Shown here in pieces: positions 1 through 64,000 of a DNA stretch of 64,000 nucleotides (within the stretch, counting starts at the first letter, position 1; each line of letters starts with the position of its first letter). Location: positions 1-64,000 of the forward strand of contig CAWHWX010000032.1 of NCBI GenBank assembly GCA_963833125.1. Direction: 5' to 3'. The DNA is from Candidatus Bathyarchaeota archaeon (lineage in GTDB: Archaea > Thermoproteota > Bathyarchaeia > 40CM-2-53-6). The position numbers and the translations under genes are program-made. Under the pieces are notes generated by a model. It saw nothing but the letters and a program-made list of their open reading frames with translations. It was not told the DNA's origin and did not search any database.

Positions 1-3
1 TAC

Positions 4-1544
4 ATGACCGTGGAAGGATTTCAAAAGCACTTCTCCGAAGAGGCAAAATTCTTTGCAAGACACGGTTACGCATTCGTTGTACAAGACTGTCGTGGGAAGA
101 ACGATTCTGAAGGGTCGTTCCACCCATTCTTTGATGATCCATCCGACGGATTCGACACTCTGAATTGGTGCGCAAGACAGGAGTGGTCCAATGGCGAGTT
201 GGGCACGATCGGAGCTTCGTATCAGGCCTGGAATCAATGGGCCGCAGCAACCCTCAGTCCTCCGAAGCTCCGGGCTATGGTTTCGATAGTGCGTTACCAG
301 ATCCGGTCCTGAATGTTCCGTTTCAGAATGGGGCGTTGGTCTTGTGGATGGCTGAATGGATGGCGATGGTTGACGGAAGGAAGAACACTGATCCATCAAT
401 CTACGATTCGTTGAAGCTCTACAATCACTTACCCCTCAAGACAATGGACGAGGAATTTGGAAGAAAGCAATCGCTAATTTGGCAAAACTGGATGCGCCAT
501 CCTTCTGCAGACGACTACTGGAAGGCCTCATTCTATCAGGACAAGTTTAGTCAAATCGATGTCCCAGCCTTACATGTTTCGGGCTGGTATGACGACGACG
601 TCATAGGCACACACATCAACTATACGGGCATGAGAAAATCTGCCAAGTCAGAACACGCTAGAAATAATCAGAAGTTGATAATTGGCCCGTGGCAACACCA
701 TGTTAACGTAACGAGACAATTAGGGGCGATCGATTTCGGGCAGTCAGCACTAATTGATTTGCGAAAGATAGAACTGGACTGGTTTGACTACTGGCTTAAA
801 GGAATGGAAACCGGGATAATGAAACAGCCCAAAGTCGATATTTTCACAATGGGCAAGAACGCATGGAAAAGGATGGATTCGTGGCCTCTCGAAAAGACTG
901 AGTACGTGAAATACTTTCTTCATAGCAACGGTAAGTCGAACACTTCAACGGGAGACGGAAAGCTCTCTACAACTAAACCCAACAAAGCAGAACCCTATGA
1001 TTCCTATAATTACGACCCAGCCGACCCGAGTCCTAACATATTCGACACGTCTACAATGCCCGCCGAAGGCCCCTATGACCAGCGACCTATCGAGAGACGC
1101 AATGATGTTCTCGTATACTCCACTTCCATCCTCGATGATGACTTAGACGTTACCGGCCCGGTGAGAGTCAAACTATTCGCTTCCACTTCTGCCCGTGATA
1201 CTGATTTTTGGGCGCAGCTTGTTGATGTGTTTCCGAATGGGTATTCAATGCATTTGACTGAGGGAATAATCAGGGCAAGGTATCGGAACTCGCTCGAAAA
1301 ACAGGAACTCATGGAGCCCGATCGAGTCTATGAATTTGATATCGATTTATGGGTCACAAGCAACGTCTTTCAAAGAGGCCACGTTGTCAGGCTTGATGTT
1401 TCGAGCAGTTCTTTTCCAAAATACGATCGCAACCCTAATACTGGTAATGAATTTGGCACGGACGTGATTCTGAAAACTGCTAGTCAAAGAATATACCATG
1501 ATGAGGAGCATCCGTCCCATATTCTCCTCCCCACAATCACATAG
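4..1544 (+). CDS. CocE/NonD family (X-Pro dipeptidyl-peptidase-like) hydrolase, 5' part probably outside window, frameshift near 290
   Basis: ORFs 4..312 and 165..1544 join. Motifs GYAFVVQDCRG, nucleophile GASY, GWYD, GPWQH and C-terminal PepX-like domain (SSSFPKYDRNPNTG). Confidence 0.85.
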
Positions 1545-1558
1545 AACCGCCCAACGGC

Positions 1559-2276
1559 GTGAACTTTCTTTTGGTCCGAAGCGAAACTACAGCGAGTGCT
1601 AGGACGGAATTTCTCGCCGGGATTAGAGCCATGTTGCCCATTCTTCTCGGAGCGATCCCGTTTGCGGTAACTTACGGTGTGTTGGCTTTTGCGGGTGGGT
1701 TCGGTGTTCTAGCGGCTCTTGGCATGTCGTCCATAGTTTTTGCCGGCTCAGCACAGTTCGTGGCTGTACACCTCTTCACTATCGCTGCACCTGTGGTGGT
1801 CATTGTCGTTACCACTTTTATGGTGAACTTACGCCACGCCCTCTACAGCGCAGTCCCTCTCTCCTCATCTCAAACATCTTCGTTCACTCTGGAAGTGGAT
1901 TCTCAGTTACCTTCTCACCGATGAAGCCTACGCCGTAACCATCACACACTACGATCAAGTTGGGACTTCACCGAACGCACATTGGTTCTTCCTTGGAGCA
2001 GGACTAACAATGTGGATTACGTGGCAGGCAAGCACGGCTGTAGGTATTTTCCTAGGAGAGGTCATTCCAAAAGATCTGCCCCTAGACTTCGCCATCACCT
2101 TGACATTCATCGCCCTCCTCGTCCCGATGCTCAGAGACAAACTCAGCGTTGTAGTATGCTTGACCGCGGGGGTGATCGCGGTCCTTTCTATCGATCTTCC
2201 ACTTAGCTTGAACCTCGTACTGGCGGTGATCATCGCCGTAACAATCGGTCTCGCATTGGAACGAATTAGGCAATGA
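1559..2276 (+). CDS. azlC: AzlC family branched-chain amino acid exporter (frameshift near 1855)
   Basis: MSSIVFAGSAQF and VNLRHALY motifs; LTDEAYA follows in a shifted frame, then ORF 2010..2276. Confidence 0.85.
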
Positions 2277-2612
2277 AGTAGTTTTGCTAAATCCTCAAAC
2301 GGTTTGGTTAACCATCTTCGCGATGGGCGCGATCACGTTCGCGCTAAGACTGTCGTTTATCGTGTTCCTGGGACGAATTAGTCTCCCCCGTCCGTAAAGC
2401 GTGGGTTGGATTTTGTGCCTCCAGCCGTCTTCGCCGCATTGATCTTTCCCGACCTCCTCCGATACACCATGATAGCTCCGTTATCCCTTCACATGGATGC
2501 CCGCCTCATTGCGGGAATAATTGCAGTAATAGTAGCCTGGCGCACGAAAAACGTGTTGTTGACAATTGGCGTAGGATTCGCGGTTTTGTTCCTATTGCAA
2601 TTACTTACATGA
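2273..2612 (+). CDS. azlD: AzlD family membrane protein (frameshift near 2390)
   Basis: Overlaps the azlC stop; FVPPAVFAALIFP and VAWRTKNVLLTI motifs. Confidence 0.75.
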
Positions 2613-2653
2613 GTAAGAATGCGCTCGCAAAACAATAGCAGTCGCACAATGAT

Positions 2654-3302
2654 TCATTCGGCGTGTTGTTTTGTTTCGTTACGGAGGCAGTCGAAGAGTA
2701 GCATGGTAACGTAGGCTCCTGGGTCGGGCCTTCCGAGCGTCTGCTCTCCGAGATACCTAGCCTTTCCTTGCTTTGCCACAACGCTCTTGGTTTGTTCATA
2801 GCCGGTCTCAGCAGCATTGGCCGCGTCTCCCAGTGCTAACAGAAGAGACGTCCCTTTGGCAGCTGAATTCTTGAGGGATGCCACCGCCGGATCAAGCACG
2901 TCGATAAGTGTCTTGTCGCCGACGTGCGCACGCCCGCGAGCTTCCACCTCTCCCAAGGAGGACTCAAACATGACCGCTAACTCCGTTACACCTAATTCAG
3001 TTCTTGATTTGGCAGCATTTCCTGCTCGATGCGAAGAGCGTACCGAATATCGGGCCTGCCGCACCTCCCGCCGACGCCAGTATTGATTTCCCAACCTCCG
3101 ACAAGAGGGCGCCAGCGTCGCCGTTTCTGGAAGATTCGAGAACTTTCAGGACATTACTGAACGCCACGTACAAGGTTGTCCCGAGGTCTCCGTCCCCGCA
3201 AGCCGCGTCCATCCTGTTCAATTCATCTTTCGATCGAAGAATCCGCTGAGTAAAGTTCAGAAGAAAGTTTCTGAGTTGTGGGTAGGAGAGGGACTCGCCC
3301 AA
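2654..3302 (-). CDS. dhaL: Dihydroxyacetone kinase subunit L (frameshift near 3040)
   Basis: DAACGDGDLG, GGAAGPIFG, GDKTLID and GKARYLGE...PDPGA motifs. Confidence 0.88.
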
Positions 3303-3314
3303 CGAAACACCCTT

Positions 3315-4330
3315 TCAGGATTCCGGAATCGCTCCGCACGATCGATAGGCCGGGGTGATCGCCGGTGCATCGAAACAATTCTTCAACTCTGGGTCGAGAC
3401 GCATCAATGTCACTGAACATCCCCCCATTTCCTGTGACGTTAGGAAGTTGCCGACTTCCGTTCGATGAATCCGGATCCCCAGCTGCTTCAACAGCTGATG
3501 CGCTTTCCGGTTTACAATGAAGAGCTCCATCAGCGTCGTTGAACCATAGCCGTTGACGATAACGTTCACCTCATCTCCCTCCTTGAAGGGTAAATCGTTG
3601 ACGACCCCATTTACGAGAACCTGAGCAGTCTCATCTGCAGATAGCAACCCGGTCTTTCTGGGTTCCTTTCTCTCCGTGCGCTCCGATTCCGAAATACATC
3701 TCCTCTGGCCCGATCGTGAAAGTTGGTTGGCCGCTGGTAGGGACTGTTGCAGGGGATAGCGCGACTGCGAATGTGCGGGAGTTATCTCTAGCTCTGTCGG
3801 CTATCTTCTTCACTTCCGAGAGGCTCGCTCCTTCCTCGGCTTTTGCTCCTGCCACTTTGATTACGAAGAGATCCGCAGCTAATCCACGCCTTTCTTGAAC
3901 CTTGTTAGGAGGGGCCGAGGCTACATCATCCCAGACTGCGCACCGTAGCGGTTTCGATTCCTTCCCCTTTCGCACTTTCCGCTGCAATATCGAAGTTCAT
4001 GGTATCCCCTGCGTAATTTCCGTAAACATACAATATGCCCTTCCCACCGTTTGCCGCCCTCGTACCATCAAGAATCATTGGTGGTGAAGGGGCTGAGAAC
4101 ACCTCGCCAAGCACGGCTGCATCAGCCATTCCGTACCCTACCCAACCGATGAAGAGTGGTTCATGTCCGCTGCCTCCTCCGACGACGACACCTACTTTAC
4201 CGGAAATAGGTGCGTGTTGCCGTGCGACGACGTGTGGGTTGACAAGTTTGACAAATTGGCTGTATGCGTTGGTGAACCCTTCGATACTTTCTATGGTCAC
4301 GTTAAAGGGATCGTTGATGAGCTTCTTCAA
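3315..4330 (-). CDS. dhaK: Dihydroxyacetone kinase subunit K (two frameshifts)
   Basis: MKKLIN, GGGSGHEP, NYAGD, DDVAS, RRGLA, GIGAHGE and TSQEMGG motifs across three ORFs. Confidence 0.9.
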
Positions 4331-4474
4331 TCCAACATCACTGAAAAGGCAGGATTCGTAATCCAGCCTCGGCTTAGAACTTAGCCTATCGGTTCAATAT
4401 TCAAGGACGACGGCTGGTCAGCTGGTAACGGCTCATTACTAGTTGAGATGTAGCGCTCGTGAGGTTGAGTGAGG

Positions 4475-4864
4475 CTAAGTTACTTTTCTCTTTGCTACCA
4501 ATACGTAGGCGGTAAGAACCATGAGGACAACCTGAGCGACGAAGACCTGAACATTTCCGGGTGGCATCCAATCCATTGAGAAACCAAATGCCTGGCCGCC
4601 CGACAAGGGAGTCGGAGTCGTGGCCGTTACCAGGATCAGAAGGTTGTCGATGAGTGACAAGACGAAAAGGCCGATGACGGCAGGTTTGAACAGCTTGCCT
4701 GTTGTCAAAGCCGCAATACCGCCGACAGCGAAGAGAATTGTCGCAACCAGGAAGTACCCTCCAATGGAGAGTGAAAAGGATATGAATTGCACGTAGAAAG
4801 CATGCGAAATCGCATCGACTAAAGCAACCACTAGAATTGTGACGTTGATTGCGGAGAATTTCAT
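4475..4864 (-). CDS. Hypothetical 4-TM membrane protein
   Basis: 129-aa hydrophobic ORF with an upstream TATA-like element. Confidence 0.6.
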   Translation of the reverse strand: MKFSAINVTILVVALVDAISHAFYVQFISFSLSIGGYFLVATILFAVGGIAALTTGKLFKPAVIGLFVLSLIDNLLILVTATTPTPLSGGQAFGFSMDWMPPGNVQVFVAQVVLMVLTAYVLVAKRKVT

Positions 4865-4966
4865 GGGACTTACCTGTTCGTCGGGGGAAGCTGTCTTAAA
4901 CTATTTAAACTTACTATGCGTGTAGTAGCATGAAGGACTACCTTGCCCACCCGGGCTACATTTCAA

Positions 4967-5326
4967 CTAAGTTTCGGGATGATTTGTCTGCCGGTACAGT
5001 TGATCTGTCTTCGCGGCCATGATGAAGTCGTTTCTATGCAGCCCTTTGATCTTGTGCGTCCACCATGAGACGCCGACGCTTCCCCATTCAGTCACAATCA
5101 TGGGATGGTGCCCCTCACGCTCAGCCAGCTCACCCACACGAACTGTGAAGCTCAAGGCTTCAGCGAAGTTCTTGAATTTGAAAACGTGTTCCAAACGTTT
5201 GATGGAATCCTTTTCCCCAATCTGCCAATCAGAAACTTGACTGCGTAATTGCTTGATTTCGTCATCCGTAGCCGTCGGCTCTCCTCCTCGACAGGGAACG
5301 CATTTTGAATCGGAAAGTGTGGTCAT
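4967..5326 (-). CDS. Pterin-4-alpha-carbinolamine dehydratase
   Basis: FKFKNF, AEREGHHP, WWTH and NDFIMAAK motifs. Confidence 0.9.
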   Translation of the reverse strand: MTTLSDSKCVPCRGGEPTATDDEIKQLRSQVSDWQIGEKDSIKRLEHVFKFKNFAEALSFTVRVGELAEREGHHPMIVTEWGSVGVSWWTHKIKGLHRNDFIMAAKTDQLYRQTNHPET

Positions 5327-5494
5327 TGAGATATCGCAGATTGGAACCATGTATTAGATAGTAAGGATTTCTTTTGACAGTTTCCTTTTCCTGTAGCTGA
5401 ACAATTCTCTGCACTTCGAATCCATTGCAGATTAAGCTCGGCTAAGGGCTAACCAGTTGCCGATCTAGCTTTCAAGTGGTGAAAGGAAGCGACG

Positions 5495-8400
5495 TCAGGT
5501 CACGATCTTGGATTGCGCCTTCTCGAGGTCTCGCTTTGCTCCCAATTTTCTGAAGATTTCCGTCGCCTGCTGGAGATATTTCCTTGAGCCCTCAATGTTC
5601 GTTTCTGCTATGGCTTCAGAGTAGGCTACGAGAGCCTTCGCATGGTAGTAGGGCCAACCAGCTTTCTCCCACAAAGCTAGGCACTCGAGATAAGCTGCCT
5701 CCGCGCCCTTTCGATCGTCAACAGCAAGTAGAAGGCTTGCTTCAGCTTGCAGCCCCAATGCCATGCATGCCGTACTATTCAGTTGCACCGCAAGTCGCTT
5801 GGCCCATTGAGAACTGTTCCGCGCCTTGTCAATTTCTCCTTGCCTAGCGTAGATTAGGGTCAAGTAGAGCAGTGTTTCGATGTGATTTAGCGGCTGAGTG
5901 CTGAATTCAGCACCTTTGAAGGCATCAACATTTGATTCGAAATAAACCCTAGCTTCCTCGTCTCTTTCTTGTTCCATTCGGAGTTGACCTAATTCCAAAT
6001 TAACCTCAACAAGGGAACTCATAGTTGAATCTCGCTTGATCAACGATTGAAGAAATCTTTCAAATTCATCTGAACTTCCTTCTAATGCATACTGAAGCTT
6101 CGCTCTTCTGAGCTTGTAGTAGTCTGCTGGAGCCGATCCGAGCCGGTCGAAGATTTCGAAGGCCTTGTCGCCTTCATTACGTGCGTTCGCCCAGTCTCCT
6201 TTTAGCATGTCAACATACGACAACCATCCCAAAGAGGTAGCCTGCATCACAATGTCGTTCAATCTAATTGCTAACTCTAAGCGTTTCAGCATGAATTCGC
6301 GAGCCTTAGTGAGGTCTCTGGGATACCAGTATACACCCAAGTTAAGAGAAGCCCGAAAGGCTTGAAGGTATTGTTCGTGTTGCAGTGATAATTCGAGAGC
6401 TCTTTCCCAGAGCGTAAGGCCTTCATCGATCCTGCCTGTGTCAGTTAGGAGGGCACCCTTATTGCCAATTGCCATTGAGATGGCCTCGAAGTTACCGCTT
6501 TTCTCTCCCGCCTCCAAACCCCGTTCGGTCCAACTGGCGACTTCGCTACGTTCCTCGCATAAACCATGAAACCAAGCTAACCTCGAATAAATCGCGGCGG
6601 CCTCAAAGCTTTCCTGACCTGATTCAATATACTTGAGGCCTCGTTCCAGCACCGAGATCGCTTCATGGTAGGCTACCGATTCGTTACCTCCTCCACGAGA
6701 GATCGCATCGGATAGTCCAACAGATATTCGTGCGCACGCCGTGAAGTCGTTCAGTCCACTAAAGATTGAGCGTGCTTCCTCATAGGACCGCGCGCTTTCT
6801 TTGGGCTTGCCAGCATAAAAGTAGCATCCAGCCAGTTTCTCGAGAACCGCCGCCCTATTCTCGTTCTTACCTTCTTCAAGATCCATTAGATCAGATGCAC
6901 GCTTGAAGTCTTGGATAGCAGGGGCGTACGCATGAACAGACATATTTCTGTCCCCCGCCATGATTGAGTACCTGAGGGTTCGCTCCTTGTCGCCGGCTTC
7001 AGAGTAATGAGAGGCTAGGGCTTCGGCATGAGATTCAGGGGACTTCAGGTAATGCTTCTCCATAGACTCTGCAATCTTCAGATGATACCTCCGACGTTTG
7101 AGCAGGATCAGATCCTCGAGCAACAACTCACGGACTCGTGGGTCCGCGAACCTGAGTCTGCCCTGCTCCATCGGGAGTTCAACGACCAGTCCTTGATTTA
7201 TGGTGGCTTCAAGCCTCTCAAGCAGCATGTCCTCAGTGAGTTGCAAGGCCTCCTTTAGAACCTCGAAATCAAACTCAGATCCTATGACCGCGGCCCATTG
7301 AAGTATCGAAAGAGTTTCGGGGTCGAGTTTCGTCAGCCGAGCGCGCAACGCTGTTTTAACGCTTCTTGGAACTGTAAGATCTTGGATTGGTTTTCGTTCC
7401 CATCCCTTATCCGTACGATAAATTGTTCCATCCTCAACGAGCGCGCGAAGAACCTCCTCAACGAAGAATGGATTCCCCCCTGTTCTCTCAAAGATTAGCT
7501 CCGCAAACTCATTAGAGAGTGCCTGTTCGCCGAAAATGTCTTTGATTAGTTTTGTCGTGCCCTGTAGATCTAGGCCCTTTACCGAAATAGTCTCCAGAAG
7601 TCGCTGCTTGTTGAATTTCATCAGGGTCTGTTCAAGGGGACTTTCTGCTTCAATGTCCCGTTCTGGAGGCAGAGAGCAAACAATCAAAACGCGCGATTCG
7701 TTGCTGCTCCTGACTAAGTATTCGAGCAAATCCAATGATGGCTGATCGGCGTATTGCATATCATCAAATAGCAAGAGGAGCGGAGATTCATTACAAATGG
7801 AAATGAAGCATTGTGTGACAGCCTCGAAGAAGCGCAGCTTATCCTGTTGTTCTCCGAGAGACTTGGGTGGAGGGATAGTTCCAACTTTTACAGCAAGGTC
7901 CGGAACTAACTTCACAAGCTCAGAAGCATTGGGGCCTAGCATTCTTTGCAAAACCTCGCCAGAAGTTTGTGCCACATATTGCCTTGCTATTTCAATCCAA
8001 GGCGCGTATGCTAGTCCGTCTTCTGATGCGGTACCGGACAAGACCAGTGCATTCTTGGACCTGGCGTAAATCGCCAGCTCGTGCATGAGGCGTGTTTTGC
8101 CTACACCAGCCTCACCCTGCATCGCAACCACCGACCCTCGACCACCCAGTGCGTTTTCAAAAGATGCCTTGAGCCTGGAGAGTTCGTCGTTTCGACTCAC
8201 TAGGGGGGTTAGCCAACGGGGTTCCTTGGATGGCGCGGCTGCGACGGTAGCCGATGGTTCGAATCGTCGTGGCTGAGAGGTCAAATCGATTAGTGACAGT
8301 TCTTTCTCGACAGCTTCGACGCCATGCATCCATTTTATGCGAAGTGATTTCTGTCCCTTTTCCTCGACGATTTCCAGATTACCGTCGAAGAGGCCTACAA

Positions 8401-8932
8401 CGGCTTGGACATCTTCACCGGAATGCATGTATGGGTTCAAAACGGCTAGGGTCGTGGTTGTCTTTGATCGCAATCGTTCTAGCAGTTCTGTTAGCCACTT
8501 TCGTGTTTGGAGGCCCTTGTGGCGAAGCAGAACGTCGGACAAGATGTCGAGTACAATACGTTTCGGTTGAATGGACGATAACGCATCATTGATCTGAAGG
8601 TTAAGGTCGGTGAGATTATCAATTGCCTTACCCGGAATCACGTTCTTCGAGGGTGGAACAGGTTTGTCGCTGCAAACCAGAACCTTGACTCTTTGACCTG
8701 AATTATTCGCGAGGACCTCGGCGGATGAAAGCGTTCGACAGATCAGCAGACTCCCATCCGGTTCTACTTGCAGAAACTGTTTGAGTAGGGTCGGGACCTC
8801 GTCGCCCGCCGCGGCATTCAACACAACCATTGATCCCGCAAGGAATCCACCTTGAAGAGCCTTATCTAACGTAGCGTACCCAGTTGAAACCTTACTCTTC
8901 ATTGAAGTGGCAGGAGCTGACTTTTCGGTCAA
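5495..8932 (-). CDS. RAD55/KaiC-like domain + STAND AAA ATPase + TPR protein
   Basis: N-terminal STGYATLDKALQGG with degenerate P-loop; Walker A GEAGVGKT, Walker B LLFDD, TGGNPFFVEE; TPR-like C-terminus. Confidence 0.85.
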   Translation of the reverse strand: MTEKSAPATSMKSKVSTGYATLDKALQGGFLAGSMVVLNAAAGDEVPTLLKQFLQVEPDGSLLICRTLSSAEVLANNSGQRVKVLVCSDKPVPPSKNVIPGKAIDNLTDLNLQINDALSSIQPKRIVLDILSDVLLRHKGLQTRKWLTELLERLRSKTTTTLAVLNPYMHSGEDVQAVVGLFDGNLEIVEEKGQKSLRIKWMHGVEAVEKELSLIDLTSQPRRFEPSATVAAAPSKEPRWLTPLVSRNDELSRLKASFENALGGRGSVVAMQGEAGVGKTRLMHELAIYARSKNALVLSGTASEDGLAYAPWIEIARQYVAQTSGEVLQRMLGPNASELVKLVPDLAVKVGTIPPPKSLGEQQDKLRFFEAVTQCFISICNESPLLLLFDDMQYADQPSLDLLEYLVRSSNESRVLIVCSLPPERDIEAESPLEQTLMKFNKQRLLETISVKGLDLQGTTKLIKDIFGEQALSNEFAELIFERTGGNPFFVEEVLRALVEDGTIYRTDKGWERKPIQDLTVPRSVKTALRARLTKLDPETLSILQWAAVIGSEFDFEVLKEALQLTEDMLLERLEATINQGLVVELPMEQGRLRFADPRVRELLLEDLILLKRRRYHLKIAESMEKHYLKSPESHAEALASHYSEAGDKERTLRYSIMAGDRNMSVHAYAPAIQDFKRASDLMDLEEGKNENRAAVLEKLAGCYFYAGKPKESARSYEEARSIFSGLNDFTACARISVGLSDAISRGGGNESVAYHEAISVLERGLKYIESGQESFEAAAIYSRLAWFHGLCEERSEVASWTERGLEAGEKSGNFEAISMAIGNKGALLTDTGRIDEGLTLWERALELSLQHEQYLQAFRASLNLGVYWYPRDLTKAREFMLKRLELAIRLNDIVMQATSLGWLSYVDMLKGDWANARNEGDKAFEIFDRLGSAPADYYKLRRAKLQYALEGSSDEFERFLQSLIKRDSTMSSLVEVNLELGQLRMEQERDEEARVYFESNVDAFKGAEFSTQPLNHIETLLYLTLIYARQGEIDKARNSSQWAKRLAVQLNSTACMALGLQAEASLLLAVDDRKGAEAAYLECLALWEKAGWPYYHAKALVAYSEAIAETNIEGSRKYLQQATEIFRKLGAKRDLEKAQSKIVT

Positions 8933-9224
8933 GTTTTTGCGAAGTCCCTAAACCTGAAGACGTGTAGGTTTCCCAAAAGAGGTTTACGGTCCGAGACATG
9001 AATCCCACTAATTTCTCATGAAACCGAGTGCAAAGTAAGCCTCAAGGAAAGGCGAGGAAGATCAAACACACATAACATTGCAGGCCGTCATCTACAAATC
9101 ATCTACAGATTAATGTCTAGATGGTGCAGGGTTTTGGCTTTTACACCCGTTTGGGTAACGCGTAGTTGTCGTTTGGTATAGGAAGGCGCGGCAAACCGTT
9201 TGGTAGTTTGGGATTTGCTGATTC

Positions 9225-9389
9225 TTACTTGTGCTTCGTGATAGTCTTTCGTCTGATAACGGCGTAACCAAAGATCATGAAGATGGCGAGTATTGGTAGG
9301 CCGAGTGGATATTCTGGAATAACGGTGTCGGGGCTGTTTATGATGTAACTGTTGGGTGAGGGACTATAAGTCGTGGGGCCAGAAGACAT
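9225..9389 (-). pseudogene. 54-aa stub carrying only the IPEYPLG sorting tail
   Basis: Hand translation MSSGPTTYSPSPNSYIINSPDTVIPEYPLGLPILAIFMIFGYAVIRRKTITKHK; no signal peptide. Confidence 0.7.
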
Positions 9390-9575
9390 CCACCCGCTTT
9401 GGCGGCCTTAAGCTACGCTTTCCGTTGTTGCTGGTATAATCTGAGCTGTATCATTCATCTTTATTTTGACTTTACGTTTCTTAACCATCCCGAACACTTC
9501 CTCTCTAGAAGCATGCCATGAACGTATTTAATGTGGCTTGGAGACCAGGTCGTAAAGAATAATTGCATTCCGTTT

Positions 9576-9907
<332 letters not shown>

Positions 9908-10036
9908 CTCCAGGCCACCCAGTTAACCCGTAAGGGTTCGCGGCGAGTCCGCGTGTGGCATAGGGTAAGCTCTTAAAGATTGTCACATCAAGCTTCAAAA
10001 GGCATCATGGATTCACAAGGGAGCTCGTGAGCACAC

Positions 10037-10339
10037 TTGAAGTTCAGCTTCGGCAAGAAACAAAGCGTAGATACCGTAGAACTAGACAGCCTCTTCACAG
10101 ACCTGAAGGGCGTCCTCCAGAAACACCCGTTAGTCCCTGCTGCCAACATAGACGTTCTCGTTTCAGAATGGATCAACGACCTTCTCTTCCTCGCCGGCAA
10201 GATCACTGAGAATGAACTCAAGGAAGCCATGCAAACTTTTGAAACCGCTGAAACCGCGGGCCAAGAAGGAGGCGAAGGAGGTAAAGCGGAGGAAGAGGAT
10301 GATGACGATTCAGAGGACGAAGACAAGCCGAACCAGTGA
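10037..10339 (+). CDS. Small hypothetical protein with acidic tail
   Basis: 100-aa ORF divergent from tRNA-Leu, ending EEEDDDDSEDED. Confidence 0.6.
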   Translation: MKFSFGKKQSVDTVELDSLFTDLKGVLQKHPLVPAANIDVLVSEWINDLLFLAGKITENELKEAMQTFETAETAGQEGGEGGKAEEEDDDDSEDEDKPNQ

Positions 10340-10374
10340 GACTCGACTAATCCTCGGATAGGACGTTCTCGTGG

Positions 10375-11106
10375 TTACGATATTGTGGTGACATTGATGT
10401 AGTTATTCGTGGGGCATAAGTCGCCGTTCGGACTGGTATTGTAGCCCTGGTACATTTGTCCGCTCACAGTCACCCATGTCCCACTGCTTGGGGTGTTGGA
10501 GGGTAGATTGTGTAGGGCGTAGTACTCGTAGACGTTGGTCGTTGTGTAGGACGGGTAGGGGTTGTTGGTTGTGGAGATTGCGAGAAGTGTACATCCGTTT
10601 TGGGCTTGGTACAAGATGCCGGAACAGGTCACGCTACTGGACGACCCTGACGATTCGCAGGATGAGTAATAGTTCCCGTAACCATTGTAGTAGTTTGGAT
10701 AGTAGTAATAATAATTCGATGGGCCATAACAGCCGTAGTAATAGCAGGGCTGATAGTTCCCGTAGCTTCCGTAATTTCCATAGTTGCCATAGTTTCCATA
10801 ATTTCCATAGTTTCCATAATTTCCATAACTTCCGTAACCATACCCGTTGGGCGCGGAGTTCGTAAGAGTAACGACACTGGTTGCCGTGCTGACGCTCGTT
10901 ACGGCTTGGGTTTGGACAAAGTAGACGCTTTGGGTATTCGTCTGGATTTGCTGTTGTGTGACGGTGACGATGTGTGGGTTGAGTGCGGTGTAACCTGCGA
11001 AAGCCAAACTCAGAAGAGTAACCAGCACGAGACCACCAATGGCCACCGACCGCCTACCATTCCCCTTTGGATTGCCCGTTCCAGCAGGCGGGCTTGTTTG
11101 GCTCAT
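10375..11106 (-). CDS. Membrane-anchored Tyr/Gly/Asn-rich protein
   Basis: N-terminal TM helix, (YGN)n repeat, Cys-containing C-terminal domain. Confidence 0.7.
   Translation of the reverse strand: MSQTSPPAGTGNPKGNGRRSVAIGGLVLVTLLSLAFAGYTALNPHIVTVTQQQIQTNTQSVYFVQTQAVTSVSTATSVVTLTNSAPNGYGYGSYGNYGNYGNYGNYGNYGNYGSYGNYQPCYYYGCYGPSNYYYYYPNYYNGYGNYYSSCESSGSSSSVTCSGILYQAQNGCTLLAISTTNNPYPSYTTTNVYEYYALHNLPSNTPSSGTWVTVSGQMYQGYNTSPNGDLCPTNNYINVTTIS
10758..10843 (-). repeat. 9-bp coding tandem repeat (YGN/YGS units)
   Basis: ccatagttt/ccataattt units repeated about 9 times. Confidence 0.85.
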
Positions 11107-11404
11107 AATTTCTCTAATGGAAGGTGGTGTGTGGAGTGATTAAAGGTATTTCCACCAGGTAGAAACGGAACCGCGTGCCATTCGTGGAGGGTGGGGGGAC
11201 GTAGTTTTCTATGGCGGGTAAGGAAAGGATGATTTGGCGATACTATAAGCTAGTTTTGAGGGGCAGGAACGTTCGACGATCATGGGTTGTCTTTGAAACA
11301 GCTGCATTTCTTCGCCCTATGTGTAGAACAACCAACCAATCTGTGATCCTTGCAACCACAAATCACACAATGTTTCTCTGATCCCAAATGATTCGCCTCC
11401 AAGA

Positions 11405-11773
11405 CTACCGTTGGTGTTCGGCGATTGAGATGGGTAGCCCGTCGGGGTCGAGGCAGACGGCCAACTTGATCTTCTCATCTGGGCGATCGGTGGGCGGCAT
11501 AATGAAAGTGATTCCCTTTCCTTTGAGTTCTTTGAATTTGTCGTCAAGGTTGTCGACGTAGAACCCGATTGAAGCAGTACCCGCTTTCGGCTCATTAGAG
11601 ACCGCTGCGGCTTTCCCTCCGCCATGAAGAGCAAGCACCGTCGTCCCAGTTTCAAACTCTGTCCAATCAGGCGACTCGAAACGGAGACGTAGACCCAGTT
11701 TATCCCGGTAGAATTGCACCGACCGGGACATGTCGGACACCATGACCATCACGTAGTCTATGTGATCAAACAT
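11405..11773 (-). CDS. VOC/glyoxalase family protein
   Basis: VSDMSRSVQFYRDKLGL, IGFYVDNLD, DPDG. Confidence 0.85.
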   Translation of the reverse strand: MFDHIDYVMVMVSDMSRSVQFYRDKLGLRLRFESPDWTEFETGTTVLALHGGGKAAAVSNEPKAGTASIGFYVDNLDDKFKELKGKGITFIMPPTDRPDEKIKLAVCLDPDGLPISIAEHQR

Positions 11774-11877
11774 GACAGACCACACCTACTGGCAGATGCC
11801 GGCAGATTTCAACGTTCCGCGCCAGAAGACCACTCAACGCTTAAGTGAACGACCCTTCAGAGGGAGGTTGATGAAAT

Positions 11878-12261
11878 ATGGGTAAAGTTGTACACTTCGA
11901 GATTCCCGCTGACGATGTAGCCCGAGCAAAGAAATTCTACAACACCGTCTTCGGATGGAATTTCACCGACTATCCGGAAATGGAATACACGGGCGTAAGA
12001 ACTGTAGAATCCGACGAGAACGGAATGCCAAAGGAAACGGGCGCAATCAACGGCGGAATGGTGAAACGCCAAGACCCTGTTAAAACACCAATCATAACCA
12101 TCCAAGTCGACAACATGGATCAAGCAGCCGCAACTATCGAAAAGAACGGCGGCAAGATCGTCCGCCCCAAGATAGCAATTGGCGACATGGGCTTCGCAGC
12201 ATACTTCAAGGACACCGAAGGAAACGTAATCGGACTATTTCAATACGCCCGAGCGGCCTAA
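11878..12261 (+). CDS. VOC/glyoxalase family protein
   Basis: VVHFEIPADD...FYNTVFGW, AINGG, FKDTEGN. Confidence 0.88.
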   Translation: MGKVVHFEIPADDVARAKKFYNTVFGWNFTDYPEMEYTGVRTVESDENGMPKETGAINGGMVKRQDPVKTPIITIQVDNMDQAAATIEKNGGKIVRPKIAIGDMGFAAYFKDTEGNVIGLFQYARAA

Positions 12262-12597
12262 TATCCTCAACACCCAATCAACATCTTTTTTTCAGTTCAC
12301 GCCCTGATACGCGGTCACCTAAACGATCCTTGATTGGTTGAATCAAACCGTCAGCTCTCATTTTGGTCACTAGAGAACCGACACAATTGATTAGCGACAA
12401 TGTCACTACACTGAACGAAGCCTGATGCAAAGCGTTCTTGATTGGTTGCTTGAAGAGGAACAGCCACCTATTCGATACCTTACAATTAGAGAGTTGGCCT
12501 TAGAGTTCTCAAACGAATCGATGGCTCACTCCCAAATCTCACCGTTTCTTTCTCGTTCTACCTAGATTTCCGAGGTCAACAAATCGGGGCACATGTC

Positions 12598-13158
12598 ATG
12601 ACTAAACCAATTGTCAAACCTGGCGACGTCTACTCCCGAGTTTCCCTAGCAAATGGAGAAACTGCAATACTACGCGGACCGAACTGGAACGACCTGGACG
12701 ACCTAATCGATTACATAAACGGCCTTGTTGAGGAACGGGCTCCCATCACCAAAACTGAGAAGGTGACCCGCGAAGGTGAGGCGGAATGGTTGGGACAGAG
12801 GCTCGCAGAAATAGAGAACGGACACACGATTCATCTAGTTGCGGAAGTTGCTGGAAAAGTCGTTGGGGCAGGTGAAGTAAACCAACTGCCCGAGGAACGA
12901 AGCCACACAGGATATTTGGGAATCGGAATATCCAAAAGCCATCGCAGCCAAGGACTTGGCACCGCCTTCATGCAAACACTCAAAGAACTCTCCAAGAAAG
13001 CCGGACTGAAGATCCTGATCCTCGATGTCTTCGCCACGAACAAGGTCGCAATCACACTGTATGAGAAGATTGGGTTCAAAGAGGTTGGCAGAATTCCAAA
13101 GGGAATCTACCGGGATGGAAACTACATAGATATAATCAGAATGACCACGGAGCTCTGA
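12598..13158 (+). CDS. GNAT family N-acetyltransferase
   Basis: HRSQGLGT acetyl-CoA motif; N...LYEKIGF. Confidence 0.88.
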   Translation: MTKPIVKPGDVYSRVSLANGETAILRGPNWNDLDDLIDYINGLVEERAPITKTEKVTREGEAEWLGQRLAEIENGHTIHLVAEVAGKVVGAGEVNQLPEERSHTGYLGIGISKSHRSQGLGTAFMQTLKELSKKAGLKILILDVFATNKVAITLYEKIGFKEVGRIPKGIYRDGNYIDIIRMTTEL

Positions 13159-14146
13159 GCCGCACGAATGAGACAAGTGTGGCTGCTTTTCTGATGTCTC
13201 TTAGCCGCGCTGGTGGCTGAGTCCAATTCAAAGTGCAGCCGACCAACAGAATACTAGCATTCAACGAGATGGAAAGAACATCTTTCCATGAACATGTGCC
13301 ACACTCATAAGACCACCTACCTCTCGATCCATTATTGGCCAATAGCCATTCATTTATGAGGCGCGTGGGACACTTTGCACATTGGTTAAAGTCATGGCAA
13401 GCATCACGATTAAGGGGACGAGAAATGAGGTTCATTGCCAACATCAGTATTCTGACAACGCCTGGAAATGCGAAAAATGTGGCTATCAAATCCTCCCTGG
13501 ACTTATTGGAAAGATTACCGAAACCGGTTCTGGAGAAATAATGTCTACGGTGGTGTAATGGGATGATGTCTAGGTTCGAGAAGGAAGGTCAACGTTTTGT
13601 GTGTGATAAGTGTGGTTTCGAAACGAACAGCTCCGAAATCTTCCCGTTGCACAAGAAGAATTGTCCCAAAGTTTAGGTAAGTGGGGTTTATGGTGAAGTC
13701 TGACCCTGTCGCCATTGAGAAGTGGCTCAAGAACCGTTACAAACTTCTTTTCTTGAGAGTTAACGAGAGGACCGACCATGCCTTTGCGATTGTAGATTTA
13801 CCCGAATTGCCCGCGAATATATTCGAGCAGCCTTCTGATTGTACACTCTCCCTGAGCACACCCCGAAAAGCCGAAAGCGATTTCCTCAGAATGTCAGACT
13901 TCGATCAAGGTACAACTTTCTTTAACAGTAATGGTTGGGAGAAACGCCTACTAGAAATCACACGTAACTGAGTTCCTGGAAATCGCTATTGAGTCAATCT
14001 CAGTCGTTCCGATCTTTAGTCTCGCCTACTTTCGAAGTTCTTTAAAGTCAGCATCAGTTCACAGATTGCATGATTACGAATAAAGGGTCGTCGAAAAAAC
14101 CTACAATCTTCTATCTGGACCGAGAAACCCAACAGGTATCAATTTA

Positions 14147-14491
14147 ATGGGTTTAGCTCGGAAATTTGATTCCGAAAAGGGCGATACGGCTTCCACGGCC
14201 TTCGAGACGCTAGGAGCGTTATCCGAGAGGTTATGCGCTGAATTGAGTCAAAAGTATCAAAGCGTCAGCAGCGACGAAAAGCCCGGGTCGATTGCTTTTG
14301 AGAACCTTTGCTGGGCGGCCAGCATGATTCTCTCAAGTTGGCTCGGTCTGAGATTGGAATCCAAGTCCATAACCAAAGACGGAGAAGTTCATCCTGACGA
14401 GGAGCACCGTCTATACTTTGATGTTATACCGAGTGTTCTAAATGCATTCAAACAGGGAATAGAACAGGCAACATCTGACACAAGAAATTGA
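14147..14491 (+). CDS. Hypothetical protein
   Basis: 114-aa ATG ORF with protein-like composition; no motif recognised. Confidence 0.45.
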   Translation: MGLARKFDSEKGDTASTAFETLGALSERLCAELSQKYQSVSSDEKPGSIAFENLCWAASMILSSWLGLRLESKSITKDGEVHPDEEHRLYFDVIPSVLNAFKQGIEQATSDTRN

Positions 14492-14660
14492 GCGGAACTG
14501 TCTTCCAGGAGAAGACTCAGAGAGTCAACCACTTGTTCTCTCCTAGAACTTAGATGCCTGCGGTTTCTGCAAGCGTTCTCTTGTCGAGTGATTGGTGCGT
14601 AGCGGTTTCGAAGCGTATGGTTATATGCTGTTCGAAATTAGATATGTCTCGGGTTCTGGT

Positions 14661-15074
14661 TTGAGTAAGCTTCGCCCCGCCGCTGTTGTGATATTAGTTG
14701 CCCTAGCGGTGATCCTTTCATTGAGTGTAGGCCAAGTATGGGCGCTGACCTTCAATCCAAATCCTCCGATCGCGGGTCAGCCTTTCACAGTAAGCGGGAA
14801 TACTGGGGGACCAAGCATACCTTTTGGGGTCTTTCCGACTTCGAACTGTGCGGGTGGTTTCATAGTCTTTACGACTGTTGCAACTGGCGTGTTTACTATT
14901 ACCGTGCCGGGTCAACCCGCGGGGCAGTACAGCATATCTGAAAATGGTTGCGTCAACTTCACTATCGTTCCCGCAGCAGTTCCAGAGTATCCCCTCGGAT
15001 TGGGTCTACTCGCGATACTTGCGGTAATGGGCTACGGCATCGTCCAACGCAGAACTCGAAACTCACCCCACTAA
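14661..15074 (+). CDS. Small surface protein with VPEYPLG (PEF-CTERM-like) sorting tail
   Basis: Signal peptide, small beta domain, then VPEYPLG-TM-QRRT; paralog of 17047..17460. Confidence 0.8.
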   Translation: MSKLRPAAVVILVALAVILSLSVGQVWALTFNPNPPIAGQPFTVSGNTGGPSIPFGVFPTSNCAGGFIVFTTVATGVFTITVPGQPAGQYSISENGCVNFTIVPAAVPEYPLGLGLLAILAVMGYGIVQRRTRNSPH

Positions 15075-15094
15075 ACGCGGCTATGGGGAACGTA

Positions 15095-15628
15095 ATGAAG
15101 AGAATTGCACTCGGAACGCTCTTGTTTCTTCTTTTTTGCATAGCCTGCACTTTGCCGTCGGCAATAGCTGACCAAGATCAATCGCACACACTGAACTCTA
15201 ACTTCTGGACAGTCCAATACACGATTTCAGACGTGAACGTAGCGCCGGGACAGGTACTCACCCTCGACATCACCTTCACAGCAAAGGTTACGATCTATGA
15301 CTTCAGTTTGCAGGTAGTTTCAAATCCCGCCTCACTCGTGGCTGACGGTGTATGGACGTTTCCCACGCCCAACGATGAAATTCTCCCAGACCTTTCGCAG
15401 CCACACACATTTCAAGTAAACATTCCCAGTAACGCGGCCACGGGAACGCAATACCAGCTCGACCTACAACTCCAAGGCTATAACGACACTGCAAAGTTTC
15501 CTTTCGTGAATTGGGGTTGGCTTGGATTCTATTCTTACCGAGGATTCTTCTTCTTGATGGAGAAACCAGAGTACACTCAAGACACCAACACGACGTTAGG
15601 GCAGTCAATTGTGCTAACAGTCACGTAG
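15095..15628 (+). CDS. Secreted Ig-like hypothetical protein
   Basis: MKRIALGTLLFLLF signal peptide; beta-rich body. Confidence 0.6.
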   Translation: MKRIALGTLLFLLFCIACTLPSAIADQDQSHTLNSNFWTVQYTISDVNVAPGQVLTLDITFTAKVTIYDFSLQVVSNPASLVADGVWTFPTPNDEILPDLSQPHTFQVNIPSNAATGTQYQLDLQLQGYNDTAKFPFVNWGWLGFYSYRGFFFLMEKPEYTQDTNTTLGQSIVLTVT

Positions 15629-15748
15629 AGAACAACGGTTCGTTCATTAGTTTGACTATTTAGAGGAAAGCAAAAACGATGAGTTCGCTGAAAAGTGTAA
15701 ACAAATAGCAAAAATCGTGTCTCAGGGTACTCTGGCGCTGTTATTGCG

Positions 15749-15905
15749 ATGTCCGAGAAGGCAGCCGGTAGTAACGACGTGAATTCATTCGACAGTAAAA
15801 TTGTGACGGAGGAGGAGCTTCTAAGCTTCCTTGATGATGGGGAAGTTAGTTCAACAGTTAGCCAATGGCAAGCTGCTAGTGCACAAACCAGTTCAAGTTA
15901 CTGTG
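15749..15905 (+). pseudogene. Integrase C-terminal-tail-like remnant (repeat copy 1)
   Basis: KIVTEEELLSFLDDG.. VQQLANGKLLV across a frameshift; homologous to 20143-20300 and 27805-27906. Confidence 0.5.
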
Positions 15906-16063
15906 AAAATCGACAGGTAACGGTACCTCTACGGTTGATAACTCAAAAGAAGTTAAATCCACTTCATTAGAGGAACATTCCTGTTCGGAATCGAATACTG
16001 CATCGAGAGCCGAAGCAGTCTTATTATGCCTAGGAGTCGACATCTGCGACAGGGTTCGTTTTC

Positions 16064-16898
16064 TTGAGAGGTGTAATGGCTGGGCTTGGATTACTAGCTC
16101 TGCTGTTCATGTTTCTGTTCGTGTTGGTGCCGCTGCATGTTCACGCTAGTACGCCGATAGTCTTCGATTCATCCGCTACCAACAATTGTGCCTGCACCTC
16201 GTTGTCTTGGTCGCATACGGTGGGGACGGGCAGTAACGGAATTCTAATCGTTGGGCTCTCCGGTTTTAAGAATGACCCTGCTACCAGTGTTACGTTTGGC
16301 CCCAAGTCACTCTCTCGTGTGGGCAATCGCCTGGGTTTTGCTAATGTAAATGTTGAGTTGTGGGATCTCCTTAACCCATCGAGCGCCTGCGCCCCTGCAC
16401 CCGCTCCTTGCACCGCAACTGTCAGCGTCACCATCACGGGTGGCAATATCTTGGCTGGGGGGTCAGTTTCATACTTTAATGTCGGGGGCACCGGAACCGT
16501 TGCCTCAGCCGATGACGGAGGAATCCCAGGAACCACTGGTTCAGTCACGGTGAGCAGCAGTAACTCCGGTGACCTCGTCGTCGATGCGTTTGGGGCATAT
16601 AACAACGTGGCCACACCCACCGCTTCTCCGGGTTCGAGTCAAAGTCAGCGTTGGAACACAGGACTGGTTCATCCAATCTCAGAGCGCGTTCTTTGTTGGA
16701 GGGGGGAGCGACAAACCAGACTCTCCACCCGTAACCATGACCTGGTCATTCGCCACCCCCACCTTTTGGTCGTTGATTGCAGTCCCACTGACACCCGCCT
16801 CACCAATCCCAGAATACCCGCTTGGAGTACCGATACTTGCAATCCTCATGCTAATCGGGTACGGAGTAATTAGACGTAGAGCGATTCACGAAACCTAA
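16064..16898 (+). CDS. Surface protein with IPEYPLG sorting tail (frameshift near 16670)
   Basis: Conserved signal GLGLLALLFMFLFVLVPLHVHA; tail lies in ORF 16569..16898; body similar to 28054..28854. Confidence 0.8.
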
Positions 16899-16948
16899 AC
16901 TCCAGCAAGTTACTGTGGAAATCGACTGCCTTTCGAGGAGGAATCACG

Positions 16949-17010
16949 TTTTACTCGGACAGTTCGGTTGGGACAAAGTATTTTCGTCCTACAGTTCTGT
17001 AGGAATGAAG
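16949..17010. repeat. Two tandem 11-8-11 inverted-repeat sites (32-bp period)
   Basis: TTTTACTCGGA-CAGTTCGG-TTGGGACAAAG and TTTTCGTCCTA-CAGTTCTG-TAGGAATGAAG. Confidence 0.7.
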
Positions 17011-17046
17011 ACACTGGAACGGCTTGGCCTCTAAGGCCCGACGACC

Positions 17047-17460
17047 TCAACTGAGGTTGTTCTGGGTTCTGCGTCTGATTACGCCGTAGGTGACTACCAT
17101 GAAGATTGCGAGTATTAGTAGTCCCAAGGGGTATTCAGGTATCGGTGGAGCGGATTGGACTGTGAAGTTCACGCAACTGGGTGAGTCACCCTCAACGGCT
17201 ACACTGTATTGGCCCGCCGGTAGACCAGACACAGTCACCGTATACGAGACAATGGTGGTTGTTGACATAGAGACAACTACGGTTCCCGTACAGCCTGAGC
17301 CAGTGAACACCTCAACATTTCCCAGCTTAAGCGGCCCAGTCAATGTGAACGGTTGACCTGCTATAGGGGAGGCAGGGTTGACCATCAGTGCTAGGACAGG
17401 CGTCAAACTGAATAGTGAAACAAAAACAACCAACGCAACCATAAGCCTCCTACTCTGCAA
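17047..17460 (-). CDS. Small surface protein with IPEYPLG sorting tail
   Basis: Signal peptide; PIAGQPFT...PAGQYS...CVNFT shared with the 14661 gene; IPEYPLG-TM-RRR. Confidence 0.8.
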   Translation of the reverse strand: MQSRRLMVALVVFVSLFSLTPVLALMVNPASPIAGQPFTLTGPLKLGNVEVFTGSGCTGTVVVSMSTTTIVSYTVTVSGLPAGQYSVAVEGDSPSCVNFTVQSAPPIPEYPLGLLILAIFMVVTYGVIRRRTQNNLS

Positions 17461-17576
17461 ATCCTACCATCACCGGCTAGCCAGATAGCGAGAATGTAGG
17501 CTAATTTGCTTTGCGGTCTGTTTTGTCAACTTAGTTTCGAGTTCTACTTCCAAAAAGTAGGTTTTGTTAGGCGCTC

Positions 17577-18487
17577 TTATTGCTGCTCCATGTCGTGATA
17601 GAGTTGGAGCGCCTCGGTCAGCCGCTGGCGCGCTTCAGGGGTGTAAGGCTCGCATTGAAACATGATGTGCTGCACGCCGAGTTCCGCATAGCCGCGCATT
17701 GCCACTGCGATCTCCTGCACCGTACCTGTCAGGGGATTGTCGAAGAAACTCGGTTTCTTTGCTTGGAGATCGGGGAACCAGAGGCCGATGAGCGCCGTGA
17801 TGCCAAGCGTCGCCGGGTCGCGCCCGATCTCGCGGCACGCGGCTTCGATTTTGGCGAGCGGCTCGGCCATTGTTTCAGGTTTGCCCATATAGCCAGTGTT
17901 CCAGAGGTCGGCATACTGTGCGGTCAGCTTGAGCATGCGCGGACCCCTTCGCTTCCCACCATCAACGGCGGCCCTTCTGACCGCGGACCGCGCGGCACGA
18001 TGTCGCAGTTTCGCGCTTGATAATACCGTCCCGCGAAATCGACATGTCCTTCACGCAGCAGCGGCTTGAGGATCTGCAAGGCTTCTTCGAAGCGGTCCAC
18101 GCGATGATCGAAGGGCAACCCGAACGCCTGATACTCCGGCTCGTTCCATCCCGCGCCGACACCCAGGATCAAGCGCCCGTGGCTCACCTCGTCGGCGGTC
18201 GTCGCCATTTTCGCCAGGATCGCCGGATTGCGGAAGGAATTGCACACAACCAGCGTGCCGATCTCCACGCGCTGTGTCGCTTCGGCCAGCGCCGCCAGCA
18301 CGATCCAGCATTCCCAAATTCCCCGGGTCGGCTCACCAGGATTGCGATAGAAGAGATGGTCGGGGAGCCAGATGCTATCGAAGCCATCCGTTTCCGCTTG
18401 TTGTGCGATTTCGCGGATCGTATCATAAGGGCGCTTGCTGTTGTTTTCGCGGTCGTTCGCCAGAAAGACCATCAGCCCAATCTTCAC
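17577..18487 (-). CDS. LLM class flavin-dependent oxidoreductase (frameshift near 17940), high GC
   Basis: GFDSIWLPDH, RNPAILAKMA, GRLILGVGAGW motifs. Confidence 0.88.
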
Positions 18488-18737
18488 TGCTTGCTCACTC
18501 GAACATTCTCTTGCAATATTGGTTATTCTTAACTTGCAGAGGCTCAAAAATCACGTAGAGAACAAAGGTCAGAGACGAAAGTGGATGTTTCTTTAGACCT
18601 TAAAACTGGTACCTACTCACTGAATATGTCGAAGAGTGCAAGCATATTATTCTTGATGGAGACCAGATGCAATCGTTAAGTTCTCTAGCTATCTAGTCAG
18701 AGAACTAGTAAGTATCGAAAATTCGACTGCCCCTATG

Positions 18738-19658
18738 TTAATCGGTAACTTTGGAGCCCCAGGCTTTAGGTCTGTATTTGCCTTTTGCCGAGGCTTCGTT
18801 CTCCGGCTGCTCCTGGGCTTTCGGTTGCGCTTGTTGTTGAGTTGGTTGCTCATCCTCTGGCGCAGATGCAACAGCTCCGACATGGGGCGGGGTTTGGAGT
18901 TGTGATGGTTTCGGTGTTGAGGGTGGAGAGTTTTTGGCGGCTGCCGTCGTGGAGGTCGGGGTTTGATTTGATTCTTCCCCTTTCGGTGCGGCTTGAGCGG
19001 GTATCTTAGAGTCTGCCGCAGCTGGCTGCGACGTGGCAGCTTGTGGGGCGGGTTTACTTGTAGTCGGCGTAGTCGGCTTCGAAGCAGTAGACTGTGTAAT
19101 TGCGTTCCGGTTTTTCAAGTCACTTTCGTAACTCGAGACTCGGCCTGAGAGTTCGCTGAAATTAGAATCAGAACGTTTGGATATTGCTACTGCAGCGATA
19201 ATGGCAAGAATGGCTAGAACAACGCTGATAATCGAAACCCATTCCTCTATGTTTGCCTCTTGACTCAAAGCATTATTCGAGGAGCTTAAGGCGCTCATCT
19301 GGCCGCTTATACTTGCTACTTGGATCTGCAAGCTAGCAAATGCATCGGATACATTTGTTGTCTCTCGTGAAACAATTGCGGCGGTGGCATTCGCAGTACT
19401 GTTGGCCAAAGTCGTTGTAGATGAATTAGTGGAGCTCACACTTTGACTAACCGTCGCGTTTGTGACCTGTACTGGTCCGACTAAGTTCGGCGTGACAAAT
19501 TGCGAGGAAGCGTGAACACTCTGCGCAAGCAAAACAACGGAAAGGGTCAGCAGAAGAAGCGTGAAGCCTATATTAGGTCTCAACCGACAAATCACCCTCA
19601 ATCCTTTCTGACCAATTCCCATAATGCTAAGTAGAAAAAGTGTTCGGCGTACAAACAA
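18738..19658 (-). CDS. Single-pass membrane protein with low-complexity P/Q/T/A tail
   Basis: Signal peptide, Ser/Thr-rich segment, coiled-coil, TM helix, disordered tail. Confidence 0.6.
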   Translation of the reverse strand: MFVRRTLFLLSIMGIGQKGLRVICRLRPNIGFTLLLLTLSVVLLAQSVHASSQFVTPNLVGPVQVTNATVSQSVSSTNSSTTTLANSTANATAAIVSRETTNVSDAFASLQIQVASISGQMSALSSSNNALSQEANIEEWVSIISVVLAILAIIAAVAISKRSDSNFSELSGRVSSYESDLKNRNAITQSTASKPTTPTTSKPAPQAATSQPAAADSKIPAQAAPKGEESNQTPTSTTAAAKNSPPSTPKPSQLQTPPHVGAVASAPEDEQPTQQQAQPKAQEQPENEASAKGKYRPKAWGSKVTD

Positions 19659-19801
19659 AATATTGCAGAATAATATTGAAAGCTTCTACATACCAGTTTA
19701 ACTCTTCTGTGTGTGTACGCACTATGAGCCCCCTCACACACTCCTAATGTGACAGGCGGCAAATTTTTAACATCGAGCTTAGTATTTTCGGGACGATTCT
19801 A

Positions 19802-20105
19802 ATGTTGTATCTTGTGTCTGGAGAATTTATCGAGGGTTCAGTAACCTCTGAAACGTTTCCACAAGTCTGGGATCAAGTGCATTCGTCCTAGCCTTGAATC
19901 TCTCGCCAAAATGGCTGACGAGAAGAAACTCACAGGTGGCATCTTAGCAGGCCAAAGAGCAGGTGCATTCGTTATTGATGCTCAGTCAAACGAAGAAGTT
20001 GGCACCATATTGGCTGGCCTTCCCTTTTGGGGTTTAGTCAAGTGGGATGTAAAACCGTTGCAATCGATTCGCAGTGCGATTGAATGCGTTATCGCAAAGC
20101 AGTAG
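19802..20105 (+). CDS. Muconolactone-isomerase-like small protein (frameshift near 19880)
   Basis: MLYLVSGEF... joins GGILAGQRAGAFVIDAQSNEEV...LPFW...WDVKPL. Confidence 0.5.
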
Positions 20106-20142
20106 AACGCTTGAAAGCCTCTCGTTGAAAACGAGCTAGCGC

Positions 20143-20300
20143 CTTCTGAGAAGGCCCCCGGCAGTAATGGCGTGAACGGATTCAGCATCAAGATTGTGAT
20201 GGAGTAGGAACTTCTAGGCTTCCTTGATGATGGGAATTAGTTCATCAGTTAGCCAACGGAAAGCTGCTAGTACGCAAACCAGTTCAAGTTCCCGTGAAAA
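20143..20300 (+). pseudogene. Integrase C-terminal-tail-like remnant (repeat copy 2)
   Basis: SEKAPGSNGVNGFSIKIVME*ELLGFLDDG..QLANGKLLVRKPVQV, with an internal stop. Confidence 0.5.
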
Positions 20301-20451
20301 CCGACAGATAACTGTAACTCTATGGTCGATAGTTCAGAAAATCAAATTCACATCGTTCGGCGAGCATTGCTGTTCCAATTCGAAGCTAATGGCGAACGGA
20401 AATAAGTCATATTAGGTGCAGGCATCAAGCTCTGCGTTAAGGTTCGTGTCC

Positions 20452-21237
20452 TTGAAACGGGTGACGATTGGGTTTGGCTTACTAGTAGTTATGTTCATGT
20501 TTCTGGTCGTTTACGTACCGTTGCCTGTTCACGCCGCATCTACCCTAGTCCAACAGAAAGAAGGTGATTGCGCCTCCTGCACAACGCTTCCGATAACTTT
20601 CCCAAGCAACGTTGCAAGCGGAGACGTAATCGTAGTAACGATGCTTGTCGACCCTTCGTTGACATCTATCACTGATTCGTTGCTTTCAACCTTCACTCAA
20701 GCCGTATCATTCAACTGTGATGGCGGTAGCACAATTTGCTACATCTACTACGCAACGCTTGCATCAAGTGGGGCTGATACAATCACAATTACCATCCCAG
20801 GTACCCACATCGTCATTGAAGCGTATATTTACGAGGTTTCAGGCGTAGCCACGCCGCCAACCGTGACATCCGTCAACACTGGGACGGGTACTTCCGTTTC
20901 CACGGCCCCCACCGCTTTCCAAAGCGGAGCTTTCCTCCTTGGAACACTCGTCTGTTCTTTAGGGACATGTACGGTTACGAGCCCTTTCACTCAATCCCTT
21001 AGTGGAGGAAGCCTCTTTCTGTTTGAGGAATATGCCACCTCTGGCGTATCTTCTCCGACAACTTTCCCAGCGACTTTTACTCCATCCATCGAGGGTGCTC
21101 AATGGAATGATGTTGGGTTAGTCCTCAACCCCGCACCATCCCAACCAATCCCAGAGTATCCACTCGGCCTACCAATCCTAGCAATCCTCACGATACTCGC
21201 ATACGGCGTAATCAGACGGAAAACTGTCACGAAATAA
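20452..21237 (+). CDS. Surface protein with IPEYPLG sorting tail
   Basis: Conserved signal (GFGLLVVMFMFLVVYVPLPVHA), Thr/Ser-rich beta body, IPEYPLG-TM-RRK. Confidence 0.85.
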   Translation: MKRVTIGFGLLVVMFMFLVVYVPLPVHAASTLVQQKEGDCASCTTLPITFPSNVASGDVIVVTMLVDPSLTSITDSLLSTFTQAVSFNCDGGSTICYIYYATLASSGADTITITIPGTHIVIEAYIYEVSGVATPPTVTSVNTGTGTSVSTAPTAFQSGAFLLGTLVCSLGTCTVTSPFTQSLSGGSLFLFEEYATSGVSSPTTFPATFTPSIEGAQWNDVGLVLNPAPSQPIPEYPLGLPILAILTILAYGVIRRKTVTK

Positions 21238-21271
21238 GATTAAGAACGCATTCAATCGCCCGCAAAGTATT
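21144..21271 (+). repeat. 128-bp direct repeat, copy 1 (copy 2 at 22958-23085)
   Basis: One mismatch by eye; covers the sorting tail and 34 nt of 3' flank. Confidence 0.9.
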
Positions 21272-21460
21272 GTGGTGTAGTATTTTCGTTCGGTTCTTTG
21301 GGTATGTACGGATAAGATGGTTTAGCCCGCTTCATATTTGAACTCCTACGAATCCGAAACGAATCATCTACTTGAGAAAAGGTAAAGAAAGTACTGACCC
21401 AAGGCTGATGCCTCATCATAGACTACAAGGGACTGGCTTACGGGTTCGCGCTCGAAGCCG

Positions 21461-22084
21461 TCAAGCCCCAGTCTCCTTTATGGCGCGTGCGCTTACAATC
21501 ATAGTAGATCGGGTCGTTCGTTTCCAGGAAATGTCTCTGAACTCAGCCTCCTCCAGTAGTCTACGCATCTCGCTTTCTGAGTAAAGATGTACGTCACCTC
21601 CGTGCCCAAATGGCGTGAAGAAGTTGACTAGCCTATTCAACAGGGATGGGGGACACATCTCGCCGATAATTACTCGCCCCCTGTTCTTCAATACGCGGCG
21701 TACTTCCCTCAAAACCGTCACTGGGTGCTCGTAGTGGTGGAATGAGAGATTGATAGTGACAGCCTCGAACGAATCGTTCGACCACGGTAACCTCTCGGAG
21801 TCACCAACACGAAGATCCACATCTGCACCCAGCTTCTCCCGAGCTTTGCTCATCATCTCCGGTGAGAAGTCTAAACCGGCTATTCTAACTCCGCTATCCA
21901 AACTTGAAAGCAAGGTTCCCGTGCCACATCCCACATCTAGAACCGACGTAACTGGTTCGAGTTTCAATTCAGCTAAAATGAATGGATGTGTCCGCCTCGT
22001 CCAGTCGCTAGACTTCGAGTCATATGTGGATGCGGCTTCGTTGAATTTTCGAAGTGACTCTTGTTTGCGTTGACTTGACATCAA
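21461..22084 (-). CDS. Class I SAM-dependent methyltransferase
   Basis: VLDVGCGTG, GLDFSPEM, GDSERLP, EVRRVLK. Confidence 0.9.
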   Translation of the reverse strand: MMSSQRKQESLRKFNEAASTYDSKSSDWTRRTHPFILAELKLEPVTSVLDVGCGTGTLLSSLDSGVRIAGLDFSPEMMSKAREKLGADVDLRVGDSERLPWSNDSFEAVTINLSFHHYEHPVTVLREVRRVLKNRGRVIIGEMCPPSLLNRLVNFFTPFGHGGDVHLYSESEMRRLLEEAEFRDISWKRTTRSTMIVSARAIKETGA

Positions 22085-22223
22085 TTTTTTCTTTCTCTTG
22101 CTTGAGTTCGTGGAGTGCCTAGTTGAAAACTAACATTGCTGTTCCGAATCGTAATCTGATATCGAAAGCCGAATGAGGTCTTATTAAGTTCAGACACAGT
22201 GACTTGCGCTTGGGTTCGTGTTT

Positions 22224-23051
22224 ATGAGACGTGTGACGGCTGCGTTTGGATTACTTGTGGTTCTGTTCACATTCCTATTGGTTTTGGTGCCGTTGCCTGT
22301 TGACGCCTCAGCAACCCTAATCCAAGAGAACAACAATGGCATATCAATAACCTCAAGTTCCGCAGTCGTCACGGTTACCTTGAGCAGCGTTACCAGCGGA
22401 AATGTACTAGTCGTAGGCTTAGAAATTGGCGAACTTTCTTCGATTGCGTCGCCTGTCACCGACTCCTTAGGTTCAGTTTTCACTCCAGCAGTAACGACAA
22501 TCACCCCTAGCGGCCCAAACGTGGCTATCTGGGAGGCAACGCTTTCTTCCAGCGGGGCAGATACAGTCCGGGTTGCTCAAATCTGTCCAAGCTGCGGACC
22601 AGGTAGCTTCGTACTGGAATTCGACGTCTTCGTGTATGAGGTGGCGGGAGTAACGGCCATGGGTCTCGCGACAGGCACCGGTATAGATACTTTAGGTCAC
22701 GGTCCTATCTTTACGTCCTCCGTCAGCTTCCAACCGGGAGCTTTTCTGTTTGGAATGATATCGGGTCAGGGAGAGATAGGGGCTGGGGCTGGGTTTACCC
22801 TCTCCACCGAAAAGTCAATTCTTGGGGTTTCCAATGGTCAGTGGTCCGACCCTGTGTCTTCGCCTACAACTTTTCCGGCACACCTTTTCTCCCCCGCCCC
22901 TGATTGCGTACCTTGCTGGGTTGAGGCTGGTGTAGCCCTCAACCCTGCACCAACCCCACCAATCCCAGAGTATCCACTTGGCCTACCAATCCTAGCAATC
23001 CTCACGATACTCGCATACGGCGTAATCAGACGGAAAACTGTCACGAAATAA
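22224..23051 (+). CDS. Surface protein with IPEYPLG sorting tail
   Basis: Same architecture as the 20452 gene; identical C-terminal peptide. Confidence 0.85.
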   Translation: MRRVTAAFGLLVVLFTFLLVLVPLPVDASATLIQENNNGISITSSSAVVTVTLSSVTSGNVLVVGLEIGELSSIASPVTDSLGSVFTPAVTTITPSGPNVAIWEATLSSSGADTVRVAQICPSCGPGSFVLEFDVFVYEVAGVTAMGLATGTGIDTLGHGPIFTSSVSFQPGAFLFGMISGQGEIGAGAGFTLSTEKSILGVSNGQWSDPVSSPTTFPAHLFSPAPDCVPCWVEAGVALNPAPTPPIPEYPLGLPILAILTILAYGVIRRKTVTK

Positions 23052-23085
23052 GATTAAGAACGCATTCAATCGCCCGCAAAGTATT
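22958..23085 (+). repeat. 128-bp direct repeat, copy 2
   Basis: Matches 21144-21271. Confidence 0.9.
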
Positions 23086-23113
23086 TTCGTCCTATGATTC
23101 TGTAGGACTAAAG
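23084..23113. repeat. 11-8-11 inverted-repeat site
   Basis: TTTTCGTCCTA-TGATTCTG-TAGGACTAAAG. Confidence 0.7.
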
Positions 23114-23225
23114 CTCATTTTGGTTTGAAGACTTTACTTTGTCGACGGTTTGTTATCAGAGTCTAGATTTGTTGTGACCTCAGACTAATCTAGTATACCC
23201 AGAGTTAAATCGTGGCCCAGAAAAT

Positions 23226-23270
23226 GAGTTCAAATCCTGTTGCTCGCACCATTAGACCCTCACACACACA
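23226..23270 (+). repeat. Degenerate tRNA 3'-end (att-like) copy 1
   Basis: GAGTTCAAATCCTGTTGCTCGCACCA-TTAGACCCTCACACAC. Confidence 0.6.
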
Positions 23271-23419
23271 AAATTACATGAACGACAACGGACGACGATT
23301 CAAATCGCTAGATTCGCACCAACTCACTCAGACGGACTATACGATACTTGAAAATGCCATATTTCTCATAGCGACTAAGCATCCTAAATGACTCAAGTCT
23401 TAAAGCGACCAGGCGGGCT

Positions 23420-23788
23420 TTACTGGCTTGTCTTCGTGATTCTCTCCAACACCGCTTTCTTGATCTCGTCTTCGTCAAGCTCCACGGCAACCTTGTCGAT
23501 TTCTAATTTGGTTACTTGGGCTTCCTTCGTGTTAAGTTTCTTGAGCAGCCAATCGACGATAAGACTCGCCCCAACTCTTTCAGTGATATCTTCGGCTACG
23601 ATCAACGTTATCTGAACCATTTCAGCAAGTCCGAAAGCTGTTCTAATTTTAGCGCCGTCGTACCTAACAGCCAAGTCACTTGTCAATTGCTTCCGCGTAC
23701 CTAGACTTCCCCTACTCTCTCCAAGTAAATCGTAGATCAGTTGATGGTTTAGCGTGTAGATTGTAACTGGAATCTCCAAGAAAATCAA
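23420..23788 (-). CDS. Hypothetical protein
   Basis: 122-aa ORF lying between two tRNA-end remnants. Confidence 0.5.
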   Translation of the reverse strand: MIFLEIPVTIYTLNHQLIYDLLGESRGSLGTRKQLTSDLAVRYDGAKIRTAFGLAEMVQITLIVAEDITERVGASLIVDWLLKKLNTKEAQVTKLEIDKVAVELDEDEIKKAVLERITKTSQ

Positions 23789-23860
23789 CTTCAGTCGCTG
23801 TAACCACTCCGCTAAATATGGGTTAACCGGAAGTCGGTATCAAAACGCCTCTAAAAGGAC

Positions 23861-23901
23861 GGTTCGATTTCCGATGCTCGCACCATTGATACCACACACA
23901 C
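23861..23901 (+). repeat. Degenerate tRNA 3'-end (att-like) copy 2
   Basis: GGTTCGATTTCCGATGCTCGCACCA-TTGATACCACACACAC. Confidence 0.6.
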
Positions 23902-24086
23902 GAAAAGTAATCCGGGATCCTTCTCCTTCTGTCCGGATTCTCTCCTTACCGACCGTAAGTCGGTTGATGGGGAAACCGCCCATACGATGACACCTAGCAG
24001 CTTTTACGGCAACCTGAGACACAAATTCACATGCTTATTCTATTCCAGTTGGACTAAGTAATTTAGGCAAGCAACCCAACGAGGCT

Positions 24087-24359
24087 ATGATTTTGATGAC
24101 GACAGGTTTTGATAAGTTCGATAACAGAATCCATGACTTGGTTGAACGGGAAAATGAGTGTGACGACCTGTTCGAAGAAATTAAGAATGGCAACGGAGAA
24201 AACTCTCTGCGCTATCTTGCACTGAGAGATGCTTGCAAAGAGTTGAGAAAGGGCATTTTCAGAAGCGCCATGTCGACAGGATTAACGAGGGAAAGCATCA
24301 ACATGGAGATCAAGAAAGTAAGACGCGTGACGATCGGTACTCACGCGAAGCAGACGTAG
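24087..24359 (+). CDS. Hypothetical helical protein
   Basis: 90-aa ORF; no motif recognised. Confidence 0.45.
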   Translation: MILMTTGFDKFDNRIHDLVERENECDDLFEEIKNGNGENSLRYLALRDACKELRKGIFRSAMSTGLTRESINMEIKKVRRVTIGTHAKQT

Positions 24360-24743
24360 AAAGAATCAGCAGAATCAACCGATTTCTTACAACAGGACCA
24401 GTATGTCAATCAACCTACAACTTGACAGAACCGGCCCTAACTTAATACAATCTGTTTTACGGTCATGATCGCTTACGTTGAATAACGAGTGCCGCCGAAT
24501 TAGTGGTAGTGTGGCCTATGAGTGCACAAAGACAAGCCAAAGTCGACAGACGCAAAGGCAACCGAAGACGAAAGAAAACTCGGTCCTTGGAAGAAGAAGA
24601 GGAAAAGCGGCGTCAATAACCGGAATGCCGCAATGTTGCAACACTCGCCCTAGACGTCCCGTTCCCGCAACAGAACCGAATTGGTGTCTTCAAAGAGGGC
24701 TTATATGTGGTGAGGCTTCAGGCGTTTATCAAGGGTTTTTGGA

Positions 24744-25331
24744 GTGGCATCTCGTGTCGGAAGGAGAGCGTTCATCAATATCGAGAACGTGGTCGCGACG
24801 GGTGCTCTCCATCAGAATATTGATTTGAACTCTATAGTACGCGTATTCCCTGGCGTCGAATATAGACCAGAGCAATTTCCCGGCTTAGTATATCGATTGA
24901 AGAAACCAAAGACCACCACCTTGATCTTCAGCTCGGGTAAAATGGTCTGTACTGGGGCGAAGTCGGAGCGACAGGCTCGTAAAGCCGTCATGAAGGTTGT
25001 GGACGAGCTCAACCGTAACGGGATCGTCATTCTGAGTAAGCCTGAGATTCAGATTCAGAACATAGTTGCGTCGGCAGGTTTAGGCGGTCATATAGATTTG
25101 GAAAAGGCAACCTACTCACTGAAACGCACCATGTATGAACCCGAACAGTTCCCTGGCCTTATCTACAGAATGGACGACCCCAAAGTAGTCATACTAATCT
25201 TCACAAGCGGAAAGCTCGTTTGTACTGGCGCCAAGAAAGAGACGGAGGTTCACAGAGCTATCTCAAAACTTCAAGAAACGCTTGAAGAGAAGACACTGAT
25301 AACCTACGAATCAGCGATAGATGACCGATAA
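24744..25331 (+). CDS. tbp: TATA-box-binding protein
   Basis: Two repeats: IENVVA...YRPEQFPGLVYR...LIFSSGKMVCTGAK and IQNIVAS...YEPEQFPGLIYR...LIFTSGKLVCTGAK. Confidence 0.97.
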   Translation: MASRVGRRAFINIENVVATGALHQNIDLNSIVRVFPGVEYRPEQFPGLVYRLKKPKTTTLIFSSGKMVCTGAKSERQARKAVMKVVDELNRNGIVILSKPEIQIQNIVASAGLGGHIDLEKATYSLKRTMYEPEQFPGLIYRMDDPKVVILIFTSGKLVCTGAKKETEVHRAISKLQETLEEKTLITYESAIDDR

Positions 25332-25400
25332 ACGGAATAATCAAGCGCTTTTCGTTTGGAAGTTTGATTTTCTGCTGCTGAAGGAGCGAACGTAACATCG

Positions 25401-25418
25401 TCCCGCACCATTAGACCC
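25401..25418 (+). repeat. Short tRNA 3'-end (att-like) copy 3
   Basis: CCCGCACCATTAGACCC shares 15 bp with copy 1. Confidence 0.5.
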
Positions 25419-25445
25419 GACGACGAATCGGGACGGAGATATTCT

Positions 25446-26285
25446 TTAGGTGTTCTTCGGTGTCTTGGTTCTGCGTCGAATCAACTCATACGCGACCAAC
25501 ATGAAGATAGCGAGTACTGGTAGCCCGAGGGGGTATTCTGGTATGGGCTGTGCCTGAGCGGGTCCGCCGGGGTCATTTACGGTGCCCGACCCGTCGGCTG
25601 TGAAACTTAAGGTGATCACCGTTCGGGTTGAATCCAACGTTGTTGGATACTGACTCCATGCCCCGCTTTGAAGTTTGTAATACGCGAAGCTGCCAGCCGG
25701 AAAAGGCACTGGTAAAGTTATAGTTACAGTAATCACCTGGGCAGGCGACAGATTCACAACCGTGAACGAAAACAAACCATCAGGAAAACTCAAGCCGCCC
25801 GGCGGCGATGGAGTCACGCTCCCAACCGGCAGTGCAGTTAGACTGGAGAATACTCCGGCAGACGCCGTGAATGCCGCATCACCAAGCCCCGTCGCCGTCG
25901 CTACGCTCTCGCTAGCGGCAGCAGAAACATCGAAGTTGATGCATTGGAAAGGAACGGGAGGGAAGTCATCGGACGCGCTGTATTGACCCGATGGCAACTC
26001 GAAGGTTACCATGTAGGGTCCGAGGATTGTGGTCTGATAAACTATGAATGATGTCGGGTTGCAGCCATAACTCTGGAATACCTTAAACGTCCCGCTTTGA
26101 GGAGCGGGGCCATCCCCTTTGAATATGATTGGTTCATCGGGCGAGCACGCATTGGGTCCCGTGCCTGCCGGGTGAGATGGGTTAGTACAGTGCGCTTGAT
26201 TGATCACTGCTCTCGCGGACCCAGCATTAATCAAAAGGAAGAAGGAGGAGATCGTTAGGATCAAGACGATCATAACACGCCTCAA
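25446..26285 (-). CDS. Surface protein with choice-of-anchor U-like domain and IPEYPLG tail
   Basis: FPDGLFSFTV...VTITLP...YYK...DPGGPA followed by IPEYPLG-TM-RRR. Confidence 0.8.
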   Translation of the reverse strand: MRRVMIVLILTISSFFLLINAGSARAVINQAHCTNPSHPAGTGPNACSPDEPIIFKGDGPAPQSGTFKVFQSYGCNPTSFIVYQTTILGPYMVTFELPSGQYSASDDFPPVPFQCINFDVSAAASESVATATGLGDAAFTASAGVFSSLTALPVGSVTPSPPGGLSFPDGLFSFTVVNLSPAQVITVTITLPVPFPAGSFAYYKLQSGAWSQYPTTLDSTRTVITLSFTADGSGTVNDPGGPAQAQPIPEYPLGLPVLAIFMLVAYELIRRRTKTPKNT

Positions 26286-26466
26286 GTCAAGACCCAGAAG
26301 CAATGTTATTGTGCGATTGTATTGCTTTAAGGTTCTTGTGCGATGAAACGATAAGCTAGTTCTCAGGTTCGCCTTTCGGTCCAAGTCAGTTAATTCTACT
26401 ACTTCGTGAGTCTTACAAGTATGGTAGGCCGTCATCTGCATCCTTAATGAAACGTTTGAAATAACT

Positions 26467-27201
26467 CTAGTCGACCAAATTGACTTCGCCATTTTGCAGA
26501 AGTTTGAGCTGGTGCCATCGAGAATCGTAGTTCTTGCCTCGCATAGTTCTAACCCTCACAAAGTGTTCGATCGCTGCATCTCTCTCTTCGCTCTTGAATT
26601 CAATTATTCCATCGCACAACGATTCCCATTGCCTGCAGAATGAGTCCGAGTAAACTCCAGTTACGAGGGAGTGTACAAATGCGAGTTCACGATTTCTGGC
26701 CGAAGGGATAGCTCTAGTTCTCCAGAAATCTATGAACTGTTTCTCATCGTTGTATTGAAGCAAGACCGAGGTATTGTCGTCTATGTGCAGTCGTTCCTTT
26801 TCGGCTTGAGGTGCTCCAGCCTTGAGTTCTTGTGAACTTGCAATGCTCCAATCTGAAAGCTTGACTGATTGTGTCTGGTAGTGGACTCGACCTGTTGGCT
26901 TTTTGCCTGCCCCTACTCCTAGTTGAACGGTGTAACTGTCAATTATGCTCAGAGTTCCTTCTTCTTCCGACTTCTTGACGTCTAACCCAAAATCGGTGAG
27001 TGCCTCAACAACCTCATTCGGCATGTGCTGGAAGATGTGGTAGTCCGTCCTTATCCCGTCCCTTACCGCTTGAACCGCTATTGTCAAAGATGTTTCATAC
27101 CATACGGATTTCGGATCGAATTCGACCAGTAGGTTGACGCCGTACCCGAATCCGTTTGGGACCAGTTCCTTGATCATTGGCAGCGCTAGGCGGTTCGACA
27201 A
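26467..27201 (-). CDS. RAD55/KaiC-like protein with degenerate P-loop
   Basis: LVPNGFGYGVNLLVEFDP, LSIIDSY, CDGIIEF, VRTMRG. Confidence 0.75.
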   Translation of the reverse strand: MSNRLALPMIKELVPNGFGYGVNLLVEFDPKSVWYETSLTIAVQAVRDGIRTDYHIFQHMPNEVVEALTDFGLDVKKSEEEGTLSIIDSYTVQLGVGAGKKPTGRVHYQTQSVKLSDWSIASSQELKAGAPQAEKERLHIDDNTSVLLQYNDEKQFIDFWRTRAIPSARNRELAFVHSLVTGVYSDSFCRQWESLCDGIIEFKSEERDAAIEHFVRVRTMRGKNYDSRWHQLKLLQNGEVNLVD

Positions 27202-27559
27202 GTAATTTCCTCAAGGGCACAGATACACAATGAAGCATTCATGAGACTTCGATTGATTTCTGCTTTGCGTTGTGTCTTGGAGAACAACCGTGAGCTATCT
27301 GACTGTGAATGATGGGAGACGAGGTGGTAGTCTCATTTCCTTCAAAAAAAGACAGGAAAAGGTGTGTGTGCGCACCATACTATATGCACTCAGGTTGGAG
27401 AGGCGGCTTGAATATTCTTGAGTGAGATGAATGGGAAAATCGTGTTCTTGGCGCAAGGAAGAACAGATTGACCTACGATTGAAGGCTGGTTCAATCGTAC
27501 CTAGTGGCCATCGCTTAAAAGCAAGCAACTAGGCGCTTCATAGCTAGGAGCAATTATGA

Positions 27560-27763
27560 ATGGCATTTATTCCTTTGATGTTCATTAAAATGAAATGGAC
27601 TCTAGAATGTTGTCAATGCAAAACTGTCTTTCACATAACTGATCGGTGGGCACCTCATATTAGAGCAGGAATAGGCTTGCCAGGGCATGAGTGGCAGTAT
27701 CGCAAGTGCCCTAACTGCAATGAATCTCGTCGGTGTAAGGTAATAGCAATGGAACGTGCATAG
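27560..27763 (+). CDS. Small Zn-ribbon protein
   Basis: CCQC...YRKCPNC. Confidence 0.55.
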   Translation: MAFIPLMFIKMKWTLECCQCKTVFHITDRWAPHIRAGIGLPGHEWQYRKCPNCNESRRCKVIAMERA

Positions 27764-27804
27764 ATCCCTTGGGGAAAACACTAGTCACATAGACTCGTAC
27801 TCTT

Positions 27805-27906
27805 ACCTTCTAGTCTTCCTCGATGATGGGTGGGAATTGGTTCAACAGTTAGCCAACGGAAAACTGTTAGTGCGCAAACAGGCTCAAATTCTCTTGAAAA
27901 TCGACA
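27805..27906 (+). pseudogene. Integrase C-terminal-tail-like remnant (repeat copy 3)
   Basis: LLVFLDDGWELVQQLANGKLLVRKQAQILLKIDR*. Confidence 0.5.
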
Positions 27907-28053
27907 GGTAACGCTACCTCTACGGTTGATAACACAATAGAAGTCACATCCACCTTGTTATAGGAACATTGCTGTTCCGATTCGTAATCTGATCGAGAAC
28001 CGAACAAGGTGTTATTAACTTCAGAAACACCCGTCTGTCGTAGGTTCGTCTTC

Positions 28054-28854
28054 TTGAGACGTGTGGCGGTTGGGTTTGGATTACTCGTAGTTTTGTTCAT
28101 GTTTCTGTTTTTGTTGGAGCCGTTGCCTGTTCACGCCGGCACTAGCATTGGAGTCGATAGCCCAGTTGCTATACAAACCTGTACTTCATGTGGGTCAACA
28201 TTATCTTGGCAACATATGGTCGGTTCGAACTCGAATCGCGTGCTCATCGTGGCGGTTTCGGTGCTCTGCAATAGTGGTTGTAGTTCGACTTTTGTTTCAA
28301 GTGTTACCTTCGGTCCGAGCAGCACCCTCCTGACGGCTCTCACACCTGAAATCAGTGGGATAAATCTCCTGGCTCAGCAATGGTACCTGCTGAATCCGAG
28401 CAGTGGACTAGGTACGGTAACCGTCACGTTTTCTGCTGGTCTCGGTGCAGCCGTTGGGGCTTCAGTGTCATTCTTCAACGTGGCTGGAATTGGAGCCTCG
28501 AATGGGGTCGCCGGTTCCGGTTCGCCTGCGAGCGTATCCATATCGTCAGCTAATCCGGGGGACCTCCTGGTTGATACTCTCGCCTCAGGCGTTTCCTCGT
28601 CGCCGGTAGCAGGTCAGACGCAGTTATGGAACCAATTTCCAGCTAACATTCTTACAGGAGCAGGCAGCGATAAGACGGCAGCATCACCGGTTCTAATGCA
28701 ATGGACACTCGCTGGTTTCTGGGCTTTAGTAGCAGTTGACCTCCAAGCCTCTGCTCCACCAATCCCAGAGTATCCGCTTGGACTACCAATACTAGCAATA
28801 TTCATGATAATTGGGTACGGTGTAATCAGACGTAAAGTGAAGCACGAACCCTGA
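28054..28854 (+). CDS. Surface protein with IPEYPLG sorting tail
   Basis: Conserved signal peptide; body similar to the 16064 gene; IPEYPLG-TM-RRK. Confidence 0.85.
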   Translation: MRRVAVGFGLLVVLFMFLFLLEPLPVHAGTSIGVDSPVAIQTCTSCGSTLSWQHMVGSNSNRVLIVAVSVLCNSGCSSTFVSSVTFGPSSTLLTALTPEISGINLLAQQWYLLNPSSGLGTVTVTFSAGLGAAVGASVSFFNVAGIGASNGVAGSGSPASVSISSANPGDLLVDTLASGVSSSPVAGQTQLWNQFPANILTGAGSDKTAASPVLMQWTLAGFWALVAVDLQASAPPIPEYPLGLPILAIFMIIGYGVIRRKVKHEP

Positions 28855-28907
28855 ACCCGAACTCAAGTTATTGTGTAGAATCGACTGATTTTCGACTCGG
28901 AATCATG

Positions 28908-28943
28908 TTTTACTCCTACAGTTCTGTCGGGACAAAGTATTTT
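28908..28943. repeat. 11-8-11 inverted-repeat site abutting the rpl3 promoter region
   Basis: TTTTACTCCTA-CAGTTCTG-TCGGGACAAAG-TATTTT. Confidence 0.65.
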
Positions 28944-28993
28944 AGAGCTTGAACCGAAAGCGGTCGAATTAACCGCCTCGATTGGTGTCTTGA

Positions 28994-29998
28994 TTGGGCC
29001 ATAGGAAAGTTCACGCGCCGAAACGCGGCTCCTTATCCTACCTACCTAGAGGGCGTGCTTCACGGTGGGTCGGCAGGATTAGGAATTGGCCCGAAGTTGA
29101 GGAGGGACCGAGGTTGCTTGCTTTTGCTGGATTCAAGGCGGGCATGACCTACGCTCTCGCCATTGACACCCGTGAGGGATCGCTTACTTTCGGAAAAGAA
29201 GTCGTCATCTCACTAACAACCCTAGAAGCGCCGCCAATGCTGGCTTGCGCATTGAGGGCCTACACGAAACATTACAAGGGGTTGCAGACTTTCGGCGAGG
29301 CTTGGATGGAGAAACTGCCCAAAGACTTTGAACGTGTCATTTCCGTTCCTGAGAAATTCTCAACTGAGGACGGGTTGAAGAAGATTGAAGGTGGCTTGGA
29401 GAAGATTGAGGAGTTGCGCCTACTCATGGCGACTCAGCCGCGTCTTGCAAAGCACGGAATCAAAGCACCCCAAATGATGGAGGTGAGAATCGGAGGAGGG
29501 TCGATCAAGGATCGATTCGAGTATGGAAAGAAAATGGTCGGCCAAGAAATCAAAGTTGCCGACTTCATCAAGGAGGGGCAAGTTGTCGACGCGATTGGAA
29601 TAACGAAAGGTAAGGGTATTCAGGGCCCCGTTAAGAGGTGGGGCATTCGACGTAAGATTCACAAGGCTCGAAAAACCGTCCGCCAAGTCGGATCAATTGG
29701 TGGCTGGACACCGCACTACGTCATGTATTCAGTCCCGCGTGCTGGGCAGATGGGATTCCACCAGAGAACCGAATACAACAAAATTGTAATGAAAGTAGGC
29801 AACAACGGGAGCGAAATCACGCCAAAGGGTGGCTTCCTAAAGTACGGCATAGTCAACTCAGACTACGTTGCGGTTAAGGGCAGCGTGCCGGGAACAAGAA
29901 ATAGGCTGATCGTGATACGATTGGCAATGCGTCCGCCACCGGAATCGAAACCGGCGAAACTAGATTACCTAAGCCTCGCATCAGTCCAAGGCGACTGA
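28994..29998 (+). CDS. rpl3: 50S ribosomal protein L3 (archaeal type)
   Basis: HAPKRGSL..LPR, GFKAGMT, TKGKGIQGPVKRWG, RAGQMGFHQRTEYNK, KGSVPG. Confidence 0.98.
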   Translation: MGHRKVHAPKRGSLSYLPRGRASRWVGRIRNWPEVEEGPRLLAFAGFKAGMTYALAIDTREGSLTFGKEVVISLTTLEAPPMLACALRAYTKHYKGLQTFGEAWMEKLPKDFERVISVPEKFSTEDGLKKIEGGLEKIEELRLLMATQPRLAKHGIKAPQMMEVRIGGGSIKDRFEYGKKMVGQEIKVADFIKEGQVVDAIGITKGKGIQGPVKRWGIRRKIHKARKTVRQVGSIGGWTPHYVMYSVPRAGQMGFHQRTEYNKIVMKVGNNGSEITPKGGFLKYGIVNSDYVAVKGSVPGTRNRLIVIRLAMRPPPESKPAKLDYLSLASVQGD

Positions 29999-30004
29999 GC
30001 GAAC

Positions 30005-31227
30005 TCAACGCCACCTTCCCCAAGCCTCCCCAACGAACCTCCTACTCTCCTTAGGTAGAGAATAAACAGCAGTTGCGCACGCCAGAATCGATGGTCCGGA
30101 GGCAGCCATCCTTTCCTTCAGTAAGGCTTCCCAAGGCTGAAGTTCATTCGCCATCGACTCCAGCAGCTCGTCCGCGTCTTGGCTTAGAGTCCAGAAAAGA
30201 CTCTCGTTTCCTATGGTCGAGGACAATATCCGCCGCTTCCTCGGTTATGGCCAAATTCTTAACCAACCAATCTTTCAGCTCGGTTAGCGCTCCGACGCCT
30301 CTTCCCTGCGAGAATAGTACAGCCAATTTGATTCTTGTTGGGAGTATGTCCCAAGCATACTCTACTTGGTATTCCAAGTCCAGATCGAGTCCCTTTTCTA
30401 AACTCGCCTTCTGAGAAGATCAAGGGTAGCGGAGGAAGCGGTTCCATACTACCTACGGGGAGATCTACCTTCAGCCGATTATGCGCACACTTCTTCCGAC
30501 ACTCTGTCTCTGGCACTTGGCCGTTGAACCCAAGTTCCTTTGCCTTCCAAACCTCCTTGATGACCGACTGGCTTGGAACGTATTTCTCCTTCACAATCGA
30601 GAACGTGGCGAGCCTCGGGTATACGAGGATGGTTTCGGCGGCGCTTTTTATGAGGCGAGGAGAAAATTTTGGCGATTCACCTTCAAGTCGCTCTCTAAGA
30701 AGATAGACGCCGAACTGTTCGGCTATGCCGTTGTAGAACATTGCTTGAAATTTATACGCTGGAGTTGTTTTCGCGGAGTCCTTCGCTTCAACTATTATGG
30801 GCATGCCGTTTTGTTCCGTCAAGGCGATGAAATCCGGTCGTGCGGTTCCAGCCAGGTCGGGGTGGCGGCCTTCCCCCCTACCAACGATCGTCACGGTTTT
30901 GTACGCGCCCTTGAGACTCTTGCGAATCTCATCCATCCCTTCTACGGACTGAGTAGCGATCTGCGCAAGATACTCGTTAACCCTAAGCTCTGGGATCGAG
31001 TGGGCGATTTGTTTCAAAGCCTCGTGTTTCGGGAACCCTTGAAGGCTTAGCTTGACCGCGGCTTCACCGATCTTTCCTATAATTGCGGGCTCCGCTATCC
31101 TCCGTTGTTGAATTTGCTCTGCCTCACGGGTGGTTCTGATTGCTCTGTAGGCCTTGATGGCCACGATCTTCGGGCATCTACGATAATCGTAGAGATCCTC
31201 TCGGGAGACGGTGAAGATTGAAGTCAA
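30005..31227 (-). CDS. Cas4-like PD-(D/E)XK nuclease with C-terminal extension (frameshifts)
   Basis: DLYDYRRCPK, ARPDF, IVEAK, FQAMFY, CRKKCAH; continues in ORFs 30144..30377 and 30005..30226. Confidence 0.65.
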
Positions 31228-31300
31228 CGGTTAGTTTCTAGCTTACCATACAGCTGGTTAAGCATTGAAGGTTCCAATCTGAGCTTCAAGCATTCTTGTC

Positions 31301-31774
31301 TTATTCGGGTGGGTAGACTCGTTTTCCCGTCTTCCGGTCCACAATAGTAATCGCTTGCGTGGGGCAGGACTGCGCGGCCATAACGAGGTTGTCGAAATCC
31401 TTGCCTCCAGCCTCATCAAGAACATCAAGCTTTGCCCTGCTTTGAAATACGCCCTTGCCTGGTCGCTCGTCGAGTCGGAATACGTCCGGGGACACTATAA
31501 CGCAGCTTCCGAACCCGAGGCATTTGTCGGGATCAACCTTGACTTTCAACTCCCCTTCCCCCTCTTCAGCAGACGCCTGCCTTTCTGAGGGCATTTTTAC
31601 CCCCAGCCCGTCGAAAATCCGAATCAGCGCGTTGTTAATGCTAATCTTTGCGATCTTCCCATCTTTCGCATATGCTACCGTCACGTCCTCATCCAAAACC
31701 TTTGGGCTAGCGTCCTTGTCGTCCTGAATGAGGAGCTGCAATTGGTCGGTTCGCTTATCGTAAATCATCCTCAT
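31301..31774 (-). CDS. DUF2283-like domain fused to a single-cluster ferredoxin
   Basis: YDKRTDQL...DGKIAKISI N-terminus; CLGFGSC...CPTQAI. Confidence 0.75.
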   Translation of the reverse strand: MRMIYDKRTDQLQLLIQDDKDASPKVLDEDVTVAYAKDGKIAKISINNALIRIFDGLGVKMPSERQASAEEGEGELKVKVDPDKCLGFGSCVIVSPDVFRLDERPGKGVFQSRAKLDVLDEAGGKDFDNLVMAAQSCPTQAITIVDRKTGKRVYPPE

Positions 31775-31888
31775 GATAATTTGCCTTAACCCATCGTAGT
31801 CTCCGACGTAGGTATGCCTTTCGCTGCCTTGTCAGGGTTGGAAGGAAACAACGTTTAGGGCGACCTCGGCAAATCATAAGGAGAAGGT

Positions 31889-33286
31889 GTGTGGTGGTTG
31901 CGCGACGGAAAGAAACTCAGAAAGGAACTCGAACGCTTCCTAACAAGCGAACGTGTCTTCACCAAAACCAAGATTCCTGCAAAGTATCGTTTCGATGCCC
32001 TGAGGCCCTACCGACCGTACCCTCGACTCAGGAAGCGGGGCTACGCCCCAACCTTCCTTGTTAAGCCTGAAACCGATGCTCAAATCTCCGATGTAGTTCG
32101 AGTTGCACGCCGGTACCGTTGCCCAGTTGTAACCTATGGTGGTGGGACGGGGTTGATGGGTGCCGCGATAGCTGTAGGCGGAGGAATTATGGTTGATACG
32201 AGCAGAATGAACCAGATCGAAGAGATTTCGAAAGAGGACATGATACTCCGAGCGCGTCCAGGTGTAGTTTTGGAGGAAGCTTACGTGAGGCTTGACCGGG
32301 ACCACCTATTGTTCGCGCATGATCCTTGGACGAGGCCAATAGCCACCATTGGCGGTGCTATCTCGACGAACAGTCTTGGGTATATTGGTGCAAAATACGG
32401 AAGCATTGGGGCTCAGTTGCTCGGGGTTGAGGCGGTCCTTCCGAACGGAGACTTACTGAAAACCCGTTCTGCGCAATTTTCATCAACTGGATTCGATTTG
32501 AGGCGGTTGTTCATCGGCACAGAGGGGCTCTTTGGAGTAATCACGTCTGCGGTCGTCCGTGCATTTCCGAAACCGGAAACTATGAGGTTGATGAGCTATG
32601 GATTCCCATCTTTCGAGAAAGCCCACCGCGCTATTAGCCTCATGCGAAGAGGCGATGTTAGACCGAGCATGATCGATTACGGTGAAGAACCAGGTTCCAA
32701 GGGAGAAAGTCAGCTTAACTTGGCATTCGACGGTCTTGAGAGGGAGGTTTTGGCTCAAACCGAGAGAGCGGAACAGGTGATCTCGGAACGTGGTGGAAAC
32801 AAACTTGATGACGGGGATGGTCGGGAGTTCTGGGATCACCGTCACGATATTGCGCTCATGTATAGCCGCAGAGTTTCGAACACGGCCTCGGAGGAGGAGC
32901 CTCGAACGAAGTATGATTACATAAGCGTCTCCCTGCCAGCCTCGAAGATTCTGGGATTCCGCACCGAACTTCTGAGGATTGCTCGAGAGGGTGGGGTGAA
33001 TGTTCTTGAGGTAGGTTTGTGGCAGGGTCCAGAACTCCTCTCTCTAGTTCTCTCTTCGAAAGCCGCCGACCCGAAGATTGCTACAAAGAAACTGTGGCGT
33101 GCGTCAAACCTCATCCTCCGTTCCGCACAAGATTTGGGAGGCGCTATGGAATTTTGCCATGGGGTTGGTATGAAGCTCGCCCATTTAATGGAGCGTGAGC
33201 ATGGCGTGGGTTTGGAGGTTATGCGGCAGCTGAAAAGAACCATTGACCCGCTTGGAATAATGAACCCTGGAAAATGGTCGCTATGA
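31889..33286 (+). CDS. FAD-binding oxidoreductase (GlcD/alkyl-DHAP synthase family)
   Basis: YGGGTGL, ATIGGAISTN, IGTEGLFGVIT, HGVG, DPLGIMNPGK. Confidence 0.9.
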   Translation: MWWLRDGKKLRKELERFLTSERVFTKTKIPAKYRFDALRPYRPYPRLRKRGYAPTFLVKPETDAQISDVVRVARRYRCPVVTYGGGTGLMGAAIAVGGGIMVDTSRMNQIEEISKEDMILRARPGVVLEEAYVRLDRDHLLFAHDPWTRPIATIGGAISTNSLGYIGAKYGSIGAQLLGVEAVLPNGDLLKTRSAQFSSTGFDLRRLFIGTEGLFGVITSAVVRAFPKPETMRLMSYGFPSFEKAHRAISLMRRGDVRPSMIDYGEEPGSKGESQLNLAFDGLEREVLAQTERAEQVISERGGNKLDDGDGREFWDHRHDIALMYSRRVSNTASEEEPRTKYDYISVSLPASKILGFRTELLRIAREGGVNVLEVGLWQGPELLSLVLSSKAADPKIATKKLWRASNLILRSAQDLGGAMEFCHGVGMKLAHLMEREHGVGLEVMRQLKRTIDPLGIMNPGKWSL

Positions 33287-33319
33287 CCTCGCGCAGTTTC
33301 GCGTGGATCGGGTGAGGTT

Positions 33320-34606
33320 ATGGCGAATAAGCGGTATGATGTGCTCGTTGTTGGAGCGGGAATCATTGGTTTATCCTCGGCTTATCACATCAAACAAAAC
33401 CATCCAGACCTCTCGGTTCTAATCATTGACCGTGCCCCTGCGGCGGGGCAGGGGGACACGGCGAAGAGTAATGCCGCATTACGTGACACATTCACGTCAC
33501 ACGTGAACCGAACACTCGCACGAAGCTCGATAGAGTTCTACAAACACGTACAATCCGAAATCGGTTTCAACCTAAACCTAGACCTGGTCGGGTACCTTTG
33601 GTTGCTCAGCAAAGACCAGGTTCGAGAGTATGAAGCGGTTGAGACTGAGATGAGGGAGCAGGGAACTCGCCTTCGAACCGTTGAATCAAATGAACTCGGC
33701 GCCCTGATCCCAGACCTTGTGATGCAACCTTCTTCACAACAGAGTAGGCTCATGGAATTGGAAAACGTGGAAAAGGGACTCTTCGGCATCGATTGCGGTA
33801 TCGTCGCCCCCGAATTGATCGTTAAGTTCTACGAAAACGAACTCACGAAACTCGGCGCGAAATTTCAGTTCGGCACGGAAGCACAAGGAATACGGTTAGG
33901 GGCAAAGAAGAGTCTGGGTCTTCCCGGAGAACCCTTTGTCTGGCAGGAGAAAAACATCAAGGAAATCGACACGAACCGTGGCCCAATCTCGGCGGACGTG
34001 ATCGTCCTTTCCGCCGGAACAAGGAACCCACTCCTACTCGACCCGGTAGGCATAGATTGTATGATTAAACCTCGCAAAAACCAGCTCTTCCAATTGCGCG
34101 CACCGGGCCTTCAGCGATTGCTGAAGACGAAAGGTTTCAACGAACAGAACATAATCCCATTCACAATCCTACCAAAAGGAGAAGTCTACCTGAGGCCTGC
34201 GCCGAGGGAGAGCAGCCTATGGATTGCCGCGGCGGTAGGACTCGGACAACCGTTCAGGCTCGAAGAGGAACCCGCCGCAGACGGAGCATTCTACACGCAG
34301 AACATATACCCAGTTCTGAGCGAGTATTTCCCCTGCTTTACCGATCTTCGGCCGGTAAACATGTGGGCTGGCTTTTACGACGTCAACTCCCTAGACTCAA
34401 CCCCGATCGTGGCTAGGATAGGAAACTGCATAATCACCGCGGGCTTGAGTGGGAGCGGAATCATGAAAGCCGACTCCGTAGGTCGCATAGCGGCCGCCCT
34501 TTTCGACGACAAAGAGGAAGCGACATTGTTCGGCAATCGCTGCATCTCAACTATGAAATTGGGACTTGTTAACCGAGCCGTTGAGAAAGAAAAATTCGTA
34601 ATCTAG
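33320..34606 (+). CDS. FAD-dependent oxidoreductase (DAO/sarcosine oxidase beta family)
   Basis: VVGAGIIG, WAGFYD, GLSGSGIM. Confidence 0.88.
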   Translation: MANKRYDVLVVGAGIIGLSSAYHIKQNHPDLSVLIIDRAPAAGQGDTAKSNAALRDTFTSHVNRTLARSSIEFYKHVQSEIGFNLNLDLVGYLWLLSKDQVREYEAVETEMREQGTRLRTVESNELGALIPDLVMQPSSQQSRLMELENVEKGLFGIDCGIVAPELIVKFYENELTKLGAKFQFGTEAQGIRLGAKKSLGLPGEPFVWQEKNIKEIDTNRGPISADVIVLSAGTRNPLLLDPVGIDCMIKPRKNQLFQLRAPGLQRLLKTKGFNEQNIIPFTILPKGEVYLRPAPRESSLWIAAAVGLGQPFRLEEEPAADGAFYTQNIYPVLSEYFPCFTDLRPVNMWAGFYDVNSLDSTPIVARIGNCIITAGLSGSGIMKADSVGRIAAALFDDKEEATLFGNRCISTMKLGLVNRAVEKEKFVI

Positions 34607-34657
34607 AGGGCAAGCGGAAATACAATTTAAGACAGACTGACTGAGCGTAAGGACGGC

Positions 34658-34769
34658 GCCTCGGTGGCTCAGCCTGGTAGATTACCTATACGGTAACTGG
34701 GAAGCGGCCGCCTCGTAACTCACGCAAGAAAGCGGCAGGTCGCGGGTTCAAACCCCGCCCGAGGCTCCA
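34658..34769 (+). tRNA. tRNA-Thr(CGT) with a D-arm intron (~34681-34702) and a canonical 37/38 intron (34718-34730), encoded CCA
   Basis: Spliced 77 nt: GCCTCGG TG GCTC AGCCTGGTA GAGC G GCCGC CTCGTAA GCGGC AGGTC GCGGG TTCAAAC CCCGC CCGAGGC TCCA; TTTAA box upstream. Confidence 0.92.
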
Positions 34770-34790
34770 AAACCCGAACCCATACGCATT

Positions 34791-34855
34791 TGTAGATTCT
34801 CATACTGTTTGTCAAATTCTCATACACCGTGTCATTTCTCTCAAACTGCGTGTCA
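34791..34855 (+). repeat. Tn7-family transposon end: 8-bp terminus + three TnsB-type sites
   Basis: TGTAGATT, then CTCATAC-TGTT-TGTCA, CTCATAC-ACCG-TGTCA and CTCAAAC-TGCG-TGTCA at 20-21 bp period; candidate TSD GCATT at 34786-34790. Confidence 0.8.
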
Positions 34856-35057
34856 CTGCGGTTGTTGACTTAATCTGATAAGCCAACTAGAAAAGAGAAA
34901 CGCCATCCCGCAATTGTCTTCTACAGTTACGGGGAGCTAGCCATGATAGTCCACAGATAGATTGAGGAGGTTGCGGGACTATGAATGATTACTCGTTGGA
35001 TCGATAAGCGCTAGTTTTAAGCGGTTGATGCGTCACTATCAGAAGTGTTTGCCCGCC

Positions 35058-36128
35058 ATGAACCCGAAATTCGTTGATCTCTTCTCGGGCATTGGCCTCG
35101 GATCTTTGGGTCTCGTTAGAGCCGGGTTCGAGATCGCTGCGGCAGTAGATATTGATCCAGAAGCGTGCGCGGTCTATAAGGAGAACCTTGGAGTCGAACC
35201 CATTGTGGGTGACCTGCGGCACTTATCGGGGTCTGACATACTGAAACGGATCGGTCTCCGACGATGGAGAATTATCGCTGTGCGTGGGTTGTCCTCCGTG
35301 TCAAGGGTTCTCAACTCTGAGGAAGACGCGGCTCAAGAAATGGGAGAGAGATGGGCGCAAATCGCTGCTGAAAGTGTTTGCCCAGCGCGTGTGGACGAGC
35401 TCTTTCCGAAAATCGTAGTTTTCGAGAATGTGAGAGGAATAACACTTGGACAGAACCGCAGATTCTTGAAGGATTTTATGGCTCACATGAAGCGTCTCGG
35501 TTACTATCTCGACTTCAGGGTCTTGGACTCGGCGTATTACGGCGTGCCCCAGCACCGGCTCAGATTCATCCTAGTAGGGAGCAGGGAACTTCCTCCGAGT
35601 CTTCCGGAGGAGACGCACTCGAACCCGAGGTCTGACAACGAGAAGCCGCGGTGGAAGACCGTCAGGGACGCGATCGCAGACTTGCCCCCCCTTGAAGCCG
35701 GTCAGAGAGACGAAAACATTGCGCTTCATGAGGCAGCCGCACATTCGGAGAACGCGCTCAGAATAATATGCAGTATCCCGGCAAACGGAGGCGGGAGAAA
35801 GAGCCTTCCCAAGAAACTATGGCTGCCGTGCCACAGGAGGCTTGCGAAGAGGAAGCAGCGCGGAGCGGAGAGCATCTATGGGAGGATGCGGTGGGACGAG
35901 CCTTCCCCGACTATAACCACCAGAAGTCACATTCCAAGCTGCGGCCGATTCGTACACCCTTCGCAAAACCGTGGCATCACGCTGCGGGAGGCAGCGCGGC
36001 TGCAGAACATACCAGACGACTTCAAGATTCGGGCACGTGCCAAGGACCAAGCCGCTATTTGGATTGGCAACGCGATGCCACTTGCCCTGGCAGAAGCGCT
36101 AGGCCGGGAAATAATTCATCTCATTTAA
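35058..36128 (+). CDS. dcm: DNA (cytosine-5) methyltransferase (compensating internal frameshifts)
   Basis: DLFSGIG, catalytic GCPPCQGFS in a shifted frame near 35290, FENV, GVPQHR, LREAARLQ, IGNAMP. Confidence 0.92.
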   Translation: MNPKFVDLFSGIGLGSLGLVRAGFEIAAAVDIDPEACAVYKENLGVEPIVGDLRHLSGSDILKRIGLRRWRIIAVRGLSSVSRVLNSEEDAAQEMGERWAQIAAESVCPARVDELFPKIVVFENVRGITLGQNRRFLKDFMAHMKRLGYYLDFRVLDSAYYGVPQHRLRFILVGSRELPPSLPEETHSNPRSDNEKPRWKTVRDAIADLPPLEAGQRDENIALHEAAAHSENALRIICSIPANGGGRKSLPKKLWLPCHRRLAKRKQRGAESIYGRMRWDEPSPTITTRSHIPSCGRFVHPSQNRGITLREAARLQNIPDDFKIRARAKDQAAIWIGNAMPLALAEALGREIIHLI

Positions 36129-36159
36129 GCGTCCGCCCAACTATACGGCATTGGTCTGA

Positions 36160-36591
36160 ATGCCGCGCCGAAGGGACAAGTTCTCGAAGGCGAAGCGCAG
36201 CCTAGTCATGTCCCAAATCCGGAGTAAGAACACCGGGCTGGACGTTTCGATGCGGAGAACTCTGCGGAAGGCCGAGATCAAGTTTGAGGCTTACCCCAAA
36301 ATGTACGGCAACCCCGACTTCCTAGTCGAACAATGCATCGCTCTGTTTTGCGACAGCAGTTTCTGGCACGGACGAAACTGGAGAAAACTGAAGCAGCAGC
36401 TCACGAATGGTTCGAACGCGAAATACTGGGTCGAGCACATAGCTAAGAACAGAAGCCGAGACCGGCTCGTGAATGCGACGCTCCGAAGGCACGGGCTCAA
36501 GGTGATCAGGTTTTGGGATGATGAAATATTCAAGCGTCCAGAGGCTTGCGTGAGAAGAATTAAAGCCGCCAAGCGGCTTATGTCGACTTAA
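36160..36591 (+). CDS. vsr: Very short patch repair endonuclease
   Basis: RSLVMSQIRSKNT, GNPDF, FCDSSFWHG, NRSRD. Confidence 0.92.
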   Translation: MPRRRDKFSKAKRSLVMSQIRSKNTGLDVSMRRTLRKAEIKFEAYPKMYGNPDFLVEQCIALFCDSSFWHGRNWRKLKQQLTNGSNAKYWVEHIAKNRSRDRLVNATLRRHGLKVIRFWDDEIFKRPEACVRRIKAAKRLMST

Positions 36592-36612
36592 GCAATTGAG
36601 AGTGCGAGTTGC

Positions 36613-38614
36613 TTGACCGATCCTCATTCGCCATATGTGATGACGATCTCCCGAACGACCGTAGACAAATTGGGAATCAAACTGTACGACAAGGCGTCCG
36701 CCGTGGTTGCGGAACTCATAGCGAACGCCTACGACGGAGACGCCGAGAACGTGACTGTAAAGATACCACTAAACCGCTGGCTGTCCACAAAGTCTGAAGG
36801 GAAGGTGGTCGATCAGGGCCTAGAAATATCCGTTGAGGACGACGGGCACGGAGTAGAGCCCGGTCGTGTCAACGGCTTTTACCTCACGGTGGGAAAAAAC
36901 CCTCGAGAGGACCCCGGGAGAGGGCCGGTTTCGCCCGAGAAGAAGCGGCCGATATTCGGGCGCAAGGGCATAGGTAAACTCGCGGCCCTTCGGCATCTGC
37001 AAAATCATCGAGGTTGATTTTACCGGAGGAACGAAAGACGAAGCGAATCCAGCGCGGGAGTATCGTATCGCGCACTTCATCCTGAACTATGACGAGATAA
37101 ATTTCGACACCGACGAGCCCTACTACCCGAAGGTTGGGAAAGATGACGGCAAGTTATCGACCAAGAGAGGAACGGTCGTAACACTCAGAAACTTCCTCTA
37201 CAGACGCACTCCGGACGAAGAAACTTTCCGTCACCAGCTACAGCGGATCTTCGGCCTCCAGCTCCCGGATTTCAAGATCGTGGTCGAGAACACCGAGACA
37301 GGGAACAAATTCGTCGTCGGTCAGCTCGATGTTGAGATCGAGGAGGAGACGAAGATCACGGTGGACGACAGGCCCGTCGAGATGCCTGACCACTCTATCC
37401 TGCCCGTCAGCGGATACGTCGCTTACGCCAAGAAGCCCTACAAATACGAGGAGGTGGCAGGGGTGCGGATCTACGCTAGAGGAAAACTCGTCTCATCAAC
37501 GAGAGATTTCGGACTGAAGGCAGGGTTCACAGGAGAACACACGCTAAGGTCGTACCTGACAGGCGAGATACACGCGGACTGGCTAGACGATGAAGAGGAT
37601 CTCATCCACACGGGTCGCCAAGACATACTATGGGACTCAGAAAGAGGAGAGCCGTTCAAGGCTTGGGGGCAGACGCTCCTCAAAGAGCTCGGAAAGAAAG
37701 CATGGACTCCGATGAAGCAGAAAGCTTACAAAGTGTTCCTTGAGAAGTCCGACCTTGAAACCAAGGTTTGGGATCGATTCGGTAAGACACCTGTCGCAGA
37801 TACGGCCATGGCTCTCGGCAAGGCCATCGGCCAGATTGCCGCTATAGAAAGCTTAGACGATCCAGAGTATGTCAAAAGACTGACTGAGATTGTACTCACG
37901 ACAGCGCCCCATAAGATGCTCGTAGACACACTCACTGAGATCGCCGAGACGGCGGTCGAGGGTCCGCTGGATGTCGTCGTCGGGCTGTTCAACGACGCGG
38001 GACTCGCAGAAGCGGCCTCGATGGGCCAGATAGCCCTTGAGAGAGTCGATGCCATCGAGAAGCTCGAAGAGAAGCTCGGTGCTAACCCTCCGGGGTATGA
38101 GAAAGAGCTACAGAAAATTCTGGAAAAATCTCCCTGGCTGATGCACCCGGAGTGGACAGTTCTTCAAGCGAATAAGCCATTTGAAGAACTCCGCACCGCC
38201 TTCGAGAAATGGTACGAGCTCAAATACAACAAGAAGATAGCCACGAAATCGATTGATTTGCAGACGAAGCCGGATTTCATAATGCTCGCGGTTTCCACCA
38301 CCGTGGAGATCGTGGAAATTAAGAAGGCACAATGGGCGCTTACCGACGAGGAGTTCAGCAGGCTGCGAGGCTACTACGACGCCATAGAGCAGTTCATGAA
38401 GGACAACCCGGATTTCAGAAAAGAATTCCCGCGAACACACCTCACACTCATCTGCGACAAAGTGAACCTCTCAAGAAACATCCAACTGGCCTTCGAGAAA
38501 CTAGAGGGCGATGGTGTGTTGACCCGGAAGACTTGGTGGGAAACGCTAGCAAAAACGAAAAAAGTACACGAACAGTTCTTAGAGCAACACCAGCGTCCAG
38601 CAGCGCCGCCTTAA
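36613..38614 (+). CDS. GHKL (HATPase_c_3/MORC-like) ATPase fused to C-terminal PD-(D/E)XK nuclease (frameshift near 36990)
   Basis: ELIANAYD, EDDGHG, GRKGIGKLA; C-terminal EKELQ..L...PWL, KPDF...IVEIKK. Confidence 0.8.
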
Positions 38615-38692
38615 GTCCTGGAAATTCCTTGCTTAACACATTGGCGCGACTCCGCAGCGCCCTCGATAAGCTATGCTAGTCCCATACTGTCG

Positions 38693-38851
38693 TCACTTAG
38701 GCTTCCTTCGGACAATCATTGCGCTATCAGTTATTCCTACTAGAACAAGATCTCCTTCTTTGATCGAGAGTGCCTTCGCAACCTCCTTTGGGATTGTCAT
38801 TCTTAACGAACCGTGGACGCGATTAATCTTAACCTCGAATTCTATTGGCAT
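38693..38851 (-). CDS. AbrB/MazE-like DNA-binding protein
   Basis: GSLRMTIPKEVAKALSIKEGDLV. Confidence 0.85.
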   Translation of the reverse strand: MPIEFEVKINRVHGSLRMTIPKEVAKALSIKEGDLVLVGITDSAMIVRRKPK

Positions 38852-38866
38852 CTTAATCGGCAAAAC

Positions 38867-38942
38867 TTCCATATACAAACCATATACTTAAATAACGCCA
38901 AATACTAGGTATTTGGATAGTATATGGGCAGGATGTATGGAA
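38867..38942. promoter_or_regulatory. Nested palindrome in divergent promoter (putative AbrB operator)
   Basis: CCATATACT..CCAAATAC-TAG-GTATTTGG..AGTATATGG. Confidence 0.55.
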
Positions 38943-39068
38943 ATTGCCAATCGTAATTGTCGAAGCGAAGAATCGTGATGCGTGGGAAATTGCTGAAGAA
39001 ATTCGCGTAATCCTCGGTCAGCGAGCCAAGGTTGTCGAAACATAGCGGTGGATTTCCTCAAGGAGGAT

Positions 39069-39766
39069 ATGAATACTCACAACATCCGTGATTTGTGCAC
39101 ATAATCAGGATGCACGTACGTGTTCGAATTGCATTGAACTGCTACCCGCCTCATTCTGGGACAGACTAACGTGGAGGCGCTTCTCTCCAGGCATTGGCAT
39201 CTATCATGTGACCGAACTGACACAATGCTTGGCTCGAGCATACTTCGAGAGAACCAAACCCACTCAAGAAACGGTCGAATCCGCATGGGCAAAATTGCGA
39301 GGTTCCTTGCTTCACTACGCGGATAGGTCACTAGGCTGGAGCGAACTTCGGTGTCAAAATGAACTTCGAGCACGATAACGAAACAATCACAATTGTTGGC
39401 CAAGTTGACGCGTACGATCCCGAAACAGCGACCATCTATGATCTTAAGACATCACGTTTTGTTAAATGGCAACATGAGAAAGGCTTCCTCCCTCGACAAA
39501 ACCATCGCGCACAGATCCAGTCCTATTACACCATGTTGGATTCGTACGCTATCCCAATAAAACGGCTTGTCTTGATCTATGTGGACGACAAGAATATCCT
39601 CGCCAAAGAAGTTCCACTAGGTTACCGCAAGGAATGGATGATCCGGAGAGCTTCGATTCTGCATAGGGCGTTGAGTGGGAGTCAGATTCCTAAACCCGAA
39701 CCTGACAATTGGTGCAAGTACTGTCCGTTCGTTCAAGTCTGCCCGGCGAAGGGAGGTGCAACCTGA
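39069..39766 (+). CDS. Cas4-like PD-(D/E)XK nuclease with Fe-S cysteines (frameshifts near 39087 and 39350)
   Basis: GGAGG SD; HVTELTQCLARAYF, RGSLLH, GQVDAY, IYDLKT, QIQSY, CKYCPFVQVC. Confidence 0.8.
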
Positions 39767-40994
39767 ATGGGTGGATGCCTCCCCGTACACCCACAGCCAC
39801 GTGAGGGTGAATCGCTCACATCATGGATTGATCACGTTACACGATGCAATGGCATTACAATTCGACAGTTGTTGTCACATTGGGTGAGCGAGGCTGACTG
39901 GAGATACAGGGACCTTGACTTTCTGAAAATAGACGAGCTGAGAATACTTGCCGACCTTGCACGCGTTCAAGGTGGAACGGGCAAGCTGCGCAGTATGGTA
40001 CTAACACCCTGGAAGGCGGTATTCTCAGAACCTAGGAACGAAATGGATCGCAAAGGTTGGGTTTGCTCGCGAGCGACAATTCGATATTGTCCAATCTGCT
40101 TACAAATTGAAGAGCCATACTTCAGGTTATCGTGGCGCCTCCTCTTCCTTCCCCTCTGCGGCCGTCATGGGGTAGTGCTGCAAAGGGGCTCCTCGAGAAT
40201 TATGCCAAATCCGAGTGAAGCGCCTCTGATTAAACCAACTAACTGCACCCTATTGTCACGTTTTAGTTCTTCTGGAATTGGAATTCTTGAATCACAAGCT
40301 CTTTCCCAGGGTTTTGGCTGGTCAGATAGTGGACAGGAATTTTTCCTTGTCCTTCTTACCCTGGTGAGGTACCTCAATCTCTACTTGCAACGCCGAACCG
40401 CTTTGGATAAGCGATTTGAAAGCCCACGGACTGCCTACCGCACCGCCTTTCGATTGGCGAAAGAATGAGGCTGTAGCGGTGCTTCTGATTGAAAGAGCTC
40501 TTGGTCTAGTTGAGGAATGGCCGAGAAATATCGGGAGGTTTGTCCGAGCGAATAGAACCCGCTTCAACAGATTACGCGTGGAGTATGCTGCCCACTTCCC
40601 TAAGACACTAAGGGCTCTGAACGCGGAAAACATCGAACATAATGCTATCAGCAGCGTTGAACATGAGATTGAAAATTTACCTGATTACAAGGAACGCCCA
40701 GACGAAGACCGAGTAAGACGCGCCGTTCAATACTTGCTGGAAACAAACGTTCCAGTCTCCCTAAGAGAGGTCGGTAAAATCACTAAAGTGAGTTTCGAAC
40801 AGCTGAAGAACGAGGAAAAACTGAACAAAATCGTACTAGAAGGAAAGCGAGTGTTCAGATTTAAGCAAGAAGATGAGATTCAAAACGCCATTACGGTGTT
40901 GCGTGGAAGGGGACTATATCCATCGGTCGGGGCTATTGCTACATATCTTGGAAGATCTCATCGATATCTGCATTCACATAAGATCAGAACATGA
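39767..40994 (+). CDS. tniQ: TniQ/TnsD-like target selector with C-terminal HTH-like extension (frameshift near 40400)
   Basis: LPVHPQPREGESLTSWI, YCPICL...YFRLSWRL...CGRH; starts immediately after the Cas4-like stop (TGAATG). Confidence 0.82.
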
Positions 40995-41013
40995 GAAAAG
41001 ATAGAGAGTAATT

Positions 41014-41751
41014 TTAATCCTTCAACGCAGAAACCGCCCAATCAATAGAGTCCTGGAGGCCACTGCCAGGACTCTTCTTCTCAATGAGTACGGCAGCCGT
41101 CTTTATGTTGACTTTTTCATTGATAACCTTCAAAAACTGTTCCAATTTTGAAAAAGCATCCCGGGTCGAGCCATCTTCGACGACGACCATCAACACGCCT
41201 TGTAAACCCTCCCATATGTTTTCCACATGACCCCCGTCCTGAAGGTCCAGCAGCTTGCCTCCTAAAGCGAGGATATCTTCATCCACAAGATTGTCTAATA
41301 CAATAATCCCCAGGAAACGCGCATTGCCTCCTACCGAAATACTATCGTCGTAAGTATATACAATGTCAAAATTGTGGATGAAAGTTGTACCTTTCACCTT
41401 AAGATGCTCATCAGTTTGAACATTGAATGATGTTCTTACATTCAGCAGTTCTCCTATGACGAAACCTCTAGTCGGGTAGTATAACTTTGCAATAATACTT
41501 TCAACAACGGATTTTCGCTTCGGAACAACTCGATAGATTTTTCTTCTTCCTTCGCTTTTGATCGCTACCAGAGACAGAAGCCTTAATCGCTGCAATACGA
41601 GATGGATTGACGGCTGCTTTTTGTGAAGCGCTTTTGCGATCTCGGCCTCAGTAACTCCGTCGGTTTCGATTATGAACTTGGTCGATTCGGCTAAGACCGG
41701 GCTTTCCCGCAGGATAGCATAGAGCTCAGCCTCACTGATCCCTTGGCTCAT
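41014..41751 (-). CDS. ArsR-like wHTH regulator with C-terminal restriction-fold-like domain
   Basis: EAEIAKALHKKQPSIHLVLQRL...EGRRKIYRV; VKGTTFIHNFDIV. Confidence 0.6.
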   Translation of the reverse strand: MSQGISEAELYAILRESPVLAESTKFIIETDGVTEAEIAKALHKKQPSIHLVLQRLRLLSLVAIKSEGRRKIYRVVPKRKSVVESIIAKLYYPTRGFVIGELLNVRTSFNVQTDEHLKVKGTTFIHNFDIVYTYDDSISVGGNARFLGIIVLDNLVDEDILALGGKLLDLQDGGHVENIWEGLQGVLMVVVEDGSTRDAFSKLEQFLKVINEKVNIKTAAVLIEKKSPGSGLQDSIDWAVSALKD

Positions 41752-41780
41752 GAGGCAAGTCAGAGTGAAGCCACACTTTT

Positions 41781-41822
41781 AACATTACCTCTAATGTTAT
41801 ATTATAGATGCTATTATAACAT
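41781..41822. promoter_or_regulatory. AT-rich inverted repeats in the divergent promoter of the regulator and tnsA
   Basis: AACATTA-CCTC-TAATGTT and ATGTTATA...TATAACAT. Confidence 0.5.
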
Positions 41823-41845
41823 AATATTCGAGATGATGTGATGTA

Positions 41846-42658
41846 ATGCCACGCACCTTCCCAGTGAAACCAAACTACGGAGTCGAGATTGGTGTTATGG
41901 AGCCGGTTGAGATTTCTTCGTCGAATGAACCTGCGAGGAAGATTCGGCCGAACTACAGGAGTTCCACAGGCTTCTACGTTACTCGTAAAGGAAAAGCACT
42001 TGCTTTTGAATCAAAACAAGAACGAGACGCACTTCTCACCCTTGACTTTGACCCAAGTGTGCGCGATCTTGTCACTCAGCCACTGAGAATTGGAAACTAT
42101 GTGCCGGATTGCCGTATAGAAACGACTTTTGATCTGACCGTTATTGTGGAAATAAAGTCAGAGAGCGAACTTGTTGAGAAATGGATAGAGCTATCAGCGA
42201 AGTATTCTGCAGCAAATGATTACTGCTTCGCCAAAGGCTTTGAGTTTGTGTTTGTTACTGACTTCTACATCTACTACTCAGAACAATATCGACTCAATAT
42301 ACTGAAAAAAGTAAGATTTCTTGGAGCCCGTCCAGAAGAATCCGACGAACAAGTTCAGGAACAACTCGTTAAGCTCCTAGGTCAGATGCCATTATCCGTC
42401 GGTTCACTAGCCAAGAAGATCGAAGCGCCACTGGACGAGGCCAACAGAATTCGAGAAATTTGCAGACTTCTCTGTTCTGGTTCAGCTCACATTTTCAAAA
42501 CCCCCACCCCACACCTCAAGGACTGCTTAATCTCAACCACCGAGGAAGGATGTGACACATTCCGTTCCCATGTCTTCAGCTTCGAGCAAATGAAAGAACG
42601 ACTTCGAACCCATCCTTATCGACAACTCGAAGGAGGATTTGCCAGACTTGTTAATTGA
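41846..42658 (+). CDS. tnsA: TnsA-like endonuclease
   Basis: FESKQERD, TQP, YVPD, IVEIK. Confidence 0.85.
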   Translation: MPRTFPVKPNYGVEIGVMEPVEISSSNEPARKIRPNYRSSTGFYVTRKGKALAFESKQERDALLTLDFDPSVRDLVTQPLRIGNYVPDCRIETTFDLTVIVEIKSESELVEKWIELSAKYSAANDYCFAKGFEFVFVTDFYIYYSEQYRLNILKKVRFLGARPEESDEQVQEQLVKLLGQMPLSVGSLAKKIEAPLDEANRIREICRLLCSGSAHIFKTPTPHLKDCLISTTEEGCDTFRSHVFSFEQMKERLRTHPYRQLEGGFARLVN

Positions 42659-44636
42659 ACCGGGGTCTAAGATCTCGATCAACGACCAAGTCTTCACAGT
42701 CATAGACGGGACGGAAATCAACAAAGCAGAGATCAAGAGCGACTCGTCCGGACATGTATATTGCGTAGATCTCATGAATAAGATACGAACAGGGGACGCA
42801 CTATCCCTCATAGGTTCAGATCGACAATCTAATCGCCTATCGCATTTGGGCATTCTCTCACTCACCGATGAACAGCACGCTGAGGCGCGACGCCGCTACG
42901 TAGCTATCCTCGCAATCCTCCACATGAAGAAACGAACCTCCCATGAGAAAGAGGAAATACGGAAGCAATTCGCAAGGCAGCTGTGGAGACTCGCTGTTTC
43001 CTCAAGGACGATCAAGCGGTGGATAGAGAGATACACACTATCCGGATTCAAAGGTCTCGTAACAAGCGAGTCTTTTGGAGGAAAGGGAGGAACAAGAACC
43101 GATAAAGAATCCGAATCGATCCTTCAAAAGGTCATAGAAGAACAATATTTCACAAAGCAACAAAAGAATAAAGCGGAAGTCTACCGCGAATTCGAATCAG
43201 AGAGCAATCTTAAAGGTCTTACAAGTGTAGATGAGAACGGAAACGTGCGGCCGCCAATACCGCGCTCGACAATTTACCGTAGGCTAGCCCTTCTCGATCA
43301 AAGAGAAGTCACGTTGAGGCGTCTAGGGAACAGGGCCTACGTGCAAAAGCACTGTCTCAAAGGGGGAAGGTATCCTGACGTGGAATATCCATTAGAGACA
43401 ATTTTAATCGACCATACGAAGCTTGACATAATCCTGCGAGATCCAATAACAAGAAAACCCATTGGTAGACCATGGATCACAGTTGCGATAGACGCATTTA
43501 GTCGATGCATCTGGGCATTCTACCTAAGTCTGGAACCACCTAACGCAGACACGGTTGGTTTAGTAATTATAATTGGTTGCAAGATCAAAAGTCAACTTGC
43601 GAAGTCACTCGGCTGCGAATCTGAATGGCCTGTCTATGGACTCCCGTCCAAATACACACTGACAATGGCAGAGACTTCAGAGCAAAACAACTGGAAAAAG
43701 GCTGTGAAGCACAAGGAATCTCCCTCGTCAGAAGACCAATCAAAACGCCTGAGTTCGGCGGAATTATAGAACGCTTCTTCGGCACACTCAACACCGAACT
43801 AATCCACAACTTGCCTGGAACAACTCGCTCAAACGTAATGAGTCTGAAGAACGGAGACTACGATCCAGAAAAGGAATCCCTCCTTGAACTGGAAGAGCTT
43901 GAACACCTCATCGCTAGATTCATTGTAGATCAATATCACAATACCCCGCACCGCGGGAATCAATACGACTCCCCTAAGAAAATGGAAAGAGGGAATTGAA
44001 GAAAATGCAATTGCCCCTTCTGAACCCGACGATATCGAACGTTTCAGACAAGATTTCCTCCCCTATGTCGAGGGCCCTAACGGAACCCGTCAGATCGAGC
44101 GAGATGGGATACACTACCTGGGATTGGTCTACTATGCAAGCGAATTGAATCACTTAACACGTAACGAAAACGGCGGAAAAATACCAAAAGCATATTTCAT
44201 TAAATATGACCCACAAGACCTTCGATACGTCTACATTTACGACGACGAAAACGACTGCTACCACGCACTAAGTCTCAGTGAACGCCCCATTGAGCCTTTC
44301 ACTAAACGCAACCTCGAGATCAGCTCAAGGCAAAAGCGAGAGACGGCCACCGACAAACTCGATCAACACAGACGCCTAGACGCAATCCAAGAACGACGAG
44401 AATTTCTCACGAGCAGGATTGAGGGGAACAAAAGAGCTCGTAGAACAATGGCCTCAGAAAGATCGGAGCGCGGTCGCCGTTCTCGCACAATCCCTCTCAC
44501 AAATCCAATGAATGCCTCTGACGAAGACGATAATGTGAACAACGATTCTGAGAGCTCGGATAACACGTCGTCTGAAATCGTATACTCCACCGATGACCAA
44601 GAGGAAGAAGTTGAATCGAATGAAGATCTACAATGA
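42639..44636 (+). CDS. tnsB: TnsB/TniA Mu-like DDE transposase (frameshifts near 43640 and 43960)
   Basis: IDHT (D), GRPWITVAIDAFSR, HTDNG (D), GIIERFFGT (E), YHNTPH, KYDPQDL. Confidence 0.92.
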
Positions 44637-45511
44637 CACAAATTATTCAGGTTGATCATTTAACCGCCCATGTCAGATCACGATTAAACAGATCTATTGA
44701 TGAGCGAATCAAGGATATTCAGGCGCTGACATATGTTCCATATCCCAAAGCCGAATACGTTCTCTCATTAATGCATCGACTCTGCTCCGAGCCAATGTCG
44801 GGAAGACCTCGTGGACTTACCATTTCTGCGGTTAGTGGAAACGGCAAAACCACCATAACAAATACGTTCCTCTACAAACATCCGATGCGCGAGACAACTG
44901 AAGCCAGAATTATACCCGTCTTGAAAGTAGAGGCACCACCGGTTCCCAGTGAGAAAAGGATCCTCGGCGGGATCTTGAATGGTTTCAGCTCAGGAGACGC
45001 CATCGAAGCAGGCGACGTCGAGACGAGAATGCGACGAATCAAGATCCTTGTCCATAGATGCCAAGTTAAACTAATGGTCCTCGACGAATCCAATAACTTG
45101 CTCGCGGGAACAGCAAGAGCAATGGAAGAATGCTGCAACGTATTGAAGTACCTCTCCAATCAACTGGGCATCCGAATTGTTCTCGTTGGCACAAAACGTG
45201 TTGAAAACGTTCTGAGGTCGGATCCACAACTCCTTTCGCGCTTTCCAATAGTTGAATTGCCGTTATGGAAAGACGGGAGATGTTACCGGAGATTTCTCGA
45301 AATGCTCGAATCGGCACTACCCTTGGCAAATGCCAGCGATCTGGCGTCCGACGAGAAAGCTTTCGCTCTCTTAGAACACTCCCACGGAGTACTGGGCGAC
45401 ATTGTAATGACCGTCAAAGACGCAGCGATTTGCGCTCTACGCAATCACGAAGAACGCATAACCACGGATATACTGAAGTGCCCCTTTTCAGTTCTCAAGA
45501 AAAGTCGCTGA
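44633..45511 (+). CDS. tniB: TniB/TnsC AAA+ ATPase
   Basis: Walker A SGNGKT, Walker B MVLDE, DPQLLSRF. Confidence 0.92.
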   Translation: MTQIIQVDHLTAHVRSRLNRSIDERIKDIQALTYVPYPKAEYVLSLMHRLCSEPMSGRPRGLTISAVSGNGKTTITNTFLYKHPMRETTEARIIPVLKVEAPPVPSEKRILGGILNGFSSGDAIEAGDVETRMRRIKILVHRCQVKLMVLDESNNLLAGTARAMEECCNVLKYLSNQLGIRIVLVGTKRVENVLRSDPQLLSRFPIVELPLWKDGRCYRRFLEMLESALPLANASDLASDEKAFALLEHSHGVLGDIVMTVKDAAICALRNHEERITTDILKCPFSVLKKSR

Positions 45512-45550
45512 ACACGATATCGTACACCATGATTTCGTACGACGAGGGAT

Positions 45551-46538
45551 ATGATGGAAACAGATATCGCAGTAGGACAACTCATTCGACAGAGTCTATG
45601 GCCAATACATCCGCCACCTTTACGCCGGCGAGTCTTTGGAATCGTGGATAACTAGACAAGCCTATGCAAACTGCTGCTCTCTCAACACTTTCTTACCCAG
45701 CTATCTCAAGACATATCCCACGCATTCAGGGAGAGAGATTACTCTCGACTTAGACTTCCTAAACGGGAATGACGAATCTCTTCAAATAATTAGTGGCCTT
45801 ATCGGTAGGAGACTTGCTGGAAACATGACGTTGCACTTCTTCAGGCACGTCTTAGATATAGGCAGGGAAGCTGAGAAAGCCAAAGGGCGATGGCGAGGCC
45901 CCTCTACTTGCGGATTTAATTGGGTTGTTCCTAGGCGTGATGGACGGATGTATTGTCCAGTATGCTTAGCTGGAGACAAGACTACTCACTTTCGCTTAGC
46001 TTGGCGACTAAGGTTCGCACCGATTTGCGTCAAGCATAAGGTGCTTCTGGAATCCGATTGCGGTCATTGCCACCATCTGATGAACCATTTCGATGATAAC
46101 GCCCATTACGATATAGGAAAATGTCCACAATGTGAATCATCACTTAGTTCTGCGCTACCCAAAGCACTTGATTCGAATGAGGACGGTTACGTTGCTATTT
46201 CGAACCTTTTGGGATTGCTCTATTCCACGGTGGGACTTCAAGAGATTGGTTGGGAAGAAAGTAAGGCCGACCTATTTGCTAGCCTGAAGCTCGTTGTTCT
46301 AATGTTGCTAGCCACAGCCAAATCTCCAGTTCCCGCCTACCGAAGAACTTTTCGTGATGCATCTATGATCTATGGATTAATGGGACGGGCGTGGAGAATG
46401 TTGCTAGATTCCGCAGACATTCAACAATTCATTGCGAATCATCGGGGGCTTTTCCATTACCTTACACGCAAAAGATATCCCTACGTCTGTCCAAAATATT
46501 TCAACAGATACACGATGATTATTGCTACGCCTTCATGA
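45551..46538 (+). CDS. tniQ: TniQ family protein (frameshift near 45620)
   Basis: WPIHPPP..GESLESWI, YCPVCL...FRLAWRL...CVKH..L...CGHC, CPQC. Confidence 0.88.
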
Positions 46539-47043
46539 ATGTGCTGATGATCATGAACTCAGCGGATTTCTTGGGAAAAATAGGTTCTGCGGTGAGGGAA
46601 TTTTACGATCACGACTCCATACTAACAATGCTGAACACGGAAAGGCCGATAGCGCATAGAGTGGCTTTCTATCTGGACCCGCTTTTCGAAGACTGGGATG
46701 TAGATTGCGAGTACAATCGCTATGGGAAGGAGAAGATCAAAGAGTTGGAAAAAATACGCGAGTGCGACCCGAGCGGAAGACCGATAGAATATACCCGGAT
46801 ATAGTGATACACGAAAGAATGTCGGAAGACAGGAATAACATTGCAGTAATAGAAATCAAGCCGAAACCCGACATAGAAGACTGCGACAGAATGAAACTAG
46901 AACTTATGACTAGGAAGGGAGACGAGGACAAATACAAATATGAATTCGGTTTGTTTTTGGGATTCGAGCCCAGCGGATGCACGTGGATTTTATTCGTAGG
47001 CGGGGAAAGGAATAGCGACGGAAGGATTGAGGCAAAGGCATAG
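46535..47043 (+). CDS. Small PD-(D/E)XK nuclease-like protein (frameshift near 46770)
   Basis: ERPIAHR..YL, VDCEYNR, YPDIVIH, VIEIK; ATGA overlap with tniQ. Confidence 0.6.
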
Positions 47044-47127
47044 ACACTCTAACCACATCTCAAATGATCCTCTCCAAACTACGTCAAATGGATTTCCGAA
47101 ATGAACTGACAAAACCGAACTCAGCAT

Positions 47128-47646
47128 TTGAATACTATCAAGGACTTAGCCATCGCCAAATCCAACTCTCCACGATTCTTCCAACAAACCTTCCAACAAT
47201 GCCTCACCCAACTCGCGGAAGGGTGCCACTCCCCAACCGACTTTGAAATCGCGAAACAGCAAATCCCGGAAATCGTCACGGAAGCCGTCCAACGGCTACG
47301 CGAAAGAACCGTGTCCCTAGCGAACCTGGAGTACCGAGTTGAACTAAGAGAGGACCCACACGAAAAGTTGACGTCGAAGAGGCTGCCGCAACCCTACCAG
47401 GTGGCTTGGTTGCTCACGAAGCAGGGAAAGGCTCCGGTCTGCGGAGAGATGGTCGATTTCGCGAAAGTGTTTCCCTTCAGATTGCAGGGAAGACAATTCA
47501 CCGTCAAACCCACCCCACAAATAAACTCGAAGGAGATCGACGTAGAGGACTACATCCTCAGCCTACTCGCCTCACTATCACAGGTCTTCGATCCGATGAA
47601 TATTCGACTCAAAATGAATCCGACGACCCTCTCAGATTTCGTTTAA
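47128..47646 (+). CDS. Hypothetical protein
   Basis: 172-aa ORF; no motif recognised. Confidence 0.4.
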   Translation: MNTIKDLAIAKSNSPRFFQQTFQQCLTQLAEGCHSPTDFEIAKQQIPEIVTEAVQRLRERTVSLANLEYRVELREDPHEKLTSKRLPQPYQVAWLLTKQGKAPVCGEMVDFAKVFPFRLQGRQFTVKPTPQINSKEIDVEDYILSLLASLSQVFDPMNIRLKMNPTTLSDFV

Positions 47647-47765
47647 TACTCATTAACAGGAAATCCAATGCTAAATTTCTGCATTGTTTCCTTCCCAAAA
47701 GAAAATGGTGTAGAAACGAATTTGCTAAGGCGCAATGAAGTTTCTACAAAATGTTTTAACAGTGA

Positions 47766-48275
47766 TTGGTTTTCCTAAAGCGGTTCTTTCACTTGCTTTA
47801 TAGAATTAGACGACGCAGAGGATTGAATCCGCTTCCGTCGCTTCTTAAACAAGCTTTGCGTTCTGGTGGTATAATTTTGCTTGAGGTGGCTGTGGAACAG
47901 CAGGATTACGCTCGATCGGGAGAACAAAACTTGAGAGCGATTCGTTCTTTGGAGGAACTCCAATGGGGGCCGATCTTGATGCTGTTCGTTCACTGTGAAA
48001 AGGGGGGGCGAGATTTCTGGATAGAAGCGGCCTACGAGATGGGCGATAATGGATTATCGGAGTTCGACTTCTATCTAAAGGACTGGGAAGAACGCCATTC
48101 AGAAAATCCCACTTCATCAGAAGGCCTCTGCCTTACGGCAAAGGAGAGAAAATTCCTTCAAACTTTGCTTCTCATGGTGTTTCAGTTTTCTATAGTGGCA
48201 CCACAAGTAGGATCGGATGTAGCGCGGATGATGCTGCGGTTAGTGAAAATTAACTGGGCGAGAACACAAAGTTAG
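47766..48275 (+). CDS. Hypothetical protein
   Basis: ORF convergent with the HTH gene; true start probably downstream. Confidence 0.4.
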   Translation: MVFLKRFFHLLYRIRRRRGLNPLPSLLKQALRSGGIILLEVAVEQQDYARSGEQNLRAIRSLEELQWGPILMLFVHCEKGGRDFWIEAAYEMGDNGLSEFDFYLKDWEERHSENPTSSEGLCLTAKERKFLQTLLLMVFQFSIVAPQVGSDVARMMLRLVKINWARTQS

Positions 48276-48280
48276 AAAAA

Positions 48281-48598
48281 TTAGGGGGTTGACGGAAGCT
48301 CTCTTCTCAGTTTATAGAGAACCTCGTCAACCTTCGGAGTCAGTTTGTAGAATCGTCCCGCTCGTCCTGAGGGTGAATTCGGTTTCTTGATTTCTCCGAC
48401 CTCGCTCGTTAGGAAACCGTCTTTCTGCATCATAACCAAGTGAAATGAGACTAGCCGATGATTCTCGTTGACTTCTTTTGCGATTGCGTCTATGTATAAC
48501 GGTGCCCGAGCTTGCTTCAGCGCCATTATGATCTTATAGCGAGTTGGCTGAAGTAATGGAGCAGCTTCACTAATTGCGGACAATACCAAAATCTCCAT
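48281..48598 (-). CDS. Winged-helix transcriptional regulator
   Basis: PTRYKII..L, YIDAIAK...VSFHL, RFYKLT. Confidence 0.75.
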   Translation of the reverse strand: MEILVLSAISEAAPLLQPTRYKIIMALKQARAPLYIDAIAKEVNENHRLVSFHLVMMQKDGFLTSEVGEIKKPNSPSGRAGRFYKLTPKVDEVLYKLRRELPSTP

Positions 48599-49068
48599 CG
48601 ATCGACCTTTGGACAGCAAGTTCCCATCCGGCACTTCGTGATATAACGTTTTGCAAACTTGGAACGGTCAATGACCTAGACGCAGAAACGGGGCCCAGTT
48701 AGGGTCTGACATATTCCGAACATTTTCGATACCGACATGTCCATTCAACGGTACTCATAGTAAAGGTATTGCTACCTAGAAACATGGTCAACATATACCC
48801 AAAACTGGGCGCAACCACAAAGTTTATTACTACGTCCACATTCCTTTACTACCTAGTAATGGCGTTTCCCTGAGAGGGGAACTCGACCAGTTACCAACCA
48901 ATTAGGAATGGACCCAGAAAAAAGCGGGATGAAGCGATGCAAGAAAAGCCTCACCGACCGAAGATGCTCAGAGAGCTATTCATGATTACTGATTGATTTA
49001 GCTTTCGCTTTGGCGTGAGAAATTCTCGCATGATCTTTGTTCCCTCCTCCTAGGAGGTGTAGCGGGAT

Positions 49069-49575
49069 ATGACAAAGAAAGCCAAGAAAGGAAAGCGAAA
49101 GCCGTACCTTGCAGCGGAGCTTCTCATTGAAAACTACTTGAAAAGAAGGACTATTCGTTCCAGAAGACTAGCCGTTACAACAACTAACATTGCCCTTGCA
49201 GTAAAGATGCCCAACGACAAGACATGGAGAACACTAGAGAAGATGCACGAAAAGAACAAAGTTGACCGTACACCGACTAAGGGCAGTCGAAAACACTACC
49301 TGTTAAACAACATCACATGGCAGCGCTACTATGGCAGGAACATGGAACGGATATTTCTTCAATGTGCCGCAGACCTCCTTCGGTATGCTACGGCAGACCC
49401 TAGCATACTGAAACTTCTGAACTGCACACTTGCCGACATCAGAAGCCTAGTGAGCGTCTTCACTGATGTGGACCGATACAACCGATACATAGCAACACTA
49501 GCAAACAAGGGAGTTGTCACGGCACTTCCAAGACTACTCTGGAGAAGCGACCCGATAAGCTGGTGGCTTACATGA
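49069..49575 (+). CDS. Basic wHTH-like hypothetical protein
   Basis: GGAGGTG upstream; TTNIALAV...TWRTLEKM...V.R pattern. Confidence 0.5.
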   Translation: MTKKAKKGKRKPYLAAELLIENYLKRRTIRSRRLAVTTTNIALAVKMPNDKTWRTLEKMHEKNKVDRTPTKGSRKHYLLNNITWQRYYGRNMERIFLQCAADLLRYATADPSILKLLNCTLADIRSLVSVFTDVDRYNRYIATLANKGVVTALPRLLWRSDPISWWLT

Positions 49576-50244
49576 TGAGGAAACTGGATTGGCAGTTTCC
49601 TTTCCCTTTTTTATTCGTTCGGACGAATCATTCCTTTGTGAAATAATTCTGAGTAGTCCGCATCAGTAATGAGCCACCATCTCAGTTGGCCGCTATTATC
49701 GACCACGAAATCAAATTTGAACTTGACGAATCCGCTAAACAAACCATTGGCGATCTTGCGACCACAGCGTCCGCGTTCAATTTCCGCTTCTAGCAGTTCT
49801 TCTAAGCGAAGCACTCGTGGCGCCCTGTGGGAACGCATTAGTCGGGGGAAGCGTCCATTTTGCTTAGTCATTGATGACAACACTATCGCGATTAGATATA
49901 TGGAGTTTAGCTTCTCTTAGAAAAATAGGACAGAGGGTATGGAACCAGACGGAGAAGGGAAAATGTAATGTGATTCGCAGTGGGCGATTCAAAGGAACTC
50001 GGTAAACTGATCGTCGAAACTCTGAATCTACAGGTCGGAGATACTTACGAACTACTGACCTGTAAAGGAAACCCATACTACGTGTTGGTAAAACGAATTC
50101 CGGCAGGCATACCAGACGTACCGAAATGGAACGAAGAGGTATCGGGAATGGCGATCGCTTAGAACCGTACTAAGGCGTTTGCGCCACCATAACAGGCGGT
50201 GTGACTCTGCAAAGGATTCCATAAATCCTAGTCGGGATCCAGAT

Positions 50245-50472
50245 TCAATAATTTTCATGTTCCGAGAAAGCAAGTCGGAACCCGCCCACGTTGTAGATGA
50301 CCTCATGCTCCTTAGGCTGTTCGCTTCTTATCTCAACAACTATTGGTATACCTTTTTGTTCCATCGCCGCTTTCACTTTCTCAACATTATTTACTTTCAC
50401 TGAGAATCCACGCACCCCATCAACATCAAGGCGTGGTTCAGTTTGTTCGATAAGTTCAATACCAAACTTCAT
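50245..50472 (-). pseudogene. VOC family fragment
   Basis: FSVKVNNVEKVKAAMEQKGI; N-terminus appears missing. Confidence 0.45.
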
Positions 50473-50536
50473 TGCAAGGATTCAAGCGGGGATATCAAGT
50501 ATTGTTGGAGCTTAACTCTTCGGGTCAAGCAACTGA

Positions 50537-51853
50537 GTGCCCATAGGTTTGATGTTTGGAATGACCAACCGGACTCTGGAAAGGATTCTTCAACTAGAAA
50601 ATCAGCATTCTACGTATAGAAGCCACTGTCTAAATCTCATCGTGTCCGAAAATGTAGCTAGTCCTTCAGTCCGTAGGAGGCTCTCATCTGACTTCGAATG
50701 CCGCTACGGAAATGCGTACGCTCCCACTTTGTCCACCGATTGGGAGGCTTTCGCCAAGGTGAGGTGGTACGAAGGTCTTCAGTACGTAGAAAACGTTGAG
50801 AAGATATGTAATACGTTGCTACGGCAACTCTTTGATGCGAAATACGCTGACTATCGACCATTATCAGGAAGCTCAGCGATTTTGGCGAATTGGCTGAGCT
50901 TAACGGAACCTGGCGACACGATTGTCACAACCCGTGATTATGACGGTGGACATGGATCAGGTTGGGACGATTGCGCAACGATTTTGGGTCGAAAGGTCAC
51001 ACATTGGCCCTTCGACTCTAATGAGTTTAGAATTGATGTCGACAAAGCGGAACGTATGATTCGACGGACTAAACCTAAACTCCTAGTCTTCGGTGCCAGT
51101 CAAATCTTGTTTCCCGCTCCAATCAGTGAACTAAAGTCAGTCGCTGATGATGTCAGCGCATACTGCGTCTACGACGGCTCACATGTTATGGGGCTCTTAG
51201 CAGGAAAACGTTTGCAAGATCCTCTCAGAGAAGGTGCAATCGCTTTGTTCGGAAGTACGCACAAGACATTTCCCGGCCCACAAGGGGGATTGATTGTATC
51301 AAACGCTCAACATGAGATTTTGGAGAAGTTAGACAGAACATTGAGCCCCACCTTGTTTGACAATTATCACCAACACCGAGTTGCAGCCCTAGCCGTAGCT
51401 TCTGCAGAAATGATTGCCTTCGGTCAGGCCTATGCGGATCAGATAATTAGAAACGCGAAAGCCCTTGGACAAGCCTTGAATGAGGAAGGCTTCACTGTTG
51501 TCGGGTCACACAAAGGATTCACCCAGACACATCAGGTATTGTTGGACGTGAGACCTCTGAAGAGAGATGGTCGTGAATTAGCAAAAGTCCTTGCCTCATG
51601 CAATATCATAACAAACCAAATTCATCTTCCCGGCGACCCTTCTGAAGACAGATTCGGAGGAGTTCGATTGGGGACGGCCGAGGTCACAAGGACTGGAATG
51701 AAAGAAAATGAGATGAAGACGGTGGCTTCGCTGTTCCGGTTGTGCTTGATCGATCGCAGAGGAACAGGCCATGTTAAGAGGCAAGTCATTAAATTCAAGG
51801 CGCGATTCAATCGACTAAAATACTCTTTTGATGAAGGGCTCCCTGCATACTGA
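50537..51853 (+). CDS. glyA: Serine hydroxymethyltransferase family protein (divergent paralog)
   Basis: LNLIVSEN, GGH, YDGSHVMGL, GSTHKTFPGPQGG, GVRLGTAEVT. Confidence 0.88.
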   Translation: MPIGLMFGMTNRTLERILQLENQHSTYRSHCLNLIVSENVASPSVRRRLSSDFECRYGNAYAPTLSTDWEAFAKVRWYEGLQYVENVEKICNTLLRQLFDAKYADYRPLSGSSAILANWLSLTEPGDTIVTTRDYDGGHGSGWDDCATILGRKVTHWPFDSNEFRIDVDKAERMIRRTKPKLLVFGASQILFPAPISELKSVADDVSAYCVYDGSHVMGLLAGKRLQDPLREGAIALFGSTHKTFPGPQGGLIVSNAQHEILEKLDRTLSPTLFDNYHQHRVAALAVASAEMIAFGQAYADQIIRNAKALGQALNEEGFTVVGSHKGFTQTHQVLLDVRPLKRDGRELAKVLASCNIITNQIHLPGDPSEDRFGGVRLGTAEVTRTGMKENEMKTVASLFRLCLIDRRGTGHVKRQVIKFKARFNRLKYSFDEGLPAY

Positions 51854-51874
51854 ACCTCAGGTTCTAAGAATTCT

Positions 51875-52192
51875 TCAAATCTTCATCAGAAGAGAACCAT
51901 ATCCTTGCACTTGCGCCCTCACCTTCGCAATTCGAAGCCCATTCCACATAGTCGCTTGGTTGGCGCTCACAACAGGTTTACCAAGATCCTCTTCCAAAGG
52001 TTGCAGTACTTCAGCAGTAGGCAATGCATTGCATGCAGTGAAAATTCCATCCGAGTGTTTTGTATCTATTTCCTTGCCGAATTCGTATCCACTATCGGCT
52101 AGAAACCTCTTCAAACGCAGATTAACGTCATCCCCATAACACGTTCCGACAGCGACCGTCCGTATCCCGAGTTCTTTCAACGCCCTTACCAC
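51875..52192 (-). pseudogene. Deleted remnant of Asp/Glu racemase (maleate isomerase) family gene
   Basis: DGIFTACNALP...LGKPVVSANQATMW; internal and 5' parts missing. Confidence 0.65.
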
Positions 52193-52323
52193 TGACGATG
52201 AGGTCGTCGAACCGGGACACCCGCCCCTTCATGACGTTTTGGATGAGTTCATGTCGTTTTACGGACTACTAGACGTCGTCAGTTCATGAAAACCCAACAT
52301 GTCGTCATTCGATTTGCGCTCAA

Positions 52324-53673
52324 TTATTTGTAGCAGAGAAGGATGGAAACGACGTGTTTGATTGCCAAAAGGAAGTCTTGCACCCTAATGTTTTCATTCG
52401 GTGCATGAATATTCGAACCATAATAGCCTGCGCCAATTTGTACAGTCGGTTTCTTCATTATCTTGACAGGAACATACATTGCACCGGAAGCTATACTATT
52501 AGGGTATACCACGGGGTCGATACCATAGACTGATTTTGCCGTTTCTATTGTTAGCCTTACTATCCCTGACTCGGGGTCAGTTCTGGCTGGATAGAATTTC
52601 ATTAAGGGTCTAATTTCAATATCGTCAAATCCGAATTTCGTTAGGTGCACTTGAAGTTTGTGCAGTATGTCTTCAGGGTCTTGATCTGGCACAAGGCGCA
52701 TGTCTATTTTAGAGAAGGCTTTGCTCGGCACTATGGTTTTCGGTCCCTCGCCTTCATAACCACTCCGGATGCTATCAATGTTGCAGGTTGGATCGAAGAA
52801 GAGTCTTTTTTTGATGTTCTCGGGGTTTTCGTCTAAGGGGATTTGTTCTATTCCTGCCAGCAGCTTTTCTCTCTGAACGTCGAAAGGCAAGATTTCTAGC
52901 AAACGCTCCATAAGTTGCGTTGGTCGACGAATATCATCGTAGAAACCGTCAATTCTTATTTTTCCGTCCGATAATTTGATGCTGGCTAAAGCCCAAACTA
53001 TTCTCCAAGCAGGATTGCATAGCAACGGGGCTTTGCCCGAGTGTGCGTCCGATCTTGCCCCGGTAGCATGAAGGTCGACACATAGCATCCCTTTGTTCCC
53101 CAGCTCAATCGTCGGTCGCTCCGAAGTATCGCGCTCGCTTCCTTCCCAGATTACAGAATCTGCTTCAAGTAATTGTCGTTGTTCTGTTACGAATGGTGCT
53201 AGATTGGGGCTACCAATCTCTTCTTCTCCCTCTACGATGAATTTGATATTAACCGGGCACTCACCGATCACGGTGAGGATAGAGTGAAGGGCGGCAATCC
53301 TTGACGCAAAAGTCCCCTTGTTATCGGCGGTCCCCCTACCGTATATTTTGCCATCGCGAATCTCTGGCTCAAAAGGCCCTGAGGCCCATTCGTTGAGCGG
53401 ACCTGGATGCTGCACATCGTAGTGGTTGTAAAATAAAATCGTGCCACACGGAGTTGGCGAACGATATGCCCCGTACACAATGGGATTTCCTTTGGTCTGA
53501 AAAATTCTTGTTGTAAGACCTATTTGGTCCATCATTTCTCGTACCAAGTCCGCGCATCTTTTCACCCCGGTATTTTCAGTTGAGATGCTGGGCTGGTGGA
53601 CAAGTTCCTTCAGGTACCCCAGGTAGCGACTTCCATTGGTATCGATATGGGGTAGCACATCGTGCAACGACAT
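52324..53673 (-). CDS. M20/M25/M40 family metallo-hydrolase
   Basis: YNHYDVQ, GRGTADNKG, EGEEEIGS, HAPNEN. Confidence 0.92.
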   Translation of the reverse strand: MSLHDVLPHIDTNGSRYLGYLKELVHQPSISTENTGVKRCADLVREMMDQIGLTTRIFQTKGNPIVYGAYRSPTPCGTILFYNHYDVQHPGPLNEWASGPFEPEIRDGKIYGRGTADNKGTFASRIAALHSILTVIGECPVNIKFIVEGEEEIGSPNLAPFVTEQRQLLEADSVIWEGSERDTSERPTIELGNKGMLCVDLHATGARSDAHSGKAPLLCNPAWRIVWALASIKLSDGKIRIDGFYDDIRRPTQLMERLLEILPFDVQREKLLAGIEQIPLDENPENIKKRLFFDPTCNIDSIRSGYEGEGPKTIVPSKAFSKIDMRLVPDQDPEDILHKLQVHLTKFGFDDIEIRPLMKFYPARTDPESGIVRLTIETAKSVYGIDPVVYPNSIASGAMYVPVKIMKKPTVQIGAGYYGSNIHAPNENIRVQDFLLAIKHVVSILLCYK

Positions 53674-53965
53674 TGGCGGACTGCTCCTATCGTTAGGTTG
53701 AGACTAATCATTCATTTAAAACCAGACCGGTCAGGATTACGGACTCTTCAGAAAACTGCAATTTCCTGCAGCGCGTTGTACTTCCTTCCGAGAATATTCG
53801 ATAGGTTCTACTTCCTTCCTCGAGACTGGCGCGAAATCTGAGCGTTTCCTAATAATTGCTAGCCCCTCCAGCATCCTACTAGGTTTCAAATACCTTCTGG
53901 GATCCATCTGAATGCTATTCAAAAGAGAGAGTGATTCTTCTTGAGACTTGTAAATGCTTAACCAG

Positions 53966-54700
53966 CTAGAGAGAGTTGAGCAACCTGCCATAGCCGTTCA
54001 CTGGACCCTGGATGCCTCCGAGTCGACAAGAGTACCAGAAACTTGCTACGTTGCTAGTGATTACCGGTTTGCGAAGCTCACCTTCGAGCCGTGCAACGAT
54101 CGGTACAGCGTGCAGTCCGGTGCAACTTAGGAAGATTCCGTCAGCATCCGATGTGTCGACACTCTTGCCCAACTCAAATATATCTTCCGTTTCGAGTAAG
54201 CTCATTGATGGCCCATTGCTGATTTGAAGCCCCCGAATGCTGACAACATCGAATCCATGTTGTTCTAAGTACTGCTTCTCGGCGGCATTAATATCGTCAG
54301 TGTACGGAGTTCCGACAGCAACCTTGTGCACCCCAAGATGACGCAAGGCATTCACTACTGCTGTAATTGTTGTCGTTGCCTTGGCATTAGGAGCCAGCTT
54401 TTGGATCTTATTGATCAATAGATCTTCGCCTATGACAATGCTGCCAGCAGTGCAGGCAAAACAGATTACGTTTGGTTGAGCCCAGACAATCTCAGTGACC
54501 GCCTTCTCGACCTGTGATAACAAAGTGGCGAGCACGCTGGGTGAGACTGATGAGGCATCGAACATCATCCGTGAGGCATGAACCGCAACTCCATCTGGGG
54601 CAAGCTGGTTGAATTCTGGTTCAACCGTCATGTCGTCTGCGAGAACGAGCAGTCCAATTCTGTGCCTAAAAGGTGGCAAATTCGTGCTGGTTTCTCCCAT
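53966..54700 (-). CDS. Maleate cis-trans isomerase / arylmalonate decarboxylase (Asp/Glu racemase) family
   Basis: FACTAGS, TPY, FLSCTGL, KPVITSN. Confidence 0.85.
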   Translation of the reverse strand: MGETSTNLPPFRHRIGLLVLADDMTVEPEFNQLAPDGVAVHASRMMFDASSVSPSVLATLLSQVEKAVTEIVWAQPNVICFACTAGSIVIGEDLLINKIQKLAPNAKATTTITAVVNALRHLGVHKVAVGTPYTDDINAAEKQYLEQHGFDVVSIRGLQISNGPSMSLLETEDIFELGKSVDTSDADGIFLSCTGLHAVPIVARLEGELRKPVITSNVASFWYSCRLGGIQGPVNGYGRLLNSL

Positions 54701-55001
54701 GCTATGCATTGAAGGAACTTGACATAAGTTATTCGGAATGTAAGGGCTTTTTGAATGGTATATCCTCATAATAGCAGAGGATCATCTATATCTTCAATTC
54801 GGCTATCCTTTTGACAGGTTTTCATAACGATGAACATCGAGGTCACTTTTGAGAGCTTTATTCTGTCCTACCATGCGAATGAGATCTCATGATAGGCGAT
54901 TGAGAACTCCTAAATTCTGAAGGCTCGAAGAAAGCGTAGACACCGCGATCAGCGCAAATCGTCTTTTCGAAACGGTTCCAACCAATCGAAACGGCTTTAG
55001 G

Positions 55002-56098
55002 ATGCGTCAGGCTCCACTTTTCGTGTGGCATACGGTTGAGGCTCCTAGAGAGTCAACTGAGGGAGTTCTACCAGGCTTTTTTCAAGAAATTCGATGCACC
55101 TGAAGACGAGAGTGCGTAATCTTTGCTGACCAACTGGTTTAACGCGGACCTGAAAGGATTCGACGGTCAAGGTATCGTGATGTTCAACTTACACTACATT
55201 CGACCTCTTGTCGCGGGCGACATGAAATTTGGTCGAACCATCCGCGTCGTAAAAGAGACGCCTGCCATGGCTCTAATTGACGGGGGAGGCGGAATCAGGG
55301 CACGTCATAGGTGCCAAGGCGATGGAGGTCGCTGTTGCCAAGGCTAAGAAGTCTGGCGTAGGCCTCGTCTCAATTGGGAACAGCACGGCTTGGGGAAGTA
55401 CCTCATACCAATCTACGATGGCATTGAAACATGATTGCATAGGCGTAGCGATGGCCATTTACAATTCGCCTATGGTTGCACCGTGGGGAGGTCGCGATCC
55501 GGTTTTTGGTACAAACCCGTTCTCATATGCTATTCCTGCGAAGAAGCATTGGCCAATCGTACTGGACATGTCCACTGCTGCGGCGTCGGCAAGCCGAGTG
55601 TATGAGGCTATGGTGCATGGCAGAAAGATTCCTGAGGGGTGGATTCTCGACTCCTCTGGACGCCCCACAACGGATCCACATGCTCTTTTCTCCGACCTTT
55701 CTCGGCCTGCGGGAGGTGTTCTGCAGACTTTCGGCCCTCGAGGTTTCGGACTCATGATAATGGTTGAACTTCTGACTGGCCCGCTGTCCGGCATGGGGCT
55801 ATCCATCAATAATGACGCAGGAGTTAGACTAGGTCAGCTGTGTATGGCGATTGACATTAACCAGTTCACACCCATTGATGAATTTAAGGAGAAAGTCTGA
55901 TCGGTTGATTGATTCCGTAAATCCTCGAGGGTAGCTGAGGGCTTCAAAGAGATCTACATGCCAGGAGAATTACAGTTCATCGAAGAAGAAAAGCGTCGCA
56001 AGGAAGGAATCGAAGTCCCCGAAAAAGTGTGGAAAGAAGTCACCGAAGCCGCGAAGAAACTGGGCATTGACTGGGAGAAAGCCATAATAGAGGATTAG
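55002..56098 (+). CDS. Ldh_2 family (ComC/AllD-like) NAD(P)-dependent oxidoreductase (frameshifts)
   Basis: ADLKG, LIDGG, FGTNPFSYAIP, VLDMST, PTTDP, YMPGE. Confidence 0.82.
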
Positions 56099-56123
56099 TA
56101 TCACGCCCTATCTTACCCACAAC

Positions 56124-57132
56124 CTACTCTCGTTGCGTTCTTTTGGAAAATGCATTCAACACCTCAAAGGAGATTTCATCATTGACGGGAACCAGTACCG
56201 GAAGACTTAGACCAGCTTCATAGTAATCTTCGAGCCTAGCTTGGCAATCGTCTGCGTTGCCAACAAGCGCCAAGTGTTTCGCTGTTTCAATATCAATGAG
56301 TTTTGAGGCACCCGCCAAGTCGTATTTGTCCACTCTTGGATCATAGAATTTTCTAAGCCTACCAGATAAGTCAGGATCCTCACCCGAACCTTCCAAAAGA
56401 GCCTCCCCAAGCCTTGGAAAAGACAGCACATACGCAAGAGGTGCTCTGGATAAGCCCGAGTGCCTTCAGATCGATCCTTACATAGTGAACACCAAACGAG
56501 AGAGGCTATGTCGACATCCTCTTTTTGTCGTCCCTTTCTTATCGCAGCATCGGCCAATTGTTCTGTAGAACGTTTCACATATTGAGGAGAGGTTGCATAG
56601 TCCAAAAGCACTCCGTCCGCCACTTCACCGGTCATTTGCAGCGTCTTTGGACCAACTGCTGCGACATATACCGGAACTTTGTGGACCGGTGGCTTGCTCA
56701 GTCCAACATTCGATATTTTGTAATTTGCTGTAGAGACTGTGATGCTCTTGCCTGATAGCAAATCTCTTACAATTGTAACAAACTCGCTAAGTGTTTGAAG
56801 TGGGTGATCGAATGGGTACCCCATCTGATTTCTAATCAAAGTGATGCTCCCGGTTCCGACGCCTAGAATGAAACGTCCACCGGAGTCGTCACTGAGAGTG
56901 GCGGAGCTCATTGCGGCGAGAATTGGATGACGAGTGTAACACGGAATTATCCCGTCGCCAATCCGATATGTCTAGTGGTCATTGACACAATTGAGAGTGT
57001 AGCGAAAGCGTCTCTGAAGAACGGGTTTTCACATGCCCAGATAGATTCGAAACCTTTCTTTTCGGCCTCTTGGGCTACCGAAATTGTAGCACTTACAGGC
57101 GTCTTGTTTTGTGTCGTCATAGCAACTCGCAT
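56124..57132 (-). CDS. LLM class (Mer-like) oxidoreductase (frameshifts)
   Basis: GFESIWACE, RDAF, SGGRFILGVGTG, AVGPKTL...ADGV. Confidence 0.8.
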
Positions 57133-57341
57133 TCAGCACCAACTCAATGAATATGCTCTTGAATGAAGAACGTGTAGGACTATGTGAATTGTTCTGCGTG
57201 ACTTGCCTAGTGGTTCAGTTCCTGATCAAGACAGAGTGGTATCGTTCTTTGCAATGCATTGTGCAAGAAATCTTGCCGTCGATCCCGATAAGCGTGTCCG
57301 TTTTTGCAGCGTGGCCAATAGGAATGATGGAGTTGGATCGT

Positions 57342-58204
57342 CTACCACGAAAACAAAGAGCTCATTGTGATATTTGTAGGTATTTGGCAACGTCTATGAG
57401 TCGGGAAGAAAACGTCGTCGAAACTGCTGCAATATTTTATTAGATTTTCCATGAATATCATCCTGTGTCCTCGACCGCTTACTTGAGGGTGAAAAGTCAG
57501 AGTCCATACTCCCCAATCTAAGTGGGCTCTCATATAGTCGAGGTCTCCCTTGTAATTGTCAAACACGTCCGTTATTGACCTCAGCCCGGTTCTGTTATCT
57601 CGGATGAATTCAAAGTTTGACCAATCATCTGTTGACCAAGAGATTCGGAATTCCAACACGTTAATTTCTTTGCCGTGGCGCAGCACATCATTTTCAAAGT
57701 AGTCACCGCTCCGGCATCTGTATGGTGTGTAGTCGTCTGCCATGAGGCTGCTATCGTATATGAAGCGATTCTCCTGAAGAAGTCTGGGAGTATCGGTTGT
57801 AAACTCCCAGATTGGTGATCTATACCCATACGGTCTTTGCCCGATGGCACGCTCAATTGCGGCATTCCCTTTTTGCAGAGCTGTATTCTCCTCATCTGCG
57901 TTAAGCTTGGAGATGTTCTCATGCAGGTAACCATGGTTCCCTACCTCATGTCCCTCTCTATGAATCTCCTTAACGTGATTTGAGAAGTATCCGCGACAAG
58001 GCCAGGGACGAAGAAAGTACTAGTTACGTTGTATTTGTGCAGTAGACCAAGAATTCTTGGCACACCAACGTTGGGTCCAAATTCACCCCGTGAAATAAAT
58101 TGTGGTGTCCTGACACCGTACGACGAAATCCATACTGAGTAGGCGTCAAAATCGAAGGTAAAGCACACAGCAAATTTCTTTCCGCTAGGGAAAACACACT
58201 TCAA
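57342..58204 (-). CDS. Polysaccharide deacetylase (PuuE/HpPgdA-like) family (frameshifts)
   Basis: TFDFD, GVPRIL, TFFVPG, DDW, TFHPQVSGR. Confidence 0.8.
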
Positions 58205-58356
58205 AAATATGACCGCAGCTGCTAAGCCCCGTCGTTATTTTAAATTTGCGCACGCTGTGAAGGTCGGATGACTTGCTTATAGTTAACAAGGTCAAAGAAA
58301 TTTTCGACTGGCCGAACAATATATGGCCCAGAACTCTAATTCAGCTGCATAATTCA

Positions 58357-59564
58357 ATGCTGGCAGCACCTATGCCTAACCTGAAAAAATATGAATTACC
58401 CTTTCCGCTCTCCGAATACAAAGACCGATTGCAGAGACTAAAGAGACGCAATGCACGTAGCGGATGTGGACGTTGCGCTCATTGAGGGTCTCCGCGACCT
58501 CTACTGGTTAACTGGAACGAGGATCATCGAAGAACAGGGCCCGGGCGATAATCAACTCATCATCTGGGATGGCGAGCCCATAATGGTGGTTCGACACCTC
58601 GAAGCGTTCGCGAGTAAGTGCTCGACTTGGATTAATGAATGGAAGGAGTACACGGATGAAGGGCCTATCAACCCATATGACCCAATAGCGAAGGTCGCTG
58701 GAAACTCTCAAAGATCATCGACTAGGAAGAAAACGGATAGGAGTCAACTTTAGACTGATGACGCTTGAGCACCATGACAGGCTAAAACAACTTCTGCCTG
58801 ACGCCGAGATCCAAGACTTCCGCGCCGAGTAACAAGGTATCGTGAAATCTAGGCTTGAGCAGGAATGCCAGTTTAGGGCTGCGAAATTAACCAGGATGCT
58901 TTGATGGCGACGATAAATGAGATGCAGATCGGTTGGAGTCAACAGGAGATTGAAGACTGCATCGTCCGTTACCAGATAAAATCTCTCGGTAGCGAGTTTG
59001 AAAGGATGGGTGAGCCTGACATGCTCTGCAGAGTTGGGCAAGACAACTTGCAAATGCACCAGACCGTATGGGGAGGGGAGGCGAGGCAAGCCAAGATAAC
59101 ACACGGGGATATCGTCTACTTAGAGCCAGGAACGTACATCAAGAGATACGCCGGAACAATGGTGCGAATGATATTCTTCGGCAAACCCTCCTGCTGCCGT
59201 CAGGAGGTCGTGCGAGTCGAGTATAGAGGCTCTGAACCGTGCAATTGAAGCGACTGCGCCTGGGAGGACTGCGCATGAAGTGGACAAAGCTGGACGAGAC
59301 TACTTTGTGAAAATGGGCCTTGACTGCCAAGGGAGAATGGGTTATTCATGCGGAATCGATTGGTCAGAAGCTAACACGATGTCCATCGAACCCAACAACC
59401 CTCTAGTCTTGAAGCCGTGGACACATTCTTCATTATGTATCCCTCAACTATCTGCCAGATTGGGGATACATAGGCGCTAGCGAACAGATTCTGGTTACGA
59501 GAGAAGGCACGAAGTCCTCGCTGATCGTGACCGAACGTGCCCCAGAATTCTCTTCACAAAATAA
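58357..59564 (+). CDS. M24 family aminopeptidase/creatinase-like (ectoine hydrolase-like), multiply frameshifted
   Basis: LPFPLSEYKDRL, DLYWLTG, GDIVYLE...RY, GYSCGI.W.E. Confidence 0.65.
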
Positions 59565-60036
59565 GACACACGTTATGAATTCTGGTCTCTGTTCTCGCGG
59601 AACGCATTTCTCATTTTCTTTTTCATGGATGTCTCGCATGCGGCGACTGGACCTCGTTCGATCTTCAGCTCCTTTAGCCTGCCCTCATTGAATCGATATT
59701 CACGTTTGCATGAATCGCACCGGAAGCAAAACTCATCAACATCGACCTTCAAGTAACCGCCTACTTCGGTTTACCTTAACCAAATGGCTTATGGCAATCC
59801 AGGCCATCTGTCGAATTAGATTCAATTTCCAAATACGCTGCAACTCAGCGCCACAAATACACTTGGTCGGCTGGAAAAGGTTCTTCAGTCTGAGAAGAAA
59901 TTTCTGGGGCGAAAGAGTCAAACCAAAAGAGATTGAGCAGCAACAAGAGAGAACTCCCAGCACCACATTTGACACAGCATATAACTATTAGGAGCGTGCA
60001 TGATTTTATTGACTATCGCAGTCCGGGAGATGATCG

Positions 60037-61632
60037 ATGATAAACAAGAAGACCAAAAGGAAAGGTTCAACGAAGATTCCGAGAATTACTTATGCGACGC
60101 TAAAAGTGACACCTCAAGACGACAAGGCTTACGATGATGCAGTAGTCCGAGTAAGGACTAAGCTCGGCGGGCACTTCGCCATGCTCATCAACGGCAAGGA
60201 GCGATTCTCAGCTGAGGAGATGGCGCACGCTAGCCCTGTGGACACAAGAGCAATCGTCAGTTACTTTCCCAAGGGAACACGTGATGATGTGAAGTCGGCG
60301 ATTGCGGCGGCTAGACAAGCATACCCAAATTGGGCTGCTATGCCATACAGTGATCGAATCGCAATCTTACGTAAAGCAGCTGAACTGATGATTGAAAGGC
60401 GTTACGAGCTGTCAGCCTGGATGGCCTTTGAGGTGGGCAAGAACCGCTCCGAATCCCTGGCGGAAGTTAACGAAGCTGCGGAGCTGATCCGTTACTACTG
60501 CGACCAGATGTTACGCAACAAGGGTTTCTTACGTCCACTTGAATCGCCCGGTCCAGGACAGAAGACTTACAGCGTCTTGCGTCCATATGGGGTATGGGCG
60601 GTAATAGGTCCTTGGAACTTTCCCTTTTCATTAGCCGCTGGGATGTCTGCTGGTGCACTCATTGCGGGTAACACTGTTGTGTTCAAACCTTCGAGCGACT
60701 CACCGGTACTTGGATTTGAGCTCTGTAGAGCATTTGTTGACGCTGGCCTTCCGCCTGGGGTATTCAACTTCGTGACTGGACCCGGGGAACAGTTGGGGCT
60801 GAATTGCGAGATAATCAGGAGATTGATGGACTTGTCTTCACTGGGTCGAAGGACGTAGGGTTGGAGATTTATCACCACTTTACACGAGGCTACCCTAAGC
60901 CGGTGATTACAGAAATGGGGGGAAAGAACCCAGTCATAGTTACTGCTTCAGCGGACCTCGACTCGGCCGCGGAAGGAGTCATGCGTGCAGCCTTTGGTTA
61001 TGGAGGGCAGAGATGCGCAGCATGTTCTCTCGTTTATGTGGACCAGCATGTTAAAACCAACTTCGTCGAACTCCTGAAGAAGTACACTCTAGAATACGTG
61101 AAGATTGGCAATCCTACACACAAGGAAACCTTCTTGGGGCCAATAATCAACAAGGCTGCTGTGGAAACCTATTTGCAAGCAGTCGAAGAAGCGAGTCTGC
61201 GCTTCCGGGCGATTTTTAGCCGGAGGCAAAGTACTATCAACTGACGAGTGCAGAAACGGTTACTTCGTGGAACCAACAATTGTGGATGGCCTTCCTCCAT
61301 CTCATCGATTAATCAAAGAAGAATTGTTTGTTCCATTTCTTGTAATCACAGGGGTGGAATCATTCGACGAAGCCCTGAGACTCGCGAACCAGAACGAATT
61401 CGGACTCTGTGCGGGAATCTATACAAGGAACGAAGATGAATTGCGCATTTTCTTCAACGAAATACAGGCTGGCGTTACATATTCGAATATACGTGCGGGT
61501 GCAACTACAGGTGCTTGGCCTGGGATCAACTCTTTCGGAGGATGGAAGGGCAGCGGTTCCACGGGCAAGAACTGGCGCAAGGGCCGTATTACCTGCAACA
61601 ATTCATGCGTGAGCAGTCGCGGTGGATCGTAA
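60037..61632 (+). CDS. Aldehyde dehydrogenase (P5C dehydrogenase-like; frameshifts)
   Basis: PWNFP, KPS, FTGS, EMGGKN, GQRCAACS, EELFVP, FGGWKGSG. Confidence 0.9.
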
Positions 61633-61762
61633 CCTCTATAAGAACAGTTCATGACATCGGATTTGAGGACGGTTCTCCAGACATGCTACCCTGTTTTCTA
61701 GTAACTACACTTATTGTTAATTGAGTTGCATTCACACAAGTTGTTTATCGGAAGACACGTTC

Positions 61763-62687
61763 ATGGTTCGATTTGGTGCCGTCATTCCTCAGCATGGTCG
61801 TACTTATGAAGAAATCAAGCTTATTGCCTCAGAAAGCGGAGAAATTGGGGTTCGACTCCGTCTGGATCTATGATCACTTGTTTTGGTCAAGCGAACCCTT
61901 CCTCGAAGCGTGGACCACATTGTCTTCTCTCGCACGTGACGTCCCGAGAGTTCGTCTAGGAACATTGGTCACCTGCTACGCGTATTGACATCCGTCTATT
62001 ATGGCCAAAATAGCGGCCAGTCTAGACAACATCTCGAAAGGTAGACTTGACCTGGGGTTGGGAGCAGGGAGTAGTCTGCCGGTTCACGAGCAAGAAATGA
62101 CTTCTTTCGGCTTTACATTTCCTGAACGAAATGTGAGATTCGATCAGCTCCGCGAGTATATCGCCCTGATTAGAGAGATGTGGACGAGCGATGAAGCAAC
62201 GTACAGAGGGCAATACTATAGCGTAAACAGGGCCATTTGCAATCCGAAACCTCTACAGAAACCCGGTCCTCCTATCGTTGTCGCTGGCACCGGGCAAAAG
62301 ATACTACGAACCGTTGTCGATCTTGCCGATGGTCTGAACTATTGGGGGAGTACGGAAGAATATTCAAAAATTATTACGACTTTGAATCGGTTATGTGTTT
62401 CGGGCGGATGTGACCCTAGTACCATAGAAAAATCCTGGCACCTAACGGGTCTGATCGAAGAAGGTTCTGAAGCGGCTGTAAAGAAATTGGGATATCTCAA
62501 GAGGAACGCTAAGACGCTTTACGGCGAAAAATCCATCGAGTCGGCGTTCGGCGGTTCTCCGGATGATTGGACTCAGCTCTGCGCTAGAGGCGTTAGAATC
62601 GGAATTTCTTCCATCCAAGTTTGGTTTCTGGATGCGATCGAGCTCACTCCTCTTCGGATCTTTGCGGGGAAGTCGTGCCTGCTGTGA
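61763..62687 (+). CDS. LLM class flavin-dependent oxidoreductase (interrupted)
   Basis: GFDSVWIYDH, EAWTTLS, AKIAASLDNISKGRLDLGLGAG, PKPLQKP. Confidence 0.8.
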
Positions 62688-62848
62688 AGCAATACGCGCT
62701 CAGTCTAGGCCATTGAAGTGGGAGCTGCAAACTTAGGATCTGAAGTGAGTAAATGTTTGTAATATAAGACCCAAACCTTCATGCAATGGCGGAAGGGATG
62801 CAAGCCTCAAAATGTTTATGGCACGAGTAGATCGAACGATTCTCGTCA

Positions 62849-63963
62849 CTACAAAATTCGTGATTCTCGATTCGTCTTCGACAGAATCTCCGGGCCATGG
62901 TCTGTAACTAGCACCATGTCTTCGATCCTAACTCCCACCTTATTGGGAATTGTCAAGCCTACTTCACACATCATCACCATATCCTCTTGGAAGACTTGGT
63001 CTGTCTTAGGGCTCATTTCCGGAGTCTCACGTACTTCAAGACCGATTCCATGGCTAATGTGAAACTGTTCGTATTTAGTTTCCTGGACGACTCTTTTTGC
63101 AGATTCATAGACACTGAACATTTTGTTTCCAGATCGGATTTCTCCGACAGCAGCATTGAACATGGCACCAAGAACGTCAAGTATATCCTCTTGTTCATCC
63201 GAAGTGTGTTCCAATTGTGCCTATCCGGGTCAGTACTCCACAGTAGCCAGATATTCTGGCTCCAAGATTTATCACTAATGTGTCTCCATGAACTAATCTT
63301 CTATGACTCGGTTGCGCGGCTTGCCAAGCCGTTCTTTCACCAGAGAAGACTTCAGGAGGAAATGGTAACTCATCTGCGCCGTGAACTCTTACAGCATTTA
63401 CCCCTGCCATGGCTACCTCGACCTCCGTTTTTCCGTTTGCGGCTGTTTCAAATGCAGCTTCGATGCCAATTTCACTTAGAGTTTCGGCATTTTGTAGTAT
63501 TTGAATTTCGGATTGGCTCTTAATCATCCGCTCTTGCTGTATTATGCTGGTATGTTCAAACGATGCTTTTGGGATGAATCTGCTCAAATCCGAATAGATT
63601 CTTTGGGGTAGCAAAAACAAATTTCTAGACCAATCCTTGGTTTTTCGCCTGTCACCATTTGAGAAACGGTTTCTCCGAAGTTTACTGCCACTTCAACATC
63701 GGCAATCCTACACTGCCGACTCGCTCGTTGCAGATCCAACGAAGTCTCTCACCCAAGAGTAGCTTAGAATTTCCACTCTTTGAAATGAAAAATGCCCATT
63801 CACCCATAGGATACGAGTAGTCGCACATGTATCTGACCGCCCCTGGTCCGTGAAAAACGTCAGGATTCCCGTACACGAACAATCCGTCTAAGTGCTCCTT
63901 CTCCATTCTCCGGGTCACCCTCACTTCTCTAGCCAAGAACTCTTCATTGGAGATGCTCGCCAT
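62849..63963 (-). CDS. Xaa-Pro peptidase (M24) family protein (frameshifts)
   Basis: RMIKSQSEI, HGIGLEVRETP, GVRIEDMVLVT. Confidence 0.82.
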
Positions 63964-64000
63964 TCCTGCGCTCGTACTTTTCGCACAACACAACTCATTC

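What the first reader, a model, noticed from the sequence alone, without database searches (positions are those of the whole stretch)
34658..47043. Archaeal Tn7-like transposon with two TniQ target selectors, homed 21 bp downstream of a tRNA-Thr
Seen: a complete tnsA-tnsB-tniB-tniQ operon, a second stand-alone tniQ, and a transposon end starting 21 bp after the tRNA CCA. Known: Tn7-family elements use TniQ/TnsD to insert a fixed distance downstream of conserved genes, including tRNAs; characterised examples are overwhelmingly bacterial. Inferred: a cut-and-paste (TnsA-containing), tRNA-homing element in a TACK archaeon with two target-selection pathways.
Basis: partly seen in the sequence, partly recalled or inferred. 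Interest (0 to 1): 0.85.

Follow-up and report, generated by a model that had tools for sequence, protein, structure and literature searches.

The report
Archaeal Tn7-like transposon beside tRNA-Thr
A Tn7-type transposon sits a fixed 21 bases downstream of a threonine tRNA gene in an archaeal chromosome, which is real but belongs to a kind of archaeal element already described in a 2025 preprint, and only one of its two ends can be found here.

Summary
The core observation holds. An intron-bearing tRNA-Thr(CGU) lies at 34658-34769. A TGT-initiated array of four ~20-nt-spaced repeats starts 21 nt after the CCA. Downstream are a Dcm-Vsr-restriction cargo, a Cas4-like gene abutting tniQ1, a divergent wHTH gene, and tnsA-tnsB-tniB(tnsC)-tniQ2.

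Two independent relatives sit at the same tRNA-Thr(CGU): G016 (same genus, intact, ~15.2 kb) and metagenomic contig L055. L055 starts 20 nt after the CCA with the same terminal 8-mer and near-identical repeat spacing. This strongly supports tRNA-Thr homing.

- The operon is not literally complete. tnsB is read in three frames, and tniQ1, the Cas4-like gene and the restriction gene are each split.
- These breaks cannot be called decay. 43 of 163 conserved orthologs in this assembly are frame-split, the same rate per kb.
- No second end or target-site duplication was found anywhere in the genome.
- The gene block is flipped relative to the tRNA-proximal end compared with both relatives.
- tniQ1 is not stand-alone; it is coupled to a Cas4-family nuclease gene.

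A July 2025 preprint already reports archaeal Tn7 elements, including a Bathyarchaeia element at tRNA-Thr. Verdict: new member of a known kind, moderate interest.

The parts
34658..34769 (+). tRNA-Thr(CGU) with a D-loop insertion and a 13-nt anticodon-loop intron, CCA encoded; presumed attachment-site gene
   Evidence: Rfam 40.7 bits. ARAGORN calls Thr(cgt) after in-silico removal of the D-loop insertion. Orthologous tRNA in G016, G019 and others.
34770..34790 (+). 21-nt spacer between the CCA and the transposon terminus. Its first 12 nt, plus 11 nt of the tRNA, recur exactly on contig C18.
34791..34870 (+). tRNA-proximal transposon end: terminal TGTAGATT, then four putative TnsB-binding repeats at +21, +40, +60 and +81 from the CCA
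   Evidence: Same terminal 8-mer and spacing as L055's tRNA-proximal end.
35025..36128 (+). cargo: C5 cytosine DNA methyltransferase (Dcm type)
   Evidence: PF00145, 150.6 bits; PADLOC MTase_II/DruM
36160..36591 (+). cargo: Vsr very-short-patch endonuclease
   Evidence: PF03852, 53.6 bits; PADLOC Vsr
36613..38614 (+). cargo: BbrUII/HgiDII-family restriction enzyme in two pieces (36613-37017 HATPase part; 37280-38614)
   Evidence: PF13589; NF050001, 93 bits, below cut-off; PADLOC REase_II profile positions 5-109 and 316-578 of 695
39166..39766 (+). Cas4-family PD-(D/E)XK nuclease gene, frame change at ~39355. Its stop directly abuts the tniQ1 start.
   Evidence: tblastn with the G016 199-aa protein: residues 1-64 in frame 1, residues 63-197 in frame 2, 62-65% identity. 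Cas4 motifs conserved. Pfam and PADLOC Cas4 matches.
39767..40994 (+). tniQ1: TnsD-like long TniQ (405 aa in G016), frame change at ~40394; candidate tRNA-Thr selector
   Evidence: PF06527, 58.6 bits. 66% and 61% identity to G016 TniQ1 in two frames. Profile hits TnsD 8v32 and CAST TniQs.
41014..41751 (-). divergently transcribed winged-helix (TrmB/ArsR-like) gene, held in the same position in all three elements
   Evidence: weak Pfam/NCBIfam hits. Positional equivalents G016 10873-11649 and L055 2540-3316 hit HTH_IclR. Sequence similarity between ours and G016 is not significant.
41846..42658 (+). tnsA (endonuclease subunit), catalytic E/D/K pattern conserved
   Evidence: PF08722, 30.7 bits; alignment
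42639..44636 (+). tnsB (DDE transposase) read in three frames; single-base frame changes at ~43645 and ~43957; DDE residues conserved
44633..45511 (+). tniB/tnsC AAA+ regulator, intact
   Evidence: PF05621, 153.4 bits. Profile hits VchTnsC (3e-29), ShTnsC and Tn7 TnsC.
45636..46538 (+). tniQ2: short TniQ (300 aa) at the end of the core operon
   Evidence: PF06527, 63 bits; 40% identity to G016 TniQ2
46705..47043 (+). 112-aa ORF of unknown function between tniQ2 and the breakpoint; membership in the element is uncertain
   Evidence: only sub-threshold hits; no homolog in the 81 related loci searched
47137..47646 (+). not part of the element: the C-terminal 169 codons of the 610-aa PolB of a multi-copy three-gene cassette; marks a breakpoint just past tniQ2

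Best explanation
This is a Tn7-family transposon integrated at a tRNA-Thr(CGU) attachment site in an archaeal chromosome. The host is probably Bathyarchaeia (Thermoproteota).

Inferred mechanism, by analogy with Tn7:
- A TnsD-like TniQ binds the 3' part of the tRNA gene.
- It recruits the TnsC-family ATPase (TniB), which activates the TnsA+TnsB heteromeric transposase.
- The element is cut out and pasted about 20 nt past the CCA, with one particular end facing the tRNA, so the tRNA gene stays intact.

tniQ1 is the best candidate for the tRNA-Thr selector. It is the long TniQ, it is coupled to a Cas4-family gene, and it is far more conserved between elements at this site than the core machinery. 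tniQ2 travels with the core operon and may be the core adaptor or serve a second pathway.

The cargo is a Dcm-Vsr-restriction module.

Shown here: gene content, the tRNA-proximal end and its spacing, and independent relatives at the same tRNA.
Inferred: which TniQ reads the tRNA, cut-and-paste chemistry, and current activity.

The element's state is open. Only one end is found, the gene block is flipped relative to relatives, and four genes carry frame breaks that cannot be told apart from assembly noise.
For: - All four Tn7 protein families are present, with Pfam scores above cut-off.
- TnsA E/D/K and TnsB DDE residues are conserved. The three tnsB pieces tile seamlessly on intact relatives.
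- The TniB profile hits solved TnsC proteins, and the TniQ1 profile hits TnsD/TniQ.
- The end array is non-random: about 4e-7 clusters expected by chance.
- G016 (same genus) has an intact Cas4-like/TniQ1/HTH/TnsAB/TniB/TniQ2 element. Its TGT end is 27 nt after the orthologous tRNA, and a degenerate far end ~15.2 kb away.
- L055 has the same gene set next to a tRNA-Thr(CGU) (Rfam 55.5 bits). Its end starts TGTAGATT 20 nt after the CCA, with sites at +20, +39, +59, +81, against ours at +21, +40, +60, +81.
- Seven relatives without tns genes lack the repeats at this tRNA.
- Identity to G016 is 61-66% for TniQ1 and the Cas4-like protein, with 70% nucleotide identity over 2 kb. It is only 28-40% for TnsA, TnsB, TniB and TniQ2.
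- The preprint describes a Bathyarchaeia element with fused tnsAB at tRNA-Thr.
Against: - No second end and no target-site duplication were found in the contig or genome. A bounded, mobile unit is therefore not demonstrated.
- The gene block faces the tRNA-proximal end the opposite way from G016 and L055.
- tnsB, tniQ1, the Cas4-like gene and the restriction gene are frame-broken in the sequence as given.
- A 23-nt exact copy of the tRNA 3' end plus spacer on contig C18, and hypervariable flanks in relatives, show that other kinds of elements also use this tRNA.
- No sequencing run was available to verify the joins.
- The host's class-level name rests on indirect evidence only.
Confidence: 0.8

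Rival explanations
1. Immobilised relic. The element did home to tRNA-Thr, but it is now a fossil. Its distal end was lost in a deletion or rearrangement that also truncated the neighbouring PolB cassette, and some of the frame breaks are real inactivating mutations.
For: - No far end was found anywhere in the 39 contigs.
- There is an abrupt junction with a PolB fragment lacking its first 441 codons at 47137.
- Five frame breaks lie in ~11.5 kb, none in a homopolymer longer than 4 nt.
- The restriction gene is split while its methylase is intact, a common decay pattern (recalled).
Against: - The break density (~0.43 per kb) matches the genome-wide background: 43 of 163 orthologs are split over 183 kb of coding sequence.
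- Apart from single-base shifts the genes are clean, with catalytic residues intact and no in-frame stops in the tiled tnsB pieces.
- G016's far end is itself degenerate, so ours could simply be unrecognisable.
- The MAG is only 88% complete.
Confidence: 0.4
2. Composite or rearranged locus. The end at 34791 and the tns block do not form one native unit in this arrangement. Either the interior was inverted (biologically or by misassembly), or the end plus the Dcm-Vsr-restriction cargo is the remnant of a different Tn7-like insertion next to a second element.
For: - The order end/cargo/Cas4-like/tniQ1/HTH/tnsA/tnsB/tniB/tniQ2 is the exact flip of G016 and L055 relative to the tRNA-proximal end. 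That end has the same site spacing in ours and L055.
- Our core genes belong to a different lineage (closest L026-L028, TniB 43-54%) from the G016-like Cas4/tniQ1 module.
- The assembly is error-prone.
Against: - No internal ends or repeat arrays lie between the cargo and the tns block.
- No strong inverted repeats flank the block that could mediate inversion; the best are 23 nt at 78% complementarity.
- With only three elements, gene orientation relative to the ends may simply vary in this clade.
Confidence: 0.2
3. Coincidental adjacency. The tRNA is a general island hotspot, and the Tn7-like element merely landed in pre-existing island DNA without recognising the tRNA.
For: - Every genome of the genus examined has different DNA after this tRNA.
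- A partial tRNA 3' copy on C18 suggests integrase-type events.
- Nearly all 45 kb downstream is non-syntenic.
Against: - Three elements with 28-48% identical transposases lie 20, 21 and 27 nt from the CCA of tRNA-Thr(CGU), with the same end facing it.
- No integrase was found among the 20 downstream ORFs scanned.
Confidence: 0.05

Closest known systems
Archaeal Tn7-family 'Clade V' element of a Ca. Bathyarchaeia MAG (Thesier et al., bioRxiv 10.1101/2025.07.27.667033)
   Same: Both are in an archaeal host and sit adjacent to a tRNA-Thr gene taken as the att site. Both have tnsA/tnsB, tnsC and tniQ, with defence-type cargo. G016's element in the same genus fits the published description (fused tnsAB, ~15.2 kb here against 15.8 kb published).
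   Different: - Our tnsA and tnsB are separate ORFs, as in our closest core relatives L027 and L028.
- Our core proteins are only 28-40% identical to G016's.
- Our gene block is flipped relative to the tRNA-proximal end, and only one end was found.
- The main text of the preprint does not mention a Cas4-like gene (0 occurrences).
- I could not see its supplementary tables, so I cannot say whether this assembly is among its 24.
Tn7 (E. coli) TnsABC+D pathway at attTn7/glmS
   Same: Heteromeric TnsA+TnsB transposase, TnsC-family ATPase and a TniQ-family selector. TGT terminus with several closely spaced repeats at the target-proximal end. Insertion a fixed short distance downstream of a conserved gene, leaving it intact (Tn7 features recalled).
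   Different: The target is a tRNA gene. There is no TnsE. The TnsC is short (292 aa) and closest to Tn6677 VchTnsC among solved structures. Cargo lies between the target-proximal end and the tns genes. The 5-bp duplication and the second end are not shown.
Dual TniQ/TnsD Tn7-like elements and tRNA-homing CASTs (I-B2, I-D, V-K), Faure et al. 2023, PMC10293859
   Same: Two TniQ-family genes in one element and tRNA attachment sites. Selectors are modular, here seen as a Cas4/tniQ1 module shared between unrelated cores.
   Different: No Cascade/Cas12k genes and no CRISPR array are present. The only cas-family gene is a solo Cas4-like nuclease.
Tn6022-like TnsB-TniB-TniQ operons on Acinetobacter baumannii plasmids (element name recalled, not tested)
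   Same: These are the best plasmid-borne bacterial TniB matches. Gene order is TnsB-like, TniB, TniQ.
   Different: Identity is only 33%. The host is bacterial, and no tRNA linkage was examined.

Membership tests
Tn7 family (Tn7-like transposons) | TnsB DDE transposase of the Mu/retroviral-integrase type | tested here: met
   Mu-transpos_C and HTH hits. The gene aligns end to end with intact 628-871-aa relatives, with D, D and E conserved. The frame is broken twice in this assembly.
Tn7 family (Tn7-like transposons) | TnsA endonuclease subunit (cut-and-paste) | tested here: met
   PF08722, 30.7 bits against a 26.5 cut-off. E/D/K pattern conserved in a 4-sequence alignment. The NCBIfam TnsA-like model scores below cut-off (39.9 against 110).
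Tn7 family (Tn7-like transposons) | TnsC/TniB AAA+ regulator | tested here: met
   PF05621, 153.4 bits. The profile hits VchTnsC (3e-29), ShTnsC (4e-19) and Tn7 TnsC (3e-11).
Tn7 family (Tn7-like transposons) | TniQ/TnsD target selector | tested here: met
   Two PF06527 genes, 58.6 and 63 bits. The TniQ1 profile hits TnsD 8v32_J at 1e-4.
Tn7 family (Tn7-like transposons) | Two inverted ends, TGT...ACA, each with multiple TnsB-binding repeats | tested here: inconclusive
   One end is clear. No inverted counterpart exists in the contig or in the 39 contigs.
Tn7 family (Tn7-like transposons) | 5-bp target-site duplication | tested here: inconclusive
   It cannot be scored without the second end. 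GCATT recurs at 47124-47128 but follows CTCA, not ACA. About a 9% chance occurrence is expected in that interval (my estimate). Intact PolB copies do not join the two flanks.
Tn7 family (Tn7-like transposons) | Insertion at a fixed distance downstream of a conserved gene, in one orientation | tested here: met
   Three elements lie 21, 20 and 27 nt from the CCA. The repeat-rich end faces the tRNA in all three. The interior gene orientation differs in ours.
Tn7 family (Tn7-like transposons) | Demonstrated transposition and target immunity | not testable with these tools
   This needs a mate-out or similar assay.
Archaeal Clade V (Thesier et al. 2025) | Fused tnsAB | tested here: not met
   tnsA (41846-42658) and tnsB (from 42639) are separate, overlapping ORFs in different frames. 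Separate genes are also found in the closest core relatives L027 and L028. G016 and L055 do have the fusion.
Archaeal Clade V (Thesier et al. 2025) | tRNA-Thr attachment site in a Bathyarchaeia host | tested here: inconclusive
   tRNA-Thr is met. The host is shown to be archaeal. Bathyarchaeia is only inferred, from G016's likeness to the published element and from one named Cas4-like homolog, P0083.
CRISPR-associated transposon (CAST) | Cas effector genes and a CRISPR array or guide inside the element | tested here: not met
   No effector family appears among the 20 ORFs scanned. Rfam finds only the tRNA. No array was found by TRF or the direct-repeat search.

The most novel reading that the evidence does not exclude
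The Cas4-family nuclease gene and the TnsD-like tniQ1 form a portable tRNA-Thr homing cassette that has moved between unrelated Tn7 cores. It is 61-66% identical between two elements whose transposases are ~30% identical. In this reading the Cas4-like nuclease is a working part of archaeal Tn7 transposition, for example in target-site or end processing, and not passive cargo. That would be a new accessory function for Cas4 and a new type of Tn7 selector module.
Probability: 0.12. Interest if true: 0.65.

Novelty: new member of a known kind. Interest (0 to 1): 0.38.

Why it matters
Archaeal Tn7 elements are rare. The preprint found 27 TniQ proteins in 13,858 assemblies. Here, 2 of 401 sampled genomes of the class and 2 of 105 of the order carry this family.

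This locus, together with G016 and L055, gives three independent elements at one tRNA-Thr(CGU) site with a shared end architecture. That is a natural comparison set for working out how an archaeal TniQ reads a tRNA gene.

The contrast between a conserved Cas4-like/tniQ1 module and divergent cores is direct evidence for selector modularity in archaea. It also points to which protein to test.

For scanning work, the case shows that frame breaks in this assembly must not be read as pseudogenes.

Tried and rejected
- Far end. I tried motif scans, blastn-short of the 80-nt end against all contigs, a relaxed terminal-15-mer search, and k-mer plus Smith-Waterman comparison with 46539-47140. The Smith-Waterman score was 27 against a null mean of 23.5, and 20% of nulls reached it. 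Nothing was found.
- GCATT duplication with insertion into PolB. Intact PolB copies do not contain the left-flank 9-mer upstream of the homology start, so this is not supported.
- 'Decayed element' from frame breaks. I first took ORF coverage (median 0.65 per 10-kb bin) as showing a clean assembly. The ortholog control overturned that.
- Empty site. The G019/G014 shared flank was not found next to anything useful in our genome. The G014 neighbour gene lies on contig C18.
- Integrase-type island. No integrase was found in 20 ORFs scanned.
- Genome-contig scan with a 2-sequence TniB alignment: 1 distant bacterial hit only.
- Sequencing runs: none was listed.
- TniQ1 structure: mean pLDDT 78.7. 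Foldseek against PDB gave 0 hits at E<=0.001.
- Complex prediction of TniQ1 with the Cas4-like protein: no verdict, score 0.00 against a mark of 0.32. This is evidence neither for nor against binding.
- The listing of cluster members gave no names or accessions.
- The preprint's supplementary tables were not readable. They may show whether this assembly was already catalogued.

Full report
**What is in the sequence**

Rfam finds one tRNA in the window, at 34658-34766 on the + strand (40.7 bits, cut-off 29). It has a 28-nt D-loop region where the model has 4 nt, and 15 nt where the anticodon loop has 2 nt. ARAGORN finds nothing. When the D-loop insertion is removed in a script, ARAGORN calls tRNA-Thr(cgt) with a 13-nt canonical intron. 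CCA is encoded at 34767-34769.

Twenty-one nucleotides later, at 34791, the sequence reads TGTAGATTCTCATAC. Copies of TGTCA-N-CTCAWAC follow, so sites start at +21, +40, +60 and +81 from the CCA. The motif occurs 21 times in the 3.07-Mb genome on both strands, three of them here. About 4e-7 clusters of three within 60 nt are expected by chance.

**Genes**

- A C5 methyltransferase (35025-36128).
- Vsr (36160-36591).
- A BbrUII/HgiDII-family restriction enzyme in two pieces (36613-37017 and 37280-38614).
- A Cas4-family nuclease gene (39166-39766), whose stop abuts the start of tniQ1.
- tniQ1 (39767-40994).
- A divergently transcribed winged-helix gene (41014-41751, minus strand).
- tnsA (41846-42658), tnsB (42639-44636), tniB/tnsC (44633-45511) and tniQ2 (45636-46538).

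TnsA keeps its E/D/K pattern, and the Cas4-like protein keeps the Cas4 cysteines and the D..DxK motif. The TniB profile matches solved TnsC proteins, best Tn6677 VchTnsC at 3e-29. The TniQ1 profile matches TnsD and CAST TniQs. There is no Cas effector and no CRISPR array, so this is not a CAST.

**Frame breaks**

- tnsB is read in three frames, with single-base changes near 43645 and 43957.
- tniQ1 changes frame near 40394.
- The Cas4-like gene changes frame near 39355.
- The restriction gene is split.

The three tnsB pieces tile without loss on intact 628-871-aa relatives, and the DDE residues are present.

I first judged the assembly clean from ORF coverage. A proper control overturned this. 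Of 163 orthologs of G016 ORFs of at least 200 aa (183 kb of coding sequence), 43 are split over more than one frame in our genome, many of them more than once. Five breaks in about 11.5 kb is the same rate. The breaks therefore cannot be used as evidence of decay, nor can the operon be called complete from this sequence. No sequencing run was listed to settle it.

**Host**

Ribosomal protein L3 at 28994-29998 passes the archaeal equivalog (395.7 bits against 308.7). The 34 kb upstream of the tRNA is syntenic with two congeners at 77-92% identity. The class name is inferred only. A same-genus genome carries an element that fits the preprint's Bathyarchaeia element, and one Cas4-like homolog (63% identical) is named Ca. 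Bathyarchaeia by its source.

**Relatives**

G016 (same genus, 3 contigs) has the orthologous tRNA followed by a TGT end 27 nt after the CCA, with at least five TGTCG-N-GGAA repeats. On the strand reading toward the tRNA it has:
- a Cas4-like gene (199 aa);
- TniQ1 (405 aa);
- TnsA-TnsB fused (871 aa);
- TniB (336 aa);
- TniQ2 (286 aa).

All of these are intact, and an HTH gene lies on the other strand. A degenerate inverted terminus about 15.2 kb away matches 11 of 14 terminal bases by eye.

A metagenomic contig, L055, carries the same gene set, with TnsAB 48% identical to G016's. Beyond tniQ2 it has an end starting TGTAGATT 20 nt after the CCA of a tRNA-Thr(CGU) (Rfam 55.5 bits). Its sites at +20, +39, +59, +81 and +106 show nearly our spacing and our terminal 8-mer.

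Of eight relatives whose tRNA flank I read, only G016 has such an end. The other seven carry unrelated sequence.

The family is rare:
- the TniB protein was found in 2 of 41 relatives;
- the TniB profile hit 2 of 401 genomes of the class;
- the TniQ1 profile hit 2 of 105 genomes of the order;
- TniQ1 homologs number 17 proteins in the 5.8-billion-protein collection.

The closest TniB proteins are 54-60% identical and come only from metagenomes. Of 553 pattern matches in metagenome contigs, 405 encode relatives, but only three loci reach 43-54% identity. Those three have intact TnsB and are too short to show ends.

**Modularity**

Between our element and G016, the Cas4-like protein and TniQ1 are 61-66% identical, with 70% nucleotide identity over 2 kb. 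TnsA, TnsB, TniB and TniQ2 are only 28-40% identical. Our core is closer to L026-L028.

This fits a portable selector module shared by elements that use the same tRNA, in line with the modular selectors described by Faure et al. (passages read). It is my reason to name TniQ1 as the likely tRNA reader. This assignment is inferred, not shown.

The Cas4-like family is large (140 hits). The gene is therefore probably a captured lineage gene, and its role is open.

**What does not fit**

No second end or duplication exists in the contig or genome.

Just past tniQ2, at 47137, begins the last 169 codons of a 610-aa PolB. That PolB belongs to a three-gene cassette with full copies on contigs C16 and C31, so a breakpoint lies at 47043-47137.

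Nearly all of the remaining 33 kb of the contig has no counterpart near this tRNA in relatives. It encodes metabolic genes and no integrase.

The gene block is flipped relative to the repeat-rich, tRNA-facing end when compared with G016 and L055. I cannot tell whether this is natural variation, an inversion or an assembly fault.

A 23-nt exact copy of the tRNA 3' end plus spacer on contig C18 shows that other integration events have used this tRNA.

**Comparison with the literature**

The preprint by Thesier et al. (bioRxiv 10.1101/2025.07.27.667033) reports Tn7-family elements in seven archaeal phyla. I read the outline, Results parts 1-2 of 3, the Discussion, the legends of Figs S1-S12 and searched passages; the supplements were not available.

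It reports three predicted tRNA-targeting elements, one of them a 15.8-kb Bathyarchaeia element with fused tnsAB next to tRNA-Thr. It also reports functional reconstitution of an Asgard element. Dual TniQ/TnsD selectors are also known.

What this locus adds:
- a second, divergent core lineage at the same site;
- the shared end architecture;
- the Cas4-like/tniQ1 cassette, which the preprint's main text does not mention (0 occurrences). In a search for Cas4, TniQ and transposon (23 papers hold all three terms, 12 listed), none of the 12 listed titles or abstract openings describes such a cassette, and of these I read passages only in Faure et al., where Cas4 appears only as a CRISPR adaptation gene.

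**Verdict**

This is a real Tn7-like element at a tRNA-Thr attachment site in an archaeon. It is a new member of a known kind. Its integrity and boundaries are unresolved because of assembly quality. Interest is moderate.

Noticed in passing
whole genome G000 (e.g. C15:28735-31228; C18:36288-37266): The assembly is indel-noisy. 43 of 163 conserved orthologs are split over two to five reading frames relative to G016. Any pseudogene call in this genome needs read support.
   Followed up: yes
window 47137-47646 and 59588-59832; G000 C16:433206-436065; C31:6702-9557: A multi-copy three-gene cassette (135-aa, 177-aa and 610-aa family-B polymerase genes). Full copies lie on two other contigs and in relatives, also near G016's island. 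The window holds only fragments. It is possibly a mobile element in its own right.
   Followed up: partly
G000 C18:188674-188696 (minus strand): An exact 23-nt copy of the last 11 nt of tRNA-Thr plus the first 12 nt of its spacer. It is followed by sequence like the native tRNA flank of G003/G002. It looks like an attR-type partial tRNA left by an integrase-type element.
   Followed up: partly
window 34658-34769: The tRNA-Thr carries two insertions, one in the D-loop (a non-canonical position) and one at the canonical anticodon-loop position. ARAGORN misses it and its orthologs in L017, L018 and L055.
   Followed up: yes
window 13563-13676: A ~114-nt segment recurs at 89-93% identity at several places in G013, G014 and G019. 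Rfam at gathering threshold reports nothing there. It is an unidentified small repeat.
   Followed up: no
many G000 contigs (e.g. C5:117138-117239; C18:30765-30866): A ~100-nt repeat family with more than 25 copies at 81-92% identity. It was found through a match to G014 sequence downstream of its tRNA-Thr.
   Followed up: no
L017 6190-6306 (G019) and the G014 equivalent: The ~100 nt immediately 3' of tRNA-Thr are 84% identical between G019 and G014, although the genomes are otherwise much more diverged there. The adjacent ~85 nt of G014's flank has partial copies on several G000 contigs.
   Followed up: no
window 50537-64000 and C32 64001-80186: A strain-specific block of metabolic genes not found near this tRNA in relatives: SHMT, M20 peptidase, three arylmalonate-decarboxylase-like genes, Ldh_2, luciferase-like monooxygenases, two aldehyde dehydrogenases, an ABC solute-binding protein and an amino-acid permease.
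   Followed up: partly
window 46701-46708: The terminal 8-mer TGTAGATT recurs in direct, not inverted, orientation 160 nt after tniQ2, at the start of the 112-aa ORF. No repeat array follows it, so it is probably chance (read by eye).
   Followed up: partly
L056 5709-5730: In a second metagenome contig that is 100% identical to L055 over 5.7 kb, identity stops 17 nt into the tRNA 3' end and different sequence follows. This could be a different intron arrangement, a partial tRNA or a chimeric contig.
   Followed up: no

Follow-up and report, generated by a model that had tools for sequence, protein, structure and literature searches.

A nuclease is a familiar component of the heteromeric transposase of Tn7, in which the TnsA subunit is a PD-(D/E)XK enzyme. 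The Cas4-family protein considered here is like TnsA in being a nuclease of the restriction-endonuclease fold encoded beside a DDE transposition system. It is unlike TnsA in its different architecture, in its predicted Fe-S cluster, and in its coupling to a TniQ protein rather than to TnsB; moreover, TnsA is itself encoded in both of the elements compared below. These are found in a 64-kb stretch of Bathyarchaeia DNA, the whole of which is called the window, and in a second genome of the same genus (G565).

Among described target-selection systems, TnsD of Tn7 and the TniQ plus TnsF pair of Tn6022 (Faure et al. 2023, PMC10293859) offer the nearest parallels, as in each a TniQ-domain protein is joined to a co-opted DNA-handling protein to serve as selector, the arrangement proposed here. 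The selectors described in that article also share with the present elements the use of tRNA genes as attachment sites and the presence of two selectors per element. The partner differs, however: where those systems use an inactivated recombinase, Cascade, or Cas12k, the present one is a nuclease of the Cas4 family that has kept its catalytic and Fe-S residues. In the body of the article as archived under PMC10293859, Cas4 is mentioned only within the I-D adaptation module.

Cas4 proteins outside CRISPR-cas loci, recruited by mobile elements, are likewise known as "solo" or MGE Cas4 (Hudaiberdiev et al. 2017, PMC5704561), and the present protein resembles these. The body of that article names viruses and casposons as the recruiting elements; the terms "Tn7" and "TniQ" do not occur in it, nor does it describe a coupling of Cas4 to the DNA-recognition proteins of transposons. 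A Tn7-like Bathyarchaeia element at a threonine tRNA has also been reported already, as "Clade V" with fused tnsAB, tnsC, and tniQ (Thesier et al. 2025, bioRxiv 10.1101/2025.07.27.667033). Some elements are labelled in that preprint with multiple TniQs, and a similarly described element measures 15.8 kb; in its main text, the cargo table and supplements aside, the words "cas4" and "nuclease" are absent. The G565 element is of the same kind, with fused tnsAB, tnsC, and tniQ near a tRNA-Thr gene, whereas in the window tnsA and tnsB are separate and the core proteins are only 29–45% identical to those of the G565 type.

The Cassette in the Window

An earlier note on this DNA had described an AbrB gene divergent from an apparent operon composed of a 33-aa reading frame, a Cas4-like nuclease, and a TniQ of about 400 aa starting directly after the nuclease stop. 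The first two are as described: the AbrB/SpoVT-fold regulator lies at 38693..38878 on the reverse strand (Pfam MazE_antitoxin, E 2.8e-10), divergent from the cassette, and the leader reading frame, orf33, occupies 38944..39045 on the forward strand and matches no Pfam family. The Cas4-family gene (39088..39766, +) and the gene for TniQ1 (39767..40994, +), a putatively TnsD-like TniQ that is extended at its C-terminus by a helical region, also belong to the families named, and the junction between them is TGAATG, with the TniQ1 ATG at 39767 and no spacer. Neither, however, is a single open frame in the window, as each is divided between two. Relatives of orf33 are found by tblastn in 27 of 59 other Cas4 loci (59–81% identity) and in G565 (77%), and its DNA alignment varies codon-wise.

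Assignment of the nuclease draws on several lines of comparison. The C-terminal piece encoded in the window matches Cas_Cas4 (E 3.9e-07) and PDDEXK_1 (E 1.2e-06) in Pfam, and the motifs GQVD, DLKT, QxxxY, and C...CxxCx5C are legible across its two pieces and in the intact protein of G565, which matches the full-length PADLOC Cas4 profile at positions 9–160 of 161 (E 3.4e-17). A profile of the family matches PDB 4ic1 with the full length covered (E 0.0021). The catalytic motifs (D, D/ExK, QxxxY) and the four cysteines are invariant in all 14 aligned homologues; nuclease activity and a bound Fe-S cluster are predicted features. As the earlier note had stated, no CRISPR-like array is found in the 64-kb window, and the source genome, 87.8% complete, yielded no Cas1; this is therefore a solo/MGE Cas4, outside a CRISPR adaptation context. 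Searches for a CRISPR effector (Cascade or Cas12k) gave no Pfam matches among the reading frames of the element, which does not classify as a CRISPR-associated transposon (CAST).

The N-terminal piece of TniQ1 matches Pfam TniQ (PF06527) at E 1.4e-15, and its G565 counterpart does so at E 5.8e-20. Four zinc-finger residues (C108, C111, C131, and H134) are invariant in the 11 sequences of the family alignment, and the matches to PDB sequences fall in the zinc-finger regions of TnsD/TniQ proteins. The C-terminal 90 residues are conserved and helical, with two HTH-like helix pairs and no match to a Pfam HTH family. A fold search with the TniQ1 model (pLDDT 69.1) returned no match at E<=0.001, the TnsD/TniQ rows being non-significant.

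Core Machinery, Transposon End, and Cargo

Downstream of TniQ1, a winged-HTH protein (TrmB/Csa3-like; 41014..41751, −) is encoded divergently from tnsA; it matches Pfam TrmB below the cut-off (E 0.0013) and the HTH region of the PADLOC CARF3/Csa3-like profile (E 1e-05). There follow on the forward strand TnsA (41846..42658; Tn7_TnsA-like_N, E 4.7e-07) and TnsB (42639..44636), the latter identified mainly by homology to the TnsAB fusion of G565, with weak Pfam matches to rve_3 and Mu-transpos_C, and present as three ORF pieces (42639-43769, 43625-43999, and 44124-44636). The TnsC/TniB AAA+ ATPase (44633..45511, +; TniB, E 6.4e-45), encoded 3.6 kb downstream of TniQ1, and the short, 300-aa TniQ2 (45636..46538, +; TniQ, E 6.4e-17) complete the set, TniQ2 being one of only two TniQ matches in the source genome. 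TnsA, TnsB, TnsC, and TniQ thus stand in synteny in both the window and G565, which marks both elements as Tn7-like.

On the other side of the cassette lies the presumed attachment site, a tRNA gene with introns and an encoded CCA (34658..34769, +). It was missed by ARAGORN and is detected with Rfam RF00005 at 40.7 bits (34658-34766); its anticodon, read by eye, is CGU, for threonine. A Tn7-like transposon end of four TGT-initiated repeats, TGTAGATTCTCATAC, TGTCAAATTCTCATAC, TGTCATTTCTCTCAAAC, and TGTCACTGCGG (34791..34861, +), begins 21 nt past the CCA in the window and 27–35 nt past it in G565. Between this end and the AbrB gene is a restriction-modification cargo block (35025..38614, +), recognized from Pfam matches and composed of a Dcm methylase (35025-36128, +), Vsr (36160-36591, +), and a HATPase-type type II REase that is split (36613-37017 and 37280-38614, +; PADLOC REase_II, E 1.3e-16 and 2e-08). 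Exact patterns, patterns with 1–3 mismatches, short-word BLAST, and 5-mer cluster scans revealed no inverted counterpart of the end, either across the 64-kb window or across 34 kb of G565, so that placement of the cassette inside the mobile unit rests on synteny and on the 15.8-kb size given in the preprint.

Recurrence in Bathyarchaeia

The adjacency of Cas4 and TniQ is not peculiar to this contig. In G565, intact genes for orf33, Cas4 (199 aa), and TniQ1 (405 aa), the last two again meeting without a spacer, adjoin a wHTH gene and a TnsAB-TnsC-TniQ2 core at the same intron-bearing tRNA-Thr gene, with the same host genes flanking the locus. The divergence between the two loci is uneven. Host flanking genes are 79–94% identical and the cassette proteins are well conserved (orf33 77%, Cas4 61–65%, TniQ1 61–66%), but the core is far less so (TnsA 32%, TnsB 29–45%, TnsC 32%, TniQ2 37–40%), with the TnsA of the window matching the N-terminal part of the fused protein; the two wHTH genes occupy the same place and are non-homologous. 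Identity falls sharply at the boundary between TniQ1 and the HTH gene, which shows separate histories for the cassette and the Tn7 core.

TniQ1 is found in 2 of 401 genomes of the class, with one further match that is weak and stop-ridden. Strong TniB matches are confined to the same 2 of the 59 family genomes, counting only those at E<1e-20, as PF05621 is unspecific as a Tn7 marker (59/59 genomes and 13/14 controls). The three closest relatives of the Cas4 protein (78–82% identity) are encoded on metagenomic contigs equal in size to contigs with TniQ1 homologues; judged from these equal sizes only, the three contigs probably share the pair, a statement that covers these three of the TniQ1-family contigs. 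In a FastTree of a 135-aa Cas4 region, built from the sequences with at least 100 residues in it, the TniQ-linked Cas4 proteins do not form one clade, in a tree too weak to decide on a single origin of the linkage. Nitrosopumilaceae-like relatives (34–37% identity) have no adjoining TniQ. In viral contigs, no more than three loci matched the Cas4 profile, at 26–30% identity, and none matched TniQ1.

Other Loci Encoding Close Cas4 Relatives

The earlier note had named, as evidence that would speak against its proposal, an adjacency peculiar to this contig, which the G565 locus contradicts, and a usual occurrence of AbrB-Cas4 in unrelated proviral or plasmid contexts. In part the latter is what the comparison returned: TniQ and TnsABC are missing from all 59 further loci that encode close relatives of this Cas4, and AbrB-like genes stand divergent from Cas4 in some of them. 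The usual partner there is a protein related to the N-terminus of an IS6-type transposase. A SWIM/zinc-ribbon protein of about 175 aa, termed c1, takes the place of TniQ in about 40 of the 59 loci and by computed distance lies directly downstream of Cas4 in 39, overlapping it by 4 nt in 19 of these. Over a stretch of 107 aa it shares 29% identity (E 3e-12) with the N-terminal part of a protein of 381 aa that is encoded downstream of Cas4 in locus L046 and matches DDE_Tnp_IS240 (E 2.3e-19). Full-length IS6/IS240-type transposases occur in three Cas4 loci, the DDE domain being restricted to L046/L056 and L054; c1 itself has the SWIM and zinc-ribbon motifs without a DDE domain. The c1 model (pLDDT 81.7) gave no fold match at E<=0.001, with local zinc-ribbon (NrdR) and SWIM (ZSWIM8) rows only.

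In 23 of the 59 loci, TGTCGGAAAATT occurs upstream of Cas4, and the cassette occupies a terminal position in a TIR-type element, 80–370 bp from a conserved terminal repeat. Both terminal repeats, with flanking direct repeats of 6–8 bp, are found in four loci, and one element bounded by both repeats is 1.58 kb long and contains little besides the cassette. The ends of the TIR-type elements read TAGCCTGTCGGAAAATT, and their subterminal repeats, TTAGGNCCTAA, are candidate target DNA for c1.

Comparison with the IS6/IS26 family applies to these Cas4-c1 relatives, the window having none of the features concerned. Like members of that family, L046 and L054 have a full-length Cas4 partner with DDE_Tnp_IS240, and the elements have short flanking direct repeats; the terminal repeat (...GCCTGTCGGAAAA) also resembles IS26-type ends. 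Unlike them, most Cas4 loci keep only the protein of about 175 aa that resembles the N-terminal part and lacks DDE, cargo within the elements reaches about 10 kb, and the 3' end of a tRNA gene adjoins 14 of the 23.

Upstream of Cas4, many loci have an RHH gene and a triple ACGGTAT repeat, and the neighborhoods are rich in restriction-modification and IS genes. The possibility that AbrB and Cas4 form a toxin-antitoxin pair was considered and dropped, as the AbrB gene is not conserved beside Cas4 across the 59 loci at E<=1e-5, and the AbrB-like genes that take its place in some are unrelated to it. Taken over all of these loci, the Cas4 family seems to recur in the company of proteins by which transposons recognize DNA.

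Possible Roles of the Cassette

The reading that we favor, and to which we would give about an even chance, is that orf33-Cas4-TniQ1 is a real, conserved accessory cassette within Tn7-like transposons associated with tRNA-Thr in Bathyarchaeia, with TniQ1 as the likely selector and Cas4 as an accessory nuclease. TniQ1 would be a TnsD-like protein that recognizes the tRNA-Thr site. The earlier suggestion that one of the two TniQ proteins homes to a tRNA is in keeping with the intron-bearing tRNA gene and the nearby TGT repeats; an assignment of that task to TniQ2 fares less well, as TniQ1 bears the long C-terminal extension of helices and has diverged far less between the two elements than their core machinery, and is more likely than TniQ2 to be the tRNA selector. 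Seen from the tRNA, however, the elements of the window and of G565 point in opposite directions, which one shared orientation-specific selector would not predict and which counts against the favored reading. Cas4 would be co-produced with TniQ1 and probably bound to it, and may process DNA ends or flaps at the target or at the transposon ends. Counting against such a role, all TnsD pathways known to us function without a nuclease partner, and the element already encodes the TnsA nuclease. The sharp fall in identity between TniQ1 and the HTH gene, the lack of a second end in the DNA searched, and the failure of TniQ-linked Cas4 proteins to form one clade likewise speak against the favored reading.

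A possible, if rather unlikely, alternative is that orf33, Cas4, and a variable third gene make up a self-contained module for recombination or repair, defense, or anti-defense that has its own regulators and rides on mobile elements, tniQ having replaced c1 by recombination in a few cases and Cas4 acting outside transposition. The missing TniQ and TnsABC at the other 59 loci would fit such a passenger, as would the upstream regulators (the RHH gene and triple repeat in many loci, AbrB in others and in the window), the discordant divergence of cassette and core, neighborhoods of a kind typical of variable islands, and the known theme of Cas4 recruitment by mobile elements (PMC5704561, in its main body). 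Yet the identified partners of Cas4, whether c1, the IS6-type transposase, or TniQ, are all transposon DNA-recognition proteins, and the junction with them is kept at 0 to −4 nt. Also against a passenger, the cassette lies at a short distance from a conserved terminal repeat in 23 loci, and the 1.58-kb element contains little besides it.

It is unlikely, too, that the element in the window is dead, a decaying relic without present function in which the frameshifts of Cas4, TniQ1, and TnsB are genuine, as is the lack of a second end. Four frameshifts fall within about 6 kb of element genes, the REase is split as well, and the window further contains the remains of another end of Tn7 type (52228-52320) and a piece of PolB (47128-47646), all of which, with the second end not found, would suit decay. 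Each break that could be located nevertheless amounts to one extra base in otherwise clean frames. The Cas4 gene is divided into 39088-39378 and 39359-39766 by a +1 frameshift at about 39350-39360, with the extra base in or adjoining the A-run at 39356-39359; the TniQ1 gene is divided into 39767-40468 and 40416-40994 by a +1 frameshift at about 40390-40394, with an extra C at about 40390-40393 relative to the intact homologue. Moreover, ordinary metabolic genes throughout the window are broken about as often. These include, outside the island, Dak1, an aldehyde dehydrogenase (three pieces), three luciferase-like oxidoreductases, peptidase M24, and Ldh_2; because so many ordinary genes are affected, assembly error is the more likely cause of the frameshifts in the cassette and TnsB.

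Very unlikely is a model built on that of the earlier note, in which Cas4 recognizes or processes DNA ends or single-stranded DNA and recruits TniQ1 and TnsC in a TnsE-like second pathway into replicating or incoming DNA while TniQ2 homes to the tRNA, for although the element has two TniQ proteins like dual-pathway relatives of Tn7, the substrates of Cas4 enzymes include ends and overhangs of DNA, and the coupling of Cas4 to TniQ1 is tight and conserved, TniQ2 is short (286–300 aa) and diverges strongly between elements that share a tRNA site, and the extension and higher conservation of TniQ1 are more like those of a site-specific selector.

Implications

A broader reading, distinctly unlikely as judged here, is that Cas4-family nucleases are unrecognized transposition co-factors, translationally coupled to the DNA-recognition subunits of two unrelated DDE systems, with the nuclease acting at the chosen site or at the ends of the element. 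In the first, that of TIR-bounded and often tRNA-adjacent elements, the subunit would be an IS6-type transposase or the SWIM/zinc-ribbon module of its N-terminus on its own; in the second, that of Tn7-like elements, it would be TniQ. Cas4 would, for example, cut a second strand or trim flaps. If this were true, Cas4 would have a transposon-linked role parallel to the one that it has with Cas1-Cas2 in spacer integration.

The selectors of Tn7-like elements are modular and programmable, and each new selector or accessory factor widens the toolbox; a catalytically intact Cas4 joined to TniQ would add a partner of a novel type. The intact copy in G565 makes the question directly testable by heterologous transposition. 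That the same nuclease family is coupled in parallel to an IS6-type transposase module suggests that Cas4 is tied to DNA integration more generally, beyond CRISPR, and such a link would bear on the way in which parts of mobile elements came together as the CRISPR adaptation module.

Gene Order at the tRNA Site

First in the gene order at this site is an intron-bearing tRNA (34658-34766; Rfam, 40.7 bits), the anticodon of which reads by eye as CGU (Thr). Four TGT-initiated repeats (34791-34861) start 21 nt past the tRNA CCA. Beyond them, ORF scanning and Pfam comparison delineate a Dcm-Vsr-REase restriction-modification set (35025-38614, with the REase in two pieces), an AbrB/SpoVT-fold gene (38693-38878, minus strand), a 33-aa ORF, orf33 (38944-39045, from the ORF scan), a Cas4-family gene (39088-39766), a TniQ gene, TniQ1 (39767-40994), a winged-HTH (wHTH) gene (41014-41751, minus strand), and a Tn7-like core composed of TnsA (41846-42658), TnsB (42639-44636, in three pieces), TniB/TnsC (44633-45511), and a second, short TniQ, TniQ2 (45636-46538). 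TniQ1 and TniQ2 are the only TniQ-family matches in the window's genome. As the earlier note had described, the Cas4 stop abuts the TniQ1 start with zero spacer (TGAATG) and the 64-kb window contains no CRISPR-like array; Cas1 was likewise not found in the window's genome (87.8% complete).

Several other features of this region may be recorded. The tRNA, both here and in the same-genus genome G565 (L087:9558-9666), apparently has two introns, in the D-arm region and after the anticodon loop (by eye); ARAGORN misses both copies and Rfam barely detects them (40.7 bits), while comparable intron-bearing tRNAs at other loci fall below the Rfam gathering threshold yet are recovered by BLAST. Also within the island is a fragment covering the C-terminus of a family B DNA polymerase (47128-47646, plus strand; Pfam positions 303-452 of 453, E 2.8e-06), pieces of which, at 84-86% identity, lie ~9.5 kb from the Cas4 gene in two related loci, L036 and L038. 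At 52228-52320 (plus strand) there is a short remnant similar to the end repeats of the G565-type Tn7 element (a common 15-mer and two weaker matches); it is oriented as a left-hand end, with a truncated arylmalonate-decarboxylase-like fragment (51875-52192) on one side and a peptidase M20 gene on the other. Between rpl3 and the ferredoxin gene, the minus strand (30259-31227) encodes a conserved protein of 322 aa that matches no Pfam family and shows 80% identity in G565 and 55% in L052/L053.

Frame Breaks in the Window Copy

The gene pair reported in the earlier note is real, except that Cas4 and TniQ1 are each broken in the window. Cas4 spans two frames (39088-39378 and 39359-39766), with one surplus base in or beside the A-run at 39356-39359 relative to 14 homologues, and TniQ1 spans two (39767-40468 and 40416-40994), with one surplus C at about 40390-40393 relative to the intact G565 protein. 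Such breaks are not peculiar to the element, as ordinary genes are broken too among the 56 ORFs scanned outside the island (window 1-34000 and 50000-64000). These include Dak1, of which two ORFs match profile positions 1-115 and 214-313, an aldehyde dehydrogenase (Aldedh) divided over three ORFs (7-197, 202-327, and 350-450), peptidase M24 (3-100 and 103-208), and three luciferase-like oxidoreductases (Bac_luciferase); Ldh_2 covers 79-284 of 333. From these sequence comparisons, the frame breaks are probably assembly indel errors. The window assembly apparently contains frequent single-base indels, with ordinary genes, AzlC also among them, appearing as neighbouring ORFs on consecutive parts of a Pfam domain; in G565, the DAO gene is shortened.

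Recurrence of the Pair

When 401 genomes of the class were searched with the N-terminal piece of TniQ1, the matches were the window's own copy, one in G565 (65% identity, a 405-aa open frame), and one that was weak and stop-ridden. The Cas4-TniQ adjacency on which the earlier note had rested its proposal thus recurs intact in G565, next to a Tn7-like core, in the order orf33, Cas4 (199 aa), TniQ1 (405 aa), divergent wHTH, TnsA-TnsB fusion (871 aa), TnsC, and TniQ2 (286 aa), with TniQ1 beginning at the first base past the Cas4 stop. The block has the same neighbours as in the window, both the tRNA (40.7 bits) and the host genes. It is inverted relative to the tRNA, with its TniQ2 side toward it, and is accompanied by six TGTCG-initiated repeats starting 27-35 nt past the tRNA CCA. 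TnsA and TnsB, fused in G565 (L087:12192-14807, minus strand), are separate genes with a 20-nt overlap in the window (41846-44636).

Identity between the two genomes falls into three tiers: 79-94% for host genes (rpl3 94%, ferredoxin 89%, DAO 87%, the conserved unknown 80%, FAD oxidase 79%), 61-77% for orf33, Cas4, and TniQ1, and 29-45% for TnsA, TnsB, TnsC, and TniQ2; similarity between the wHTH proteins is undetectable. These tiers and the dissimilar wHTH proteins point to two different Tn7-like elements at one site, carrying a cassette (orf33, Cas4, and TniQ1) that is far more alike. The closest database relatives of the window Cas4, P0004 (82%), P0005 (79%), and P0006 (78%), lie on contigs of 32355, 4948, and 4029 bases, and contigs of precisely the same three sizes carry, respectively, the TniQ1 homologues P0065, P0075, and P0073; from this equality in bases, Cas4 and TniQ1 probably co-occur on the three metagenomic contigs.

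Usual Partners of the Cas4 Family

The Cas4 family is frequent in metagenomes, with 60 clusters at 59-82% identity among 67 candidates. In 59 loci compared with 10-kb flanks (55 metagenomic and 4 genomic), tblastn with the window's island proteins found TniQ1, TniQ2, TnsA, TnsB, TnsC, AbrB, and wHTH in none (E<=1e-5) and orf33 in 27. Neighbour clustering identifies a single dominant partner, c1, a protein of ~175 aa whose gene immediately follows Cas4 in 39 loci (at a computed distance of -58 to +785 nt), 19 of them with a 4-nt overlap; in 4 further c1 loci the distance is not computable. In alignment A3 and a structure model (pLDDT 81.7), c1 shows a SWIM-type motif (CxC...CxH), a zinc ribbon (CxxC...CxxC), and a long helix at its C-terminus; it has no significant Pfam or PDB match. 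A longer gene occupies the c1 position in L046/L056 and L054: the L046 protein (381 aa) matches SWIM (E 4.9e-4) and DDE_Tnp_IS240 (E 2.3e-19), and that of L054, which ends at the contig edge, contains an HTH and DDE_Tnp_IS240 (E 6.4e-12). The alignment of c1 with the first 107 aa of the L046 protein (29% identity, E 3e-12) identifies c1 as a free-standing relative of the N-terminal, DNA-binding part of an IS6/IS240-type transposase.

In the orf33-type loci, a small RHH-like gene, a triple ACGGTAT repeat, and a TATA-like box precede the cassette. The triple direct repeat, ACGGTAT(G/T)ACGGTATAACGGTAAT, followed by the TATA-like box, lies about 60-110 nt upstream of orf33 (L025, L034, L036, and others) and is strongly conserved in many orf33-Cas4 loci, with the RHH-like gene (~56 aa) before it. 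Upstream of the window's orf33 this repeat is absent, and the AbrB gene is found there instead. A further copy, of the Cas4-c1 kind, occurs elsewhere in G565 together with one terminal repeat and an AbrB-like gene in divergent orientation.

Terminal-Repeat Elements Carrying Cas4 and c1

The motif TGTCGGAAAATT (<=1 mismatch) occurs 80-370 bp upstream of Cas4 in 23 of the 59 loci, near-duplicates (L050-53, L058/59, L060/70) included. It lies about 12-20 nt past a tRNA gene 3' end in 14 of the 23 (12 by pattern, L024 and L033 by eye); 8 have no tRNA there, and in L047 the tRNA is at the opposite element end. An inverted copy in four loci delimits elements of 1.58 kb (L047:133-1712), 3.4 kb (L030:5107-8474), 10.6 kb (L024:258-10842), and 10.7 kb (L033:103-10776), the list of repeat-bounded elements extending to 19 further loci. 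All four have matching subterminal TTAGGNCCTAA pairs and flanking direct repeats of 6-8 bp, taking the repeat start as 5 nt outside TGTCGG. Cargo varies between repeat-bounded elements and includes R-M genes, a radical-SAM protein, and an IS5-type transposase. Repeats of the TGTCGGAAAATT/TTAGGNCCTAA type were found neither in the window nor around the G565 Tn7-like element.

As side observations, the family is bounded by (T/C)AG(C/G)C-TGTCGGAAAATT inverted repeats with Cas4 and c1 at one end, and most of its elements have no recognisable internal transposase. In relatives, the DNA following this tRNA has collected IS5-type (DDE_Tnp_1) transposases and C-terminal pieces of IS6-type ones (L023:2765-4475; L033:9140-10162).

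Functional Implications

The gene coupled to Cas4 is c1, a full IS6-type transposase, or TniQ1, with the junction kept at 0 to -4 nt. Judged from gene order, this coupling to transposon DNA-recognition proteins is more than neighbourhood noise, and the partner types and kept junction favour a nuclease working with the transposition apparatus. To that extent the central idea of the earlier note is supported, but the role of Cas4 within it is only inferred. In our view TniQ1 is more likely than TniQ2 to be the selector of tRNA-Thr, since two elements with 29-45% identical cores have the same site and 61-66% identical TniQ1, and since the conserved last 90 residues of TniQ1 are predicted to form HTH-like helix pairs, as compared with the short TniQ2.

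Several points argue against a simple picture: the two elements face opposite ways at the tRNA, the second transposon end was found neither in the window nor in 34 kb of G565, and cassette and core have evolved separately. TnsA, which supplies the second-strand nuclease in Tn7, is moreover already present in these elements. Candidate roles for Cas4 include second-strand or flap cleavage, target nicking, end recognition, and recombinational repair. All catalytic and Fe-S residues are conserved, which argues that Cas4 acts as a nuclease; in CASTs, by contrast, the CRISPR parts are disarmed.

Relation to Described Elements

A Tn7-like element at tRNA-Thr is an already known kind. Thesier et al. 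2025 (bioRxiv 10.1101/2025.07.27.667033) reported 16 archaeal Tn7-family elements, including a 15.8-kb Bathyarchaeia element with fused tnsAB, tnsC, and tniQ adjoining tRNA-Thr, and noted multiple-TniQ elements; "Cas4" and "nuclease" are absent from its main text. In the portions drawn on here, the target-selector survey of Faure et al. 2023 (PMC10293859) places Cas4 solely within the I-D adaptation module, the account of solo and MGE Cas4 by Hudaiberdiev et al. 2017 (PMC5704561) leaves Tn7 and TniQ unmentioned, and a 2026 archaeal insertion sequence survey (PMC13343696) mentions neither Cas4 nor SWIM. A full-text literature search returned no title or abstract describing a pairing of Cas4 with TniQ or with IS6. 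Both the Cas4-TniQ1 cassette and the broader coupling of this Cas4 family to transposon DNA-recognition proteins appear undescribed, and the intact G565 copy makes the Cas4-TniQ1 coupling testable.
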